DNA from: a virus
Taxonomy: Duplodnaviria; Heunggongvirae; Uroviricota; Caudoviricetes
Direction: 5' to 3' (one strand)
Virus record (IMG/VR): IMGVR_UViG_2802429217_000002
Location: 1 to 25,401 of that record
Length of the DNA: 25,401 bases
The translations under genes were made by a program, and so were the position numbers. The notes under the pieces were generated by a model. The model saw only the letters and a list, made by a program, of their open reading frames with translations, did no database searches and was not told where the DNA came from. Positions 1 through 25,401 of the stretch are shown here, piece by piece; within the stretch, counting starts at the first letter, position 1, and each line of letters starts with the position of its first letter.

Positions 1-6
1 CCGGAA

Positions 7-29
7 CCCCCAGCCTAGCTGGGGGTTTT
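7..29 (+). terminator. Rho-independent terminator (hairpin cccccagc/gctggggg followed by TTTT)
   Basis: 8-bp GC-rich stem, 3-nt loop, T-run at 26-29. Confidence 0.45.
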
Positions 30-36
30 CTGTGCA

Positions 37-60
37 TAAAAAAACCTCGCAATAGCGAGG
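37..60 (-). terminator. Rho-independent terminator downstream of Q on minus strand (tR'-like)
   Basis: Minus-strand RNA: hairpin cctcgc-uauu-gcgagg followed by 7 U; lies about 110 nt downstream of the Q stop. Confidence 0.55.
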
Positions 61-168
61 TCGTAAAAATTGTTCAACGATAGATACACAAGCCCCATCG
101 TTGAGAAAATCTTATCCATATTTTTTGAGAAACACAAGCATTATGTCGTTATCTTCGGCGAAAATCGC

Positions 169-921
169 TTATCTCGTCACCCTTCTCAATTGTGCTTCAG
201 CGTAAGCTTCCTCCTGCCAGCACTTTGTAACCAGTTTATCAATGACATCTGCATATCCTTTGTACCACTGATAATCCGTCAGGTCTGGTACCAGCTTCTG
301 GACATGAAGCCGCGCCAGTGTGGTTGGTAAACGGCTAAATCGGTTTCCATTGCAACGCCCACAAATCTTATAAACAGGCGTGCCATGAAGCTGGGTTCTT
401 TTTTCATCCAGGACAATACCTTTACCCTTACACCCTCTGCACGCTGTGCTGACTTCTCCCTTACCATGACAATGCTGACATAGTTCCTTCACCCACTCTT
501 CCTTGATAACAGACTCCCCGCTTCTGGAGTGTTTCACCACTTCGCGCAATACATTATGAAATCCAGTACCAGCACAATGCTCACAGCGAGCCTTACTTGC
601 CGCAGACCTGGAATAATCAGCAAAGGCAAAATTCACAAGGTAAGGAATGATCTGTAGCCGGGTTTCTTCACTCAATTTGTTCAATGTCGGGTTATCCAGT
701 GCCATCGCGTAATTGAGCAGACCTTCAATCGCAAACTGAGGATCCTGAACACCAACTTTTGCCAGGAATAAGGCAAACCCAAGCGGTGCTTTCGACTGCA
801 CCATCCCCTGCGCAGCCATCACATCTGTAATTGTTAAACCACCCGAGCCTGTCGCCGGTGCGTCATCACTCAATTTTGGAGATTTTGGGGAGTAATATTT
901 TGGTAAGGCTTCAAGGTTCAT
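169..921 (-). CDS. Late-gene antitermination protein Q (lambdoid Q-like, zinc-finger type)
   Basis: 250-aa ORF with paired CxxC motifs (CEHCAGTG, CQHCHGKG, CRGCKGKG, CGRCNG); ATG start with GGAG RBS; position at the end of the early operon followed by a terminator. Confidence 0.75.
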   Translation of the reverse strand: MNLEALPKYYSPKSPKLSDDAPATGSGGLTITDVMAAQGMVQSKAPLGFALFLAKVGVQDPQFAIEGLLNYAMALDNPTLNKLSEETRLQIIPYLVNFAFADYSRSAASKARCEHCAGTGFHNVLREVVKHSRSGESVIKEEWVKELCQHCHGKGEVSTACRGCKGKGIVLDEKRTQLHGTPVYKICGRCNGNRFSRLPTTLARLHVQKLVPDLTDYQWYKGYADVIDKLVTKCWQEEAYAEAQLRRVTR

Positions 922-934
922 GCTCGTTCTCCAC

Positions 935-1930
935 TTACGCCAGTACGCCTATTGCCAGCGCACGATCGATAAAACGAAATATCAGCCCCAGCTGGGAGCC
1001 ATACTTCTCTTCAAATGCCACGGTATCCGCATGCAGCTCGTCGTGATGCTTTCTGCACAAAGGCAACACAAAGAGGTCATGCGCTTTTGTTCCCATTCCA
1101 CCCTGACCGTGACCTATCAGGTGGTGGGGATCATCAGCAGGCTTTCCACAACATGCACACGGCTGTGTCTTAACCCAGCGCGTGTACTTTTCATTAACCC
1201 AGCGGCGACGTTTTGGGCGTAACATAAAAGACTCCGGCGACTCCGGATCCACTTTCAGCGCCAGCACCTTTTTCGCCTTATCATGGATGATGCTGGTGGC
1301 AGGAATCGAAGGCACAAGGTCACTTTCCCGGGTGACAGACGGCACAACAGGCTTCGGTAATCTCAGTGCCTTACGGGCTGCACTTTCCGGTAAGGCATCC
1401 GCCAGGTCATTACGAATCAGCCACCAGCACAGTTCCGGCATTGTCACAACGTGACTGTCATCAAAACCGAGATCCCGACGCACAACAGACAACACCCAGC
1501 GGGCACAGTTATCCGTTGCCATTGATTCCAGCCGTTCCGTGAACTGATCGCGCAGCTGGTTATCGCAGTGCCAGCACAGACGGATCGCGCCCGGCGCGTG
1601 TCGCATTGTGGTCATGTTCTCGCTGTGCCAGTCGGAATGAGGCCACTGACAGCCCTTTTCACGAAGTAACCAGCTTTCAAGACATTCCACGCCACCAGCA
1701 CGACGGATCACTGCCTCATTGCAGAACACGGCCCGAACGGCAGGATCATCCGCCAGCGGTTGTGATGCCGCGGGAACGGCACCACTGGCGAAAGATGAAT
1801 AACGTTCCGGCTCAGGCTCCAGCAGGACACGCCCCTGCATAAACAGGGGCATCAGCTCTGAACTGGGTCTGAACAATACGATCCCCATACGCGGGGCTAT
1901 TTCAGGGGTCAGTAGTGCTCTCACGGTCAC
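935..1930 (-). CDS. DUF968-family prophage protein (YdfU-like) with C-terminal HNH-like motif
   Basis: 331-aa ORF; C-terminus CACCGKPADDPHHLIGHGQGGMGTKAHDLFVLPLCRKHHDELH resembles HNH/zinc-hook; GTG start 1 nt after upstream stop (an ATG alternative exists at 1888). Confidence 0.65.
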   Translation of the reverse strand: MTVRALLTPEIAPRMGIVLFRPSSELMPLFMQGRVLLEPEPERYSSFASGAVPAASQPLADDPAVRAVFCNEAVIRRAGGVECLESWLLREKGCQWPHSDWHSENMTTMRHAPGAIRLCWHCDNQLRDQFTERLESMATDNCARWVLSVVRRDLGFDDSHVVTMPELCWWLIRNDLADALPESAARKALRLPKPVVPSVTRESDLVPSIPATSIIHDKAKKVLALKVDPESPESFMLRPKRRRWVNEKYTRWVKTQPCACCGKPADDPHHLIGHGQGGMGTKAHDLFVLPLCRKHHDELHADTVAFEEKYGSQLGLIFRFIDRALAIGVLA

Positions 1931-1931
1931 C

Positions 1932-2729
1932 TCAATGAACGGTATCGAGCAGCTTTAACAGCTCAGGGAATCGGGATTCGAAGAAATGCGGCTGCGTCTC
2001 GCGCGGATTTGCGGGACTGGTGATATTCTTGCCGAACATGCAGCCTTTCGCTGTCAGCGACCAGAATTTTTTGATGTTGTTAATCGCGGTACGGCTGTAT
2101 CGTTCGCGCTGCTCGACGATCCCCAGCTTCACCATCTGGTGATATGCCTGATTAGCTGTCAGGCGGATACCATACTGCTTCAGCAGTGCACTCAGTGACA
2201 GCGTGGGGCGGCTTGAGCCATCAGGCGCGTCAGCAGGAGCATCAATGGCATAGCGCGGTGCCAGATTCGGTAAGCCAACAGCCTCCTGGAGTTTCTGACA
2301 GGCCCCAAGCACAGATGAGTTAGACAGATTTAACTCCCGACGCATAAAGTCCAGCAGAATCACACCAGCCTGCATCTTGTCAGCAGCCTGCCCGGATAAT
2401 TTTTCCGGTATGCTGGTTGCCATGTCAAAAGTACGGATCACCTTCAGATGGAATGACGGGCTAATCCACATTGCATAGGCATACACCAGTTCCTTGCAGA
2501 CATACGTTCCCTGGTTATTTCCACCACGAATGACATTAACTGGCGCTATATTGACCGAGTTGCAAATCTGCAACTCGCTTATTAAGCGTTCAGTTTGCTC
2601 ATTGCGGAGCCAGAATGCGGGCTTATGCTTATCCAGAGAACCAGCAGCCCTGTGCAGATCGTTCAGGCTGTAACGACCATAAGCATCACGACGAACTTCA
2701 ATACCATCAATGACCATCAGATTATTCAT
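1932..2729 (-). CDS. KilA-N domain protein
   Basis: N-terminus MNNLMVIDGIEVRRDAYGRYSLNDLHRAAG resembles KilA-N; ATG at 2729 preceded by AGGAG RBS (the track ORF extends to 2762 without RBS). Confidence 0.6.
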   Translation of the reverse strand: MNNLMVIDGIEVRRDAYGRYSLNDLHRAAGSLDKHKPAFWLRNEQTERLISELQICNSVNIAPVNVIRGGNNQGTYVCKELVYAYAMWISPSFHLKVIRTFDMATSIPEKLSGQAADKMQAGVILLDFMRRELNLSNSSVLGACQKLQEAVGLPNLAPRYAIDAPADAPDGSSRPTLSLSALLKQYGIRLTANQAYHQMVKLGIVEQRERYSRTAINNIKKFWSLTAKGCMFGKNITSPANPRETQPHFFESRFPELLKLLDTVH

Positions 2730-2748
2730 ACTTCGTTTCTCCTCTTGA

Positions 2749-3138
2749 TCAGGCGGCTGCACCCGCCGTTTTCTCGTACTTACTGATAGTGATCTCGACC
2801 TTCCCTTCCGGGATAACCGGTCCCCACTCCACCAGCATTCTTTTCACCTGACTGTCGTCCTCCCACACACCCGCGTGGGTCAGGGCGTCAAACAGCGCCT
2901 TGTTATAGTTGTCCAGATCGCGGATCCGGTTATCCGGAGGAAACAACACGATCTCCACTGAAGCAGGTGCCGACGTTGGTTTCGGCAGACGACGTAACTG
3001 CTCAACTATTGCTGCGCACGCCGCGCTCTGGAATTTTCGCCCCGCCGCGCTTATCAGGCTCTTACCAGCAAACGCCCCTTTGTTGGGGTGTCGCCAGTAC
3101 GTGTTCACGCTGGGCGGAAAAGGCAGGATCAGCTTCAT
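2749..3138 (-). CDS. rusA: Holliday junction resolvase RusA
   Basis: 129-aa ORF MKLILPFPPSVNTYW...DLDNYNKALFDAL, the canonical RusA signature; ATGA overlap with upstream gene. Confidence 0.85.
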   Translation of the reverse strand: MKLILPFPPSVNTYWRHPNKGAFAGKSLISAAGRKFQSAACAAIVEQLRRLPKPTSAPASVEIVLFPPDNRIRDLDNYNKALFDALTHAGVWEDDSQVKRMLVEWGPVIPEGKVEITISKYEKTAGAAA

Positions 3139-3461
3139 ACTTTCAGGTCCCTCTCATGTAACCAGTGGGTTGCACGCAGCCTTGCGTTTTCCTCACCGGC
3201 AAGCAGTGCGCGGATAATCCCGACCGCCTCGCTGTCGTCGTCCTTCACCGCGGTATGAAGCGTTATCCCCCGGGCCACGCCACGCTTTATCGTGATGACG
3301 CCTTTTTTCTCCAGTGCGCGAAGATGCTCCACCGCTGCATTCACCGAACGGTATCCCAGCATGGTTGCCACCTCCTGATTGGTTGGCGGGAAGCCACGTT
3401 CTTTCTGATAAGAAATCAGCATATCCAGCACCTGCTGCTGGCATTGAGTTAACGTCGTCAT
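3135..3461 (-). CDS. LexA N-terminal DNA-binding domain protein (no S24 protease domain)
   Basis: QQQVLDMLISYQKERGFPPTNQEVATMLGYRSVNAAVEHLRALEKKGVI closely parallels the LexA winged-helix N-domain; ATGA overlap with upstream stop. Confidence 0.7.
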   Translation of the reverse strand: MTTLTQCQQQVLDMLISYQKERGFPPTNQEVATMLGYRSVNAAVEHLRALEKKGVITIKRGVARGITLHTAVKDDDSEAVGIIRALLAGEENARLRATHWLHERDLKV

Positions 3462-4111
3462 GCCGCCATCTCCCTGACCAGTTTTTCCGCCTGCTGGCGA
3501 ACCTGCGCCAGAAACGCCTCACCACATGCCTCAAGTTCATCGCGCCCGATGTAGCTGATTGCCGGTCCCTTCCAGGTCTTGTCAAAAACAGCAATAGCAC
3601 CAGCGAAAAAAGCTCCTGTCGGTACCTGCTTCTCGTCTTTCGGGATAAACCAGACAGGCAGTTCAAAACCAATACGCCCGCGAATAAAAGCAATATGATC
3701 TGCATCTTCCGGCCACCACACTTCGCTGGTGGCAGCTTTGATCAGGAAAACATAGCGCCCGCCCTTATCACGCATGGCACTGGCATGTTTCATGATGTAA
3801 CGCATGCCGGTGATGTATTGCCCCTCATGCTGACTGGCGCGGCTGTATGGGGGATTACCAAAGGCAGCACCTTTAAGCTCCGCAAGACGTTCTGACCAGT
3901 CATGCGCCAGCGCGTTGTCTTCCGCCGTGTAATACGCGGCACATTTGGCGTTATCACCGTCAGTGAACAGATCCAGAACAAACGGGCCAAACAGGGTGTT
4001 AATTCCCCAGAAAATGTTGTCCGGCGTGCGCCACTGATCGCCCACTTCCTTCAGTTCATGGGCTGGTTTGTTCCGCAGTTCCACCAGCGCCTGGCAATAT
4101 TTATTACTCAT
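3458..4111 (-). CDS. Phage-type DNA N6-adenine methyltransferase (Dam-like, NPPY motif)
   Basis: ORF contains GNPPYS catalytic motif; ATG at 4111 overlaps upstream stop by 1 nt (TAATG), indicating translational coupling. Confidence 0.75.
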   Translation of the reverse strand: MSNKYCQALVELRNKPAHELKEVGDQWRTPDNIFWGINTLFGPFVLDLFTDGDNAKCAAYYTAEDNALAHDWSERLAELKGAAFGNPPYSRASQHEGQYITGMRYIMKHASAMRDKGGRYVFLIKAATSEVWWPEDADHIAFIRGRIGFELPVWFIPKDEKQVPTGAFFAGAIAVFDKTWKGPAISYIGRDELEACGEAFLAQVRQQAEKLVREMAA

Positions 4112-4599
4112 TAAGCCCCCACGTAATTCCCTGACAGATACCACTCTTCACCCGATGCAGCGCGCTTGCTGCTTTTCCGTAAGCACCGCTCACGACGCGT
4201 CAGAAAATTGTTTCGTTCTGGCTGGGAGTGGCTTTCACGGAATGCCGCCATCCACACGGTTGCAGCACGACGGTATAAGCCCCTGGACTCCAGTTCTTCC
4301 GCCTGGCGGGTCAGGCACAAAATCACACGGGGATCGTTAGTGCCGACATAGAAATTGCGCACAGGTCTGGTTTCACGAACTGGTTGTGGTTCCGGTTCCT
4401 GCGCTCTCTCAGTCAGGCGCGGGAAATGTCTGCGTGTATCTCCTTCACAACGGTGAGCCACACGCCCACTCTGACGTAACTTGCTTGCTGACTGCAGAAC
4501 GCGCTGCCGTGAGTAACCGGCAAAAGCATCCGCAATATCTCCGGAAGTACAGCCCGGATGGGCTTCAATGAATTTCTGAACGTCATTCAAAAGACTCAT
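4111..4599 (-). CDS. PerC/ANR-family-like regulator domain protein
   Basis: C-terminal segment ESRGLYRRAATVWMAAF...ERNNFLTRRERC resembles PerC/ANR signature; first ATG at 4599 (MSLLND...) with GGGGTGAG SD. Confidence 0.45.
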   Translation of the reverse strand: MSLLNDVQKFIEAHPGCTSGDIADAFAGYSRQRVLQSASKLRQSGRVAHRCEGDTRRHFPRLTERAQEPEPQPVRETRPVRNFYVGTNDPRVILCLTRQAEELESRGLYRRAATVWMAAFRESHSQPERNNFLTRRERCLRKSSKRAASGEEWYLSGNYVGA

Positions 4600-4601
4600 G
4601 C

Positions 4602-5543
4602 TCACCCCCTGAATCCTGCCGGGATCTGGCTGTAGTCCACGTTGTCGTAACTGGCTTTGAAGTACGGGTCTTCGCGTTTTTCGGTGTACGTGCTGACGGA
4701 CGGCGATAAGCGCAGGGAAAGCTCATCCCATTTTTCCCGCAGCTTCGACGGGCTGAGCACGTTACGGCACCAGAACGGATCGCGACTGACGCGGCTGTAC
4801 ATCTCGCAGATTTGTTTATGAGTACGACCATCCTGCACACACATCAGGCGAATTTCGTTTGCCCAGGCTGTCCAGTTCGGTTCTTTGGGACGAACCACCT
4901 CGCCGTCACATTCGGCGGCCTGCTCGTACAGGGCGATGATTTTTTTCCAGAGCCACTGTGCGCAGGTCAAATCATCCTGCGTTCCCCACTGGCGCTTTTT
5001 AGGGCTGAATACAACCGCATCAGGATGGCGAGTTAAAAACTCCTGTTCAGCCGTCTGCGTGTCCGGTTGCGAAGCGTCCGGACGAGAAGTTTTTTTATCT
5101 GACGGATCATGTTTTGATTTTACTGACGGATCCCCGCCAGATTCTGACGGGTGAAAACCCGCTTTTTTGCCAGATTTCGACGCATCAAATTTTGACGGGT
5201 CAGATTTTGATGCGTCAGATTTTGACGGGTCAGAATCTGACAGTTGAGAAAATGCCGCTGCCTGAAGCTTCGCAACGTTAAGCTGATAAACATTCGACGC
5301 ATTGCGGTTACCCTGGCGACGCGCCTTACGCGTTAACCAACCTTCTGCTTCCAGCCGTGCGATAGCCGTTCTGACGGTACTCATTCCCGCGCCAATCTGG
5401 CGGGCAATGGTTTCAATTGATGGCCAGCACACACCTTCGTCATTACTGAAATCAGCCAGGCGGGCCATAATTGCCACGCTGGATAATTTCATGCCTGATG
5501 CAGCGCAACCATCCCATACATAGCCGGTTAATTTAGTGCTCAT
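4602..5543 (-). CDS. Phage replication initiation protein (N-terminal HTH, repeat-rich linker containing iterons, C-terminal replisome-organizer-like domain)
   Basis: 313-aa ORF; N-terminal HTH-like segment SIETIARQIGAGMSTVRTAIARLEAEGWL; internal peptide repeats DPSKSDASKSDPSKFDASKS encoded by 15-bp DNA iterons; AGAGG RBS. Confidence 0.7.
   Translation of the reverse strand: MSTKLTGYVWDGCAASGMKLSSVAIMARLADFSNDEGVCWPSIETIARQIGAGMSTVRTAIARLEAEGWLTRKARRQGNRNASNVYQLNVAKLQAAAFSQLSDSDPSKSDASKSDPSKFDASKSGKKAGFHPSESGGDPSVKSKHDPSDKKTSRPDASQPDTQTAEQEFLTRHPDAVVFSPKKRQWGTQDDLTCAQWLWKKIIALYEQAAECDGEVVRPKEPNWTAWANEIRLMCVQDGRTHKQICEMYSRVSRDPFWCRNVLSPSKLREKWDELSLRLSPSVSTYTEKREDPYFKASYDNVDYSQIPAGFRG
5097..5248. 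repeat. Iteron array (about 8 copies of 15-bp unit CAGATTTTGACGGGT), candidate prophage replication origin inside the initiator gene
   Basis: Five perfectly phased 15-bp units at 5171-5245 plus three degenerate copies upstream; same arrangement as ori-lambda inside gene O. Confidence 0.6.
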
Positions 5544-5552
5544 GACCGACCT

Positions 5553-5891
5553 CTATTTCCCTGAATTTACGACGAAACTGTTCGAGCGGGCTGAAGCACT
5601 CATGCTCATAGCCTTCGCGGAGGTAGATAACACGTTGTGTTTCCGGCTCCCAACGAATGACTCTGACGGGCACTCCGTAGTGATCTTTGAACCAGCGGTT
5701 AACTTGTCGCAAAGGACTGTCTCCTTCTGCCGGTTGAAATCACCCACAGCCCACTCTGCAAAGCTGTGGGTTACAATTTCCCTGTCACCTGGTACATTCA
5801 CTGCATAGCAATATTCCACCTTCGCTTTTCCACCCGGTACAGGAAGCGCAATCAGTTGCGAGCGACGGTAGTGTGTTGTTAAACTGTTCAT
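5553..5891 (-). CDS. Hypothetical prophage protein
   Basis: 112-aa ORF; ATGA overlap with upstream CII-like gene stop and 10-nt gap to rep gene support operon membership. Confidence 0.5.
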
Positions 5892-6457
5892 GCGTTAGTT
5901 TCTCCACAACCAGAAGCAATCGACGCCACGACGCCCGGAGCTGCACACTCGCGGGCGTCATTACTTTCTGAAATGCAAAAAATTTTGTAGACAAGTGCTG
6001 CATGCTCCTGCAGCTTCGAAATTGAGAGATACAGCTCGTCGTTAATTGCTGTCTTCTCATGCGGTTCCACTACACCGTCTTCGATTGCTGAACGAATCTG
6101 TTTTGAATAACTGCCGATCTGTTCAATGACTTCCAGCAGACGCTGGTTAATATCGGCGTTGTCCACATCCTCGACGTCAGGAAGAGACACAAAGACGCCA
6201 TTTGCAGACTGCGCCACAGCATCAGCAATGAAGTGAGTGCCACCAGCACGCTGTAAAACCATTGCCCATCCCAGCGGGAAAATCTGATCGCCATCTGCAC
6301 GAAGGCGGTTGAATAAAGCGTTTTCTGTTACATCGAGCCAGTCAGCCGCTTCAGCGTAACCACCCGGCAACGCCGCGATAGTTTTTCTGACAGCTTTCAC
6401 GTACCACTCAGGCTGTTTTTCTATTTTCCAGTGATGCTTACCCACGATTAGCCTCAT
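5888..6457 (-). CDS. CII-like regulatory protein (phage 186 CII / CP76-type)
   Basis: 189-aa ORF; segment [40 protein letters not shown] resembles the HTH region of 186 CII-type regulators; position immediately downstream of cro. Confidence 0.5.
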
Positions 6458-6488
6458 CGTTCTGTGGTTAAAAATTGAAAGTGTTCTG

Positions 6489-6689
6489 CTAATCTTTCGG
6501 ATAGATATCCGGTCTTAAGTCAGATTTCGTAATTGCACCTGACGTGCATTGCTCAAGTTTTTTAGCCAGCACAAAACTGGCTTTTTTATAGCCATTGAAA
6601 ACCAGCCGTAAGTAGCCAGGTGTTGAGCCAACTTTTCCGGCCAACTCGCCCTGCTGTTCTTTGGTTAAAGAGTCCCAATACGCTTTCAT
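6489..6689 (-). CDS. Cro-like HTH regulator
   Basis: 66-aa ORF from internal ATG at 6689 (MKAYWDSLTKEQQGELAGKVGSTPGYLRLVFNGYKK...) with GGAGG RBS; the longer track ORF 6489-6992 would run through the operator region. Confidence 0.6.
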   Translation of the reverse strand: MKAYWDSLTKEQQGELAGKVGSTPGYLRLVFNGYKKASFVLAKKLEQCTSGAITKSDLRPDIYPKD

Positions 6690-6779
6690 ACAATATGTAC
6701 CTCCGGTGTACATATTACATGATTGAAATGAACCTTCAAGATACTTGTACCTTAACGGTACAAGGGTTTTAATTTCGTT
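6690..6779. promoter_or_regulatory. Divergent cro/cI promoter-operator region with TGTACC-type inverted repeats
   Basis: Inverted repeats ATGTAC-N7-GTACAT (6695-6713) and CTTGTACC-ttaac-GGTACAAG (6744-6764); minus-strand promoter candidate -35 TTGAAG / 16 nt / -10 TAATAT (6714-6739). Confidence 0.55.
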
Positions 6780-7454
6780 ATGAAAACAATCCATGACATC
6801 CGGCGGTCTAACGCCAGAAAACTGAGAGATGGTGTTGGCGGGAATTCTTCCTTTGCCACTATGATTGATCGCGAGCCAACCCAGACCAGCAGGTTTATGG
6901 GAGATGGTGCTACTAAAAATATCGGTGACAGCATGGCACGACACATCGAAAAATGTTTCGACCTGCCTGTCGGATGGCTCGATCAAGAACACCAGACAAC
7001 GAACATCACAAAAAAACCTGATGTTTCAATCACTAATAAACAAATCACATTAGTCCCTGTCATATCATGGGTACAGGCCGGAGCATGGAAAGAAGTTGGA
7101 TATTCTGAGGTTGATTTGAGCACAGCAGAAACGTATCCCTGCCCTGTACCCTGTGGGGAAATGACTTATATCTTGCGGGTGATAGGTGATTCAATGATTG
7201 ATGAGTACCGCCCGGGAGACATGATTTTTGTCGATCCTGAAGTACCTGCCTGCCACGGTGACGACGTTATTGCATTGATGCACGATACAGGTGAAACCAC
7301 CTTCAAAAGGTTGATAGAAGATGGGACACAGCGTTATCTCAAAGCGTTAAACCCAAACTGGCCTGAGCCTTACATTAAGATCAACGGTAATTGCTCTATA
7401 ATTGGTACAGTGATTTTCTCAGGAAAACCAAGAAGATACAAAATCAAAGCCTAA
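6780..7454 (+). CDS. Prophage repressor, cI-like, with C-terminal S24 (LexA-like) peptidase domain
   Basis: 224-aa ORF; C-terminal region ...RVIGDSMIDEYRPGDMIFVD...KINGN... typical of S24 autocleaving repressors; divergent from cro. Confidence 0.8.
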   Translation: MKTIHDIRRSNARKLRDGVGGNSSFATMIDREPTQTSRFMGDGATKNIGDSMARHIEKCFDLPVGWLDQEHQTTNITKKPDVSITNKQITLVPVISWVQAGAWKEVGYSEVDLSTAETYPCPVPCGEMTYILRVIGDSMIDEYRPGDMIFVDPEVPACHGDDVIALMHDTGETTFKRLIEDGTQRYLKALNPNWPEPYIKINGNCSIIGTVIFSGKPRRYKIKA

Positions 7455-7465
7455 TCAATGTTTAT

Positions 7466-7490
7466 GAACCTGCTTCGGCAGGTTTTTTTA
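7466..7490 (+). terminator. Rho-independent terminator after cI
   Basis: Hairpin gaacctgc-ttcg-gcaggtt followed by TTTTTTT. Confidence 0.6.
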
Positions 7491-7493
7491 TAC

Positions 7494-7526
7494 TTGACAA
7501 TGTACCTTTGAGATACATAATGTACC
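7494..7526 (+). promoter_or_regulatory. PL-like promoter with operator half-sites
   Basis: -35 TTGACA (7494-7499), 16-nt spacer, -10 CATAAT (7516-7521); TGTACC motif at 7501-7506 and 7521-7526 matches the cro/cI operator motif. Confidence 0.55.
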
Positions 7527-7626
7527 CAAGAGAAACAACGAACAGGCAGGACGCCCACGAAGTAGCCGCCTGGGGCATATGAAGTCCAGGATGATTCGTT
7601 GAGTCATGTTGTGCCACTAGGCACTC

Positions 7627-7923
7627 ATGTTAAAGCAGGTGTATGAAATGAAAGTCCAGATTTTAAACAATAACTGTGAAGTCGTTTGGTCATACGACAT
7701 AGCCGCCCCTGTAGATCAGAGCGGCGATAGCTGGACCAATGGGAAACATCAGATTATGGCTGGAGTTGTGTTCTCTTTACGCCGTGCTTTGGAACAGGCT
7801 GAAGTATTTCCATCAGACCCTGAATGGAAATGGCCTTTTTCTATTTGTCCAAATTCGGAGAGCACATTTCAGAAAATTGGTCAGAAAGTCGCACTCGAAG
7901 AGCATCAGCCAACTGTTTCCTGA
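7627..7923 (+). CDS. Hypothetical protein, first gene of PL-like operon
   Basis: 98-aa ORF downstream of PL-like promoter; no recognisable motif; competing small minus-strand ORFs overlap its 3' end. Confidence 0.35.
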   Translation: MLKQVYEMKVQILNNNCEVVWSYDIAAPVDQSGDSWTNGKHQIMAGVVFSLRRALEQAEVFPSDPEWKWPFSICPNSESTFQKIGQKVALEEHQPTVS

Positions 7924-8597
7924 TTTTTTCAGGTAACTCGTCGGCATCGCAGAAACAACAACGCTCGATCATGTTAAAAGCCGATTCGTAGAACTGTTTC
8001 TGCTGAGTGTCGCTGAGACAGGAAAAGAGCGACGTTACGATGTTTTATTAATTACATTATCAAGTTCTTTTTCATCAAAAGTCATTTGATTTTCCTTTTA
8101 TGTATACGCGCTTAAAAGGATACCACCGAGCCTGAAGTGGTGAAAAGACAGGCACATAACAGCTAAGTATTTTCAACCAGAGAGAATCCTTAGCGTTGTG
8201 GTGAATGCGGCTCAGCGCACGCGGGTTAAGGTTGAGGCTGACAGTCGACCTTCTGTGGATACCCACCCGCCTGGTGTGCAACCTTCGCCAGGCACCGGAT
8301 GCACCCGGCACCACAACTTTATGCTGTGTGTAGTCTTGGCGGTACCAGCTTGTACCCTTGCTTCCGGCTGGTACCGTCCTTTTTACAAAACAGAGAAGAG
8401 CATCACCGGACGACGGGCTCATAACCCAATCCATCCGGGCGGCTGCCACCGCAGGTGTTCTTCTCTGTTTTGTGGAGAAACTAACCGCCCCTACGGGGGC
8501 ATTTATGGAAATGTAATTGACTCAATAATCGCCGGACGGTGAGGGCTTCCTTTTACCCGAATTCAGCGCGGTGCAGCGCATATACGTGGAGAACAAA

Positions 8598-9134
8598 ATG
8601 TCATTTATTAAAACTTTTTCCGGGAAGCATTTTTATTATGACAGGATAAATAAAGACGACATCGTTATTAACGATATCGCGGTTTCCCTTTCAAATATCT
8701 GTCGCTTTGCAGGACATCTTTCACACTTCTACAGTGTCGCCCAACATGCGGTGCTTTGCAGCCAGCTGGTGCCACAGGAATTTGCTTTTGAAGCGTTAAT
8801 GCATGATGCAACAGAAGCGTATTGCCAGGACATCCCGGCTCCACTGAAACGCCTTCTTCCTGACTATAAACGGATGGAAGAAAAAATAGACGCCGTAATC
8901 CGTGAGAAATACGGGTTACCCCCGGTTATGAGTACACCCGTGAAATATGCCGATCTCATCATGCTGGCAACCGAACGCCGCGATCTCGGGCTTGATGATG
9001 GCTCTTTCTGGCCTGTGCTGGAAGGTATCCCGGCAACAGAGATGTTCAACGTGATTCCACTGGCTCCAGGCCATGCCTACGGGATGTTTATGGAACGCTT
9101 TAACGAATTATCGGAGTTACGCAAATGCGCATAA
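8598..9134 (+). CDS. yfdR: HD-domain phosphohydrolase, YfdR-like
   Basis: ORF from MSFIKTFSGKHFYY with H...HD metal-binding motifs (LSHFYSVAQHAV, LMHDATEAY); GGAG RBS 6 nt upstream; matches my recollection of E. coli CPS-53 YfdR. Confidence 0.75.
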   Translation: MSFIKTFSGKHFYYDRINKDDIVINDIAVSLSNICRFAGHLSHFYSVAQHAVLCSQLVPQEFAFEALMHDATEAYCQDIPAPLKRLLPDYKRMEEKIDAVIREKYGLPPVMSTPVKYADLIMLATERRDLGLDDGSFWPVLEGIPATEMFNVIPLAPGHAYGMFMERFNELSELRKCA

Positions 9135-9487
9135 ATGTTTTCGAAATGGAAGGGTTTCTTCGCGGGAAATGTGTACCGCGAGATCTGAAAGTGAACGAAA
9201 CAAATGCTGAGTACCTGGTACGTAAATTCGACGCGCTTGAAGCTAAATGTGCGGCACTGGAAAGCAAAATAATACCAGTGTCAGCTGAACTGCCACCAGC
9301 AAATGAAAGTGTTCTGTTATTTGATGCTAACGGAGAAGGCTGGCTGATTGGCTGGCGTTCTCTCTGGTACACCTGGGGACAAAAAGAAACCGGAGAATGG
9401 CAGTGGACATTTCAGGTCGGGGACCTTGAAAACGTCAATATCACTCACTGGGCAGTAATGCCGAAAGCACCAGAGACTAAGAAATGA
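9125..9487 (+). CDS. Prophage protein, YfdS-like
   Basis: 120-aa ORF overlapping upstream stop; position after the yfdR-like gene. Confidence 0.5.
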   Translation: MRINVFEMEGFLRGKCVPRDLKVNETNAEYLVRKFDALEAKCAALESKIIPVSAELPPANESVLLFDANGEGWLIGWRSLWYTWGQKETGEWQWTFQVGDLENVNITHWAVMPKAPETKK

Positions 9488-9699
9488 GCGTGATAAAAAC
9501 TCATACAGGAATTGTTATCACCCGAGACGGTGAAAAGCGAATGAAATTACATTCCACTGAAACGTCCTGGGTTGCCGGACGTTGTGAATCCTACGACAAA
9601 AAGACTGGTTACCGTTGGGGGGCACCTAACATGCGTCGCCGTCTGCTACTGGACAGCATCAGGCCAATAAAACAGGTAGCAACCAGGGAACAAAATTAA
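9484..9699 (+). CDS. Small prophage protein (YfdT-like, tentative)
   Basis: 71-aa ORF with ATGA overlap to upstream gene. Confidence 0.45.
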   Translation: MSVIKTHTGIVITRDGEKRMKLHSTETSWVAGRCESYDKKTGYRWGAPNMRRRLLLDSIRPIKQVATREQN

Positions 9700-9758
9700 T
9701 TATCAGGACTGGAATTTGATATTACTGCCCGTGTGCAGCGGGCTAAGTGGAGAAACAT

Positions 9759-9965
9759 ATGCTGAACCTCGATTGTGTTCCAATCTCAACTTATTGCAAA
9801 GAAACTGGCGAAACTCCTGAAGCAATAAACAAACGTGTACAGCGCGGTGTTTGGCGTGAAGGTGTTCAGGTTTTAAAGGTTGAAGGCGTTAAGGAGAGGT
9901 GGATTGATCTTAGTGAGGTTGCAAAATGGGCCAGACAAAACTGCTCAAACTACCGCGCGGCGTAA
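9759..9965 (+). CDS. xis: Excisionase (Xis-like)
   Basis: ATG at 9759 with GGAGAA RBS (track ORF begins at a GTG at 9747); small basic protein overlapping the int start, the classic xis-int arrangement. Confidence 0.6.
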   Translation: MLNLDCVPISTYCKETGETPEAINKRVQRGVWREGVQVLKVEGVKERWIDLSEVAKWARQNCSNYRAA

Positions 9966-11092
9966 CAATCAGGAAACACCGCCAGGGCGAAACGATCAAT
10001 ATAACTTTCACCTACAAAGGAGTTAAATGTCGTGAGCCTCTTTCCAATCTGGAAGTAACACCAAAGAACATAAAATACGCCGAGCGCACACTCGGCGAAA
10101 TTCATAATAAGATCGAAAGGGGAACATTCATTTATGCGGAATATTTTCCCCGTTCTGCTCGTTTGAAAATTTTTGGTAATGCTGCTGCAGGCAAAACGGT
10201 AAAAATGTACCTGGACGAATACCTTGAAATCTGCGAAACGAGAAAACTTTCACCCTCTACGATTGGTGGTTATAAAAAATGCCGTAGTGCGTTAGCCTCA
10301 CTCCACATTTGCCCTGCAAGTGAATTAACACCAGCAATCCTGAAAGCGTGGATTCAAAGCCAGAAAACGACCTTAAAAACAATTCGCAACCAGTTATCTT
10401 TCCTGCGGTCAGCACTTGATGAAGCCGTAACCGATGGGGTACTTCAAATTAACCCCGTATCGTTGGTAACTGCTTCGCGCTACCAAAGTGATAAGTCAGA
10501 AGCAGAAAGCAGCTACGTGGTTGATCCGCTATCACCAGCAGAAGTTGATGCATTACTAGCAGCAGCCGGAAACAAACAATGGGAAAATCTGTTCCGGTTC
10601 GCTATACATACAGGCCTGCGTAGTTCTGAATTATGTGCCCTTCGATGGCGTGATATCGACTTTGTTGGAAAAACTGCCCATGTCCAGAGCGCAAGTGTTG
10701 TCGGTGTTATCAAAGGGACAAAGACAAAAGCAGGTACTCGGAAAGTTGAACTGACAGAAGAGGCAATGTTGGCGCTGATAAATCAGAAGCCATTTACATT
10801 CATGAAGGATGCTACTGTCTTTGAAGATCCAAAGACCAATAAGCCTTGGGCAAGTGCTGATGCAATTAGGAAAAAAGCATGGGTGCCAACATTGCGAAAA
10901 GCAGGTATTCGTTACAGAAACCCATATCAAACCAGGCATACATTCGCCACCAGCCATATCAGCCGAGGAGCAAACCTGTTTTGGCTTGCAGCTCAAATGG
11001 GGCATAAAGGGCCTGAGATGCTTTTCAGGCACTATGGCTCATATCTGAAGGAATATGATGGACAAACAAGCTTGAAGAAGATAACAATATAA
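9926..11092 (+). CDS. int: Tyrosine-type site-specific integrase (lambdoid Int with N-terminal arm-binding region)
   Basis: 388-aa ORF; catalytic-domain signatures RFAIHTGLRSSELCALRWRDID, HQTRHTFATSHISRGANLFWLAAQMGHKGPEMLFRHYGSY (R...HxxR...Y). Confidence 0.85.
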   Translation: MGQTKLLKLPRGVTIRKHRQGETINITFTYKGVKCREPLSNLEVTPKNIKYAERTLGEIHNKIERGTFIYAEYFPRSARLKIFGNAAAGKTVKMYLDEYLEICETRKLSPSTIGGYKKCRSALASLHICPASELTPAILKAWIQSQKTTLKTIRNQLSFLRSALDEAVTDGVLQINPVSLVTASRYQSDKSEAESSYVVDPLSPAEVDALLAAAGNKQWENLFRFAIHTGLRSSELCALRWRDIDFVGKTAHVQSASVVGVIKGTKTKAGTRKVELTEEAMLALINQKPFTFMKDATVFEDPKTNKPWASADAIRKKAWVPTLRKAGIRYRNPYQTRHTFATSHISRGANLFWLAAQMGHKGPEMLFRHYGSYLKEYDGQTSLKKITI

Positions 11093-11109
11093 TCCAAGCA
11101 TGAAACTAT

Positions 11110-11132
11110 TGGCCACAATTTGTGGCCATTTT
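11110..11132 (+). terminator. Rho-independent terminator after int (perfect 9-bp palindrome TGGCCACAA-t-TTGTGGCCA followed by TTTT)
   Basis: Palindrome at 11110-11128 followed by T-run 11129-11132. Confidence 0.5.
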
Positions 11133-11150
11133 ACGGAGCAAGATAGAAAC

Positions 11151-12884
11151 ATGGCAAATCAAATTACCAAACTAAAAAATATAAATGTTGTGAAGTTTCG
11201 CGGACTGAAAAATATAAACATCGAGTTTGGTTCTCGCCTAACTGTTATTTGTGGTAAAAATGGCACATCTAAATCCACAATTCTTGGCATTATCGCCCAA
11301 ATATTTAGCTTTACAAAGGACTTTACCAAAAACCCTGAGACTGATTTAACACAATATAAAACATTAACAAATGGCAGCTTCAAGTCAGCTTTCAGCGAAC
11401 ATTTTAGGCTTTCAGAACAATTTGATGTTCCTGGTTCAATGGACGTCAAAATTAGTGTCTATGATGGTGCATCGAACAAACATCTTGAAAAACTAACATT
11501 AGGTTTATACAGCTACAGTGACAGAGATAAATCAAGGCCTGTAGTCAGGGGAAATGATTCAATACCGGAAAAAAACCAAAGTAGAAACGTTACTCATCCT
11601 GTTATTTTTTTAAGCTTAGCACGACTTCTTCCTATTACATTAAGGACTGATTACTCAACACGGGATGTTCAGTACATCAATGAAAATTCTGATGAAATCA
11701 GAATGATGAGTAACCAACTCTTACTAAAAAACAATGGAAGCTCAGTAACAGCAACAAAAGGTACTATCGATTCAATGGTTGTCCATGGTGACAATTATGA
11801 TCACCAATCAGTATCTGTTGGTGAAGATAATGTTGGACAATTAATCCAAGCAATTTTTTCATTTAAAAGATTGAAGGAAACTTATTCTGATTATCATGGC
11901 GGAATATTGTTAATTGATGAAGCCGATGCAGGTCTTTTCCCTGCTGCACAGTTAGAGCTAATTAATATTCTAACTAAAGCAGCAAAACAATACGATCTGC
12001 AAATAATCATGACCTCGCACTCTCCATTAATAATAGAGGATATCTATAATCGTTCAAAACAAGATAGTGATAGCTTTAAAACAATATATCTTACAGACAC
12101 ATATGGAGATATTAAAACAAAGAATAATCTTTCATGGACAGATATCCACGCTGATTTACATGTTGAAACTGTAAAAATTAATGATGACATTTGTCTTCCA
12201 AAGGCAAATGTATATTTTGAAGACAAAGAAGGTTTCGACTTTTTCAAACAATTGATAACAGATCGAAAAATAAATAAAATATTAAATCCATTAGGGAATA
12301 TAAATATTAGCTGCTCTGCCATGCTTGACTTAATGGCAAGAAAAATACCAGAATTTACAGCTAAAAGCTTGATCGTCTTAGACGGTGATGTTGTTCACGA
12401 CAATAGTGCTAATGCAAAAAAAGCCAAAAAAGAAAAAAACTTATGTTTGCTTCCAAGCACCTTACCTCCAGACCAAATGATTTTTGAGTTTTTATATAAT
12501 TTACCACCTGATGATGCATATTGGGAAAATAAAAATAAATTTACAAAAGCTGTTTTTATGAAAACAGCTAAAGACATAATTGCAACGCTAAAAATTGGTA
12601 ACGCTCCGATTGATTTAAAAATCCTTATAGATAATTATAAAAAAGTTAACAAAAACCATGGCGGGATAGTTAGAAAACTGTTTAAAGATTTTGCACATAC
12701 GACTCAATTTCAGGCCCAAGTAAAAGGGCGAGTTAAAGATAACCCATATCGATATTGGGTCGAGAAAAATCCTGTGCAATCGGATAGCTTCAAGAATGAA
12801 CTAATAAAGAGTCTTAAAGTTATTATGACAAGTGGACATGGTGTCGATTCTGCTACCATCTCATCATATCTGTCAGATAACTAA
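11151..12884 (+). CDS. OLD-family nuclease: N-terminal ABC-type ATPase plus C-terminal Toprim domain
   Basis: Walker A GKNGTSKST, Walker B ILLIDEADAGLFP, H-loop TSHSP; C-terminal Toprim-like Glu (VYFEDKEGFDFF) and DxD (IVLDGDVVHD), paralleling P2 Old motifs; ATG at 11151 assumed so that the int terminator is non-coding (track ORF starts 11100); AT-rich. Confidence 0.75.
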   Translation: MANQITKLKNINVVKFRGLKNINIEFGSRLTVICGKNGTSKSTILGIIAQIFSFTKDFTKNPETDLTQYKTLTNGSFKSAFSEHFRLSEQFDVPGSMDVKISVYDGASNKHLEKLTLGLYSYSDRDKSRPVVRGNDSIPEKNQSRNVTHPVIFLSLARLLPITLRTDYSTRDVQYINENSDEIRMMSNQLLLKNNGSSVTATKGTIDSMVVHGDNYDHQSVSVGEDNVGQLIQAIFSFKRLKETYSDYHGGILLIDEADAGLFPAAQLELINILTKAAKQYDLQIIMTSHSPLIIEDIYNRSKQDSDSFKTIYLTDTYGDIKTKNNLSWTDIHADLHVETVKINDDICLPKANVYFEDKEGFDFFKQLITDRKINKILNPLGNINISCSAMLDLMARKIPEFTAKSLIVLDGDVVHDNSANAKKAKKEKNLCLLPSTLPPDQMIFEFLYNLPPDDAYWENKNKFTKAVFMKTAKDIIATLKIGNAPIDLKILIDNYKKVNKNHGGIVRKLFKDFAHTTQFQAQVKGRVKDNPYRYWVEKNPVQSDSFKNELIKSLKVIMTSGHGVDSATISSYLSDN

Positions 12885-12892
12885 TTGATTAA

Positions 12893-12929
12893 AAAGGGCT
12901 TTATGTGATGGCCACAAAGCCCTTTTTTT
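12893..12929 (+). terminator. Rho-independent terminator after OLD-family gene
   Basis: Stem gggcttt/aaagccc with 13-nt loop, followed by TTTTTTT. Confidence 0.65.
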
Positions 12930-12963
12930 GATATACTTTAGATCTGACATTTAGAGGTATCAT

Positions 12964-13863
12964 ATGCGTTTTAACACCCCACTTCGCTATCCTGGCGGTA
13001 AAGGCAAGCTTGCAAATTTCATGCTTCGGCTTATTGAAGAAAATAATCTTTCGCCTATACATTATGCCGAACCATATGCTGGGGGTGCTGGTTTAGCATT
13101 GAAACTGTTACATCTAAATGCAGCTGAAAAAATCATCCTTAATGATATTAATATTTCTGTTTATGCTTTTTGGCACAGTGTATTAAATCATGCAGATCAA
13201 TTATGTTCTTTAATTGAAAGAACTGAAGTTACAATGGATGAATGGTTTAGGCAGAAAGATATAATTAATAATCCTAAAGACCATGATCTTTTAACAATTG
13301 GTTTCTCAACCTTTTTTCTCAATAGAACAAATCGTTCTGGAATATTAAAAGGTGGAGTAATTGGCGGTAAAAATCAAGAAGGGAAATGGAAGCTTGACGC
13401 TCGCTATAATAAGAGTGATTTGATTTCTCGAATCCATAAAATATCAGAAAATCGTCACAGAATAGATTTATATAACATGGATGCAATTGATTTCATTAAA
13501 AAAATAGTTATTCAATTGCCACAAAACTCATTAACATATTTGGATCCACCTTATTACATAAAAGGTAAAGGTTTATATATCAACCATTATAATCATGATG
13601 ATCATGTTAGGGTTGCAAAAGTCGTACAGAATAATATTAAAACACCTTGGATTGTTTCTTACGATAACACTCCTGAGATCCAAGCTATGTATAAGACATC
13701 ATCATTAGTATATGGAATAAACTACAGTGCTCAAGATCGGTACAAAGGATCTGAGGTAATGTTCTTCAGTGAACGATTGAAAATCTTTAAAACAGATGAT
13801 CCAACTAAGGTAAAAGCGCCTGTATTTAAAAGAGGATGTGTTGACGACCACATCCAGACATAA
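12964..13863 (+). CDS. D12-class N6-adenine DNA methyltransferase (Dam family)
   Basis: Motifs LRYPGGKGK (Dam LKWAGGK), EPYAGGAGLAL (AdoMet binding), ILNDINISVYAFW, FFLNRTNRSG, LDPPYY (catalytic DPPY); AGAGG RBS; AT-rich. Confidence 0.85.
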   Translation: MRFNTPLRYPGGKGKLANFMLRLIEENNLSPIHYAEPYAGGAGLALKLLHLNAAEKIILNDINISVYAFWHSVLNHADQLCSLIERTEVTMDEWFRQKDIINNPKDHDLLTIGFSTFFLNRTNRSGILKGGVIGGKNQEGKWKLDARYNKSDLISRIHKISENRHRIDLYNMDAIDFIKKIVIQLPQNSLTYLDPPYYIKGKGLYINHYNHDDHVRVAKVVQNNIKTPWIVSYDNTPEIQAMYKTSSLVYGINYSAQDRYKGSEVMFFSERLKIFKTDDPTKVKAPVFKRGCVDDHIQT

Positions 13864-13935
13864 AAGGAGCCGCAAAAGATCCGCAGAATAAAATGGTTAG
13901 TATTAATCGTTTTATTTCAGCTAATTATAAAAATA

Positions 13936-13968
13936 CGGACTCGGGTTCAACTCCCGCCAGCTCCACCA
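13936..13968 (+). other. ssrA: Attachment-site core: copy of the 3'-terminal 33 nt of the tmRNA gene ssrA (cGGACtCGGGTTCAACTCCCGCCAGCTCCACCA); the rest of ssrA is absent here
   Basis: Near-identity to the known 3' end of E. coli tmRNA; upstream sequence is unrelated to tmRNA. Confidence 0.8.
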
Positions 13969-14002
13969 AATCATGATCCGGATACGTCCGGTGAAGCACA
14001 GA

Positions 14003-14036
14003 AAGCCCGCACGGCACAAGCCCTGCGGGCTTTTTT
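14003..14036 (+). terminator. Rho-independent terminator (ssrA-type trailer terminator)
   Basis: Stem gcccgca/tgcgggc with 12-nt loop followed by TTTTTT. Confidence 0.7.
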
Positions 14037-14078
14037 GTGTCTGTCGTTGTCCGAGAACATCCGGCTAAATCCAGAGAA

Positions 14079-14101
14079 AATTGGTACACGTTTAGGTACA
14101 C
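14079..14101. repeat. 23-bp direct repeat AATTGGTACACGTTTAGGTACAC, left copy (candidate integrase arm-type site / element boundary)
   Basis: Identical 23-mer recurs at 25064-25086; partial inverted copy GTGTACCAATT at 14126-14136. Confidence 0.7.
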
Positions 14102-14151
14102 GCTATACTGTGGTCCATTAAACGTGTACCAATTATGGAAGGGATCCAGAC

Positions 14152-15342
14152 ATGGCGCGTATCACACGCCCCCTCACTAACAATGAAATCCTTAAAGCCA
14201 AACCCCGTGAAAAAGACTTCACCCTTCATGATGGTGATGGCTTGTTCTTGCTCGTCAAAACCACTGGTAAAAAACTCTGGCGCTTCCGTTATCAACGACC
14301 GGGAAGCAGCAGCCGCACAAATTTGAGTCTCGGCTCATATCCTGCCCTTACACTCGCAGCAGCTCGTCAGATACGCGACCAGCACTTAACCACGCTTGCG
14401 CAAGGTATGGATCCGCAGCAGCAACAAGAGCAGGCATCAGAACAACGTCAGATTGAGTTGGATAGTATTTTCTCAACTGTGGCCGCCAACTGGTTCAAAA
14501 TGAAGAGCAAAAGTGTCACTGAAGACTACGCTAAAGATATTTGGCGCTCTTTGGATAAGGATGTGTTCCCTGCAATAGGCGCGATTCCTGTTCAGGAGAT
14601 TAAGGCCAGAACTATAGTTGAAGCGTTGGAACCAATCAAAGCACGAGGTGCATTAGAAACTGTTCGTCGCTTGGTCCAGCGCATTAACGAAATAATGATT
14701 TACGCAGTTAACACAGGCCTGATTGATGCTAATCCGGCATCGGGTGTCGGAATGGCATTTGAGAAACCGAAAAAGCAAAACATGCCGACACTTCGACCAG
14801 AAGAATTGCCAAAGCTCATGCGCTCTTTGGTGATGTCGAATCTCTCAGTTTCGACCCGCTGTCTAATTGAATGGCAACTCCTGACGCTCGTGCGTCCATC
14901 TGAGGCTTCTGGCGCTCGGTGGGTAGAGATCGATCTTGATGCCAGGCTCTGGACAATTCCAGCAGAGCGGATGAAAGCAAATCGAGAGCATATCGTTCCT
15001 TTATCAACCCAGGCGTTAGAAATTTTGGAAGTAATGAAGCCTATTAGTGCTCATCGTGAACATGTCTTCCCCAGTAGAAATGATCCCAAACAGCCAATGA
15101 ATAGCCAGACGGCGAACGCTGCCTTAAAGCGGATTGGTTATGGTGGAAAGTTGGTTGCACATGGTTTACGTTCAATTGCGAGTACAGCTATGAACGAGGC
15201 GGGATTCAATGCTGACGTCATTGAGTCTGCTCTAGCACACTCTGATAGAAATGAAGTTAGAAGAGCTTATAATCGTTCTACATATCTAGATAAAAAAATA
15301 ATACTATTTAACTGGTGGGGTGCACAGGTCTATAAGAAGTAA
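14152..15342 (+). CDS. int: P4-type tyrosine integrase (CP4-57 IntA-like)
   Basis: 396-aa ORF; N-terminus MARITRPLTNNEILKAKPREKDFTLHDGDGLFLLV typical of P4-family integrases; located about 180 nt downstream of the ssrA 3' end as intA is in E. coli K-12. Confidence 0.85.
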   Translation: MARITRPLTNNEILKAKPREKDFTLHDGDGLFLLVKTTGKKLWRFRYQRPGSSSRTNLSLGSYPALTLAAARQIRDQHLTTLAQGMDPQQQQEQASEQRQIELDSIFSTVAANWFKMKSKSVTEDYAKDIWRSLDKDVFPAIGAIPVQEIKARTIVEALEPIKARGALETVRRLVQRINEIMIYAVNTGLIDANPASGVGMAFEKPKKQNMPTLRPEELPKLMRSLVMSNLSVSTRCLIEWQLLTLVRPSEASGARWVEIDLDARLWTIPAERMKANREHIVPLSTQALEILEVMKPISAHREHVFPSRNDPKQPMNSQTANAALKRIGYGGKLVAHGLRSIASTAMNEAGFNADVIESALAHSDRNEVRRAYNRSTYLDKKIILFNWWGAQVYKK

Positions 15343-15346
15343 ATAG

Positions 15347-15366
15347 AGCCTGCTGAAATGCAGGCT
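15347..15366. terminator. Hairpin between convergent int and hotspot gene (possible bidirectional terminator)
   Basis: Stem agcctgc/gcaggct with 6-nt loop; weak T-runs on both sides. Confidence 0.4.
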
Positions 15367-15374
15367 CCACTTCT

Positions 15375-18011
15375 TTATTCAGTAAATATTACATCATCAA
15401 TATTAAAAGACACTTTAAAATTAGGGTAGAGTTTCAATATTACCTTTTCGAAAATCTCATCATCATCATTTAAATTTCTTGCTCTTGAATAAAGACGGTA
15501 ATTATCTTTTGTTATTTGTTTAATTTCGATATGACAAGCATCATTACTATCAAAGCCTCTAAAGAAGGTAAAACTATCCAAACTTACAGCATAAATATTA
15601 TTCAAGGCATTTTCGTCCTCAAAGAAGTAAGTTAACTTATAATCCTTATAAACTTCATAATTATAGTTCTTAACTGAATTTTTATTCACAAATAATATAT
15701 AATTACTCTTCTCTATATCAGCATCATTAAATTTTAAAAAACGCCCTCCTGCTTTGACACAATTGAATAATTGCTGCTTATATATAGATATGATTCCATC
15801 GCCATATAGCCCAGCACTTGATAAATATGAAACATCATCAACCACGCCTAAAAACTCACGTTTTGATGGATAAAAAATTAGTTCACTTGTTTTATGGCAT
15901 ATAGGAAGCTTGGATAAATCAACATTTAATGTACTAACAAGCCATTTATTTAAATGTAAATTCACATCTATTTTAAAGCGTAATACAATGTTCTTATCCA
16001 TTGTCGATTTTATAACTTTTCTCGTAACTTCTTTGCTCTTATACTCCAACATCATATCAAATTTATCTTTAATTAAATCCACTTCCCTTTTCACTTCATT
16101 ATTATCATACCCCATAGATGTTACCATTATATCTAATTCAGGAGACTCACACGCTTTAATTAGCAGGTGATAGTCGTTAGAACTAAATCCCACCACATCG
16201 ACTAATTTACGCCAGTCGTACAAGTATCTCAGGTTAAACCCTCTACGTTTTACAGCCAAAACCAATAATATAAAGACTAATGCTCTTATTGCATAGTGAT
16301 ATTCTGTAACAGTATAGGCCTCACCTTCCGGGAGATTTCTAATTCGTTGTTCATCTATACTTGCACGAATTCTTTCTTCATAAGAACCAAATAACATTCC
16401 ATATAACTCAATTTCATCTGTATAATTAGAAAAGATAGCAAGATCGCTCCACAATTTGCTAGCATTAATTATCGCATCGATCTCCACGTCACTTTTATTG
16501 TCAGTTTGAATTGCGCTCCAACGCATCTGAAGAACAGTTAAAACAAACCGCTGAATTTTAAATATAACAGAAATAATTTCGCTAGCATTTCTTTTTTCTA
16601 AATTCAAATACTTGACACTAAGATGCTTAGTTCCTGCATTAAAGTAATCCCCCCAAAACATTATCGCACTGTAATCTAACTCATTGCATGCAGATTCAAT
16701 CAACCCTTTAATGACTTCATAATAGTCTGCGTTATCATCGTGATAACTCAAATAACTATTCAAGGTATCTTCATGATTTTTGATAAAAGCATTAAAGTCA
16801 TCTCTATTTAAAGAGAGTTTTGCTATCTGTATTATAAATTCTAACGCGGCAGTTTTCTTTCTAAGATTAACATTCAACTCAGAAAAATTATTCATTAACT
16901 CATCAATAGAATTTTTTTTCACATCCGAATTATTTAAATATTGATATGACAGTCCAAAAGCTATATCAAAAGGATATGCTGAAACATCCCCATTAACTAA
17001 GCATGAAAAAACATTAATAGCATTTCTTATTGACTCTCTGTTATTTTCCAAAAGAGCACTATACAGATAGATGACAACCCCATTAATTAATTCATCATAA
17101 TGATTAATCACTTTAAATTCATTATCTGTTATTAACACACCAACAATCAAAGAAGAAACTTTCTTTGATGATTTTTTATCCAAAATTTTTTTAGCCGTAT
17201 AATTAACTTCTATAGTTTTGCTTCCACTACTATGCAGGTTAATATTTGGCACAATAATTTCATATTCATCCAATAAACCTTTTATCTTCATTCCATTTAA
17301 AAAATTGTTTAGTTTATGGAATTTCTCTAAATCTATGTCAACAGTCAAAACATTATCACCCCCATATATCCCTATGCTATATGGTTGTTGCTTTTGCATT
17401 TTCATTTTGCCATAAGAATAATATCCATTTGGTAAATCTCTAACTAGATTTAAAATCTTATCATGTAATTCAGAGTTAGCATCCTCTAACAAGGTATAAC
17501 CCTTGACAAGACTTGAGCAGTGAGATTGTAAATACTCAACAGCGAAGTTCTTATTACGTGACATGTTAAATAATTTCAAGTATGTTTTAAAATACTTCAA
17601 AAGAAAATACATTGATAGTAATTGTGACACCACATACTGAGCAATACCACCACCAAAAACAAAAAAGAAGAATGAAATTATCAAGGTTGATATTGCATCA
17701 ATACCAAACTGCACAAGGTTGATTTCATCCAGTATCTTTTTCCTAATATAACTTTCCAACGCATGAGGTGAGGATTTATTAACAGCATCAACAGTCACAC
17801 TCATAAAAGTTAATGACAACGCACTGATTGTACCGTGTATACCTAAGGAGACCCCCCAAGCACTAAATATCCAATCAAACCCCAATTTTTTTAAATCACT
17901 AGAATTAGAAAACAACCACCACCACTCATTTTTACAAAAAAAAACAAGAATACATAAAGTAAAAAAAATAAAAAAACCAGAGATATAACAAAACAATCTT
18001 TTACCCATCAT
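15375..18011 (-). CDS. Uncharacterised 878-aa protein with N-terminal transmembrane segments; hotspot cargo, candidate anti-phage defense protein
   Basis: Uninterrupted ORF; AAGGA RBS; N-terminal hydrophobic stretches (FCYISGFFIFFTLCILVFF, WIFSAWGVSLGIHGTISALSLTFM, AISTLIISFFFFVFGGGIAQYVV); very AT-rich versus the GC-rich P4 core genes; lies between int and cos where P4 carries gop/beta/cII. Confidence 0.7.
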   Translation of the reverse strand: MMGKRLFCYISGFFIFFTLCILVFFCKNEWWWLFSNSSDLKKLGFDWIFSAWGVSLGIHGTISALSLTFMSVTVDAVNKSSPHALESYIRKKILDEINLVQFGIDAISTLIISFFFFVFGGGIAQYVVSQLLSMYFLLKYFKTYLKLFNMSRNKNFAVEYLQSHCSSLVKGYTLLEDANSELHDKILNLVRDLPNGYYSYGKMKMQKQQPYSIGIYGGDNVLTVDIDLEKFHKLNNFLNGMKIKGLLDEYEIIVPNINLHSSGSKTIEVNYTAKKILDKKSSKKVSSLIVGVLITDNEFKVINHYDELINGVVIYLYSALLENNRESIRNAINVFSCLVNGDVSAYPFDIAFGLSYQYLNNSDVKKNSIDELMNNFSELNVNLRKKTAALEFIIQIAKLSLNRDDFNAFIKNHEDTLNSYLSYHDDNADYYEVIKGLIESACNELDYSAIMFWGDYFNAGTKHLSVKYLNLEKRNASEIISVIFKIQRFVLTVLQMRWSAIQTDNKSDVEIDAIINASKLWSDLAIFSNYTDEIELYGMLFGSYEERIRASIDEQRIRNLPEGEAYTVTEYHYAIRALVFILLVLAVKRRGFNLRYLYDWRKLVDVVGFSSNDYHLLIKACESPELDIMVTSMGYDNNEVKREVDLIKDKFDMMLEYKSKEVTRKVIKSTMDKNIVLRFKIDVNLHLNKWLVSTLNVDLSKLPICHKTSELIFYPSKREFLGVVDDVSYLSSAGLYGDGIISIYKQQLFNCVKAGGRFLKFNDADIEKSNYILFVNKNSVKNYNYEVYKDYKLTYFFEDENALNNIYAVSLDSFTFFRGFDSNDACHIEIKQITKDNYRLYSRARNLNDDDEIFEKVILKLYPNFKVSFNIDDVIFTE

Positions 18012-18119
18012 TCGTCCTTATGTTTTTTGGGTATTGTAAACCAAAGATAAAACCCTCTATGGTTTTGCATGCCCTGTATATTGATTTGTGTAAATTAGCT
18101 CATTACCAATTAGCGCGCA

Positions 18120-18138
18120 ATGCTCTCCCCGCCACGCC
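18120..18138. other. cos-like site (reverse complement GGCGTGGCGGGGAGAGCAT, 16/19 match to the P2/P4 cohesive end GGCGAGGCGGGGAAAGCAC as I recall it)
   Basis: Read from the sequence; located next to psu as in P4. Confidence 0.5.
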
Positions 18139-18236
18139 TGCCCGCTTAAGAGGTCACTTTTAATGCAGGTGCATGACCCGACTCAGGCCGCGCCGGTACT
18201 GGTGTTGCGTGGGATAAAAAATACGAGGATTTGCAT

Positions 18237-18272
18237 GCAAAACCATGCACCTTATGGATGCATGGCTTTTTT
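18237..18272. terminator. Bidirectional rho-independent terminator downstream of psu
   Basis: Stem ccatgca/tgcatgg, 9-nt loop, flanked by AAAA and TTTTTT. Confidence 0.55.
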
Positions 18273-18312
18273 CAGAAAAAATAGCGGAATTTTCGGGTTT
18301 TTTTTTTGCGTG

Positions 18313-18879
18313 CTACCGTGCGGCCAGTTCTGCACGTCGGCGGGTGTAAATCAGGTTCTGTGCCGGGGTGAATTTCTGGCGATTATCATCCCGCGAGGCC
18401 GCATCAGGCCTGAATCCGATAGCCGTTAAAATGTCGCTGTCCTGCGCGGAATAATTAATTTTTTCACCTGCGGCCAGCCACACCGACAGGGCTTCACGCA
18501 GATAATCAACCGAGTGCTGCATGGCGCTCTGTTTTACTGCGGGAATTTGTTCGTGATATCCCATCAGCTCAGGCGCCAGCGTGGCGGCCAGATCCGCGCC
18601 GTGCTGCTGCATAAAGTCATGGAGCCGGTTGCGGATGCTGATGTGCTGCACTTCCTCATGTGAGCGGATATAGCGACCGGCAGCCTGATTAATCACCCAT
18701 TTTTTCACGTCGATATTGTCGCGCAAATCCTGCATTCTGCGCGGGATTTGTTCGTCACCAGCAAGGAGCTGTTCACGGTATTCAAGCTCAAGGTCAGCCA
18801 GTTCGGCTTTACGTTTCAGCCAAGTGTTTTTGTTCGTCTGACAGGCCTCAAAGGCCTGCTGCAATGTCACAGTGGTCAC
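18313..18879 (-). CDS. psu: Polarity suppression protein Psu
   Basis: 188-aa ORF; MTTVTLQQAFEAC..., YIRSHEEVQHISIRNRLHDFMQQHG, KINYSAQDSDILTAIGFRPD closely parallel P4 Psu as I recall it. Confidence 0.85.
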   Translation of the reverse strand: MTTVTLQQAFEACQTNKNTWLKRKAELADLELEYREQLLAGDEQIPRRMQDLRDNIDVKKWVINQAAGRYIRSHEEVQHISIRNRLHDFMQQHGADLAATLAPELMGYHEQIPAVKQSAMQHSVDYLREALSVWLAAGEKINYSAQDSDILTAIGFRPDAASRDDNRQKFTPAQNLIYTRRRAELAAR

Positions 18880-18894
18880 GTGTCTCTCTCCTGA

Positions 18895-19134
18895 TTAATG
18901 CCGGAACGGCGAGCTGTAGCAGCCCTGTACTTTACGCGGCGGCGGTGGCGTCACCGGTGCGGGGTCGGTTTTTTCCGGTGCGGCACGTATCACACCGTCA
19001 ACCGACTCGATGGTGCGGAAAGTGGCCGAGCATTCGATATTGGTACACTGGTGATAACGTTGTTTGACGTTTTCCGACAGATAACGGCTGGTACGGACGT
19101 GCGCGGTCTTTTTGCAGAACGGACAGTGAAACAT
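18895..19134 (-). CDS. delta: Ogr/Delta-family zinc-finger late transcription activator
   Basis: 79-aa ORF MFHCPFCKKTAHVRTSRYLSENVKQRYHQCTNIECSATF matches the P2 Ogr CxxC...CxxC motif. Confidence 0.85.
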   Translation of the reverse strand: MFHCPFCKKTAHVRTSRYLSENVKQRYHQCTNIECSATFRTIESVDGVIRAAPEKTDPAPVTPPPPRKVQGCYSSPFRH

Positions 19135-19137
19135 AAT

Positions 19138-19881
19138 TCAGCCCTCTGCCTGTTCGTGGTCTTTTGCGGCCAGTTCAGCGGCAAGCTTCATCCGTCTGGC
19201 GGGGCTTCTTAACAGCGCCATATCAACCCCGGTTATGACCGGGCGATTCATGCCCGTTACGGACAGAACCGGTTCCTGCTCCATATCGAAATGATACAGG
19301 GCTGACTGTAGATTCAGGGCATCGCCCAGCTCGCGGGTCACGGTCGCACGCGGCGAGGTTTCTCCGCTCATTTCCAGCGACCGTATACGCAACAGGAAGG
19401 CACGTAACAGTGCAGGGCTGATACCGGCCAGCACTTTCTTCCATTCGCTGTTGGCGTAAGTGGTGAATGCTTTTTCGTGGGCGCTGATATAAGCCGTACC
19501 GGAGGAGCATGCGCCAAGCATGGCGAGGCCTTTGTCTTTCTCCAGCTCGGTAATCAGACCGGTGAACTCATCAGCCAGTTCTCGGCTGGCGATACGTTTA
19601 CTGTGTTCAGCTTTCAGTTCAGGAGTGAGGTTGCCGCGCAGGGTTCGAAAGCGGCTGCGCCAGTCCTGTTCGGCCTGTGCGCTTTCACTGAGGGCAGTCT
19701 GTCGTTCCTGCTCACAACGCTGAATGGAAGCCTCAATGTCGCTGAGTTTACCCATGCTGGCCGTGTGTGCGTCTTTTGCTTCGTTAAGTGCGGCCAGCGC
19801 ACCGGCAATACGTTGTTCCGCGCCTTCATCCTGTTTACTGATAACGGTCTGCATGGCTTTGATAATGAGTTCGGGTTTCAT
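19138..19881 (-). CDS. sid: Capsid size determination protein Sid (P4-like)
   Basis: Position upstream of delta and psu in one operon; coiled-coil-like Ala/Glu-rich sequence; ATG at 19881 with GGAGAG RBS preferred over 19947 because the late-promoter activator site sits at 19954-19971. Confidence 0.7.
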   Translation of the reverse strand: MKPELIIKAMQTVISKQDEGAEQRIAGALAALNEAKDAHTASMGKLSDIEASIQRCEQERQTALSESAQAEQDWRSRFRTLRGNLTPELKAEHSKRIASRELADEFTGLITELEKDKGLAMLGACSSGTAYISAHEKAFTTYANSEWKKVLAGISPALLRAFLLRIRSLEMSGETSPRATVTRELGDALNLQSALYHFDMEQEPVLSVTGMNRPVITGVDMALLRSPARRMKLAAELAAKDHEQAEG

Positions 19882-19904
19882 GTTCAGGCTCTCCGTGTGT
19901 TCAA

Positions 19905-19971
19905 CCTGAAATGATTCTGACGCCTCCTGCACAACAACACGATTCATTGCCGTTGTCAGAGTGCTGGCACA
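19905..19971 (-). promoter_or_regulatory. P4 Psid-type late promoter with Ogr/Delta binding site TGT-N12-ACA
   Basis: TGT(19954-19956)-N12-ACA(19969-19971) dyad; its centre lies about 56 nt upstream of the predicted start, with a -10-like CAGAAT. Confidence 0.6.
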
Positions 19972-20050
19972 AACAGACCTTAAAATCAGGCTGGCCAGAG
20001 AAGGGTCGCAGGAAAACCTTACTCACCGTTTGTTTTTTTGCTTATAACTA

Positions 20051-20170
20051 TTCACCACTGTTCACCCTAAATAAAAAGATAAGCGATACAGTAAGTTAAA
20101 GGGTGAATAGTTGAGGGTCTGACTGTTCACCGTCTGTTCACCACTGTTCACCCTTCACTTTGTGAAGCCA
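20051..20170. repeat. Cluster of TGTTCACC octamers (P4 alpha-protein type I iteron motif), candidate ori
   Basis: TGTTCACC at 20124, 20135, 20145 plus variants at 20051-20067 and GGTGAATAG at 20101. Confidence 0.55.
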
Positions 20171-20244
20171 GTCAACCTATTAGATTTTTTAGCGATTAAA
20201 AAAACAGAAGTATATAAACAAAAGTAATCAGCAATGGGCCACCG

Positions 20245-20283
20245 GTTTGCCAACGTTTGCCAAAAAACGGCCAACGTTTGCCA
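20245..20283. repeat. Three copies of GTTTGCCA (two as GCCAACGTTTGCCA) upstream of alpA; candidate regulator-binding repeats
   Basis: Copies at 20245-20252, 20255-20262, 20276-20283, followed by TATAAA. Confidence 0.35.
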
Positions 20284-20422
20284 CTGTATAAAAATCGCTC
20301 TGTTGTGTGGTGGAGTACTACAAAATGACTTGTTGCCCTGAGGGAAAATATTCACAAAATAGAGAGCTACCCGAAGCCGGACGGACACGACCGGCACTGT
20401 ATGGACTTTGTGAGGTAGCCCG

Positions 20423-20689
20423 ATGCACACCGCTTTTTCTTCCCCGTCTTCTACCCCTGCCGCGCCGCTGATGCCGGTTTCTGATACCGTTCACGAACGC
20501 TTTATCCGTCTGCCCGAAGTGATGCATCTGTGCGGCCTGTCCCGCTCGACCATTTACGACCTCATCAGCCGGGAAGCCTTCCCGAAACAAATCTCCCTCG
20601 GCGGGAAAAATGTGGCGTGGGCGCAGTCTGAAATCACTGCATGGATGGCGGATCGCATTGCCGAACGTAACCGGGGCTATGACGCATGA
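20423..20689 (+). CDS. alpA: AlpA-family phage regulatory protein / excisionase
   Basis: [55 protein letters not shown] matches the AlpA/Vis HTH family; GAGG RBS. Confidence 0.7.
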
Positions 20690-21027
20690 TGATGACCGTT
20701 CAGCAAACAGCCCCTTTTTCTGGCTTGCTTCTTTTCGCCGTTTCCAGGTATAGTTTTCCCGCTGTCGCAAAATCGGCAGCCGGGCGTAGGAACCCGTGTT
20801 TAACTATGGCGACACCGGACGCGCCTTGCGTCTTTTTTTGTGTCTGTGCCTTGATGCACCCATTCAATACACAGTGGCCTTTTCGCCATTGTGGGTATCG
20901 CGTAATGGTGGCTCAGGCGGGGCAGCCTTCGGGCTGGCCGGTTCTCATAGTTACCGGTATTCCTACCCCCGTCTGGGCTACCACCCATGAGCGTAGGAAC
21001 TCCGATGGTAGCTGTAACCAGCTAACT

Positions 21028-21237
21028 ATGGAGGTTGCCCTTATGGCTATGACCCTCACCCCGTCACACCCGCAGTTTGTCTTTGTGTTTGCCGCCGTTC
21101 GTCGCGCAGACCGTAAACCCCGTATTTGCATGCTGCGCACCGTTGCCGGTGACGAGCACGCCGCACGCCTTTCCCTCGTTCGCGATTACATCCTCTCGTT
21201 CGCTGGCCGTTTGCCGGTTCTGGAGGTGCGCGCATGA
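21028..21237 (+). CDS. Small hypothetical protein of the P4-like early operon (tentative)
   Basis: Internal ATG of track ORF 20686-21237; upstream part of that ORF looks non-coding (repeats and hairpins). Confidence 0.3.
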
Positions 21238-21461
21238 GACACACCACCATTACCGCCCGTGACCTCGAATGCCTTGAGCATATGCGCAATGTCGGCCAGC
21301 TCGTCAATGAGCTGATGCAGGTGCAGGATTGCGCCACCGTTCGTCGTGACCCGGCGCAGCAGTTACAGCTCACCTCCGTGATTTACCTCATGACCGCCCA
21401 GCTCGACGGCGTGGTCGAACGCTGCAATCAGCAGTGGCTGACCGGGGAGGGTAACGTATGA
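21234..21461 (+). CDS. Hypothetical protein (position of P4 epsilon-like gene)
   Basis: 75-aa ORF overlapping neighbours by 4 nt on both sides, indicating operon coupling. Confidence 0.45.
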
Positions 21462-21778
21462 AACAGCCATTACCGCCCGTATTACGCGCCGCGCAGTATC
21501 GTCGCGCCGTGGCCTGTGCATGGCTGACCCTGTGCGAACGCCAGCACCGCTACCCGCACCTCACCCTCGACGCGCTGGAAAGCGCCATTGCCGCCGAGCT
21601 GGAGGGCTTTTACCTGCGCCAGCACGGCGAGGAAAAAGGCCGCCAGATTGCCTGTGCCCTGCTCGAAGATTTAATGGAAGCCGAACCACTCAAGGCCGCG
21701 CCGTCGCTGTCCTTTCTCGGGCTGGCCGTGATGGATGAACTCTGCGCCCGTCATATCACCGCACCGGCACTGCACTGA
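21458..21778 (+). CDS. Hypothetical protein upstream of alpha primase
   Basis: 106-aa ORF, translationally coupled to the upstream gene. Confidence 0.5.
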
Positions 21779-21789
21779 GGGAGAACACC

Positions 21790-24123
21790 ATGAAAATGAA
21801 CGTAACGGACACCGTAAAACAGGCGTGCGGCCACTGGCCGCGCATTCTCCCGGCGCTGGGGGTAACGGTCATCAAAAACCGCCATCTGACCTGTCCGGTG
21901 TGTGGCGGCTCCGACCGCTTTCGCTTTGACGATAAAGAGGGACGCGGGACGTGGTTCTGCAATCAGTGCGGCGCGGGTGACGGGCTTAAGCTGGTAGAAA
22001 AAGTGTTTGGCGTGACCCCGTCAGAGGCGGCCGGGAAGGTGAACGCCGAGACCGGCAACCTGCCGCCGGTTGCCCCGGAAGTGATTGCGGTCGCAGAGGC
22101 TGAAACGGAGGCCGACCGCAAAGCGGCGGCCACGCTGGCCGTCAGGCTCATGGAGAAAACCCGACCAGCCACCAGCAATGCCTACCTCACCTGCAAGGGT
22201 TTCCCCGCTCTGGAATGTCTGACGCTCACCGCCATGCATAAAACCGGCGGCGTGACGTTCCGCGCCGGGGATGTGGTTGTCCCGCTGTATGACAATACCG
22301 GCGTACTGGTTAACCTTCAGCTTATCAATGCAGACGGTCTCAAACGCACCCTGAAAGGCGGGCAGGTCAAAGGGGCATGTCATATCATCGAAGGGAAAAA
22401 ACAGGCCGGAAAACGCCTGTGGATTGCGGAGGGTTATGCGACCGCGCTCACCGTGCATCACCTGACAGGGGAAACCGTCATGGTGGCGCTGTCCTCCGTG
22501 AACCTCCTTTCTCTGGCAAGCCTTGCCCGTCAGAAATATCCGGCCTGTCAGATTGTCCTGGCCGCCGACCGTGACCTTAACGGCGACGGCCAGAGTAAAG
22601 CCGCTGCGGCCGCAGATGCCTGTGAGGGCATTGTTGCCCTGCCGCCGGTGTTCGGTGACTGGAATGATGCGTTTATGCAGAAAGGTGAAGAAGCCACCCG
22701 GAAAGCCATTTATGACGCCATCCGGCCACCGGCGCAAAGTCCGTTCGACACCATGAGCGAGGCGGAATTTACCGCCATGAGCGCCAGCGACAAGGCTTTG
22801 CGGGTGCATGAGCACTACAGCGAAGCGCTGGCGGTGGATGCTAACGGCCAGCTCCTGTCCCGCTATGAAAACGGCATCTGGAAAAATATCCCTGCCGCCA
22901 CTTTTTCACGGAATGTGGCTGATTTATTCCAGCGCCTGCGCGCCCCGTTCTCGTCAGGGAAAATTGCCTCGGTGGTCGAGACCCTGAAACTGATTATTCC
23001 GCAGCAGGATACACCGGCGCGCCGTCTGATTGGCTTTCGCAATGGGGAACTCGATACCCAAAGTGGCCTGTTCAGCCCGCACAGTAAATCGCACTGGCTG
23101 CGCACGCTGTGCGACGTGGATTTCACCCCGCCGGTGGACGGAGAAACGCTGGAGACTTACGCGACGAACTTCTGGCGCTGGCTCGACCGTGCGGCCGGTA
23201 AAAATCCCCAAAAACGCGATGTGATTCTGGCTGCGCTGTTTATGGTGCTGGCGAACCGCTACGACTGGCAGCTCTTTCTCGAAGTCACCGGTCCCGGCGG
23301 GAGCGGCAAAAGTATTCTGGCCGAAATCGCGACCCTGCTCGCCGGGGAAGATAATGCCACGTCAGCCGATATCGACACACTGGAAGACCCGCGCAAGCGT
23401 GCCTCCCTGATTGGCTTCTCGCTAATCCGTCTGCCAGACCAGGAAAAATGGAGCGGTGACGGCGCAGGACTCAAGGCCATCACCGGCGGCGATGCAGTTT
23501 CAGTTGACCCGAAATACCAGAATCCGTACTCAACGCATATTCCGGCGGTGATTCTGGCCGTGAACAATAACCCGATGCGCTTCACCGACCGCAGCGGCGG
23601 CGTCTCCCGTCGCCGGGTGATTATTCATTTCCCGGAGCAGATTGCCCCGGAGGAACGCGACCCGCAGCTCAGGGATAAAATTGCACGCGAGCTGGCCGTC
23701 ATCGTGCGCCAGCTTATGCAGAAATTCAGCGACCCGATGACCGCGCGCGCACTGCTCCAGTCGCAGCAGAACTCCGACGAGGCACTCAGCATTATGCGCG
23801 ATGCTGACCCGACGTTTGATTTTTGCGGCTATCTGGAGATGCTCCCGCAGACCAACGGGATGTTTATGGGGAATGCCAGCATCATCCCGCGTAATTATCG
23901 TAAATATCTCTATCATGCGTATCTGGCCTATATGGAGGCTAACGGATACAGGAACGTGCTCAGCCTGAAAATGTTCGGGCTGGGGCTGCCCATGATGCTG
24001 AAAGAGTACGGCCTGAATTATGAGAAGCGGCACACCAAGCAGGGGATACAAACCAACCTGTCGCTGAAAGAGGAAAGCTACGGCGACTGGCTGCCGAAGT
24101 GTGACGCCCCCACAGCGACATAA
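21790..24123 (+). CDS. alpha: P4 alpha-type bifunctional DNA primase/helicase
   Basis: 777-aa ORF; N-terminal zinc-binding CPVCGG...CNQCG, central toprim-like region, C-terminal P-loop VTGPGGSGKS; length matches P4 alpha as I recall it. Confidence 0.9.
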   Translation: MKMNVTDTVKQACGHWPRILPALGVTVIKNRHLTCPVCGGSDRFRFDDKEGRGTWFCNQCGAGDGLKLVEKVFGVTPSEAAGKVNAETGNLPPVAPEVIAVAEAETEADRKAAATLAVRLMEKTRPATSNAYLTCKGFPALECLTLTAMHKTGGVTFRAGDVVVPLYDNTGVLVNLQLINADGLKRTLKGGQVKGACHIIEGKKQAGKRLWIAEGYATALTVHHLTGETVMVALSSVNLLSLASLARQKYPACQIVLAADRDLNGDGQSKAAAAADACEGIVALPPVFGDWNDAFMQKGEEATRKAIYDAIRPPAQSPFDTMSEAEFTAMSASDKALRVHEHYSEALAVDANGQLLSRYENGIWKNIPAATFSRNVADLFQRLRAPFSSGKIASVVETLKLIIPQQDTPARRLIGFRNGELDTQSGLFSPHSKSHWLRTLCDVDFTPPVDGETLETYATNFWRWLDRAAGKNPQKRDVILAALFMVLANRYDWQLFLEVTGPGGSGKSILAEIATLLAGEDNATSADIDTLEDPRKRASLIGFSLIRLPDQEKWSGDGAGLKAITGGDAVSVDPKYQNPYSTHIPAVILAVNNNPMRFTDRSGGVSRRRVIIHFPEQIAPEERDPQLRDKIARELAVIVRQLMQKFSDPMTARALLQSQQNSDEALSIMRDADPTFDFCGYLEMLPQTNGMFMGNASIIPRNYRKYLYHAYLAYMEANGYRNVLSLKMFGLGLPMMLKEYGLNYEKRHTKQGIQTNLSLKEESYGDWLPKCDAPTAT

Positions 24124-24131
24124 CCTCACTC

Positions 24132-24156
24132 AGACCGGCAACAGCCGGTCTTTTCC
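24132..24156 (+). terminator. Rho-independent terminator after alpha
   Basis: Stem agaccggc/gccggtct, 4-nt loop, followed by TTTTCC. Confidence 0.6.
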
Positions 24157-24174
24157 TTTCTGGCCATTGCCACA

Positions 24175-24440
24175 GGGTGAACAATCCACTGTTCACCCTT
24201 CACCGTATATTCACCCTGTATCACCATGAAATTATTGATAAAAAACCATAGGTGAACAGTGTGAACAGTAAAACCTAAAAAAACTTTTTATCCCTCCACC
24301 ACATCGCCTGACCGGGCGCATCCAGAGCGAGAAAAAATCACAAAGGTGAAGAGTCGACTGTTCACTCTTCACCAACTCATCACCATTTATCTTTATGATT
24401 TAAAATAGAAAATAAGCATGGTGAACAGTGTGAACAGTTA
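24175..24440. repeat. crr-like iteron region: multiple TGTTCACC/GGTGAACA octamers including an about 45-bp direct repeat
   Basis: GGGTGAACAatccacTGTTCACCC (24175-24204), GGTGAACAGTGTGAACAG at 24251-24268 and 24423-24440, inverted GGTGAAGAG/CTCTTCACC at 24344-24372. Confidence 0.6.
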
Positions 24441-24564
24441 AATGTAAAAAAACTTTTTTTGAGTATGATGTAGCTCTCCATACTTTATGGAAAGATCCAA
24501 GTTAGCTGAAAGCCTCACCAAGACAGCACGTTAATTCGTAACGTGTTAAGCAAAAGGGAATTTT

Positions 24565-25065
24565 ATGGGGACTACTTTGCTTCAAGAAAACCATGAAAAA
24601 ATTTTAAACATACTAAATGAAGCTAAAGATGTGGCGCTAAGGTATTACAAACTAACCAATAAGCCTCTCGGAATCACTGGAGAAATAGCTGAACATGAAG
24701 CTGCAACTCTTCTCGGGTTGTCACTATGTTCAGCACGTCAGTCCGGATACGATGCGACTGAGATTTTGGACGGGAAAGAATATAGAGTTCAAATCAAAGG
24801 TCGATATATGCCTGATCCTAAAAAAGTCTCTGCGAGAATTGGTGCTATTGATATAGCTAAGCCATTTGATTCTGTTCTTTTAGTTTTGCTTGATGAAAAT
24901 TATGATGCTTTTGCCATGTATGAAGCATCACGAGATGTAGTAGTCGCAGCTCTTCAAGCTCCGGGGTCAAAGTCTAGAAATGAGCGAAATCAGCTAGGCA
25001 TAGCAAAATTCAAGTCCATTAGCCGTCTCCGCTGGAGCAAGGATGTTGAACCTGAGATCCTTTAA
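24565..25065 (+). CDS. Hypothetical 166-aa protein, AT-rich cargo at right end of the satellite
   Basis: ORF with GGGAA SD-like sequence; no confident motif (possible D...QIK nuclease-like signature); ends 1 nt before the right 23-bp repeat. Confidence 0.5.
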   Translation: MGTTLLQENHEKILNILNEAKDVALRYYKLTNKPLGITGEIAEHEAATLLGLSLCSARQSGYDATEILDGKEYRVQIKGRYMPDPKKVSARIGAIDIAKPFDSVLLVLLDENYDAFAMYEASRDVVVAALQAPGSKSRNERNQLGIAKFKSISRLRWSKDVEPEIL

Positions 25066-25086
25066 TTGGTACACGTTTAGGTACAC
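25064..25086. repeat. 23-bp direct repeat AATTGGTACACGTTTAGGTACAC, right copy
   Basis: Identical to 14079-14101. Confidence 0.7.
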
Positions 25087-25145
25087 AACTGAAAGTTGAA
25101 TACGAAAAAATCCTTTATATTTAAAGCATTGAGTAATTTATTCAG

Positions 25146-25174
25146 ACTCCGCCAGCAATCATGATTGGACGGTG
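25146..25174 (+). other. Degenerate copy of the ssrA 3' end plus trailer (ACTCCGCCAGC-AATCATGATTGGACGGTG), candidate right att of the satellite
   Basis: Aligns to 13950-13993 with a 1-nt and a 7-nt deletion and a few mismatches. Confidence 0.4.
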
Positions 25175-25286
25175 CAAGGACAACACCAACAAAAACAGGA
25201 AGTTAGAAGTCTCAGCAAGACACCGACCAGACGGTGAGGAGACATAAAAGGATACGCAAAGGAGCCGCGGCTCCTGGTGATATGAA

Positions 25287-25308
25287 AGCCCACAGATGTG
25301 GGCTTTTT
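25287..25308. terminator. Hairpin terminator (agcccaca/tgtgggct followed by TTTTT)
   Basis: Located between the satellite right end and the convergent downstream gene. Confidence 0.5.
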
Positions 25309-25316
25309 CGTTGATG

Positions 25317-25401
25317 GTCAGAACGACCAGTTCACACCAGCCACCGCGTTCCACGGGGATTCCACACCGGCACCATGGCTATACCCCACCCCGAGATGCC
25401 C
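25317..25401 (-). CDS. 3' end of a gene truncated by the window edge; encoded C-terminus ...GVNWSF resembles an outer-membrane beta-barrel / autotransporter terminus
   Basis: Minus-strand translation of the last 84 nt ends ...SPWNAVAGVNWSF-stop, with aromatic-x-aromatic C-terminal Phe. Confidence 0.35.

Follow-up and report, generated by a model that had tools for sequence, protein, structure and literature searches.

Is the stretch at 8100-8570 of this viral DNA a structured non-coding RNA, or is it the remnant of a decayed gene? The original prediction, made on the window (the whole 25,401-nt stretch of DNA that was analysed), offered both readings for what it described as a GC-rich, hairpin-dense region in the early-left part of a prophage. 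G+C content is indeed 0.52-0.55 over 8100-8549 against 0.39-0.46 in the flanks, and 8100-8570 has a plus-strand fold of -196 kcal/mol compared with -151.5 +/- 6.3 kcal/mol for 100 dinucleotide shuffles (z -7.08), none of which was as good; the minus strand also out-folds its shuffles (z -4.20). The inverted repeats that had been named are all present, with coordinates that were 1-2 nt off: CGGTACCAGC/GCTGGTACCG lies at 8340-8349/8367-8376, CCGG..CCGG at 8295-8298/8305-8308 and GCCCC..GGGGG at 8487-8491/8496-8500. The longest repeat (8385-8409/8449-8473) had been passed over, as had a closing helix at 8195-8203/8309-8317. The early-left location is borne out by SfV, e14, ST64B, 118970_sal3, phiES15, phiNP and mEp460, in all of which the corresponding region has the repressor gene on one side and the first early-left gene on the other. 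In the window the first coding gene downstream of the leader is a yfdR-like 5'-deoxynucleotidase gene on the plus strand (8598-9134; ORF list, PGAP and Pfam), as had been proposed; PGAP names yfdR at a 99.5%-identical locus, and Pfam gives a weak YfbR-like match of 24.3 bits. The flagged stretch itself is the homologue of 'ymfH' of e14, and 3021 of the 5426 complete E. coli genomes carry it.

Our data support the conclusion that 8100-8570 is a chain of conserved folded RNA modules in an untranslated early-left leader and not a gene remnant. The prediction of a structured RNA stands, with helices retained in relatives through compensatory changes, but the view of a single RNA does not: the stretch is pieced together from three or more separable modules, and the order of 5' leader RNA, M1, M2, M3, M4 and genes is fixed across 105 loci. 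Our preferred reading, to which we assign a probability of roughly 0.55, is that the stretch is the untranslated folded leader of a CI-repressed PL operon, composed of portable modules, from which both a terminated small RNA and a read-through transcript are made.

Coding potential and the 'YmfH' annotation

Both open reading frames ascribed to the stretch exist, one on the minus strand (8075-8449, 124 aa) and one on the plus strand (8198-8542, 114 aa), and the judgement that neither is credible agrees with searches of Pfam and NCBIfam, which gave no match for either; the neighbouring ORFs of the flagged stretch are likewise without a protein-family match in these databases. The 114-aa frame rests on a 1-nt deletion private to the window, and exists only because this deletion fuses two frames. 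Indels that shift the frame are tolerated, so that the long open frames are not the same in the window, SfV, e14, ST64B, phiNP and mEp460, and codon periodicity is absent among 31 distinct close homologues, in which 60 polymorphic sites are split 17/24/19 by codon position. The comparison with homologous prophages that had been proposed as a check therefore yields compensatory base changes and reading frames that are not kept, and the alternative of a decayed gene remnant is not supported, given the absence of a conserved frame and of codon periodicity and the conservation of helices instead. The observation that was to have spoken against a non-coding RNA, an intact protein gene in relatives, can nominally be made, because in K-12 the homologue is annotated as YmfH, an intact protein, and the nearest copy, 99.5% identical, is according to PGAP a 'frameshifted' hypothetical protein. 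We judge the 'ymfH' gene to be an annotation artefact over a structured RNA.

These annotations, together with short minus-strand ORFs that some phage records place here and with long stop-free frames on both strands, are what would favour a decayed or frameshifted protein gene, whether a plus-strand gene resembling ymfH or the 124-aa frame on the minus strand. We consider such a gene very improbable, given frames that shift among close relatives, no excess of third-position changes, no Pfam or NCBIfam family, conservation that is tracked by helices and not by codons, and homology breaks that coincide with the borders of RNA modules rather than with gene borders. A functional minus strand seems to us to have just as slight a chance; here a leftward antisense RNA, ending at a hairpin and T-run at 8141-8122, would oppose early-left expression. 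That terminator-like site and the minus-strand fold are consistent with such an RNA, but the plus strand folds far better (z -7.1), G:U pairs in several conserved helices become A:C on the other strand, and the promoter scan finds no minus-strand promoter-like site to the right. Furthermore, it is on the plus strand that the U-tract terminator, the matches to STnc100 and DicF, and the tRNA-like unit described below are all read. The stretch annotated in K-12 as 'YmfH', carried by over half of the complete E. coli genomes, appears to be RNA and not protein, which matters for annotation, for y-ome lists and for how screens with the ymfH clone are interpreted. The e14 element co293/C0293 was rejected as the identity of the flagged stretch on its map position, which we take to be at the icd end of e14 and not at ymfH. 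In K-12, ymfH shares one iModulon with ymfJ, xisE, intE and the SOS genes sulA and recN (table, PMC12132413).

The PL-like promoter and the 5' part of the leader

The flagged stretch lies about 600-1000 nt downstream of a PL-like promoter, TTGACA-16-CATAAT, at 7494-7521 on the plus strand (11/12 in the promoter scan), which is preceded by the cI terminator (7466-7485) and overlapped by two CI operator-like sites (7501-7517 and 7521-7537). The motif TGTACC-N5-GGTACA, allowing up to two mismatches, occurs five times in the window against 0.58 expected, with two of these sites in the cI-cro gap (6696 and 6746) and two at PL. The PL transcript would start with a conserved folded 5' leader RNA (7536-7600, plus strand), recognised by covariation and common to phages whose promoters and operators differ; among its 93 distinct variants, double compensatory changes are found in 9 of 15 predicted pairs, and it has no match in Rfam. 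We regard this RNA as a candidate cis-acting element, possibly an antiterminator, and our guess is that it has a role in terminator read-through. The put RNAs of phage HK022 are cis-acting antiterminators just downstream of PL and PR. Like them, the leader RNA follows directly on PL, is upstream of a terminator within the operon, is carried by phages without an obvious N gene, and has two short motifs, CGAAC(A/G)G and GGAUGA. Unlike in put, these motifs occupy different structural positions, blastn gives no alignable similarity, and the leader has a strongly covarying fold of its own. The link to HK022 put is a resemblance at the level of motifs, and any antitermination by the leader, which in put acts through the beta' zinc-binding domain of RNA polymerase, is putative. 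Phage HK639 is not among the 40 listed of the 49 phage records that carry the leader.

The next conserved element, M1, comprises 45 nt on the plus strand (8117-8161) with two overlapping hairpins, ACCAC/GUGGU and GCCUG/CAGGC, which could form an H-type pseudoknot. M1 is conserved in e14, 118970_sal3 and phiES15, and is about 95% identical in Klebsiella phages, where it occurs independently of the remaining modules. Its fold energy is not significant (z -0.77), and it contains the terminator-like hairpin of the minus strand.

An STnc100-related domain and a DicF-like end

The Rfam covariance-model scan suggested for the stretch gave nothing at gathering thresholds, which in the window are reached only by C4 and IsrK at 20.8-21.0 kb, but did give sub-threshold matches to STnc100 and DicF. 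The STnc100 model (RF02076) matches over its full length (1-206) at 8165-8387, with 29.4 bits (E 2e-4) against a gathering score of 47 bits. Sister copies in LAU-OXA, phiES15, SfV, 118970_sal3, ST64B and Qin score 34-43 bits and are likewise sub-threshold. The domain concerned, M2 (8196-8316, plus strand), which is defined by this match and by covariation, is closed by P1 (8197-8203/8309-8315) and contains P2 (8207-8211/8217-8222), P3 (about 8223-8225/8266-8268), a pseudoknot AAGGUUG/CAACCUU (8228-8234/8279-8285), P4 (8269-8276/8286-8293) and P5 (8295-8298/8305-8308), the last with a mutated loop at 8299-8304. Covariation of these helices was assessed across 54-72 family members and gives a score of 0.230 compared with 0.076 for shuffled alignments, none of 500 of which scored as high. 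P2 has 12-14 double changes per pair, and P4 and the pseudoknot retain means of 7.2 and 6.5 bp (4.5 and 4.6 when shuffled) through many sequence variants. The Rfam consensus line for STnc100 holds nested pairs only, and the pseudoknot was derived in the present analysis.

The features shared with STnc100 and PasD are the motif GUGGUGAAU and helices P1, P2, P4 and P5, and in the window P1 around GUGGUGAAU, P2, and P4 abutting P5 are all found at 8197-8315; an intrinsic terminator about 24 nt past P1 and a total length of about 190 nt are further likenesses. The M2 sub-branch differs from STnc100 in having GCGGC..GC.CGC rather than CCCCC..GGGG as P2, in scoring 29-43 bits and thus always below 47, and, for the window copy, in lacking a promoter of its own and in its damaged P5 loop. 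Where STnc100 has P5 as CCGGGAGGCACCCGG followed by CACCAC, the window keeps the stem but has GGAUGCA and not GGGAGGCA as the loop. This loop is near-invariant in the family, as is the M2 core as a whole, and the two changes of the window copy are private; its exact loop variant was found in none of 5426 complete E. coli genomes. The M2 of the window may therefore be impaired, and may be a dead copy or reflect a sequencing error. The two also differ in position, since M2 lies in the early-left leader whereas STnc100 is found after Q, after stx2 or before holin genes (PMC12711010).

The best candidate for a sigma-70 promoter belonging to M2 scores 6/12, and the promoter scan finds no promoter-like site at 8100-8200, ahead of the domain. 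By comparison, 40 upstream regions of canonical STnc100 copies score at least 8/12, and in half of these (20/40) the end of the -10 hexamer is exactly 7 nt upstream of P1 (UGGUG). A terminator is present within 160 nt in 62 of 110 family copies, mostly 20-40 nt past P1, and that of the window begins 24 nt after CACCA, within this family mode. Most canonical STnc100 copies are self-contained units of promoter, domain and terminator. In Enterobacteria, STnc100 and the related PasD are small RNAs that prophages encode and that depend on Hfq. PasD is an Hfq-bound small RNA (PMC8550237; bioRxiv 10.64898/2026.05.13.724894), and so is EcOnc27, which belongs to or overlaps the STnc100 family (PMC12711010). 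By analogy, we infer that M2-M3 would associate with Hfq as a discrete small RNA. Two other small RNAs were rejected as its identity: PasB, which lies in a structural-gene operon (bioRxiv 10.64898/2026.05.13.724894), and svsR, which lies at the 3' end of cI (PMC12803456). The STnc100/PasD family is evidently larger than Rfam-based annotation reveals, with a sub-threshold branch in early-left operons that includes the dicB 5' UTR adjoining DicF in K-12, and the covarying pseudoknot and near-invariant loops of the family core suggest a function beyond base pairing.

M3 (8317-8384, plus strand) was recognised by its hairpin energy, its terminator position and a DicF match, and consists of a conserved single-stranded stretch, GCUGUGUGUAGUCUU, at about 8323-8337, an intrinsic terminator stem (8338-8350/8366-8378) and a U5 tract (8380-8384). 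The hairpin has an energy of -23 kcal/mol (z -4.5). The position of the terminator is retained in ST64B, phiES15, phiNP and two further loci (L160 and L233) with wholly different stems, and the linker ahead of it is conserved in the manner of a seed. The DicF model (RF00039) matches at 8325-8379 with 19.4 bits (E 0.15), short of its gathering score of 48, whereas genuine dicF scores 76.7 bits. In its favour, M3 occupies the same place in a repressor-controlled early-left operon as DicF and is ended by an intrinsic terminator within that operon, the base of this terminator (GGCGG...CCGCC, followed by a U-tract) is DicF-like, and some M3 relatives have homologous upstream flanks; at one such locus (L220), the flank upstream of M3 is homologous to that upstream of K-12 dicF. 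The early-left operon of K-12 Qin also has an STnc100-like domain adjoining dicF, as the dicB 5' UTR. The single-stranded stretch of M3 is, however, different from that of DicF, and the order is reversed, with the folded domain before the small RNA end here and after it in Qin. DicF is produced from an operon transcript by termination, RNase III and RNase E, by way of a 190-nt intermediate and without an internal promoter (bioRxiv 10.1101/2023.04.14.536235). Targeting of ftsZ by M3 is not supported by duplex energies with the ftsZ start region, which do not exceed those of shuffles (a fraction of 0.54 as good, and 0.73 for the seed alone), compared with a fraction of 0.05 at least as good for DicF in the same, admittedly crude, test. 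A search of the window for a target of the single-stranded stretch returned nothing beyond the stretch itself.

The tRNA-like module and a proposed mode of action

M4 (8385-8473, plus strand) is a three-way-junction RNA, supported by energy and covariation. Its basal stem is about 20 bp long, and its other two arms are an apical hairpin, GGGCUCAUAACCC, at 8415-8427 and a variable third hairpin. The module has an energy of -47.5 kcal/mol (z -7.1), shows double compensatory changes in 10 of 31 pairs across 29 variants (alignment row L002, whose coordinates were mis-specified, is to be disregarded), and is the most widespread of the modules (79 of 105 PL-leader loci). M4 aligns to metZ, and the 14-mer at 8414-8427 is identical to the anticodon stem-loop of the E. 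coli initiator tRNA over all 14 nt, with its three G:C pairs and CUCAUAA loop; the CAU triplet is retained in 39 of 40 M4 variants. Unlike a tRNA, M4 has a three-way and not a four-way junction and lacks D and T loops, and in the window it stands on a long stem in an mRNA leader, without CCA. The long, near-perfect duplex of the basal stem, placed before the first early gene, recalls the RNase III hairpins of the lambda N leader and of T7, but the conserved three-way-junction top exceeds what an RNase III site needs. A processing element for RNase III or RNase P, or an element of translation control, is a plausible role for M4.

Taken together, these modules suggest the following course of events under our preferred reading. 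In the repressed prophage the region would be silent. Upon induction, polymerase starting at PL would transcribe the leader RNA, a small ORF, M1, M2 and M3, and a stop at M3 combined with 5' trimming would give a small RNA of about 190 nt in which a folded domain at the 5' end is followed by a seed-like linker and a U-tailed terminator. Its layout would by analogy be that of STnc100/PasD and of the 190-nt DicF precursor, and it may have targets of its own. Read-through would carry transcription into M4 and yfdR, and then into xis and int. The position of the M3 terminator inside the operon requires such read-through.

Rather unlikely, in our assessment, is a purely cis-acting control region resembling an attenuator or riboswitch, in which M2, M4 or both would respond to a ligand, to a protein or to polymerase state and so set passage of the M3 terminator or translation of the first early gene, with no trans-acting small RNA. 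It would account for M2-type domains that lie 30-50 nt before start codons and have no terminator, as at dicB of K-12 Qin and at five other loci (L017, L018, L043, L013 and L116), for those that precede 17 KdgM-family porin genes, for a near-invariant core with a pseudoknot like that of ligand- or protein-binding RNAs, and for the constant position of M4 directly before the first early-left gene. Against it, no alternative pairing between domain and terminator, of the overlapping kind seen in riboswitches, was apparent in the copies inspected by eye in a non-systematic check, and most canonical copies have the layout of promoter, domain and terminator. The linker before the terminator is also conserved like a seed while the stems vary, and relatives accumulate as Hfq-bound small RNAs with many targets (PMC8550237). 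We are considerably more doubtful that M4, and perhaps M2, are tRNA mimics. The factor engaged would be one that recognises tRNAs, for example MetRS, RNase P, the 30S P site or an anticodon nuclease belonging to a defence or toxin system, and the mimic would serve as a decoy or would punctuate the phage transcript for processing. The identity to the tRNA-fMet anticodon stem-loop and the retention of CAU speak for mimicry, as do tRNA clusters in the late regions of Klebsiella phages, where genuine tRNAs are directly followed by a three-way junction that is homologous to the top of M4 and that has an acceptor-like stem and encodes an (A/G)CCA end. In one screen, over-expression of a K-12 ymfH clone covering M2-M4 set off the retron-Sen2 toxin (bioRxiv 10.1101/2020.06.22.160242). 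On the other hand, ARAGORN finds no tRNA or tmRNA gene in the window and no tRNA in the SfV, ST64B or Qin loci, the Rfam tRNA model matches neither M4 nor the Klebsiella unit, D and T loops are missing, and what would be the 'acceptor' in the window is a stem of about 20 bp that lacks CCA. Moreover, 8 of 40 M4 variants have U at the counterpart of position 37, where tRNAs have a purine.

A base-pairing small RNA or an RNase III site needs less than the near-invariant M2 core and the tRNA-like M4 top provide, and our best explanation, a folded leader giving a terminated small RNA and read-through, is therefore probably incomplete. A speculative and distinctly improbable extension is that M4 as an undescribed tRNA mimic, the STnc100 core as a binding site for a protein or for polymerase, and the PL leader together form an RNA toolkit for the early-left operon in prophages of the SfV/e14/ST64B type, the STnc100 core then being more than a small-RNA scaffold; if true, early-left expression in N-lacking phages would be controlled by a protein-independent RNA toolkit. 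The tRNA-fMet-like hairpin of M4 and the PL leader in any case bear on how lambdoid phages without N pass terminators within their operons and process their early transcripts.

Beyond M4, the G+C-rich plus-strand hairpin GCCCC-UAC-GGGGG (8487-8500; fold z -2.0) corresponds to one that lies between yfdQ and yfdR in SfV and mEp460 and that is kept in ST64B with a compensated stem. It marks the joint of a deletion that removed orf32 and yfdQ in the prophage of the window.

Composition, folding and coding capacity of the flagged region

The flagged region at 8100-8570, upstream of the yfdR-like gene (8598-9134, plus strand), had been described as a GC-rich, hairpin-dense stretch, and this was borne out by a G+C content of 52-55% over 8100-8549 as compared with 39-46% in the flanks. 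Its two overlapping ORFs were present exactly as reported, and the inverted repeats that had been named were found at most 1-2 nt from their reported coordinates, together with two larger inverted repeats absent from the original prediction (8385-8409/8449-8473 and 8195-8203/8309-8317). The plus strand of the region folds at -196 kcal/mol, against -151.5 +/- 6.3 kcal/mol for dinucleotide shuffles (z -7.08), and the minus strand reached z -4.20 against such shuffles; a minus-strand RNA is poorly supported. The proposal of a structured RNA was right. Divergent members of the STnc100/PasD and DicF families make up the region as a mosaic, accompanied by two elements, the RNA module M4 and the folded leader of the early-left transcript (PL leader), for which no counterpart was found in Rfam.

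The region is homologous to e14 'ymfH' of K-12, and parts of it are held by 3021 of 5426 complete E. coli genomes, at a median of two places per genome. A locus of 99.5% identity is labelled by PGAP as a frameshifted hypothetical protein, as would be expected of a decayed gene, but this alternative is poorly supported. Searches of Pfam and NCBIfam matched no family to either overlapping ORF, long stop-free frames are not the same among the window, SfV, e14, ST64B, 118970_sal3, phiNP and mEp460, and the 60 variable sites among 31 distinct close homologues divide 17/24/19 over the codon positions. Homology breaks track the borders of the RNA modules, not those of the ORFs, and the window has a 114-aa ORF only because a 1-nt deletion and a substitution in one hairpin loop fuse two frames. 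Judged from its sequence, the region is predicted to be non-coding.

Relationship of modules M2 and M3 to STnc100 and DicF

Module M2 (8196-8316, plus strand) matches Rfam STnc100 (RF02076) over its full length at 29.4 bits (E 2e-4), below the threshold of 47. About 105 distinct copies of the family, collected by pattern scan with one genome per species, were used to derive a family fold in which P1, built around GUGGUGAAU...CACCAC, closes the domain, P2 is a hairpin, P3 a short helix and P4 a hairpin adjoining the almost invariant P5, CCGGGAGGCACCCGG, while a strand 3' of P3 pairs with the P4 loop as a pseudoknot. Double compensatory changes number 12-14 per pair in P2, and for covariation the nested structure scores 0.230, compared with 0.076 +/- 0.008 when shuffled (0 of 500) and at most 0.148 in slid controls. 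P4 averages 7.2 bp against 4.5 bp shuffled, and the pseudoknot 6.5 bp against 4.6 bp, with pairs as varied as AAGGUUG/CAACCUU, AAGGCUG/CAGCCUU, ACUGGU/ACCAGU and UUUGAUC/GAUCAAA. The window falls in a sub-branch whose P2 is of the GCGGC type, as do SfV, e14, ST64B, phiES15 and several species-representative loci; members of this sub-branch score 29-43 bits and never reach the Rfam threshold. The M2 of the window carries a private lesion in its own most conserved loop: the P5 loop (8296-8304) reads GGAUGCA, one deletion and one substitution away from the family's GGGAGGCA. This variant occurred in 0 of 5426 complete E. coli genomes, and must reflect a mutation private to this copy or else a sequencing error.

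Canonical STnc100-type copies behave as self-contained units. Forty of their upstream regions score at least 8/12 for a sigma-70 promoter, with the end of the -10 hexamer precisely 7 nt 5' of UGGUG in 20 of these, and in 62 of 110 STnc100-type copies an intrinsic terminator follows within 160 nt, in most cases 20-40 nt past P1. No convincing promoter was found in the window's sub-branch. Canonical copies sit 5' of phage holins, a sialate esterase or, where the terminator is absent, KdgM-family porin genes, and this absence suggests a leader role for the domains at the porin genes. Seventeen domains lie 80-200 nt 5' of such genes across a terminator-free gap (loci L015, L025, L028-L030, L035, L038 and others, from Kosakonia, Klebsiella, Raoultella and Enterobacter). 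In Superficieibacter (L033, L034, L046 and L069), two or three units stand in tandem at a spacing of about 250 nt, most with their own terminator.

Module M3 (8317-8384, plus strand) contains a terminator hairpin (8338-8350/8366-8378, then U5; -23 kcal/mol, z -4.5) whose position is constant in relatives despite quite different stems. The single-stranded stretch 5' of it, GCUGUGUGUAGUCUU, stays conserved in relatives with a different upstream domain or stem, as is typical where an sRNA seed precedes a terminator. M3 resembles DicF in its hairpin base, GGCGG...CCGCC followed by a U-tract, in a weak match to the Rfam DicF model (RF00039; 19.4 bits), and in that the 5' flank in some relatives is homologous to that of K-12 dicF. 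Pairing with the start region of ftsZ, as for DicF, was not supported, since the complementarity of M3 was no better than random whereas that of DicF was above random. In the Qin prophage of K-12, an STnc100-like domain (34.4 bits, sub-threshold) lies directly 3' of dicF as the 5' UTR of dicB, between the two genes (L237 2933-3142, E. coli K-12 MG1655 1649432-1649641), so that repressor-controlled early-left operons are a recurrent setting for both types of module. The Qin domain is of the window's sub-branch, has a compensated P5 stem (CCUGG/CCAGG) and begins just past the DicF terminator.

M4, M1 and the deletion joint

M4 (8385-8473, plus strand; -47.5 kcal/mol, z -7.1) consists of a stem of about 20 bp topped by a three-way junction, with double compensatory changes in 10 of 31 pairs among 29 variants. 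It is the most widespread module, found in 79 of the 105 loci that share the PL leader, at times only about 280 nt from it with the other modules absent between. A rival reading, and the most novel one, is that M4 would be a tRNA mimic. Its apical hairpin contains CGGGCUCAUAACCC, which over 14 nt is identical to the E. coli initiator tRNA anticodon stem-loop; the CAU triplet is present in 39 of 40 variants and the full 14-mer in 26, and in 8 of the 40 the equivalent of position 37 is U. Homologues of the M4 top in Klebsiella phages and viral contigs combine an acceptor-like stem with an encoded (A/G)CCA end and, downstream of Q, adjoin the 3' side of genuine tRNAs; neither ARAGORN nor the Rfam tRNA model made a call on the Klebsiella unit. 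In Klebsiella phage GZ7 (L239 1508-1577), and at L238, L247, L249, L267, L269, L273, L274, L276, L281, L293 and L308, a unit of about 70 nt lies directly 3' of tRNA-Asn or tRNA-Arg genes downstream of Q. Its acceptor-like stem is GGCCUG/CAGGCC and its encoded end ACCA or GCCA; it also has a long arm capped by a tRNA-fMet-like CUCAUAA loop, and a third hairpin that covaries.

The 45-nt M1 (8117-8161, plus strand) is conserved on its own, with about 95% identity in Klebsiella phages irrespective of its neighbours, and is modelled as two overlapping hairpins that could form a small H-type pseudoknot. Its minus strand is terminator-like and is closely followed on that strand by a 16-codon ORF (start 8086) that has a good Shine-Dalgarno sequence. 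SfV and mEp460 have the hairpin of 8487-8500 between yfdQ and yfdR, and the ST64B copy of it has a compensated stem. Here orf32 and yfdQ have been lost by a deletion between this hairpin and that 3' of M4, an arrangement that recurs in other contigs. The joint lies between two similar G+C hairpins (window 8487-8498; SfV, L001, 2939-2950 and 4243-4254).

Early-left setting and proposed mechanism

The window is a lambdoid prophage of the SfV/e14/ST64B type. An S24-family cI-like gene (6780-7454) ends in a terminator (7466-7485), just past which is a near-consensus, PL-like promoter (PL, 7494-7521). Operator-like palindromes of the form TGTACC-N5-GGTACA, with five sites in the window against 0.58 expected, define OR-like and OL-like regions in the cI-cro gap (6696-6712, 6746-6762) and over PL (7501-7517, 7521-7537). 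The position of the flagged region is the same in all seven phages and prophages compared, with the repressor gene on one side, the first early-left gene on the other, and the strand that of the repressor. We infer that it is within the PL transcript, off in the lysogen and on upon induction, in agreement with a K-12 iModulon table in which ymfH appears together with ymfJ, xisE, intE and the SOS genes sulA and recN (PMC12132413).

The PL leader (7536-7600, plus strand), directly past PL where the early-left transcript begins, has double compensatory changes in 9 of 15 pairs (93 distinct variants). It is common to phages with different immunity regions, including SfV, SfII, SfIV, ST64B, mEp460, mEp237, SPN3UB, Pectobacterium ZF40, Yersinia YeP2, Pantoea AH07 and T5-like Providencia phages, in whose records it is unannotated save for a few where a hypothetical protein or repeat_region overlies it. 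It may be an antiterminator, with a likeness to the HK022 put RNAs limited to two short motifs.

The closest worked example for the flagged region is DicF, which derives from a polycistronic early-left transcript through intrinsic termination together with RNase III and RNase E, by way of a 190-nt intermediate and with no internal promoter; longer dicBF transcripts reaching dicB were undetected (bioRxiv 10.1101/2023.04.14.536235). Beyond sequence and structure, we infer by analogy that induced PL transcripts would mostly stop at M3, giving an M2-M3 RNA about 190 nt long, whose relatives PasD and EcOnc27 bind Hfq (PMC8550237, PMC12711010). The strongest rival is a purely cis-acting attenuator, as M2-type domains elsewhere lie directly 5' of start codons and their core resembles a binding site. 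A terminator within an operon implies some control of read-through, for which the PL leader is a candidate. In the DicF-like scheme, read-through transcripts would carry M4 on into yfdR...xis-int, where it may be a processing or translation-control element. Over-expression of a K-12 ymfH clone is reported to trigger RcaT, the toxin of retron-Sen2 (bioRxiv 10.1101/2020.06.22.160242); if ymfH is an RNA, the effect seen in that screen may have been due to an RNA. Far from this prophage arm, IsrK (20761-20838, 70.6 bits) and C4 antisense RNA (20901-20988, 82.3 bits), both on the plus strand and above their Rfam thresholds, form a P1/P7-type RNA immunity module, the usual control target of which is an antirepressor.

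Follow-up and report, generated by a model that had tools for sequence, protein, structure and literature searches.

Gene content and boundaries of the locus

The window, by which we mean the whole stretch of 25,401 nucleotides that was analysed, carries a pair of genes, one for an ATPase and one for an adenine methylase, between the integrase gene of a phiNP-like prophage and an att core derived from ssrA. The features of this region are listed below.

9926..11092, + strand: tyrosine integrase, phiNP-like prophage (Arm-DNA-bind_2, Phage_integrase)
11100-12884 and 12964-13863, + strand: two co-oriented open reading frames (594 aa and 299 aa) from the ORF list
11109..11130, + strand: perfect 9-10 bp inverted repeat TTGGCCACAA-T-TTGTGGCCA, just 3' of the integrase stop and 5' of the ATPase start
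11151..12884, + strand: ABC-type ATPase (AAA_15/AAA_21) whose C-terminal domain appears Toprim-like, predicted nuclease/effector (577 aa)
12885..12963, + strand: intergenic spacer with a hairpin, a promoter-like match and, ahead of the methylase ATG, a ribosome-binding site (GAGG)
about 12892-12930, + strand: hairpin AAAGGGCTT...AAGCCCTTT followed by T7, within the spacer
12909-12937, + strand: weak -35/-10 match TGGCCA-17-TATACT, within the spacer
12964..13863, + strand: D12-class N6-adenine DNA methyltransferase of the PD-Lambda-5_B family (DPPY, EPYAGGAG SAM motif)
13944..13968, + strand: att core, the same 25 bp as the ssrA attP (3' end of ssrA) used by phage phiNP (PMC6456863)
14018-14032: ssrA terminator remnant, 3' of the att core

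Rfam gave a partial tmRNA match at 13866-13968. The GC content is 0.30-0.36 over 11001-14000, against 0.42-0.50 in the adjoining prophage and 0.50-0.57 further to the left. The open reading frames, the base composition and the integrase and att matches together bear out an earlier sequence-only reading of the locus as an AT-rich two-gene cargo module between int and att. For the ATPase gene a start at 11100 is possible (594 aa), and RefSeq and most homologues favour 11151 (577 aa). The inverted repeat ahead of it may be the integrase terminator or a regulatory hairpin, and its Citrobacter variant retains pairing via G-U.

A terminator and a promoter had also been proposed between the two genes. 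The hairpin with its T-run and the 97% conservation of the spacer among E. coli, Citrobacter and phiNP agree with this proposal, but the promoter match is weak and unenriched, and both the terminator and the promoter are confined to the enterobacterial version. As the region holds 12 promoter-like matches against 13.3 expected in shuffled sequence, an independent methylase promoter is given little weight. The GGCCAC motif of the inverted repeat at 11109..11130 is seen again in the loop of the intergenic hairpin.

Motifs and profile matches of the two proteins

The first gene matches the ABC-type ATPase families AAA_15 (3.8e-15) and AAA_21 (4.1e-12) of Pfam. Across 54 homologues its Walker A (G35-T39, K41, S42), signature (S220-N227), Walker B (D256/E257) and H290 show little or no variation, and the C-terminal part holds the invariant E357/D358 in 'VYFED' and D411/D413 in 'LDGD', the motifs that had been named Toprim from sequence. 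The protein matches phrog_3940 ('unknown function') at 1.7e-200, and its 116 PADLOC matches include PtuA, which is the best at 3.7e-20, as well as GajA, AriA, ATPase-Toprim_I-B and HEC-04. Foldseek with the full-length protein placed TsOLD and GajA first, followed by PtuA, SMC and Rad50 heads.

Toprim was sought by several routes. Neither Pfam nor PADLOC gave a Toprim profile match for the C-terminal 226 aa, and Pfam returned no Toprim or OLD-like_TOPRIM match in the 54 family members and no Toprim match in 10 remote relatives from an exhaustive profile search. A profile search of the PDB with the C-terminal alignment found no Toprim, hhalign, run against P2 Old with the full-length and with the C-terminal profile, aligned the Walker B region only, and Foldseek with the C-terminal model by itself returned nothing significant. 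Homologues of the C-terminus of P2 Old, sought in order to build an OLD Toprim profile, amounted to 3 fragments only. The C-terminal domain of the ATPase family comprises 203 clusters at 50% identity (E<=1e-10). The earlier assignment of this protein to the OLD family with all its hallmarks holds for the ATPase motifs and the invariant Glu and DxD residues, but not for a Toprim match among the Pfam and PADLOC profiles. What is supported is an OLD-like ABC ATPase whose C-terminal domain appears Toprim-like in topology and is a putative nuclease.

The second gene was correctly read as a D12 adenine methyltransferase, as Pfam MethyltransfD12 matches it (2.2e-19) and both DPPY (residues 194-197) and EPYAGGAG are present. 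Its PADLOC matches are PD-Lambda-5_B (PDLC04018, E=5.1e-124, residues 1-282) and MTase_II (3.7e-107). The catalytic DPPY and SAM motifs are invariant among homologues, and the recognition region is strongly conserved family-wide, even across unrelated nuclease partners. Classical Type II systems do not usually keep one methylase with nuclease partners that are unrelated to each other, a point against the restriction-modification reading given below. Relatives of the methylase were present on 403 viral contigs. An orphan Dam (GATC) methylase, an orthology that the sequence-only reading had itself raised, was ruled out by 18% identity to EcoDam, by a score of 54 bits against NCBIfam dam TIGR00571 (under the cut-off of 114.85) and by the constant presence of a partner gene in 73 viral contigs.

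Linkage and co-inheritance of the gene pair

A neighbourhood scan with one genome per species gave 59 evaluable ATPase loci from Gamma- and Betaproteobacteria, Bacteroidota, Mycobacterium, Listeria and Geobacter. The methylase was present at 57 of them: at 53 it lies directly downstream of the ATPase on the same strand, and at four further loci it is accompanied by a PD-Lambda-5_A gene. The recurrent co-occurrence of the two genes across genomes, on which the idea of a joint system had been made to depend, was thus found at species level. Pairwise distances of ATPase and methylase are correlated at r=0.93 (Mantel 0/2000, n=46), and in Vibrio phage ValB1MD-2 the pair is still linked at 30% ATPase identity. 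Among the best 80 viral contigs with the methylase, 49 carry an ATPase partner, 19 a PD-Lambda-5_A (ParB/HEPN) partner and five both, while seven are cut at contig edges (leaving 73 evaluable) and none is without either partner. ATPase and ParB/HEPN partners share one methylase in nine loci. Chance adjacency of the two genes is excluded by these surveys.

It is very unlikely in our estimate that two independent functions travel together here, namely a stand-alone OLD-like or HEC-04-like defence ATPase and a phage anti-restriction or epigenetic methylase. Stand-alone ATPase-Toprim defence proteins such as P2 Old and HEC-04 are known (PMC10568477; 10.1101/2024.01.29.577857), and the enterobacterial spacer could permit separate transcription. 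Two divergent Pasteurellaceae ATPase homologues are solitary and lack this methylase, so that the ATPase without the methylase is not always lethal. Independence is nevertheless opposed by the near-constant methylase at ATPase loci of several phyla, by the distance correlation and the linkage at 30% identity, by the methylase always standing with an ATPase or ParB/HEPN partner on viral contigs, and by a gap between the genes of about 45 nt (median) in most taxa, which suggests a single operon.

Gene integrity was compared as well. Both genes are intact in 82 pairs and both broken in three, and a broken ATPase beside an intact methylase occurs in three pairs against none of the converse, an asymmetry too small for significance. 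The last count bears on a guard or abortive-infection model in the manner of PARIS AriA/AriB and PrrC/EcoprrI, where the ATPase-Toprim protein would ignore methylation, monitor the methylase or a ParB/HEPN-methylase complex, and fire as a suicide nuclease once a phage anti-restriction protein (e.g. a DNA mimic) disables the methylase. We regard this model as unlikely: an intact ATPase beside a broken methylase was never found, the predominant two-gene form offers no other nuclease to guard, and the invariant DPPY and SAM motifs argue that methylation itself is needed.

The exact module is present in 87 of 5426 complete E. coli genomes. In E. coli alone the module is carried by several unrelated mobile elements, namely a phiNP-like prophage inserted at ssrA, an e14-like one at icd and an integrative conjugative element (ICE), and it is also present in the functional phage phiNP. 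The identical ATPase/methylase pair was moreover found across genera. This spread, the recurrent position of the module at the int-att edge in mobile elements of different kinds and the toxin/antidote-like gene decay would all suit a module that acts chiefly in addiction (post-segregational killing), stabilising a prophage, ICE or island, with anti-phage defence being incidental. We consider addiction as the chief role improbable; its mechanism is the same as in our preferred explanation and is compatible with defence, and PD-lambda-5, which has a homologous methylase, protects strongly and broadly against phage.

Proposed module and its relation to known systems

From the observed gene content, conserved catalytic motifs, linkage, co-inheritance and kinship to PD-lambda-5, we favour, at about even odds (a probability of roughly 0.5), the explanation that both genes belong to a single defence/addiction module that follows restriction-modification logic, with an OLD-like nuclease in the place of the PD-lambda-5 effector. 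A phiNP-like temperate phage carries the module as AT-rich cargo (a 'moron') at its int-att end. The mark set by the D12 methylase on the DNA of host and prophage would be at an adenine motif other than GATC, and the ABC-ATPase/Toprim-like protein would be an ATP-dependent effector against DNA without that mark, whether of an incoming phage or of the host itself after loss of the module. The effector would accordingly be expected to show nuclease activity, methylation sensitivity and an anti-phage phenotype, and it may form a physical complex with the methylase. As the same methylase family is paired with ParB/HEPN, with the ATPase or with both, the methylase could be the constant self-marking unit, possibly with a part in target recognition, and the nuclease partners could be exchangeable.

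More tentatively, the pair may stand for an unrecognised and widespread class of ATP-dependent restriction, where an OLD-type ABC-ATPase/Toprim nuclease restricts, a conserved D12 methylase self-marks and the nuclease is interchangeable or stackable with the ParB/HEPN effector of PD-lambda-5. In such a class the methylase would perhaps also supply target recognition, by analogy with the Type III Mod subunit. Two questions are named as open in PMC10568477: how OLD-family proteins discriminate foreign from host DNA, and whether an OLD protein on its own gives broad defence. A conserved methylase partner offers OLD nucleases a testable answer, that is, methylation as the mark of self. If the restriction-class reading is true, it would add a methylase-linked OLD class with a concrete self/non-self rule. 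The finding also places PD-lambda-5 within a larger family centred on the methylase, whose effectors would be swappable. Going by the PADLOC models, defence annotation as it now stands would probably recognise no more than an incomplete system or an orphan methylase at such loci. The module may also influence phage therapy, transformation efficiency and the interpretation of methylomes.

The first protein shares with the OLD family and HEC-04 an OLD-type ABC ATPase at the N-terminus and, at the C-terminus, a four-stranded domain that bears Glu and DxD motifs. We compared it with P2 Old and TsOLD (Class 1), GajA (Class 2), retron I-B effectors (Class 3) and PARIS (Class 4). The difference is in the conserved neighbour: a methylase stands where those systems have a UvrD helicase, a reverse transcriptase and its ncRNA, or a split AriB, and methylase linkage is absent from the described OLD classes 1-5 (PMC10568477, PMC12796447). 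Gabija was rejected as the GajB UvrD/PcrA-like helicase is absent and the neighbours are the integrase and the conserved methylase. For retron I-B, the interval from int to att contains no reverse-transcriptase ORF, and msr/msd is not among the Rfam matches, which are C4 and isrK, both elsewhere in the window. PARIS was rejected as the first gene encodes one fused polypeptide without a DUF4435 match, of which the AriA profile covers the ATPase part only.

The pair resembles classical restriction-modification systems (Type II, Type III) in that a methylase and a putative nuclease are passed on together by mobile elements, with gene decay consistent with toxin and antidote. The pair differs from them in that no known restriction-endonuclease family is among the top PADLOC matches of the effector, and in the recognition region of the methylase being kept across unrelated nuclease partners. 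A comprehensive 2025 review of restriction-modification leaves Toprim/OLD nucleases unmentioned. In PrrC/EcoprrI and other abortive-infection modules linked to restriction-modification, an ABC ATPase likewise bears a nuclease domain and is coupled genetically to a modification enzyme (PMC3710099), but PrrC has a HEPN RNase and a complete Type I system in place of the Toprim-like domain and the lone D12 methylase found here.

The closest comparison is with PD-lambda-5, a validated broad-range E. coli defence system termed a compact 'RM+Abi' (PMC9519451), for which our reference was ECOR7 (RCQ13837.1 and RCQ13838.1; Vassallo et al. 2022). Its methylase is of the same family, and both are two-gene prophage cargo and presumably methylation-based. 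The methylase is 51% identical to that of an E. coli locus of 2,460 bp in which gene A matches PD-Lambda-5_A (E=1.4e-167). Gene A of PD-lambda-5 is a ParB/HEPN protein of about 500 aa, whereas its position is taken here by an ABC ATPase of 577 aa, unrelated to it and with a domain that appears Toprim-like. The PD-Lambda-5_A model is not among the best 25 of the 116 PADLOC matches of the ATPase, while genuine PD-Lambda-5_A proteins score 1e-74 to 1e-167; the locus was thus rejected as PD-lambda-5 proper, having the B methylase without an adjacent ParB/HEPN gene. Cloning of PD-lambda-5 required a delta-mrr host (PMC9519451) and phiNP lysogenises mrr+ E. coli K-12 (PMC6456863), so that the level or specificity of methylation may differ between the two. 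We found no description of an ATPase/Toprim and D12 methylase pair in the literature, an earlier computational mention being possible, and WP_001596855 and WP_023363292 are not listed in the DefensePredictor supplementary files. The sequence-only view that this is not a described system stands for the pair, but its methylase is the PD-Lambda-5_B of a validated one. Annotation tools that need both PD-lambda-5 genes would presumably miss the ATPase/methylase pair, which looks like an undescribed sister of PD-lambda-5.

The gene pair and its ssrA locus

The window holds the right end of a temperate prophage, with yfdN-R-type early genes, a CI/Cro region and a Q antiterminator. The sequence-only reading had placed an AT-rich, co-oriented two-gene module between int and att, and this was confirmed by the ORFs, GC content, integrase and att core:

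9926-11092, tyrosine integrase, the prophage's own, upstream of the gene pair
11100-12884, likelier 11151-12884 (577 aa), gene 1, predicted ABC ATPase
12885-12963, enterobacterial spacer with a hairpin, a T-run and a weak promoter-like site
12964-13863, gene 2 (299 aa), D12 methylase, co-oriented with gene 1
13944-13968, ssrA-derived att core GGTTCAACTCCCGCCAGCTCCACCA, 3' of gene 2

The shorter form of gene 1 is based on RefSeq annotation and homologue lengths. The att core was read by Rfam as a partial tmRNA 3' end and is the 25-bp ssrA attachment core of Citrobacter phage phiNP (PMC6456863). GC content was 0.30-0.36 across both genes as against 0.42-0.50 in the adjoining prophage. The exact module was present in 87 of 5426 complete E. 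coli genomes, and the species also has divergent ATPase-methylase pairs, one in an ICE and one in an e14-like prophage at icd. The functional phage phiNP likewise has the pair after int; in its record (OR565852) the methylase ORF (4814-5680) is unannotated though intact, and is 89% identical to that of the window. A second adenine methylase, unrelated to gene 2, lies in the replication/early region of the window's prophage (3458-4144, minus strand; Pfam PF05869 'Dam', 1.1e-45).

A P4-like satellite encoding a P4-type integrase, Psu, an Ash protein, C4/isrK RNAs and an alpha primase-helicase is found in tandem at the ssrA-derived att (14152-25401). Between its int and psu is a single AT-rich ORF (GC 0.28-0.34):

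15375-18011, minus strand, 878-aa ORF of the satellite

This ORF fell into no family of Pfam or PADLOC, its one match being phrog_18005 (unknown function); annotated as hypothetical, it occurs in just 3 of 5426 complete E. coli genomes and is a candidate for an unknown defence gene. In E. coli 042 a different island follows the same ssrA-att position (locus L001, 17136-29615) and encodes an integrase, a recombinase, two ParB-like proteins and a Type I R-M system, which makes ssrA a variable defence hotspot.

The two proteins and the spacer between them

The sequence-only reading had ascribed the hallmarks of the OLD family to gene 1. Its N-terminal part is indeed an OLD/PtuA/AriA-like ABC ATPase head, with Pfam AAA_15 and AAA_21 matches, PADLOC matches to the PtuA, AriA, GajA and HEC-04 models (1e-14 to 1e-20), and Walker A, signature, Walker B and H-loop residues invariant across 54 homologues; PHROGs lists the family as phrog_3940, function unknown. 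The claimed Toprim domain gave no profile match. In the C-terminal 240 residues, searches with the domain alone matched nothing in Pfam or PADLOC, and it was not recognised by Pfam in any of the 54 family members and 10 remote relatives, by a PDB profile search or by hhalign against P2 Old. Its AlphaFold model (pLDDT 93.6) has a four-stranded parallel alpha/beta core in which the invariant E357/D358 end strand 1 and the invariant D411-x-D413 end strand 3, a modelled placement that is the signature geometry of Toprim. Foldseek returned nothing significant for this domain alone, and for the full-length model (pLDDT 88.7) the best PDB matches were TsOLD (1e-11) and GajA (3.7e-11) over ~600 aligned columns. 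The models thus point to what is probably a divergent OLD-type nuclease domain, which we term Toprim-like, short of full OLD membership, because sequence profiles were negative and structural models positive.

Gene 2 was identified as a D12-class N6-adenine methyltransferase, as had been proposed from its DPPY motif, by Pfam PF02086 (2.2e-19) and by EPYAGGAG and DPPY motifs that are invariant or nearly so. The possibility of a GATC Dam orthologue was ruled out by 18% identity to E. coli Dam and a score of 54 bits on the NCBIfam dam model (cut-off 114.85 bits).

The spacer is 97% identical among E. coli, Citrobacter and phiNP as against 80-90% in the flanking coding DNA, so a regulatory role fits. 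Its hairpin, T-run and weak site make the suggested separate expression of the methylase plausible for this lineage, but this is not general to the family, since promoter-like matches in the region showed no enrichment over chance and the spacer is only ~45 nt in most other taxa. Upstream of the ATPase start, TTGGCCACAA-T-TTGTGGCCA forms a perfect inverted repeat (11109-11130); its GGCCAC motif recurs in the intergenic hairpin loop (12905-12920), overlapping the putative methylase -35. Citrobacter and phiNP have kept both, which may form a common regulatory site.

Conservation of the pairing

A survey of ATPase homologues at one genome per species gave 61 loci (59 evaluable), which came from Gamma- and Betaproteobacteria, Bacteroidota, Mycobacterium, Listeria and Geobacter. 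A methylase homologue was directly downstream on the same strand in 53 of the 59, typically after a gap of ~45 nt, and another four (L007, L010, L022 and L056) were three-gene loci with the methylase and a gene for PD-Lambda-5_A, the ParB/HEPN protein of the defence system PD-lambda-5. The linkage thus holds in 57/59, and is still present in the P2-like Vibrio phage ValB1MD-2, where ATPase identity is down to 30%. The exceptions are two solo ATPases, in Aggregatibacter kilianii (L055, 5818-7671) and Haemophilus quentini (L058, 5815-7662), which are intact at 39-40% identity, the most divergent copies bar the degraded L066, and lone genes amid housekeeping genes; the former sits between fabA and a permease gene.

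From the methylase side, relatives were found on 403 viral contigs, and the best 80 were classified by partner: ABC-ATPase only in 49, ParB/HEPN only in 19, both in five, a contig edge in seven and neither in none. The three-gene loci, also seen on viral contigs L117 and L139-L142, suggest that both effectors can share one methylase.

Pairwise distances of ATPase and methylase were correlated (r=0.93; Mantel 0/2000, n=46), so the pair is inherited as one unit; that the two proteins have independent functions is improbable. Among 88 pairs, 82 had both genes intact, three had both disrupted, three had the ATPase alone disrupted and none the methylase alone, which is, in small numbers, the direction expected of a methylase acting as antidote. 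A purely addictive role appears equally doubtful. The pairing is very strongly conserved and the module is real: of the outcomes that the sequence-only reading had named as refuting it, unlinked neighbourhoods and a Dam orthologue were looked for and neither was found. Apart from this, the pair differs little or not at all (amino-acid identity of 99.3% or more) between Cupriavidus gilardii, three MAGs (Sphingorhabdus, Comamonadaceae and unclassified Proteobacteria) and Melaminivora (L033, L034, L035, L038 and L043), a sign, judged from these sequences, that a broad-host-range element spread it very recently.

Proposed mechanism and relation to known systems

The most likely reading, at a probability of about one half, is restriction-modification-like defence together with addiction. 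The methylase would mark resident DNA and the predicted ATPase-nuclease would attack unmarked DNA in an ATP-dependent manner, which would restrict phage and also create addiction to the mobile element. This reading is favoured because catalytic motifs are invariant in the one protein and the other, no orphan methylase occurs on the 73 evaluable contigs of the best 80 viral ones, gene decay is asymmetric in the right direction and a homologous methylase works in a validated defence system. The main rival, a PARIS/PrrC-like guard that fires once the methylase is inhibited, draws on the three-gene loci and a resemblance to AriB, but is rather unlikely as the two-gene form predominates and methylase catalysis is conserved. 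The restriction-modification reading puts forward a specific way, open to testing, in which self and foreign DNA could be told apart by an OLD-like nuclease. As conservation of the methylase extends across unrelated partners and takes in its putative DNA-recognition segment, the target may be defined by the methylase rather than the nuclease, an arrangement that would be closer to Type III than to Type II systems.

PD-lambda-5 was experimentally selected from ECOR7 and its two genes are given as 'ParB/HEPN, methyltransferase' (PMC9519451). A locus matching it in size and gene content occurs at a P2 hotspot (L005; gene A against PD-Lambda-5_A, E=1.4e-167), and an O121 lambdoid prophage has a variant with convergent genes. 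The window's methylase falls in the PADLOC PD-Lambda-5_B family (E=5e-124), whereas gene 1 is unrelated to PD-Lambda-5_A, no model of which is among the 25 best of its 116 PADLOC matches; the pair was therefore rejected as a PD-lambda-5 system, and is a sibling of it with the effector swapped. OLD classes are set by their neighbours, namely none, a UvrD helicase, a retron, the split PARIS pair or an archaeal membrane protein, and a methylase link is described for none of eleven further uncharacterised clades (PMC10568477, PMC12796447); here, in contrast, the conserved neighbour is a D12 methylase. The earlier view that this is not a described system held for the pair, which we did not find described in the literature (a prior computational mention is possible), but not for the methylase. 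The module is not categorically new: it is one of the PD-lambda-5-type prophage defence modules, which are based on methylation, and also falls within the range of OLD-like ATPase-nucleases. What appears undescribed is the specific ATPase-methylase combination, which is widespread.

Follow-up and report, generated by a model that had tools for sequence, protein, structure and literature searches.

The window, the whole stretch of 25,401 nucleotides that was analysed, very probably covers the right-hand portion of a tandem array of two elements, which occupies the 3' end of E. coli ssrA between ssrA and ypjA. It contains two unrelated elements in tandem, an SfV-like temperate phage and then an 11.2-kb P4-type phage satellite. 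A tandem array of two mobile elements had been proposed in a preliminary description of this DNA, and the proposal was borne out: each element possesses its own integrase and its own ssrA fragment, and the two therefore form a tandem array by definition. Of the Islander criteria for islands in tandem at a tDNA, a separate integrase and a separate displaced fragment are both seen here: the integrases (9926–11092 and 14152–15342) belong to different families, and the displaced fragments (13936–13968 and 25141–25157) both lie on the + strand in the orientation of the gene. The preliminary description had also asked which of the flanking repeats is the crossover core and which is an arm-type integrase site. 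On the evidence, the ssrA copies are the crossover cores, and an exact 23-bp repeat is very probably a pair of tandem arm-type sites.

Anatomy of the prophage end and the satellite

The window prophage ends on the right with the following features.

9747–9965, + strand, excisionase xis (phrog_2917 excisionase, E 1.6e-45), directly upstream of int as in phiNP and LLS
9926–11092, + strand, prophage integrase of the Arm-DNA-bind_2/DUF3596 type (Pfam Arm-DNA-bind_2, Phage_integrase)
11100–13863, + strand, low-GC cargo between int and att (GC 0.32–0.36)
11100–12884, + strand, cargo ABC/AAA ATPase (Pfam AAA_15/AAA_21; PADLOC PtuA/GajA-like ATPase matches)
12964–13863, + strand, cargo D12 N6-adenine methyltransferase (Pfam MethyltransfD12; PADLOC PD-Lambda-5_B, 5e-124)
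13936–13968, + strand, displaced ssrA 3' fragment, the prophage attR core (exact block 13942–13968) and the satellite attL core

The early region of the prophage is 96% identical to that of Shigella phage SfV, and this likeness ends at position 9478; the int module is different. The integration site of SfV is thrW. The prophage integrase is transcribed towards the att site and is 94% and 86% identical to those of Citrobacter phage phiNP and Escherichia phage LLS, respectively. These two free phages (integrases 86–94% identical) have the same xis-int-cargo-attP order, and their attP contains 25–30 nt of the ssrA 3' end and a trailer-like P' arm. The ATPase and methyltransferase pair is also located behind int in phiNP and in strain LZYWN_4, whereas the cargo beside att in LLS is not that of the window prophage. 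Strain LZYWN_4 has the same prophage, and an intact ssrA is located about 40 kb to the left of the same displaced ssrA fragment, behind which a P4-type integrase is again found. The intact ssrA expected at the upstream end of the array would, in the genome of the window, lie outside the window; LZYWN_4 has it at the corresponding place. A 29-nt likeness between 13856–13884 and 25240–25268 was considered as a pair of arm sites for the prophage integrase and was rejected; it is unrecognisable in LLS and four other attR junctions. This motif is placed at −113 from the CCA end in the window, LZYWN_4 and phiNP.

The sequence at 13936–13968, CGGACTCGGGTTCAACTCCCGCCAGCTCCACCA, had been described as the ssrA 3' end, and 32 of its 33 positions are identical to the last 33 nt of E. 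coli ssrA. The single mismatch is T13941 in place of G, which leaves an exact block of 27 nt (13942–13968), and the fragment matches GGTTCAACTCCCGCCAGCTCCACCA exactly (25/25). As had been stated, the rest of tmRNA is absent before the fragment, and the xis-int-cargo end of the SfV-like prophage precedes it instead. The suggested alignment with a tmRNA model was carried out, and Rfam gave a local match only (28 bits), to a 3' end that is truncated on its 5' side and stops at 13968. No intact tmRNA was detected within the window by ARAGORN or by Rfam at the gathering score. The P4-type integrase starts at 14152, 184 nt past CCA, in agreement with the canonical spacing claimed for it, and strain KMi029 has the same 184-nt spacing with an intact ssrA in front.

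The satellite is a near-complete P4-family element with int, cargo, cos, psu-delta-sid, vis/alpA, CI RNA, alpha and crr, and it does not have epsilon. Its features and those of the right junction are given below.

13969–14151, + strand, satellite P' arm, which holds a terminator, arm-type sites and a promoter-like site
14018–14032 plus T-run, + strand, replacement ssrA terminator in the P' arm
14079–14101 and 14119–14134, candidate P' arm-type sites, two in tandem and one inverted, respectively
14081–14109, promoter-like site overlapping the P' arm-type sites
14152–15342, + strand, P4-type tyrosine integrase (Pfam Arm-DNA-bind_3, Phage_int_M, Phage_integrase)
15375–18011, − strand, 878-aa cargo gene in the int-cos hotspot, function not assigned, GC about 0.30
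18120–18138, − strand, cos cohesive end of the P2/P4 type (16/19 against P4 GGCGAGGCGGGGAAAGCAC; 0.01 expected by chance)
18313–18879, − strand, psu (Pfam Psu, 3.5e-87; 64% identical to P4)
18895–19134, − strand, delta (Pfam Ogr_Delta, 8.6e-21; 43% identical to P4)
19138–19947, − strand, sid (29% identical to P4 Sid, E 8e-26; phrog_6165, 8e-79)
19931–21237, + strand, control region (blastn/blastp to P4 positions 8180–9533 at 69–78%)
19931–20153, + strand, ori-like DNA that aligns to P4
20423–20689, + strand, vis/alpA (Pfam Phage_AlpA, 3e-20; 69% identical to P4 orf88)
20686–21237, + strand, Ash/Icd-like ORF (Pfam Phage_ASH)
20761–20838, + strand, immunity leader (Rfam isrK model, 70.6 bits)
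20901–20988, + strand, CI RNA (Rfam C4, 82.3 bits, gathering score 45; aligns to the P4 cI locus)
21458–21778, + strand, orf106 homologue (90% protein identity to P4)
21790–24123, + strand, alpha primase-helicase (84% identical to P4 over 775 aa; Pfam primase/Toprim/D5)
24176–24289 and 24345–24458, + strand, two crr repeats, a direct-repeat family aligning to P4 crr
24565–25065, + strand, second cargo gene (Pfam DUF6998; PADLOC mREase_II, 6e-99)
25064–25086, + strand, satellite P arm, which contains the other 23-mer copy as two candidate tandem arm-type sites and, in keeping with P4 geometry, precedes the end of CCGCCAGC by 70 nt
25141–25157, + strand, degenerate ssrA end, the satellite attR core (TTCAGACTCCGCCAGCA; CCGCCAGC at 25149–25156)
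25158 onwards, + strand, usual ssrA trailer of about 125 nt, beginning ATCATGATTGGACGG
25158–25308, + strand, trailer and terminator (stem 25288–25303, T-run 25304–25308)
25318–25401, − strand, 3' end of ypjA, adhesin-like autotransporter, from the annotation at the homologous position in K-12 and KMi029

The satellite integrase is 36% identical to P4 Int (399 aa, E 1e-85) and 57% identical to IntA of K-12, and protein identities to P4 range from 29 to 90% across int, psu, delta, sid, vis, orf106 and alpha. The psu, delta and sid genes are adjacent on one strand. A blastn alignment to the right end of P4 terminates at position 18140 of the window, which corresponds to P4 11623. Phage P4 (NC_001609) and the satellite share the order int, hotspot, cos, psu-delta-sid, vis/alpA, CI RNA, orf106, alpha, crr and att, a similar size (11.6 and 11.2 kb) and a cos site alike at 16 of 19 positions. 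They differ in that P4 integrates in leuX and the satellite in ssrA. The satellite also lacks epsilon and orf151, its delta is of a short type with a single domain, and between crr and the P arm, a place without cargo in P4, it has a second cargo gene (DUF6998). No match to P4 epsilon was found by blastp at E<=1e-3. Epsilon is one of seven P4-like core components, and elements that lack one of them are still family members, designated 'Type B' (PMC8628076).

In the P4-like satellite family (Moura de Sousa & Rocha 2021, PMC8628076; Rousset et al. 2022, PMC9122126), cargo is likewise located between int and cos, the described P4 defence hotspot (PMC9122126, PMC8628076). The 878-aa protein at this position gave no usable match in Pfam, NCBIfam, PADLOC or PDB sequences, and it matched only PHROGs of unknown function. 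The PADLOC model matched by the DUF6998 gene is that of a type II methyl-directed restriction enzyme, and the stop codon of this gene overlaps the first arm-type site.

Crossover core and probable arm-type sites

The suggested comparison with an empty locus was made: in 1,385 of the 5,426 E. coli genomes covered, ATCATGATTGG follows ssrA immediately and leads on to ypjA, with nothing between and without the 23-mer. The satellite alone is located directly behind an intact ssrA in strains KMi029, E2, MB20, PKF8 and PSS-16, and in these strains the intact gene is joined directly to the same P' arm. Behind the intact ssrA of KMi029 and PSS-16, the P' arm differs little from that in the window, and its sequence is absent from the empty ssrA-ypjA sites.

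Only CCGCCAGC is common to the satellite attL, where it occupies 13954–13961 within the displaced fragment, and the satellite attR (25149–25156). By analogy with CP4-57 of K-12, whose integrase is 57% identical, the crossover most likely takes place within CCGCCAGC, which directly precedes U357. The excision of CP4-57 takes only U357 from ssrA, according to PMC10107115, which cites Wang 2009; therefore, the exchange in K-12 should take place in or to the left of ...CGCCAGC. The same effect of excision has been reported for CP4So in Shewanella (PMC5148205). The satellite tyrosine integrase would recombine within the last 15 nt of ssrA, and the integrating satellite would bring a new ssrA 3' end, trailer and terminator, by which ssrA would be preserved. 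The old ssrA end (25141–25157) would have been moved to the right junction and would have decayed since.

The preliminary description had reported an exact 23-bp repeat, AATTGGTACACGTTTAGGTACAC, and it has exactly two occurrences in the window, at 14079–14101 and 25064–25086, with no matches in shuffled sequences. We also observed an inverted copy of 16–17 nt at 14119–14134/5, which the preliminary description had not mentioned. The repeat is a candidate pair of tandem arm-type Int sites, for which binding is assumed by analogy with P4 and from co-variation with the integrase. The P4 record annotates an 'attP arm sequence repeat' as two tandem 12-mers per arm and an inverted copy at the start of int. 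In P4 and in the satellite alike, the attP core is a tDNA 3' end flanked by 2+1 and 2 arm-type repeats at like distances; from the near edge of the repeats to the CCA end, the P' and P sides measure 110 and 77 nt in the window and 112 and 72 nt in P4. The motif itself is different, TTGGGGGCAT in P4 and TWGGTACAC in the window satellite. TWGGTACAC occurs six times against 0.19 expected, and five of the six are located at the arms. The N-terminal arm-binding domain of Int would position the integrase on attP through these five sites, a tandem pair with an inverted site on the side of int and another tandem pair on the opposite side, and in the integrated state the two tandem pairs would come to lie at opposite ends of the element.

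The arm motifs vary among elements (GGTACAC, GGTATAC, GGCCCA/GGACCA and GGGGGCA) and are identical on both arms of one element. The integrases of elements with GGTACAC arms are 95–97% identical in residues 1–95, and those with GGTATAC are 65–66% identical in this region and 86–88% identical in the rest of the protein.

It is very improbable that the 23-bp direct repeat is itself the crossover core, which would confine the element to 14079–25086 and leave the ssrA fragment to the prophage only. The 23-mer is the longest exact direct repeat flanking the element, and the ssrA-like copy on the right is badly degraded. However, the 1,385 empty ssrA-ypjA sites contain no copy of the 23-mer, which contradicts its role as a core. 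The 110 nt from CCA to the 23-mer are satellite DNA, being variable among satellites and missing at empty sites. Moreover, a third related copy is present in inverted orientation at 14119–14134, the geometry is that of the annotated P4 arm repeats, and the motif co-varies with the N-terminal domain of Int while the ssrA core is constant. The excision of CP4-57 in K-12 also changes ssrA itself (PMC10107115).

Right junction and order of arrival

The degenerate ssrA-like copy at the right junction, which had been placed at 25146–25174, is real, but its extent was revised: the copy occupies 25141–25157, and the trailer begins at 25158. Compared with ssrA, TCCACC is deleted and AACTCCC has become AGACTCC; in other strains, the same attR site shows the length variants CCACCA, CCCCCA and CCCA. 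It corresponds to psaA of K-12, a pseudogene that forms the attR of CP4-57, with an additional deletion of 6 nt. Because the loss of TCCACC removes most of the right-hand core-type binding site, the satellite may no longer be able to excise.

In 1,385 E. coli genomes, the trailer directly follows an intact ssrA, and it is homologous to the P' arm of LLS, phiNP and the LZYWN_4 prophage. We identified the terminator hairpin by reading the sequence itself, and a consensus scan did not call it because its loop has only 2 nt. The trailer has no Rfam match, and covariation in it is modest, with three pairs changed on both sides in an alignment that was partly fixed by the search pattern used.

A close described counterpart of this junction is the cryptic prophage CP4-57 of K-12 (intA/alpA, psaA; Kirby et al. 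1994; Wang et al. 2009; PMC10107115), which occupies the same ssrA-ypjA site. It also has a P4-type integrase 184–204 nt past CCA, the attR left half ATTCAGACTCCGCCAGC, the trailer, ypjA and the same layout of arm-type repeats. However, CP4-57 has decayed into a 22-kb island in which the P4 genes for morphogenesis and replication are absent, its arms carry the motif GGCCCA/GGACCA, and its attR lacks T357 only, whereas the attR in the window lacks TCCACC. CP4-57 adjoins the live ssrA in K-12, and its excision therefore damages tmRNA. In contrast, the satellite in the window adjoins a dead fragment.

We infer that the satellite was resident first and the phage came later. The phage would adjoin the live gene, which argues that it arrived after the satellite, and the satellite attR is of the old degenerate type that is general in E. 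coli, which also argues for the earlier residence of the satellite. An SfV-like phage with an unrelated Arm-DNA-bind_2 integrase would have inserted into the last 25–27 nt of the live ssrA, and this insertion would have pushed the satellite and the 27-nt exact ssrA fragment about 40 kb downstream.

The reverse order, in which the satellite entered the displaced fragment at the prophage attR as a secondary attB, is unlikely. The fragment retains all 27 nt including CCGCCAGCTCCACCA and is a competent target, and the order of arrival is not directly readable from a single genome. However, such a history predicts a fresh attR with an intact TCCACCA beside the trailer, and the degenerate attR general in E. 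coli is seen instead. An intact P4-type attR was sought as the mark of a recent integration into an empty site; none of the 5,426 E. coli genomes has a P4-type attR with an intact ssrA end, the best match having a 1-nt gap or mismatch at T357. The same prophage module also stands before several different P4-type left ends, as expected from repeated phage integration into the live ssrA upstream of satellites. It is extremely improbable that both elements form one composite mobile unit with recombining outer sites. In principle, the intact ssrA end far to the left and the attR at 25149–25156 could recombine through the satellite integrase and remove both elements. However, either element can be found by itself, at ssrA in other genomes or as a free phage, each has a separate integrase and ssrA fragment, and the exact combination of prophage and satellite is absent from the 5,426 complete E. 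coli genomes. The nearest genomes contain the same prophage before other P4-type left ends, or the same satellite directly behind ssrA.

Significance of the array

With the phage separating the satellite from the live ssrA, excision of the satellite should no longer delete U357 of tmRNA. The loss of U357 on excision, as with CP4-57 in K-12, should thus not apply here, which is of mild interest. The trailer (25158–25283) may be more than a spacer and might be common to chromosomes and to the attP of a widely distributed group of phages that integrate at ssrA across Enterobacterales. In that case, either the tmRNA precursor would need it as a functional 3' element, which an integrating phage has to replace, or it would be a fossil, a P' arm of a phage that became fixed in E. 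coli. A linked pair of proposals, that this trailer of about 125 nt is a conserved structured module and that an attR without U357 serves as an addiction device, is possible but rather doubtful. The right junction of P4-type elements at ssrA is without U357 in the 5,426 E. coli genomes, and excision would consequently cripple tmRNA. If this is true, the loss of U357 acts as an addiction device, and the later insertion of a phage uncouples it here because the satellite now adjoins a dead fragment.

The arrangement itself is ordinary: tandem islands at ssrA, P4-like satellites and the CP4-57/ssrA junction have already been described. In described tandem arrays at tDNA, an integrase and a displaced tDNA fragment likewise belong to each element, the most recent arrival adjoins the intact gene, and the 3' end of one gene is used by integrases of two subfamilies. 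There is no essential difference, and the window is one more instance. Little in it is new, and it provides a precise map of a textbook case in which two integrase families compete for the last 25 nt of ssrA. Since the core and the arm-type sites are now distinguished, annotation can rely on satellite boundaries at approximately 13954 and 25156, a span of 11.2 kb. What is of practical use is the cargo, namely the 878-aa gene in the defence hotspot, the methyl-directed restriction-like gene, and the ATPase and methyltransferase pair of the prophage.

Chromosomal site of the array

The segment 13936–13968 (CGGACTCGGGTTCAACTCCCGCCAGCTCCACCA) is the last 33 nt of E. coli ssrA, the tmRNA gene, with one mismatch (32/33, T13941 for G), and the exact ssrA block covers 27 nt (13942–13968). 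The rest of the gene does not precede it, as the preliminary description had stated: neither ARAGORN nor Rfam at its gathering score detected an intact tmRNA gene in the window. A local search with the Rfam tmRNA model gave a confident alignment only over the last ~35 nt, 5'-truncated and ending at 13968. A second ssrA-like copy, TTCAGACTCCGCCAGCA, lies at 25141–25157, and ATCATGATTGGACGG... follows from 25158. The degenerate copy plus trailer (the DNA 3' of ssrA) previously placed at 25146–25174 is real, with the boundaries revised to those given here.

The window maps to the E. coli chromosome, in the interval from ssrA to ypjA. In KMi029, an E. coli strain with a P4-type satellite behind ssrA, the order is smpB, ssrA, P4-type int, cargo, psu, delta, sid, alpA, icd-like, DUF5375, primase, DUF6998, ypjA. 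The same site in K-12 holds the cryptic prophage CP4-57, and a degenerate ssrA copy just before ypjA is annotated as the pseudogene psaA (b4645). A chimeric empty-site query, composed of the 3' part of ssrA, the trailer and ypjA, was matched over at least 80% of its length in 1,385 of 5,426 complete E. coli genomes; among the matches listed, 17 of 20 were a single uninterrupted piece with 100% identity. Because of these matches, the empty site is read as ssrA-CCA-ATCATGATTGG...terminator-ypjA, without the exact 23-bp direct repeat (23-mer) that flanks the satellite. Different tandem arrays occupy the same ssrA site in the E. coli strain Z1323PEC0011, where a SIR2-family gene, not ssrA, is directly upstream of the P4-type int, and in ETEC1732, whose match to the window has 13942 as its first position, precisely where the exact ssrA block begins.

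The prophage and the satellite

Over 1–9478, the left-hand element matches the early region of phage SfV with 96% identity, and this stretch includes a Q antiterminator and an S24 repressor. The integration module of the element differs from that of SfV. The module ends at the ssrA fragment and is arranged as follows.

Prophage integration module
9747–9965, xis
9926–11092, integrase with an Arm-DNA-bind_2 domain
11100–13863, + strand, ATPase and D12 methyltransferase pair, low GC, between int and attP

The integrase shares 94% identity with its counterpart in Citrobacter phage phiNP and 86% with that of the free phage LLS. The ABC/AAA ATPase is PtuA/GajA-like (phrog_3940, 2e-200), and the D12 adenine methyltransferase matches PADLOC PD-Lambda-5_B (5e-124); PD-Lambda-5_A was not among the best 25 PADLOC matches of the ATPase, out of 113 families. 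The pair is kept beside the integrase in phiNP and several E. coli prophages. In the phiNP record, the cut falls at a 25-bp GGTTCAACTCCCGCCAGCTCCACCA that is duplicated, and the LLS record has a tmRNA pseudogene annotated in attP. Every phage copy of ssrA has a mismatch just 5' of GGTTCAAC; for this reason, the phage exchange must, on sequence grounds, fall within the last 25–27 nt of ssrA. Consequently, the target segments of two integrase families overlap within the same 25 nt.

Segments 13856–13884 and 25240–25268 resemble each other in direct orientation over 29 nt (25/29; AGACATAAAAGGA..CGCAAA.GA.CCGC), and ~5e-4 such matches were estimated to arise by chance. The similarity joins the P arm of the prophage (−113 from CCA) to the ssrA trailer. 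The P-arm copy has the same position in LZYWN_4, a relative with the same prophage, is weaker in phiNP and is not recognisable in LLS. The two segments may serve the Arm-DNA-bind_2 integrase as arm-type sites, or they may be the scar of a recombination event.

The trailer extends ~125 nt after CCA in empty E. coli sites (25158–25283 in the window). Read by eye, it is 90–95% identical to the P' arms of the LZYWN_4 prophage and LLS, with lower similarity to that of phiNP. A 49-nt trailer pattern was found at 21 loci in a species-representative genome set, in about ten genera of Enterobacterales (Escherichia, Klebsiella, Raoultella, Leclercia, Enterobacter, Trabulsiella, Pseudenterobacter, Erwinia and Mixta among them), and in two further records labelled outside this order. 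It is always directly 3' of an intact ssrA or of a whole or degraded ssrA 3' end, and phage-type cargo, for example AbiTii, a tail-fibre C-terminus, a P22 antirepressor domain, SRAP or DUF4236, usually comes next. Two hairpins of the trailer have some compensatory change (alignment A1, pairs 18–26 and 55–83), and no Rfam family matches it. The E. coli trailer may be a fossil phage P' arm that became fixed in this species, or a functional, structured 3' part of the tmRNA precursor that phages have copied.

The right-hand element is identified by its sequence as a P4-family satellite. Its proteins are related to those of P4 with identities of 36% (int), 64% (psu), 43% (delta), 29% (sid), 69% (vis/alpA, orf88), 69% (cI-region ORF), 90% (orf106) and 84% (alpha); epsilon and orf151 are absent in this comparison. 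The crr repeats and ori-like DNA align with P4, and the CI RNA belongs to the Rfam C4 family (82 bits), with an upstream leader fitting the isrK model of Rfam. A P2/P4 cohesive end (16/19) is located at 18120–18138, and it is precisely here that the alignment with the right end of P4 breaks off. The distance between the CCGCCAGC copies at 13954 and 25149 is 11,195 bp, compared with the 11,624-bp genome of P4. Two genes are cargo.

Satellite cargo
15375–18011, − strand, 878-aa ORF, GC ~0.30, sole gene of the int-cos defence hotspot
24565–25065, + strand, DUF6998 gene, PADLOC "type II methyl-directed restriction enzyme" model (6e-99)

The int-cos position is the described defence hotspot of P4 (PMC9122126, PMC8628076). 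The 878-aa protein had no match in Pfam, NCBIfam, PADLOC or PDB and matches only PHROGs of unknown function (phrog_18005, 1.8e-23; phrog_10073). Its gene is also behind ssrA in E. coli E2 (DNA 99.7% identical) and is a candidate for an uncharacterised single-gene anti-phage system. The DUF6998 gene fills a further cargo site, flanked by crr and the P arm. P4 lacks a gene at this site, and the satellites of E. coli MB20, PKF8 and PSS-16 have another gene or none. The DUF6998 stop codon (25063–25065) overlaps the first arm-type Int site.

Arm-type sites and core of the satellite

Both copies of the 23-mer (AATTGGTACACGTTTAGGTACAC; 14079–14101 and 25064–25086) were confirmed, with no match in shuffled sequences, and an inverted copy of 16–17 nt is present at 14119–14134. 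Whether the repeat or the ssrA copies form the crossover core had been considered undecidable by eye. Because four independent lines agree, the 23-mer is assigned here as two paired arm-type Int sites, with the ssrA copies as cores. Empty sites lack both the 23-mer and the 110 nt between it and CCA; therefore, both are element DNA. Satellite-only strains have the P' arm of the window immediately behind an intact ssrA. In the GenBank record of P4, the "attP arm sequence repeat" is annotated on each arm as a tandem pair of 12-mers and once more, inverted, at the int start codon; these sites surround a 20-bp core formed by the 3' end of the target tRNA gene. From the CCA end to the near edge of the repeat pair, P4 has 112 nt on the P' side (int) and 72 nt on the P side, and the satellite attP reconstructed across CCGCCAGC has 110 and 77 nt.

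The arm motif varies among elements but is identical on both arms within any one of them. It is GGTACAC in the window, KMi029, PKF8 and PSS-16; GGTATAC in MB20 and in LZYWN_4, where just the int-side arm remains; GGCCCA/GGACCA in K-12; and GGGGGCA in P4. Integrases associated with GGTACAC are 95–97% identical to that of the window over residues 1–95, whereas those with GGTATAC are 65–66% identical in this region and 86–88% in the rest. The motif thus tracks the N-terminal arm-binding domain of Int, while the remainder would recognise the unchanged ssrA core. TWGGTACAC occurs six times in the window (0.19 expected), five of them at the arms. The sixth exact TTGGTACAC, at 19040–19048 within delta, is distant from the att arms and may be due to chance; one annotated arm repeat of P4 is also far from the arms, but inside int. 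A sigma-70-like promoter (TTGGTA-17-TATACT, 14081–14109) overlaps both tandem arm-type sites just 5' of int. P4 Int is reported to repress its own promoter, and the overlap would let the satellite Int do the same.

Exchange point, right junction and order of arrival

The left junction of the satellite, attL, is AACTCCCGCCAGCTCCACCA and the right junction, attR, is AGACTCCGCCAGC......A. They have only CCGCCAGC in common (13954–13961 and 25149–25156), and all satellites examined, CP4-57 among them, agree exactly in the left half of attR, ATTCAGACTCCGCCAGC. According to the passage of PMC10107115 that cites Wang et al. 2009, excision of CP4-57 deletes just U357 of tmRNA, the base directly 3' of ...CGCCAGC. 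Excision of CP4So, a P4-like element of Shewanella, causes the same loss of this G.U wobble U (PMC5148205). Because only U357 is removed in these cases, the satellite exchange, carried over by homology with CP4-57, probably lies in or just left of CCGCCAGC. The predicted attP would read ...TAGGTACAC, 70 nt, CCGCCAGC joined to TCCACCAAATCATGATCC..., and excision would leave the chromosomal scar ...CTCCCGCCAGC joined to AATCATGATTGG....

Between GCCAGC and the trailer, strains have CCACCA, CCCCCA or CCCA, and the window has a single A. A P4-type right junction with intact TCCACCA (...GCCAGCTCCACCA-ATCATG) was found in 0 of 5,426 complete E. coli genomes, and T357 is absent or altered in all of the P4-type right junctions found. 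For both reasons, the right junction appears to be old and decaying. The window has lost most of the core-type site on the right; therefore, satellite excision may be impaired. The missing intact junctions suggest long vertical persistence of the junction, or selection in favour of junctions from which excision carries a cost.

The proposal that a lambdoid phage integrated at ssrA upstream of a resident P4-like satellite is supported. In LZYWN_4, the same prophage spans ~40 kb from intact ssrA to the same displaced fragment, again with a P4-type integrase next, and further genomes have the same prophage end ahead of other P4-type left ends. Since the element adjoining the live gene is the newest, the phage probably arrived after the satellite. 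If the satellite had instead integrated into the attR of the phage, a fresh, intact right junction would be expected, but none was seen, which favors the later arrival of the phage. The relative in LZYWN_4 encodes a head of the HK97 type together with a contractile tail; therefore, the prophage is not P2-like, and a helper relationship with the satellite is not expected. The target site is the sole thing common to both.

The neighbour of the satellite is now a dead ssrA fragment, and excision of the satellite would probably spare U357 of the functional tmRNA, unlike that of CP4-57 in K-12. Tandem islands at the tmRNA gene were reportedly described by Williams in 2003. Such islands (Islander, PMC4383910) and P4-like satellites with defence hotspots (PMC8628076, PMC9122126) are already known. 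The array is a further instance of tandem tmRNA islands, of P4-like satellites and of the CP4-57/psaA junction of K-12.

What the first reader, a model, noticed from the sequence alone, without database searches (positions are those of the whole stretch)
15375..18011. Large AT-rich membrane-anchored protein in the P4-like int-to-cos hotspot: candidate single-gene defense system
An uninterrupted 878-codon ORF with its own promoter-like sequence and SD occupies the variable region between the P4-type integrase and the cos/psu end. This is the position where P4 carries gop/beta/cII and where P4-like satellites are known to carry anti-phage systems. Its composition is strikingly AT-rich against GC-rich core genes. 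The protein has about three N-terminal transmembrane helices followed by a roughly 700-aa soluble region in which I find no Walker A, HNH, PD-(D/E)xK, HEPN-like Rx4-6H or other familiar catalytic signature, so it may be an undescribed effector.
Basis: partly seen in the sequence, partly recalled or inferred. Interest (0 to 1): 0.8.

Follow-up and report, generated by a model that had tools for sequence, protein, structure and literature searches.

The report
Orphan membrane protein in P4/P2 defence hotspots
A real, well-conserved gene for a four-helix membrane protein of unknown fold sits alone in the anti-phage cargo slot of a P4-like satellite; its distant relatives fill the matching slot of P2-like prophages, so it is a strong but untested candidate for a new single-gene phage-defence family.

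Summary
The ORF is real: 15375-18011, minus strand, 878 codons, 30% GC against 47% for the window. It is the only gene between the P4-type integrase and the cos site.

It is under purifying selection (dN/dS 0.17 against a 63%-identical orthologue in the same slot). It has no Pfam, NCBIfam or PADLOC match, and no informative PDB or BFVD fold match.

An exhaustive HMMER scan of 1.84 billion representatives found only 29 relatives. The 4 close relatives whose flanks could be read sit in P4-like satellites next to int (psu or delta on the other side). The roughly 20 distant relatives (15-19% identity) sit alone between gpA and portal/ogr of P2-like prophages. One is chromosomal in Pantoea, and one close relative lies on a contig too short to read.

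The model (pLDDT 81) shows four N-terminal TM helices, then an α/β domain, a long helical region and a C-terminal α/β domain, probably cytoplasmic. The TM module is the most conserved part, with an invariant His-Gly-Thr in TM2.

Rousset et al. 2022 already list it, unannotated and apparently untested, as P4 system 71 and P2 system 27.

Best reading: an anti-phage membrane protein with a cytoplasmic sensor and a membrane effector. Function is inferred, not shown.

The parts
15375..18011 (-). Single cargo gene of the hotspot: an 878-codon ORF. The likely true start is the second ATG at 18008, giving 877 aa. Stop codon at 15375-15377.
   Evidence: dN/dS 0.17 against the 63%-identical orthologue
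17556..18011 (-). N-terminal membrane module, aa 1-152, with four TM helices. TM1 is variable. TM2 carries invariant H59-G60-T61. TM3 and TM4 form a hairpin joined by a G120-x-G122 turn. This is the most conserved part of the family.
   Evidence: AF2 model; positive-inside counts; conservation by region and by helix face
15378..17555 (-). Predicted cytoplasmic region, aa 153-878. It comprises a long helix (156-192), an α/β domain (196-296), an all-α repeat-like region (300-700) and a C-terminal α/β domain (700-878). Conserved residues outside the membrane module are L161, Y423, R497, E510, W521, Y537, F541, K717, R718 and Y807, plus a column that is Gly in ≥90% of the family but Asn (N805) in this protein.
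   Evidence: no informative fold match
18015..18019 (-). Shine-Dalgarno AAGGA, 6 nt upstream of the second ATG.
   Evidence: read from the sequence
15341..15372 (.). G+C-rich hairpin between the convergent int and cargo genes. It is terminator-like on both strands.
18120..18140 (-). cos site of the satellite. The right end of the P4 genome aligns here, and GGCGTGGCGGGGAGAGCAT resembles the P2/P4 cohesive end (that comparison is from memory).
14152..15342 (+). P4-type tyrosine integrase, the left border of the hotspot.
18313..18879 (-). psu, the right border of the hotspot beyond cos.
13936..13968 (+). Copy of the 3' end of ssrA, the satellite's left attachment site.

Best explanation
The ORF encodes a genuine inner-membrane protein of a small orphan family. 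The family travels as a solitary cargo gene in the two antiviral hotspots of the P2/P4 helper-satellite pair: int-cos in P4, and gpA-portal/ogr in P2.

It most likely protects the lysogen against other phages. Proposed mechanism:
1. The large, fast-evolving region of about 720 aa (α/β domain, helical repeats, α/β domain) faces the cytoplasm and senses an infection cue.
2. The strongly conserved four-helix membrane bundle, built around an almost invariant TM2 carrying His-Gly-Thr, is the effector. It either opens or perturbs the inner membrane (depolarising abortive infection) or blocks a membrane step of infection.

Shown: the gene is real, selected, AT-rich foreign cargo. The hotspot association holds across the whole family. 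The TM module is the conserved core. No known domain is present.

Inferred: the N-in/C-in four-TM topology, the split into sensor and effector, and the defence function itself.

My estimates are about 0.6-0.65 that it is an anti-phage or exclusion function of some kind, and about 0.35 for the specific sensor-plus-membrane-effector abortive mechanism. The confidence given for this explanation (0.5) refers to 'anti-phage protein acting through its membrane module'.
For: **The gene is real and selected.**
- dN/dS is 0.17 at dS 1.5 against the orthologue in L003. The value is lowest in the TM module (0.11) and the C-terminal domain (0.10).
- All 25 fetched loci hold intact ORFs of 878-961 aa at 30-33% GC, against flanks of 45-57%.

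**The family is isolated and rare.**
- There are 29 hits among 1.84 billion representatives.
- It occurs in 3 (P4 type) and 19 (one P2-type allele) of 5426 complete E. coli genomes.

**The context is consistent.**
- P4 type: the window, L001/L002, L003, L005, L014 and L015 all lie next to int, with psu or delta on the other side.
- P2 type: L006-L012 and L016-L029 each sit as a single gene between gpA and portal/ogr. That is the tin/old position described as a defence hotspot in PMC9122126.

**The base rate is favourable.** 6 of 8 randomly chosen unknown P4-hotspot loci defended (bioRxiv 10.64898/2026.02.27.708500).

**Architecture.**
- The AF2 model has pLDDT 81 and pTM 0.64.
- K+R counts per segment are: N-tail 4.0, loop1 1.2, loop2 3.8, TM3-TM4 turn 0, and positive after TM4. 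This gives N-in, C-in.

**The TM module is more than an anchor.**
- Mean pairwise identity is 41% there, against 15-23% elsewhere.
- 22 of the 33 columns conserved at ≥90% fall in aa 47-147.
- TM2 residues 56-70 are nearly invariant. TM3 and TM4 are conserved on one helical face (p ≤ 0.002). TM1 is variable.
Against: - No phenotype exists. Neither this protein nor its P2-type relative appears among the systems tested in Rousset 2022. It was also not found in the supplements of two later screens.
- There is no homology to any known defence protein. All 20 family members are negative in PADLOC.
- No catalytic or pore-forming fold was recognised. Fold hits are generic helical bundles or ARM/HEAT-like repeats.
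- The topology rests on a charge rule and a predicted model, not on a dedicated predictor or an experiment.
- No convincing promoter was found.
- Coarse dN/dS shows no positive selection in the putative sensor.
- A few nonsense or frameshift alleles exist (L032, L033, ETEC1734).
Confidence: 0.5

Rival explanations
1. Superinfection exclusion without cell death. The membrane module interferes with genome injection, or with a host membrane protein that incoming phages use, as small Sie/Imm-type prophage proteins do. The large domain only modulates or stabilises it.
For: - It is an inner-membrane protein encoded by a prophage or satellite.
- The TM module is the most conserved part, which would fit binding a conserved host membrane partner.
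- The hotspot position is equally compatible with exclusion.
Against: - Known exclusion proteins are small (from general knowledge). Here about 720 conserved-length residues lie on the predicted cytoplasmic side, and they are under purifying selection. That is hard to explain for a simple entry block.
- No homology to any exclusion protein was found.
Confidence: 0.2
2. A non-defence accessory (moron) function. Examples are a membrane protein that changes host physiology or the envelope, helps the element's own life cycle, or acts as a counter-defence.
For: - Not every hotspot locus defends: 2 of 8 unknown P4 loci and 3 of 11 partial systems gave no phenotype.
- No defence-type domain was found.
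Against: - It occupies the same slot in two unrelated element types (P4 and P2) whose slots are dominated by antiviral systems (PMC9122126).
- It is absent from 50,697 deposited phage genomes and 72,556 plasmids.
- It is too rare to be a core life-cycle function (3 and 19 of 5426 genomes).
Confidence: 0.15
3. One component of a larger system whose partner lies elsewhere: a host factor, or another gene of the element.
For: Many membrane effectors in defence, such as KwaA, RexB and the TM partners in Rousset's systems, work with a separate sensor protein.
Against: - In every locus read it is the only gene in the slot.
- Its neighbours differ completely between P4 and P2.
- The Pantoea chromosomal copy is also solitary, next to an IS3 transposase.
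- Its length is constant at 878-961 aa with all regions retained.
Confidence: 0.07
4. A non-functional or decaying AT-rich ORF that stays open by chance.
For: There are occasional in-frame stop alleles (L032, L033) and a 2-nt-shorter copy annotated as two CDS in ETEC1734.
Against: - A 2.6-kb open frame at 30% GC is very unlikely by chance.
- dN/dS is 0.17 at saturating dS.
- 25 of 25 fetched loci and 21 of 22 complete-genome copies are intact.
- A confident AF2 model emerged once 20 homologues were aligned.
Confidence: 0.02

Closest known systems
Rousset et al. 2022 hotspot catalogue: P4 'system 71' (WP_124064400, no Pfam, 4 TM, 7 occurrences) and P2 'system 27' (no Pfam, 3 TM, 131 occurrences)
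   Same: The P4 entry is this very protein: the printed stretch (cut at about 400 residues) matches the window protein except H83R. The P2 entry carries the family's LGIHGTIAALSITFMGMFV signature.
   Different: The two entries are listed separately and unannotated, and they are not linked to each other. They do not appear in the table of tested systems. The family relationship, the structure model, the topology and the conservation pattern are new here.
Kiwa (KwaA four-TM protein plus KwaB) and lambda RexB/RexA
   Same: The logic is the same: a four-TM membrane component coupled to a cytoplasmic component that responds to infection. Both occur in prophages, satellites or defence islands. Kiwa also occurs in the P4 hotspot (passage).
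   Different: Here everything is one polypeptide. No PADLOC hit to any Kiwa model was found in any of 20 members. hhalign against lambda RexB and RexA gives probability below 1%.
P4 gop/beta/cII and P2 tin/old
   Same: The genomic slot is identical: int-cos in P4, gpA-Q in P2. Each is lysogen-expressed cargo that excludes other phages (PMC9122126).
   Different: There is no sequence or domain similarity. Those proteins are soluble, and old is an ATPase-Toprim nuclease. No P-loop is present here.
Hotspot systems with TM effectors (Hydrolase+3TM, RT-nitrilase+TM, 2TM-1TM-TIR; Rousset 2022) and Gao Tmn (TM-containing KAP NTPase)
   Same: All are membrane-associated candidate abortive-infection effectors carried by the same elements.
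   Different: All of those have a recognisable enzymatic or NTPase partner or domain. This protein has none.

Membership tests
P4-like satellite int-psu/cos defence-hotspot cargo (positional class, Rousset 2022) | Lies between the P4-type integrase and cos/psu of a P4-like element. | tested here: met
   int 14152-15342, psu 18313-18879, cos about 18120-18140, alpha 21790-24123. The layout is the same in E2, ETEC1732, L003 and L014; L005 and L015 keep int and delta but show no psu.
P4-like satellite int-psu/cos defence-hotspot cargo (positional class, Rousset 2022) | Variable, horizontally acquired content with atypical composition. | tested here: met
   30% GC against about 50-60% for the core. 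Only 3 of 5426 complete E. coli genomes carry it.
P4-like satellite int-psu/cos defence-hotspot cargo (positional class, Rousset 2022) | Confers resistance to phage infection. | not testable with these tools
   This needs plaque and growth assays. No published test was found.
Kiwa | KwaA-type four-TM protein together with a DUF4868 KwaB. | tested here: not met
   No PADLOC or Pfam hit in any of the 20 members. The locus holds a single gene.
RexAB | Homology to RexB (four TM) and/or RexA. | tested here: not met
   hhalign of the family profile gives probability 0.9% against lambda RexB and 0.1% against RexA.
Tmn / KAP or STAND NTPase-type single-gene sensors | Walker A P-loop NTPase domain. | tested here: not met
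   No [AG]x4GK[ST] motif. No NTPase Pfam hit. The iSTAND hit is in 1 of 20 members at E = 0.004, which I take as chance.
AbiEi (weak PADLOC hit) | A consistent match to the AbiEi profile across family members, and an AbiEii partner. | tested here: not met
   E = 8.8e-4 at 16 bits in the window protein only, 1 of 20 members. There is no neighbouring gene.
PD-(D/E)xK nuclease | Conserved D...(D/E)xK catalytic motif in an α/β fold. | tested here: not met
   The D813/E829/K831 string is present in the window protein, but it is not conserved beyond the close P4-type relatives. There is no nuclease fold hit.
PHROG 18005 / 10073 (prophage proteins of unknown function) | A significant profile match. 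| tested here: met
   phrog_18005 at E = 1.8e-23 over aa 32-339, and phrog_10073 at E = 2.4e-5 over aa 125-738. Both are annotated 'unknown function', so membership adds no functional information.

The most novel reading that the evidence does not exclude
This is the founding description of a new single-polypeptide membrane immunity family that is shared, through ancient divergence rather than recent exchange, by helper phage P2 and its satellite P4. Its conserved four-helix module, with an invariant membrane-embedded His-Gly-Thr, would be a new kind of gated pore or proton-leak effector, controlled by a fast-evolving cytoplasmic sensor of novel fold.
Probability: 0.3. Interest if true: 0.75.

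Novelty: new variant of a known kind. Interest (0 to 1): 0.55.

Why it matters
- If it defends, it adds a defence family with no detectable relationship to any catalogued system. It would offer a compact one-gene model for how a cytoplasmic sensor is coupled to a membrane effector.
- It is also one of the few cargo families found in both P2 and P4 hotspots. The two elements are reported almost never to exchange defence genes (abstract). The 15-19% identity between the P2 and P4 clades points to old, independent residence rather than recent swapping, which bears on how these hotspots are stocked.
- In practice the gene is easy to test: a single gene, E. coli origin, with obvious point mutants (H59, G60, T61, K717).

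Tried and rejected
- **Word-indexed homologue search.** Run twice, with the single protein and with the 20-sequence profile, it returned only two close clusters. The low-complexity composition saturates the candidate list. The exhaustive HMMER search was needed.
- **First AF2 run.** Three close sequences gave an unusable model, pLDDT 37.
- **Fold searches on the good model.**
  - Foldseek against PDB: nothing at E < 1e-3, only ARM/HEAT-like solenoids with TM-scores of at most 0.17.
  - BFVD: nothing.
  - AFDB libraries were unavailable.
- **PDB sequence profile search.** Nothing found.
- **Weak hits rejected as chance.** AbiEi, AvrM_N and iSTAND each matched one member only.
- **PD-(D/E)xK-like string at 813-831.** Rejected because it is not conserved.
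- **Apparent two-gene 'split' versions (369+543 aa and 396+513 aa).** I first considered these natural fissions marking a domain boundary. Both turned out to be single in-frame stop codons in an otherwise continuous frame, so they are nonsense alleles.
- **tblastn against deposited phage genomes and plasmids.** No match for either the P4-type or the P2-type proteins.
- **RexA/RexB relationship.** Rejected by hhalign.
- **Promoter.** The scan gives no more hits than shuffled sequence and none upstream of the start.
- **Literature.** The supplements of the 2026 P4/P2 preprint and of DefensePredictor held as text contain no trace of the protein.
Full report
**1. The observation**

It is strikingly AT-rich. 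The gene is 30.2% GC (26.5% at third codon positions) against 46.8% for the window, and the P4 core genes beside it run at 49-62%.

Its neighbours are as follows.
- On the left: a P4-type tyrosine integrase at 14152-15342 (+).
- On the right: psu (18313-18879), delta (18895-19134) and a sid-like gene (19138-19947).
- Further right: alpA, an Ash/Icd-like gene and the alpha primase-helicase (21790-24123).

The right end of the P4 genome aligns to about window 18140, where a cos-like GGCGTGGCGGGGAGAGCAT is read. The ORF is therefore the only gene between int and cos.

The window has no tmRNA gene. A copy of the ssrA 3' end lies at about 13936-13968, and the same satellite abuts ssrA in E. coli E2. 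In this window a second prophage is integrated in tandem to the left.

A G+C-rich hairpin at 15341-15372 separates the convergent int and cargo genes.

- The Shine-Dalgarno AAGGA (18015-18019) is better spaced for the second ATG at 18008, and homologues begin MGKR. The protein is probably 877 aa.
- No sigma-70-like promoter upstream passes the scan, which finds no more sites than in shuffled sequence.
- The protein has four TM helices rather than about three.
- A D...ExK-like string exists near the C-terminus but is not conserved.

**2. A real, selected gene of an orphan family**

Pfam, NCBIfam and PADLOC give nothing credible. Two PHROG families of unknown function match: phrog_18005 at E = 1.8e-23 and phrog_10073 at E = 2.4e-5.

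The word-indexed search found only two close clusters, at 95% and 63% identity. An exhaustive HMMER scan of 1.84 billion representative proteins found just 29 relatives. About 20 of these are full length, at 860-960 aa.

Against the 63%-identical orthologue, dN/dS is 0.17 at dS of about 1.5. It is lowest in the membrane module (0.11) and the C-terminal domain (0.10).

All 25 fetched loci contain an intact ORF of 878-961 aa. Each is 30-33% GC, in flanks of 45-57%.

The exceptions are few.
- Two metagenomic alleles carry a single in-frame stop.
- One copy, in ETEC1734, is 2 nt shorter and annotated as two CDS.

**3. Context across the family**

This is the most informative result.

The close relatives lie in P4-like satellites next to int, with psu or delta on the other side.
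- The same gene in E. coli E2 and ETEC1732.
- The 63% orthologue in L003, at ssrA.
- The 27% relative in L005.
- The IMG/VR contigs L014 (identical) and L015 (33%).
- The 33% relative P0003 (L004) lies on a 3.1-kb contig too short to read its context.

The distant relatives (15-19% identity) each lie as a single gene between the replication gene gpA and portal Q, sometimes with ogr in between, in P2-like prophages. These are five representatives looked up individually, fourteen IMG/VR contigs and an E. coli allele. That position is where P2 carries tin and old, and Rousset et al. 2022 (PMC9122126) describe it as the P2 antiviral hotspot.

One copy, in Pantoea allii, is chromosomal and lies beside an IS3 transposase.

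In complete E. coli genomes the P4 type occurs in 3 of 5426 and one P2-type allele in 19 of 5426. All are annotated 'hypothetical protein'. No copy was found in 50,697 deposited phage genomes or 72,556 plasmids.

**4. Structure and conservation**

With 20 homologues aligned, AlphaFold2 gives a usable model (pLDDT 81, pTM 0.64).
- Helices 2-26, 43-80, 99-119 and 123-152.
- A long helix at 156-192.
- An α/β domain at 196-296.
- An all-α region at 300-700.
- A C-terminal α/β domain at 700-878.

Family-wide K+R counts are: N-terminal tail 4.0, loop1 1.2, loop2 3.8, the TM3-TM4 Gly turn 0, and a positive stretch after TM4. These fit an N-in, four-TM, C-in topology. The 720-aa region is therefore probably cytoplasmic. 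This is an inference.

The membrane module is the conserved core.
- Mean pairwise identity is 41% there, against 15-23% elsewhere.
- 22 of the 33 columns conserved at ≥90% lie in aa 47-147.
- TM2 residues 56-70, including H59-G60-T61, are nearly invariant on all faces.
- TM3 and TM4 are conserved on one helical face (permutation p ≤ 0.002).
- TM1 is variable.

That pattern is not what a passive anchor shows.

Outside the membrane, the columns conserved at ≥90% are L161, Y423, R497, E510, W521, Y537, F541, K717, R718 and Y807, plus a Gly column that is Asn (N805) in the window protein.

Fold searches found nothing informative.
- Foldseek against PDB: no hit at E < 1e-3, only solenoid-like matches.
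- BFVD: nothing.
- PDB sequence profile: nothing.

All 20 members are negative in PADLOC and Pfam apart from single-member chance hits.

**5. Mechanism**

The best-supported reading is an anti-phage protein acting at the inner membrane.
- The position in two independent antiviral hotspots, the foreign composition and the rarity all fit defence cargo.
- In a recent screen, 6 of 8 randomly chosen unknown P4-hotspot loci defended.
- A highly conserved membrane bundle joined to a faster-evolving cytoplasmic region suggests an effector-plus-sensor protein. It would depolarise or permeabilise the membrane on sensing infection.
- Exclusion at the entry step is the main alternative.

None of this has been shown experimentally. 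My estimate is about 0.6-0.65 for an anti-phage or exclusion function of some kind, and about 0.35 for the specific abortive membrane-effector model.

**6. Comparison with what is known**

The protein is not new to the literature as a sequence.
- Rousset et al. 2022 Table S1 lists WP_124064400 under 'hypothetical'.
- Table S1B lists it as system 71 (no Pfam, 7 occurrences, '4 TM').
- Table S5B lists a P2-type relative as system 27 (no Pfam, 131 occurrences, '3 TM').

Neither signature peptide occurs in their table of tested systems. I also found no trace in the supplements of the 2026 P4/P2 preprint or of DefensePredictor.

In logic it resembles four-TM-plus-partner systems such as Kiwa and RexAB, but it is not a member of either. 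There is no PADLOC hit, and hhalign probability against RexB and RexA is below 1%. It lacks the P-loop of Tmn/KAP-type sensors.

**7. Verdict**

- The interpretation as a candidate single-gene defence system is partly supported. The family-wide hotspot association strengthens it, but no functional evidence exists.
- The unifying findings are new here: one family in both the P2 and P4 hotspots, four TM helices with an invariant His-Gly-Thr, a novel cytoplasmic fold, and purifying selection.
- The kind of thing, unannotated hotspot cargo with TM helices, is familiar, and the sequence is already catalogued.
- I score interest at 0.55 and novelty as a new variant of a known kind.

Noticed in passing
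window 11100-12884 (+) and 12964-13863 (+): An AT-rich pair (30-36% GC) lies just downstream of a second integrase (9926-11092) and upstream of the satellite's attachment site. The first gene is an AAA_15/AAA_21 ATPase with PtuA-, AriA- and GajA-like hits. The second is a D12 adenine methylase that matches PADLOC PD-Lambda-5_B over its full length (E = 5e-124). This is probably a PD-lambda-5-type defence pair carried by the neighbouring prophage. Whether the ATPase is the cognate PD-Lambda-5_A was not resolved.
   Followed up: partly
window 24565-25065 (+): A 166-aa ORF just downstream of the alpha primase matches the PADLOC type II methyl-directed restriction enzyme model (mREase_II) over its full length (E = 6e-99). 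It looks like a second defence cargo at the other end of the same satellite.
   Followed up: partly
window 20761-20838 and 20901-20988 (+): Rfam finds isrK and the C4 antisense RNA, the P4 immunity RNAs. Both lie inside the span of the ORF called 20686-21237 (Ash/Icd-like).
   Followed up: no
window 13936-14154: A 99%-identical copy of the last ~33 nt of ssrA plus the ssrA-int spacer. The satellite and the prophage to its left are therefore integrated in tandem at ssrA, as in ETEC1732.
   Followed up: partly
L032 2502-2801; L033 1380-1640: Two metagenomic relatives are called as two genes (369+543 aa and 396+513 aa). Each is interrupted by a single in-frame stop codon in an otherwise continuous frame. 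They are nonsense alleles or assembly errors, not natural gene fissions.
   Followed up: yes
NZ_CP122801.1 (ETEC1734) 1221432-1224066: This copy of the gene is 2 nt shorter than in the sister strain ETEC1732 and is annotated as two hypothetical proteins. It is either a frameshift or a homopolymer sequencing error.
   Followed up: no
L013 7887-10706 (Pantoea allii LMG 24248): This is the only family member found among 100,044 species-representative genomes with the peptide pattern used. It is chromosomal rather than in a P2 or P4 element. It lies between folD/DUF1198 and an IS3 transposase, and an AAA_21/AAA_15 ATPase sits beside cysS about 3 kb away.
   Followed up: partly
family level (A2; L003-L029): The P4-hotspot clade and the P2-hotspot clade share only 15-19% identity, apart from an almost identical TM2. 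This is an old shared cargo family in two elements that are reported almost never to exchange defence genes.
   Followed up: partly
window 1-9900: The left part of the window is a different prophage with DUF968, YfdQ-type and HTH genes. About 95% of window 1-14100 is found at 97.7% identity in a few E. coli genomes. It was not analysed further.
   Followed up: no

Follow-up and report, generated by a model that had tools for sequence, protein, structure and literature searches.

The immunity region of the satellite phage P4, with PLE, seqA, cI (seqB), seqC and kil/eta, was characterized by Deho, Ghisotti, Forti, Sabbattini, Briani and co-workers between 1992 and 2002. The immI region of phages P1 and P7 reportedly consists of the c4 antisense RNA, icd and ant, and is said to have been described by Citron & Schuster in 1990 and by Biere et al. 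in 1992. Precedents for a changed immunity specificity are P1 versus P7 and P4 versus phiR73, and the specificity changes of P1 and P7 arise when the RNA and its targets change in step. The CI RNA of P4 and the C4 RNA of P1 are RNase P substrates that are cut from their own transcripts (PMC5499578), and CI RNA confers immunity via premature termination (PMC4825925). The seqA RNA and the CI RNA of the P4 literature correspond to the IsrK-like and the C4-like RNA, respectively, that P4-like prophages encode (PMC3632133, PMC4825925). As far as the summary of Forti 1999 in PMC10111431 goes, P4 kil is a nested gene translated from the constitutive promoter; translation of eta occurs only on transcripts of the late promoter upstream, is coupled to the alpA homologue and prevents termination. 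In the isrK/orf45 (STnc1160)/anrP region of the Salmonella prophage Gifsy-1, the short RNA activates translation of orf45/anrP, which leads via the antiterminator AntQ to growth arrest; Hfq binding and a trans-acting short RNA have been reported only for this Salmonella IsrK (PMC4825925). The linear plasmid prophage N15 is also listed among the structurally similar systems (PMC3632133).

The locus described here lies in the window (the whole stretch of DNA that was analysed, 25,401 nt) and is very probably the immunity switch of a P4-like satellite prophage, which maintains lysogeny and is built like PLE-seqA-cI-seqC-kil of P4 and c4-icd of P1 and P7. This assessment draws on computed anatomy and homology and on computed covariation of the stem and of antisense and target motifs; how the switch would work is read from P4 and P1 biology. 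BLAST comparison with phage genomes revealed 78% identity of positions 20344-21228 to the P4 immunity region, a match spanning 83% of the 1-kb query. An Rfam scan of the whole window gave exactly two matches above gathering score, isrK and the C4 antisense RNA. Rfam identified the same pair in P4 as well as in E. coli FORC_081, which at 92.6% identity is the nearest homologue in E. coli. A match to the region is present in approximately 1088 of 5426 complete E. coli genomes.

The core gene set of P4-like satellites is present in the window, comprising integrase, psu, delta, sid, alpA and alpha (Table 1). The alpA product aligns with P4 ORF88, described as 'excisionase and transcriptional regulator'. 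The gene order is that of P4: vis/alpA is followed by a long ORF, which houses promoter, leader, CI RNA, target and kil, and then by orf106 and alpha. The first-pass annotation had placed the leader downstream of alpA. This order was found, but alpA is not simply an upstream gene, because its stop codon overlaps the start codon of the long frame (ATGA, 20686-20689); in P4 the long frame likewise begins at the alpA stop. The two elements differ in the distance from the leader to the CI RNA, where the P4 spacer has 45 extra nt, and in the gene at the epsilon position (orf75), which has no similarity to P4 epsilon.

Table 1. Positions of genes, RNA elements and pairing sites in the analysed window. 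Strand is given where recorded.
Feature	Position	Strand	Evidence or remark
integrase	14152-15342		Phage_integrase
psu	18313-18879		Psu
ogr/delta	18895-19134		Ogr_Delta
sid-like gene	19138-19947		PHROG 6165
alpA / P4 vis (orf88) homologue, 88 aa	20423-20689	+	Pfam Phage_AlpA, 3e-20
long ORF, 183 aa, P4 eta equivalent	20686-21237	+	spans promoter, both RNA elements and, in frame, nested kil
TATAGT, -10 box of candidate constitutive PLE-like promoter	20749-20754	+	conserved -10 and P4 annotation
isrK-type leader RNA (P4 seqA RNA)	20761-20838	+	Rfam RF01394, 70.6 bits (gathering score 50)
a1 target, GCGTAGGAAC	20784-20793	+	complement of a'; core GTAGGAA at 20786-20792
b1 target, TAACTATGG	20801-20809	+	complement of the b' loop
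intrinsic terminator, GGACGCG-CCT-TGCGTCT then T7	20817-20840	+	terminator scan
C4 / P4 CI-type antisense RNA	20901-20988	+	Rfam RF01695, 82.3 bits (gathering score 45)
b' specificity loop, TCTCATAGTT and closing A	20943-20953	+	unpaired in MFE and Rfam structures
a' specificity junction, ATTCCTAC	20959-20966	+	unpaired in MFE and Rfam structures
a2 target, GCGTAGGAAC	20991-21000	+	
b2 target, TAACTATGG (21023-21031)	21023-21034	+	reaches into the Shine-Dalgarno sequence
kil / Icd-like gene, 64 aa	21043-21237	+	nested in eta frame; NCBIfam phage_ICD_like, 7.8e-22
DUF5375 (P4 orf106)	21458-21778		
alpha primase-helicase	21790-24123		

The TATAGT box preceding the leader is invariant among the window, P4 and FORC_081 and coincides with the 'consensus -10 sequence' annotated in the P4 record X02534. 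It is from the conserved box and the P4 annotation that we call a candidate promoter; a simple sigma-70 consensus scan of positions 20150-21300 returned none because the -35 box is weak. We infer a transcription start at about position 20761, where the Rfam isrK model begins 7 nt past the -10 box. The leader is composed of hairpin 1, a hairpin presenting a1, the single-stranded b1 site and a terminator hairpin with a U-tract. The latter hairpin, with which the isrK model ends, is at the same time the predicted intrinsic terminator, and it also formed when 300 nt were folded. Folded alone, the isrK segment was no better than shuffled sequences (z = -1.5). The Rfam model c4-a1b1 (RF03163) reached 45.2 bits at positions 20748-20800 (E = 5.7e-10), below its gathering score of 46.7, and passed in the FORC_081 homologue with 47.0 bits. 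The shortfall of 1.5 bits is marginal and the model is redundant, overlapping isrK; it is not evidence against homology.

The match to the C4 family extends over the full length of the model (positions 1-87). The calculated fold consists of a 17-bp outer stem around two hairpins, and this MFE structure (-49.7 kcal/mol, z = -5.55) equals the Rfam structure. Within the 300-nt leader, C4 folds as an independent domain that leaves b' and a' unpaired. An analysis of RNA structure and covariation across P4-like elements had been suggested in the first-pass annotation, and both the outer stem and the antisense and target motifs turned out to covary. Six pairs of the outer stem show compensatory changes on both sides, and 99.6% of its cells are paired, compared with at most 49% in slid controls. 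The two inner helices provide no covariation evidence because they were fixed by the pattern used for the homologue search and are hence invariant. A tRNA/tmRNA scan of the window found neither, and the C4 structure, not a tRNA, would nevertheless be a tRNA-like substrate of RNase P. An Rfam match to SprD (17 bits compared with a gathering score of 100, E = 0.71) was dismissed as chance. The stable 88-nt structure, the intrinsic terminator and the curated Rfam families had not been part of the first-pass annotation.

Two motif copies about 200 bp apart had been noticed at the outset, and each of the repeated motifs was indeed counted exactly twice in the 25.4-kb window: GCGTAGGAAC, with an expected number of 0.01, at a1 and a2, and TAACTATGG, with an expected number of 0.14, at b1 and b2. 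None of 100 shuffles contained two or more matches to the former, and the same result (0 of 100) was obtained for the latter. The inverted repeat reported along with them exists as well, displaced by 1 nt: TTCCTAC at 20960-20966 opposes GTAGGAA at 20993-20999 and is the reverse complement of the GTAGGAA core in both copies, including that of a1. A further complementarity, absent from the first-pass annotation, involves CATAGTTA at 20946-20953, which pairs with both copies of TAACTATG. The two complementary patches are the unpaired loop and the unpaired junction of the 88-nt structure. All four targets in the window are exact 7-8-nt complements of a' or b'; a' forms seven Watson-Crick pairs with a1 and a2, and b' forms eight Watson-Crick pairs and one G-U pair with b1 and b2. 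Predicted duplex energies of the cognate pairs range from -7.5 to -8.5 kcal/mol per patch (a1 with a': -8.5; b1 with b': -7.5).

Direct repeats approximately 210 bp apart near a promoter might also be DNA-level binding sites for proteins, either iterons for alpha or operators for AlpA/Vis, rather than RNA targets, and short direct repeats do occur in the P4 ori just upstream of orf88. These ori repeats are located elsewhere, however, upstream of orf88, and each repeat of the window has a third, inverted copy that coincides exactly with either the loop or the junction left unpaired in a structured RNA. The comparison of loci described below showed that all three copies of each motif change together across about 100 loci. 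Furthermore, 12 of the 21 imperfect target sites depart from complementarity by G-U pairs alone, which preserves RNA pairing but not DNA sequence identity and is expected of RNA-RNA pairing, not of DNA repeats. We consider sites for DNA-binding proteins an extremely improbable explanation and treat the motifs as targets of the antisense RNA.

For the comparison, IMG/VR was scanned with the conserved C4 core. The scan yielded 119 loci, 101 of which were unique and were used for the analysis of the motifs. The scaffold is conserved in these 101 loci, while the core variants fall into 9 a-types and 17 b-types occurring in 38 combinations. In 86 of the 101 loci, all four targets are exact 7-nt complements of the locus' own a' and b'; counted site by site, 383 of 404 are perfect 7-nt complements. 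Non-cognate pairings gave 0 matching sites in 6670 of 6744 cases. The concerted nature of the changes is evident from closely related loci: of the 11 differences that separate L025 from L032 over about 860 nt, six stem from one dinucleotide change found alike at a1, a' and a2, and 12 of the 23 differences between L018 and L025 are found at b1, b' and b2. The specificity 36-mer of the window is present in two IMG/VR loci and also in genomes of Buttiauxella ferragutiae and Edwardsiella anguillarum. Homology to the P4 immunity region, the pair of Rfam RNAs and the antisense/target covariation all support the P4-type RNA immunity that the first-pass annotation had proposed for this region. Every computationally testable defining feature of the P4 CI/P1 C4 system was found, the redundant c4-a1b1 model being the one formal miss.

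The long eta-like frame allows a different view of the region, namely that it is a plain protein-coding gene ('Ash', 'cI transcriptional repressor' or a long Icd-like protein) with incidental repeats and hairpins. Pfam Phage_ASH (2e-34) and PHROG 6928, 'transcriptional repressor' (2e-76), both match the 183-aa ORF, and RefSeq treats the homologous stretch as an Icd-like CDS with a frameshift, with no RNA gene annotated there. Moreover, the frame is conserved. From the kil ATG back past the isrK loop it is open in 90 of 95 unique loci, and the other two frames close within 12-135 nt. The distance from the isrK loop to the kil ATG is 273, 276, 279, 282, 300, 312 or 321 nt, always a multiple of three, in 89 of the 95 loci, and one lineage carries a 1-nt deletion in the a' junction together with a 2-nt deletion 25 nt downstream.

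Codon-position variation separates the two parts of this frame. In kil, which forms the last 64 codons, entropy at codon positions 1, 2 and 3 is 0.22, 0.21 and 0.69. Upstream of kil the corresponding values are 0.44/0.49/0.33, 0.32/0.23/0.26 and 0.19/0.22/0.24, without an excess at the third position, unlike kil. The N-terminal half had been described as non-protein-like in the first-pass annotation, in agreement with these values, and codon-position variation led us to reject a protein-coding role for the N-terminal two thirds despite the open frame. Conservation instead tracks the RNA helices and the antisense/target complementarity, including the departures by G-U pairs. The Phage_ASH match covers residues 22-131, corresponding to nt 20749-21078 and thus to the translated DNA of isrK and C4. 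As the frame is open but, upstream of kil, free of amino-acid constraint, and the family matches cover exactly the DNA of the two RNAs, Phage_ASH and PHROG 6928 model as protein a stretch of DNA whose conservation is that of RNA. The label 'cI repressor protein' is a legacy of P4 annotation superseded by the CI RNA (PMC4825925, PMC3632133).

Coding constraint across the whole ORF had been put forward as the pattern that would speak against the RNA interpretation. The openness of the frame extends over the RNA elements, but amino-acid constraint is confined to the kil part. Whole-ORF constraint is in any case an invalid discriminator because the P4 eta frame itself is translated while encoding RNAs. 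According to the account of P4 summarised in PMC10111431, eta translation and RNA function coexist, so that an open frame is no argument against the RNAs. The absence of amino-acid constraint would fit, rather than prove, a role in which translation itself is what matters. A plain protein gene is therefore a very improbable explanation of the region, which we continue to regard as an RNA-based switch with the gene kil at its end.

The product of kil and the Kil ORF of P4 (65 aa) share 84% identity. As in P4, a single antisense segment is accompanied by complementary sites upstream and downstream, and the downstream site is located at the kil ribosome-binding site. The b2 site overlaps the Shine-Dalgarno sequence GGAGG (21030-21034), which is positioned 8 nt before the ATG at 21043, and in most loci the complementarity of b2 reaches into GGA. 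From the PLE-like transcript, kil would be the first gene to be translated.

The presence of an isrK-type leader raises the question of whether the region acts mainly as an activator like Gifsy-1 IsrK. The short leader RNA would then act in trans on the long transcript, or sponge the C4-like RNA via a1 and b1, and switch on the downstream ORF, driving induction rather than maintenance of immunity. The leader of the window is a full-length member of the isrK family with a terminator, as is the Rho-independently terminated leader of Gifsy-1 (Hershko-Shalev 2016, PMC4825925), and it contains each of the two C4 target motifs in perfect form, by which it can titrate the antisense RNA. Gifsy-1 is also similar in that the read-through transcript contains, downstream of the leader, a processed RNA of about 80 nt, which is predicted here, and in that this RNA and the leader are complementary; IsrK provided in trans raises translation of orf45/anrP more than 100-fold (PMC4825925). 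Nevertheless, synteny and the 78% identity are with P4, not with Gifsy-1, and what follows downstream is kil/icd rather than a gene for an antirepressor or an antiterminator; the setting, and with it the presumed logic, is that of repression of kil and alpha as in P4. For P4, seqA is needed if immunity is to be established, a negative role (PMC3632133). TraDIS in S. Typhi showed the IsrK-like elements in P4-like prophages to be required, consistent with maintenance of lysogeny (PMC3632133). Taken as the main function, activation is unlikely. The activator and immunity roles are not mutually exclusive, and the leader, serving as a decoy, could modulate this very switch.

With P1 and P7 the element shares the Rfam C4 family. 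Reportedly, a' and b' pair there as well with a1/b1 upstream and a2/b2 downstream, and b2 is likewise said to lie at the ribosome-binding site of an Icd-like ORF. The antisense RNA of P1 is cut by RNase P from the transcript that it regulates (PMC5499578), as would be expected here. The element differs from P1 and P7 in that icd is followed by the satellite replication operon with the alpha primase-helicase and not by the antirepressor gene ant, in that alpA/vis is located upstream with the long read-through ORF (eta), and in that the host element is a satellite and not a plasmid prophage. The linear plasmid prophages N15, phiKO2 and PY54, which encode CA RNA, match the C4 portion of the window with 73-81% identity, and the match in N15 falls on a feature annotated as 'cA: secondary immunity repressor'. 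The shared part is limited to the C4 core, plus the leader in phiKO2. Flanking genes differ, and in these prophages the RNA is a secondary system beside a protein repressor.

By analogy with P4 and P1, the switch may work as follows. A weak constitutive promoter would start transcription at about position 20761, and many transcripts would end at the leader terminator at about 20840, giving a short RNA of the IsrK/seqA type with a1 and b1. RNase P and trimming of the 3' end would release the 88-nt C4/CI structure from read-through transcripts, yielding a small RNA that is stable. Its b' loop (CAUAGUUA) and a' junction (UUCCUAC) are predicted to pair in trans with a2 and b2 just upstream of kil. 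Such pairing would mask the Shine-Dalgarno sequence, so that kil stays untranslated, and the untranslated RNA would be terminated (by Rho in P4) before orf75, DUF5375 and the alpha primase-helicase. Pairing with a1 and b1 in the nascent leader may reinforce early termination or buffer free antisense RNA. When the late promoter fires, ribosomes arriving from alpA might re-initiate at the overlapping ATG at 20686 and translate the eta-like frame through the RNA elements. This translation would shield the late transcript from termination and thereby render it insensitive to immunity. The sequences of a and b presumably determine immunity specificity.

While the system is already known, the copy described here carries a specificity other than that of P4. 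The a motif is GUAGGAA here and GUGAGAA in P4, the b motif is UAACUAUG here and UUCACAGG in P4, and the b' loop sequence given above stands against CCUGUGAA in P4. Calculated energies for P4 a' with the a sites of this element are -2.0 to -3.4 kcal/mol, compared with -8.4 to -8.5 kcal/mol for the cognate pairs. Because predicted cross-pairing is weak, the element is probably heteroimmune to P4. A specificity unlike that of P4 predicts coexistence with P4 and no repression by P4-type immunity. The prophage could be defective, which would leave the switch without consequence.

The diversity of the motifs allows a more general proposal, which we regard as evenly balanced between true and false. 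An RNA address code of two modules (a x b), subject to diversifying selection, may exist in P4-like satellites, with at least 9 a-types, at least 17 b-types and at least 38 combinations on one conserved scaffold, in which new specificities arise on almost unchanged backbones via concerted changes at three sites, namely the target in the leader, the antisense RNA and the target at the ribosome-binding site. Their order along the DNA (a1, b1, b', a', a2, b2) interleaves the two modules, so that one module cannot be moved by a single crossover; this would imply repeated multi-site conversion or stepwise evolution via G-U intermediates. In the searchable text of large surveys of P4-like elements such a code is not mentioned, and PMC8628076 contains neither 'antisense' nor 'CI RNA'.

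As to annotation, the 183-aa ORF is neither a repressor nor an 'Ash' protein but a frame, probably translated through, that houses promoter, leader RNA and immunity RNA. Pfam Phage_ASH, PHROG 6928 and the 'frameshifted Icd-like' pseudogene of RefSeq still label these RNA genes as protein. The survey leaves the known mechanism unchanged and shows how sharply antisense and target motifs co-evolve; their concerted combinatorial a/b diversification is a tidy illustration of how immunity specificity evolves. If the address code exists, it would define superinfection-exclusion groups among satellites and constitute a natural library of mutually orthogonal antisense/target pairs.

Translation of the DNA encoding the isrK leader RNA and the C4 antisense RNA (20749-21078; amino acids 22-131 of ORF 20686-21237, the equivalent of P4 eta) matches the Pfam family Phage_ASH (PF10554, 2e-34) as well as PHROG 6928, annotated as 'transcriptional repressor' (2e-76). 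The homologous E. coli stretch in RefSeq is labelled as a frameshifted Icd-like pseudogene and carries no RNA gene annotation. All three labels, Phage_ASH, PHROG 6928 and Icd-like pseudogene, appear to rest on DNA that is conserved as RNA. Of 95 unique, related IMG/VR loci with a conserved C4 core, five (L031, L051, L074, L079 and L106) have a broken eta frame, owing either to length classes that are not 0 mod 3 or to early stops; the C4 RNA is still intact in each of them, as are its targets. Sequencing errors may account for these five loci, as may decay of the elements or the existence of lineages that do without eta translation.

The b′ loop of the window, one of the two complementary patches of the C4 RNA, starts at 20943-20948 with UUCUCA, which corresponds to the P4 a′ motif UUCUCAC less one base. 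A duplex of -7.1 kcal/mol was predicted between this loop and the P4 a sites. The shared UUCUCA could be due to chance or could be a relic of modules having been shuffled between a and b positions. Comparison of two loci with near-identical backbones, L018 and L025, displayed a switch of the b type that is accompanied by changes at the target sites b1 and b2, at b′ and at three further positions (+96, +98 and +99, counted from the start of the C4 core), which are located between a2 and b2. Co-variation of these additional positions hints at a local hairpin pairing with b2 in the untargeted mRNA.

Protein-coding features of the satellite and of the adjoining DNA
Feature	Coordinates	Strand	Location	Matches
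Second tyrosine integrase	9926-11092		first gene of stretch 9926-13863	
AAA ATPase	11100-12884		after second tyrosine integrase	PtuA/GajA/AriA-like
D12-class methyltransferase	12964-13863			PADLOC PD-Lambda-5_B, 5e-124
878-aa ORF, AT-rich	15375-18011	-	between integrase and psu	PHROGs 18005, 10073 (unknown function)
75-aa ORF	21234-21461		position of P4 epsilon (helper derepressor)	PHROG 10110 (function unknown), 2.6e-46
166-aa ORF	24565-25065		downstream of alpha	PADLOC mREase_II, 6e-99; Pfam DUF6998

The 75-aa ORF shows no relationship to P4 epsilon (BLASTP E = 18), has no Pfam match and only the one PHROG match listed; it may provide a different helper-derepression function. The stretch 9926-13863 directly adjoins the integrase of the satellite and looks like a separate small island with a PD-Lambda-5-like defence system. 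The interval between integrase and psu is known as a site of variable defence cargo in P4-like satellites (PMC9122126). The 878-aa ORF located there contains no Pfam domain, its PHROG matches are limited to the two listed and its PADLOC match to AbiEi is negligible (E = 9e-4); it is a candidate for an uncharacterised defence gene. Over its full length, the 166-aa ORF is covered by the PADLOC model of a Type II methyl-directed restriction enzyme and is likely to be defence cargo borne by the satellite.

Follow-up and report, generated by a model that had tools for sequence, protein, structure and literature searches.

The gene and its satellite

The window (the whole 25,401-nt stretch of viral DNA analyzed here, from IMG/VR record IMGVR_UViG_2802429217_000002) carries an integrated element whose features are collected in Table 1. 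Pfam searches identified an integrase, Psu, Ash, DUF5375 and the alpha protein in this element, Rfam searches identified a C4 antisense RNA and isrK, and Ogr_Delta and AlpA were called in loci that are 99.9–100% identical to the window over its right-hand end (24000 onward). A Sid-like 269-aa ORF produced no Pfam match. We could thus confirm the surrounding element as a P4-like satellite. Near its right end lies a gene for a 166-aa protein, and both the coordinates and a repeat search agreed with an earlier, first-pass annotation of the window in placing this ORF after crr-like iterons and before a 23-bp repeat.

Table 1. Positions of the gene for the 166-aa protein, its flanks and the ends of the satellite within the window.
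Feature	Position	Strand	Basis or remark
attL side GGTTCAACTCCCGCCAGCTCCACCA, exact last 25 nt of ssrA	13944..13968	+	sequence match
matching 23-bp repeat, 100% identity	14079-14101		P' arm, just upstream of integrase start
inverted copy of the repeat's first 15 nt	14120-14134		P' arm, beside integrase start
integrase	14152-15342		
878-aa cargo gene	15375-18011	minus	
P4-type alpha primase-helicase, 777 aa	21790..24123	+	Pfam Zn_Ribbon_Prim, Toprim_3, D5_N, DUF5906, Pox_D5
terminator-like hairpin	24132..24151	+	just past the alpha stop codon (24123)
crr-like region, two 114-nt direct repeats, TGTTCACC-type iterons	24176..24458	+	repeat search; left conserved flank of the slot
exchangeable cargo cassette, 611 bp, AT-rich	24453..25063	+	112 bp upstream region plus gene
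weak candidate promoter, TTGAGT / 16 nt / TACTTT	24459-24464 / 24481-24486	+	tentative; within the conserved cassette leader
Shine-Dalgarno-like AAGGGA	24554..24559	+	5 nt before the ATG; sequence inspection
gene for 166-aa Esp638I ortholog	24565..25065	+	ATG start, TAA stop
23-bp repeat AATTGGTACACGTTTAGGTACAC	25064..25086	+	probable integrase arm-type site, P arm; right conserved flank of the slot
attR core TTCAGACTCCGCCAGC, degenerate ssrA 3' end	25141..25156	+	true right end of the element

The gene is AT-rich like the other cargo, as had been noted (GC content of 0.407; alpha has 0.587 and the 878-aa gene 0.302). Estimates of dN/dS against orthologs at 85–97% nucleotide identity ranged from 0.12 to 0.18, and we found 2027 homologous proteins, indicating that the ORF is a real gene, and not a chance reading frame, and that it is under purifying selection. 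The claim that it lacks a P4 counterpart also stood, as tblastn recovered no homolog of the protein among 50,697 phage records, which argues that this is not a phage or P4-reference gene. Upstream of the start codon, an A[A/G]GGG element was retained across nucleotide alignments of orthologous cassettes. A strict promoter scan revealed no consensus sigma-70 promoter, and the gene is presumably expressed in the lysogen from its own weak candidate promoter. We also considered a 7-bp inverted repeat (24527–24545) as a possible feature, but it was not kept in Lelliottia orthologs. The gene is solitary, with no cognate methyltransferase partner: none is encoded inside the P4-like element, and those present elsewhere in the window, in the neighboring prophage, are all of the N6-adenine type.

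The ends of the element differ from those first proposed. The first-pass annotation had taken the 23-bp repeat as the right boundary, with the ORF ending 1 nt before it. The stop codon in fact overlaps the repeat, which takes in the final AA of the TAA (25064–25065) as its first two bases. Moreover, a third, inverted copy lies beside the integrase start, the motif directly follows the gene in all 22 loci from several genera that were searched for it, homology to Lelliottia and Enterobacter elements continues past the repeat to end at 25156, and copies of the ssrA 3' end lie at both ends of the element. Taken together, these observations show that the 23-bp repeat is not the element junction. 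The element spans about 13946–25156 and is integrated at ssrA, with the ssrA 3' end as the att core. E. coli KMi029 carries a complete ssrA gene directly left of the integrase, and in Lelliottia-type loci the corresponding position reads ...CCCCCAGCCCACCA, with an ssrA-type terminator after it. The host genes flanking these elements vary, and we considered whether this reflects different integration sites. However, an ssrA-3'-like core follows the gene in each of six loci (L006, L007, L009, L011, L021 and L022), so the differences between neighbors reflect species-specific surroundings of ssrA. The 23-bp repeats are probably integrase arm-type sites on the P and P' arms; the attP of P4 has repeats flanking its core. 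These corrected boundaries, with an ssrA 3' core and internal 23-bp repeats, matter for any attempt to delimit the satellite or its cargo cassettes.

An exchangeable slot between the crr-like region and the P-arm site

To the left of the gene, the crr-like repeat copies (24176–24289 and 24345–24458) are conserved across all related loci compared. E. coli TB06051 (locus L022) is homologous to the right-hand end of the window only over 24000–24452 and 25064–25401, with homology resuming exactly at 25064, the first base of the 23-bp repeat. Between these flanks, TB06051 carries a 1023-bp cassette encoding an AbaSI-family endonuclease in place of the 166-aa gene. The slot is thus, precisely, the interval from the last crr repeat to the P-arm site.

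The AbaSI-family gene (PADLOC mREase_II PDLC03210) is present in 16 of 5426 complete E. coli genomes. Like the 166-aa gene it occupies the crr-to-arm-site slot, is solitary and belongs to a modification-dependent family, but its 293-aa product is an unrelated protein. Members of the AbaSI/PvuRts1I family target hm5C and glucosyl-hm5C and cut at a distance.

We then asked how the slot is filled elsewhere. Both slot flanks occur close together in 167 complete E. coli genomes. Among the best 60 of these 167, the slot was empty (about 75–100 bp) in at least 43, held the AbaSI-family gene in 16 and held an Esp638I-like gene, as we identify the 166-aa gene below, in one (KMi029). The annotated status of the gene as accessory cargo at the right end of the element is borne out by these homologous E. 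coli elements, in which it is either swapped for the AbaSI-family gene or absent. In a sample of viral contigs, 7 of 64 P4-like loci carried an Esp638I-like gene; others carried an HNH nuclease, retron parts, an EcoRII-like gene, PDC-S05/RhuM, DUF6680, or unknown proteins of 232 and 270 aa, although these 64 loci were not delimited by att sites, such that some of the genes may fall outside the element. This mixed cargo ruled out the idea that the slot is reserved for modification-dependent nucleases only. The slot is, rather, a general minor cargo/defense hotspot.

Its location matches that of the 'primase-att' hotspot of P4 elements, described as a minor defense hotspot between the primase and one att site that holds 7% of P4 defense systems (PMC13586616). 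The exact limits, from the crr end to the arm site, were derived here, and neither Esp638I nor mREase_II is named in that paper's main text. Both a 2022 study and the Domainator paper were limited to the other hotspot, between psu and int.

The first-pass annotation had also raised the possibility that the gene co-varies with the 878-aa gene, which it described as a hotspot gene. This did not hold up. An Esp638I-like protein 97% identical to that of the window (P0004) occurs with at least five different psu-int cargoes, and the psu-int cargo of KMi029 is a 480-aa protein instead of the 878-aa gene. Conversely, the three complete E. coli genomes with the 878-aa gene all lack an Esp638I-like gene; IS elements interrupt the satellite in ETEC1732, whose alpha-att slot is unreadable. 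The psu-int slot and the alpha-att slot assort independently.

Relationship to Esp638I and the catalytic core

To identify the protein, we compared it with several family collections. The PADLOC model mREase_II (PDLC03209, Type II methyl-directed restriction enzyme) matched residues 1–166 of 166 with an E value of 6e-99. DUF6998 was the sole Pfam family to exceed its threshold, lying just above the gathering score; NCBIfam gave no match to the protein, and PHROGs gave only a weak match to a family of unknown function. The nearest database clusters consist of 166-aa Enterobacteriaceae proteins, and cluster P0021 carries GenBank ABP61776.1, the accession of Esp638I. This enzyme, from Enterobacter sp. 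638, is a 166-aa distant homolog of BisI (PMC4926085). The window protein and Esp638I aligned without gaps over 166/166 residues at 88% identity (E value of 9e-109) and share the same catalytic motif.

The genomic context is also shared. The Esp638I gene lies in the same slot, ~440 bp after a P4 alpha gene, and both the 23-bp motif and an ssrA-3'-like core recur after it. Alpha was the upstream neighbor in 26 of the 26 close-ortholog loci examined, including Esp638I's own (CP000653), with the gene ~440 bp downstream of a 777-aa alpha in Lelliottia, Enterobacter, Klebsiella, Citrobacter and E. coli. What distinguishes the two proteins is 20 substitutions and the host, Enterobacter/Lelliottia for Esp638I and E. 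coli for the window variant. The window protein is therefore an ortholog of Esp638I. An identical protein is already public, from E. coli and Escherichia sp., under the names 'hypothetical' and 'DUF6998 domain-containing', and a full-text search for 'DUF6998' returned no paper. Our result closes an annotation gap, as the RefSeq/Pfam 'DUF6998 / hypothetical' family includes the biochemically characterized Esp638I, and it places Esp638I-type enzymes on ssrA-integrated P4-like satellites, for which our literature search found no prior statement. It is nevertheless a modest result of low novelty: an ortholog of a characterized enzyme in an already reported cargo slot. The first-pass annotation had made no link to Esp638I.

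The Esp638I group carries a Mrr-like E---D-X12-QxK signature (PMC4926085). In the window protein we found the corresponding Mrr-like PD-QxK motif, D63-X12-Q76-I-K78, in which precisely 12 residues separate D from Q. The segment DATEILDGKEYRVQIKG, which spans residues 63–79, starts with the catalytic Asp D63 and holds the QIK. The first-pass annotation had pointed to this very segment as a PD-(D/E)xK motif; the motif is indeed present, but the grading of 'weak' was too cautious, since the match is strong. In Pam7902I, a Pseudomonas enzyme, substitutions E39A, D59A, K74A, D98A and D106A abolish activity and Q72A leaves it partial (PMC8281217). The alignment has no gaps over this stretch; matched by their spacing, these positions correspond to E43, D63, K78, D102 and D110 with equal spacings (20, 15, 39 and 47), and all six residues probed by mutagenesis are kept, with Q76 as the remaining one. 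Pam7902I, Pfl8569I and PaePS50I belong to the same subfamily (PMC8281217), and the Pseudomonas homologs of Esp638I are more distant, at about 55–62% identity to the window protein.

The six residues E43, D63, Q76, K78, D102 and D110 were invariant in 43 homologs at 54–97% identity; when two more distant relatives were added, D110 alone became nearly invariant and the others stayed invariant. Conserved positions in the C-terminal part of this alignment are G134, S135, R138, N139, I152 and W157. Of the 20 differences from Esp638I, none falls in an invariant column; 7 are among residues 1–14, and 3 (at 65, 69 and 73) fall within the hairpin that separates D63 from Q76.

Structure prediction supported the same assignment. 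The predicted structure contains a PvuII-like PD-(D/E)XK fold with an alpha0-alpha1-beta1-beta2-beta3 core, and its best structural matches are BisI-family structures (8q5m, 8q5n, 8q5o and 8rpx). We consider this nuclease fold a confident prediction. By sequence, the protein also matched Eco15I_Ntd (E value of 5.8e-5), with the AD...QIK residues aligned and the alignment ending at residue 126. The 88% identity to Esp638I, the catalytic motif and the predicted structure uphold the nuclease that had been guessed at for this gene. The product is small, within the 150–190 aa range, and is predicted to form one compact domain without a separate modification-sensor domain.

BisI, NhoI and Eco15I_Ntd share the PD-QxK fold and an alpha0 dimerization helix with the window protein, but only 16–27% identity, and the active site of Eco15I and NhoI is composed of a Glu from alpha1, an xD and a QxK (PMC11347163). 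Both these enzymes and the Esp638I group read several m5C bases in a short site and cut within it, but BisI-type enzymes cut GC^NGC to leave a 1-nt 5' overhang and Esp638I cuts GCN^NGC bluntly. NhoI and Eco15I act as homodimers that sense methyl groups in duplex DNA without base flipping, through a C-terminal (H/R)(V/I/T/M) motif that forms the methyl pocket (PMC11347163). No obvious (H/R)(V/I/T/M) pair was located by sequence at a conserved C-terminal column of the homolog alignment, and the alignment to Eco15I stops short of this region. PvuII itself is further removed: at about 10–12% identity, it is a Type IIP blunt cutter of unmodified CAGCTG that is blocked by its cognate methylation and has a methyltransferase partner.

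These data bear on whether the gene has any defensive function at all. It could be a decaying or silent passenger or, given that it adjoins attP and crr, could serve integration or replication of the satellite. Such readings might draw on the lack of a consensus promoter in our scan, the overlap of the stop codon with a putative integrase arm site, and the empty slot in at least 43 of the 60 best E. coli elements. The empty slots, however, show that the gene is dispensable for satellite functions, and a passenger would not be expected to show a dN/dS of 0.12–0.18 with all catalytic residues intact, a confidently predicted nuclease fold, or a position that elsewhere holds other nucleases and defense genes. 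We therefore regard these explanations as barely plausible. Instead, the 166-aa gene is very probably an Esp638I ortholog that functions as a PD-QxK modification-dependent (Type IIM / Type IV) restriction endonuclease of the BisI superfamily, carried on a P4-like satellite.

Predicted activity and probable role in defense

Esp638I cuts GCS^SGC (relaxed RCN^NGY) to leave blunt ends and needs 4–6 m5C in GCNNGC/RCNNGY, an unmodified plasmid is a poor substrate, and no protecting methylase was supplied when the enzyme was purified from E. coli (PMC4926085). Pam7902I is 52% identical to Esp638I; it too cuts GCSSGC, and it also acts on hm5C DNA (PMC8281217). From this biochemistry we infer the activity and specificity of the window protein. 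It would be a single-domain, probably homodimeric, Mg2+-dependent nuclease that makes a blunt double-strand cut within a short GC-rich site (GCS^SGC / RCN^NGY) only if several of its cytosines are 5-methylated, and that spares unmodified DNA; DNA methylated by Dcm alone would likewise be a poor substrate. Metal chelation would fall to D63 and Q76, K78 would complete the active site as the motif lysine, and E43 of helix alpha1 would assist. As the enzyme would act on modified and not on unmodified DNA, it would need no methyltransferase partner.

The specificity could have diverged within the same family and fold, such that the window protein recognizes another site, needs a different number of methyl groups, or prefers hm5C over m5C relative to Esp638I. 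Specificity in the BisI superfamily drifts fast, with recognition of GCNGC, RCNRC and GCNNGC and differing requirements for methyl number, and 3 of the 20 substitutions from Esp638I (positions 65, 69 and 73) lie in the beta-hairpin beside the active site, so the site preference could differ. All invariant family columns are unchanged in the window protein, though, and Pam7902I keeps essentially the Esp638I site at only 52% identity, suggesting that an ortholog at 88% identity most likely keeps it too. We consider a diverged specificity unlikely.

We also considered whether the protein acts on unmodified DNA as a nicking or toxic nuclease, in a manner resembling abortive infection or addiction, and not by modification-dependent restriction. 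The BisI homologs KpnW2I, VarFI, Bce1273I and Bth171I nick or cut unmodified DNA, and the authors of that work speculate that nicking of unmodified DNA could attenuate phage or kill the cell. Esp638I itself left some nicked circles on unmodified pBR322 (PMC4926085). Against this, Esp638I was expressed in E. coli without a protecting methylase and cut the unmodified plasmid poorly, and the gene is stable in many genera and under purifying selection, with no adjacent antitoxin or methylase. Toxicity of this kind is, in our estimate, very improbable.

As a modification-dependent enzyme, the protein would target phages substituted with m5C or hm5C, or incoming DNA whose donor methylates C5 heavily. 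The host's own DNA should be safe, as the Dcm site (C-m5C-WGG) places the modified C after a pyrimidine and carries two methyl groups only; an unmodified P2-type helper would also be spared. By analogy with the characterized enzymes, the gene likely has a role in defense against phages with modified cytosines or against foreign DNA densely methylated at C5; it is real and probably defensive, but ordinary. Our literature search found no report of an in vivo anti-phage phenotype for Esp638I itself. There is, however, an in vivo precedent in the family, as EcoBLMcrX restricts the hm5C phage T4gt in E. coli B (PMC5487053). Like the window gene, EcoBLMcrX is described as a BisI-family modification-dependent E. 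coli enzyme on a variable genomic island. By the same description, it belongs to another subfamily (Rm5C / RCNRC), and its island lies beside thiM, with a small regulator gene upstream and no P4 satellite.

Finally, we tentatively raise a broader possibility, which we hold to be rather doubtful: in P4-like satellites that target ssrA, Esp638I-type enzymes may have their natural home in the interval between crr and attP, and this slot may be a preferred site for solitary nucleases that sense modified cytosines, with recombination between the crr repeats and the integrase arm site swapping the cassettes. If so, these satellites would have a second, independent arm against hypermodified phages beside the psu-int hotspot, and the slot would provide a concrete in vivo setting for what BisI-family enzymes defend against. 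More generally, the combination of satellite, P2 helper and cytosine-modified phages suggests a natural system in which to study the physiological role of these enzymes. Candidates for such nucleases in the slot are the Esp638I-like (m5C/hm5C) and AbaSI-like (hm5C/glucosyl-hm5C) enzymes and an HNH protein whose N-terminus is Type IV-like.

Annotation of the 166-aa gene and its leader

The family of the 166-aa gene's product is listed in Pfam as PF22522 (DUF6998), with the label 'unknown function', even though the characterised Esp638I (ABP61776) belongs to it, and RefSeq likewise gives its members the name 'DUF6998 domain-containing protein'. Given the biochemistry of Esp638I, this labelling is an annotation gap. 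A full-text literature search found no mention of DUF6998. Just 5' of the ribosome-binding site, the leader of the gene holds a perfect 7-bp inverted repeat (CACGTTA-ATTCG-TAACGTG). Because this repeat is not conserved in the orthologous cassettes of Lelliottia and Enterobacter, we consider it probably without function.

Integration at ssrA and the ends of the satellite

Rfam matches to isrK and the C4 antisense RNA identify the P4-type immunity RNA region, and thereby confirm the regulatory core of the satellite. The integration site of this P4-like element is ssrA, whose 3' end recurs as an exact 25-nt copy to the left of the integrase and as a degenerate copy about 75 bp to the right of the 166-aa gene. 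The first-pass annotation had taken the 23-bp repeat as the right boundary. This assignment does not hold: the three copies in the window, one of them inverted, lie on both arms and internal to the element, with the ssrA 3' copies farther out. The 23-bp repeats look like arm-type sites for the integrase rather than the element junction.

To the left, positions 1-9500 of the window are a lambdoid prophage, so that ssrA appears to carry a tandem stack of three mobile elements. The order in ETEC1732 is similar: there, too, a P4-like element comes after a prophage.

Features of the window and of one compared locus
Feature	Position	Note
Q antiterminator	169-921	lambdoid prophage
Phage Dam methyltransferase	3458-4144	lambdoid prophage
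S24 repressor	6780-7454	lambdoid prophage
DUF968/HNH, KilA-N, CII-like protein	within 1-9500	lambdoid prophage
Prophage integrase	9926-11092	neighbouring lambdoid prophage
AAA_15/PtuA/AriA-like ATPase	11100-12884	
D12 N6-adenine methyltransferase	12964-13863	PADLOC PD-Lambda-5_B, 5e-124
ssrA 3' end, exact copy	13944-13968	
23-bp repeats	14079-14134, 25064-25086	
878-aa gene	15375-18011 (minus strand)	classical psu-int hotspot
isrK	20761-20838	Rfam, 70.6 bits
C4 antisense RNA	20901-20988	Rfam, 82.3 bits
Leader inverted repeat	24527-24545	
ssrA 3' end, degenerate copy	25141-25156	
AbaSI-family endonuclease, 293 aa	12325-13347 of L022 (E. coli TB06051)	PADLOC mREase_II PDLC03210, 4e-122

Other cargo of the prophage and of P4-like elements

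Two AT-rich genes separate the prophage integrase from the ssrA 3' copy. Encoding an ATPase and a D12 methyltransferase, they look like a PD-Lambda-5-like defence pair that the prophage carries between its int and att, with the satellite next in the tandem array. The 878-aa gene of the satellite's psu-int hotspot has a GC content of 0.30. Of 5426 complete E. coli genomes, only 3 carry this gene, in every case within a P4-like element. Its product, which had no match in Pfam and a marginal PADLOC match to AbiEi (8.8e-4), is a candidate uncharacterised single-gene defence protein.

In 16 complete E. coli genomes, TB06051 among them, the interval between crr and the arm site holds an AbaSI-family endonuclease gene instead; the satellite around it has often degenerated, with int, psu and alpha reduced to pseudogenes but the nuclease gene intact. 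Among the P4-like elements sampled from viral contigs, the commonest protein just 3' of crr belongs to a 232-aa family, present in L035 (where the ORF starts ~380 nt past the alpha stop) and nine similar loci, and matching nothing in Pfam or PADLOC. A 270-aa family, likewise unannotated, is found in L048 and two similar loci. Both families may represent unknown cargo of the primase-att slot.
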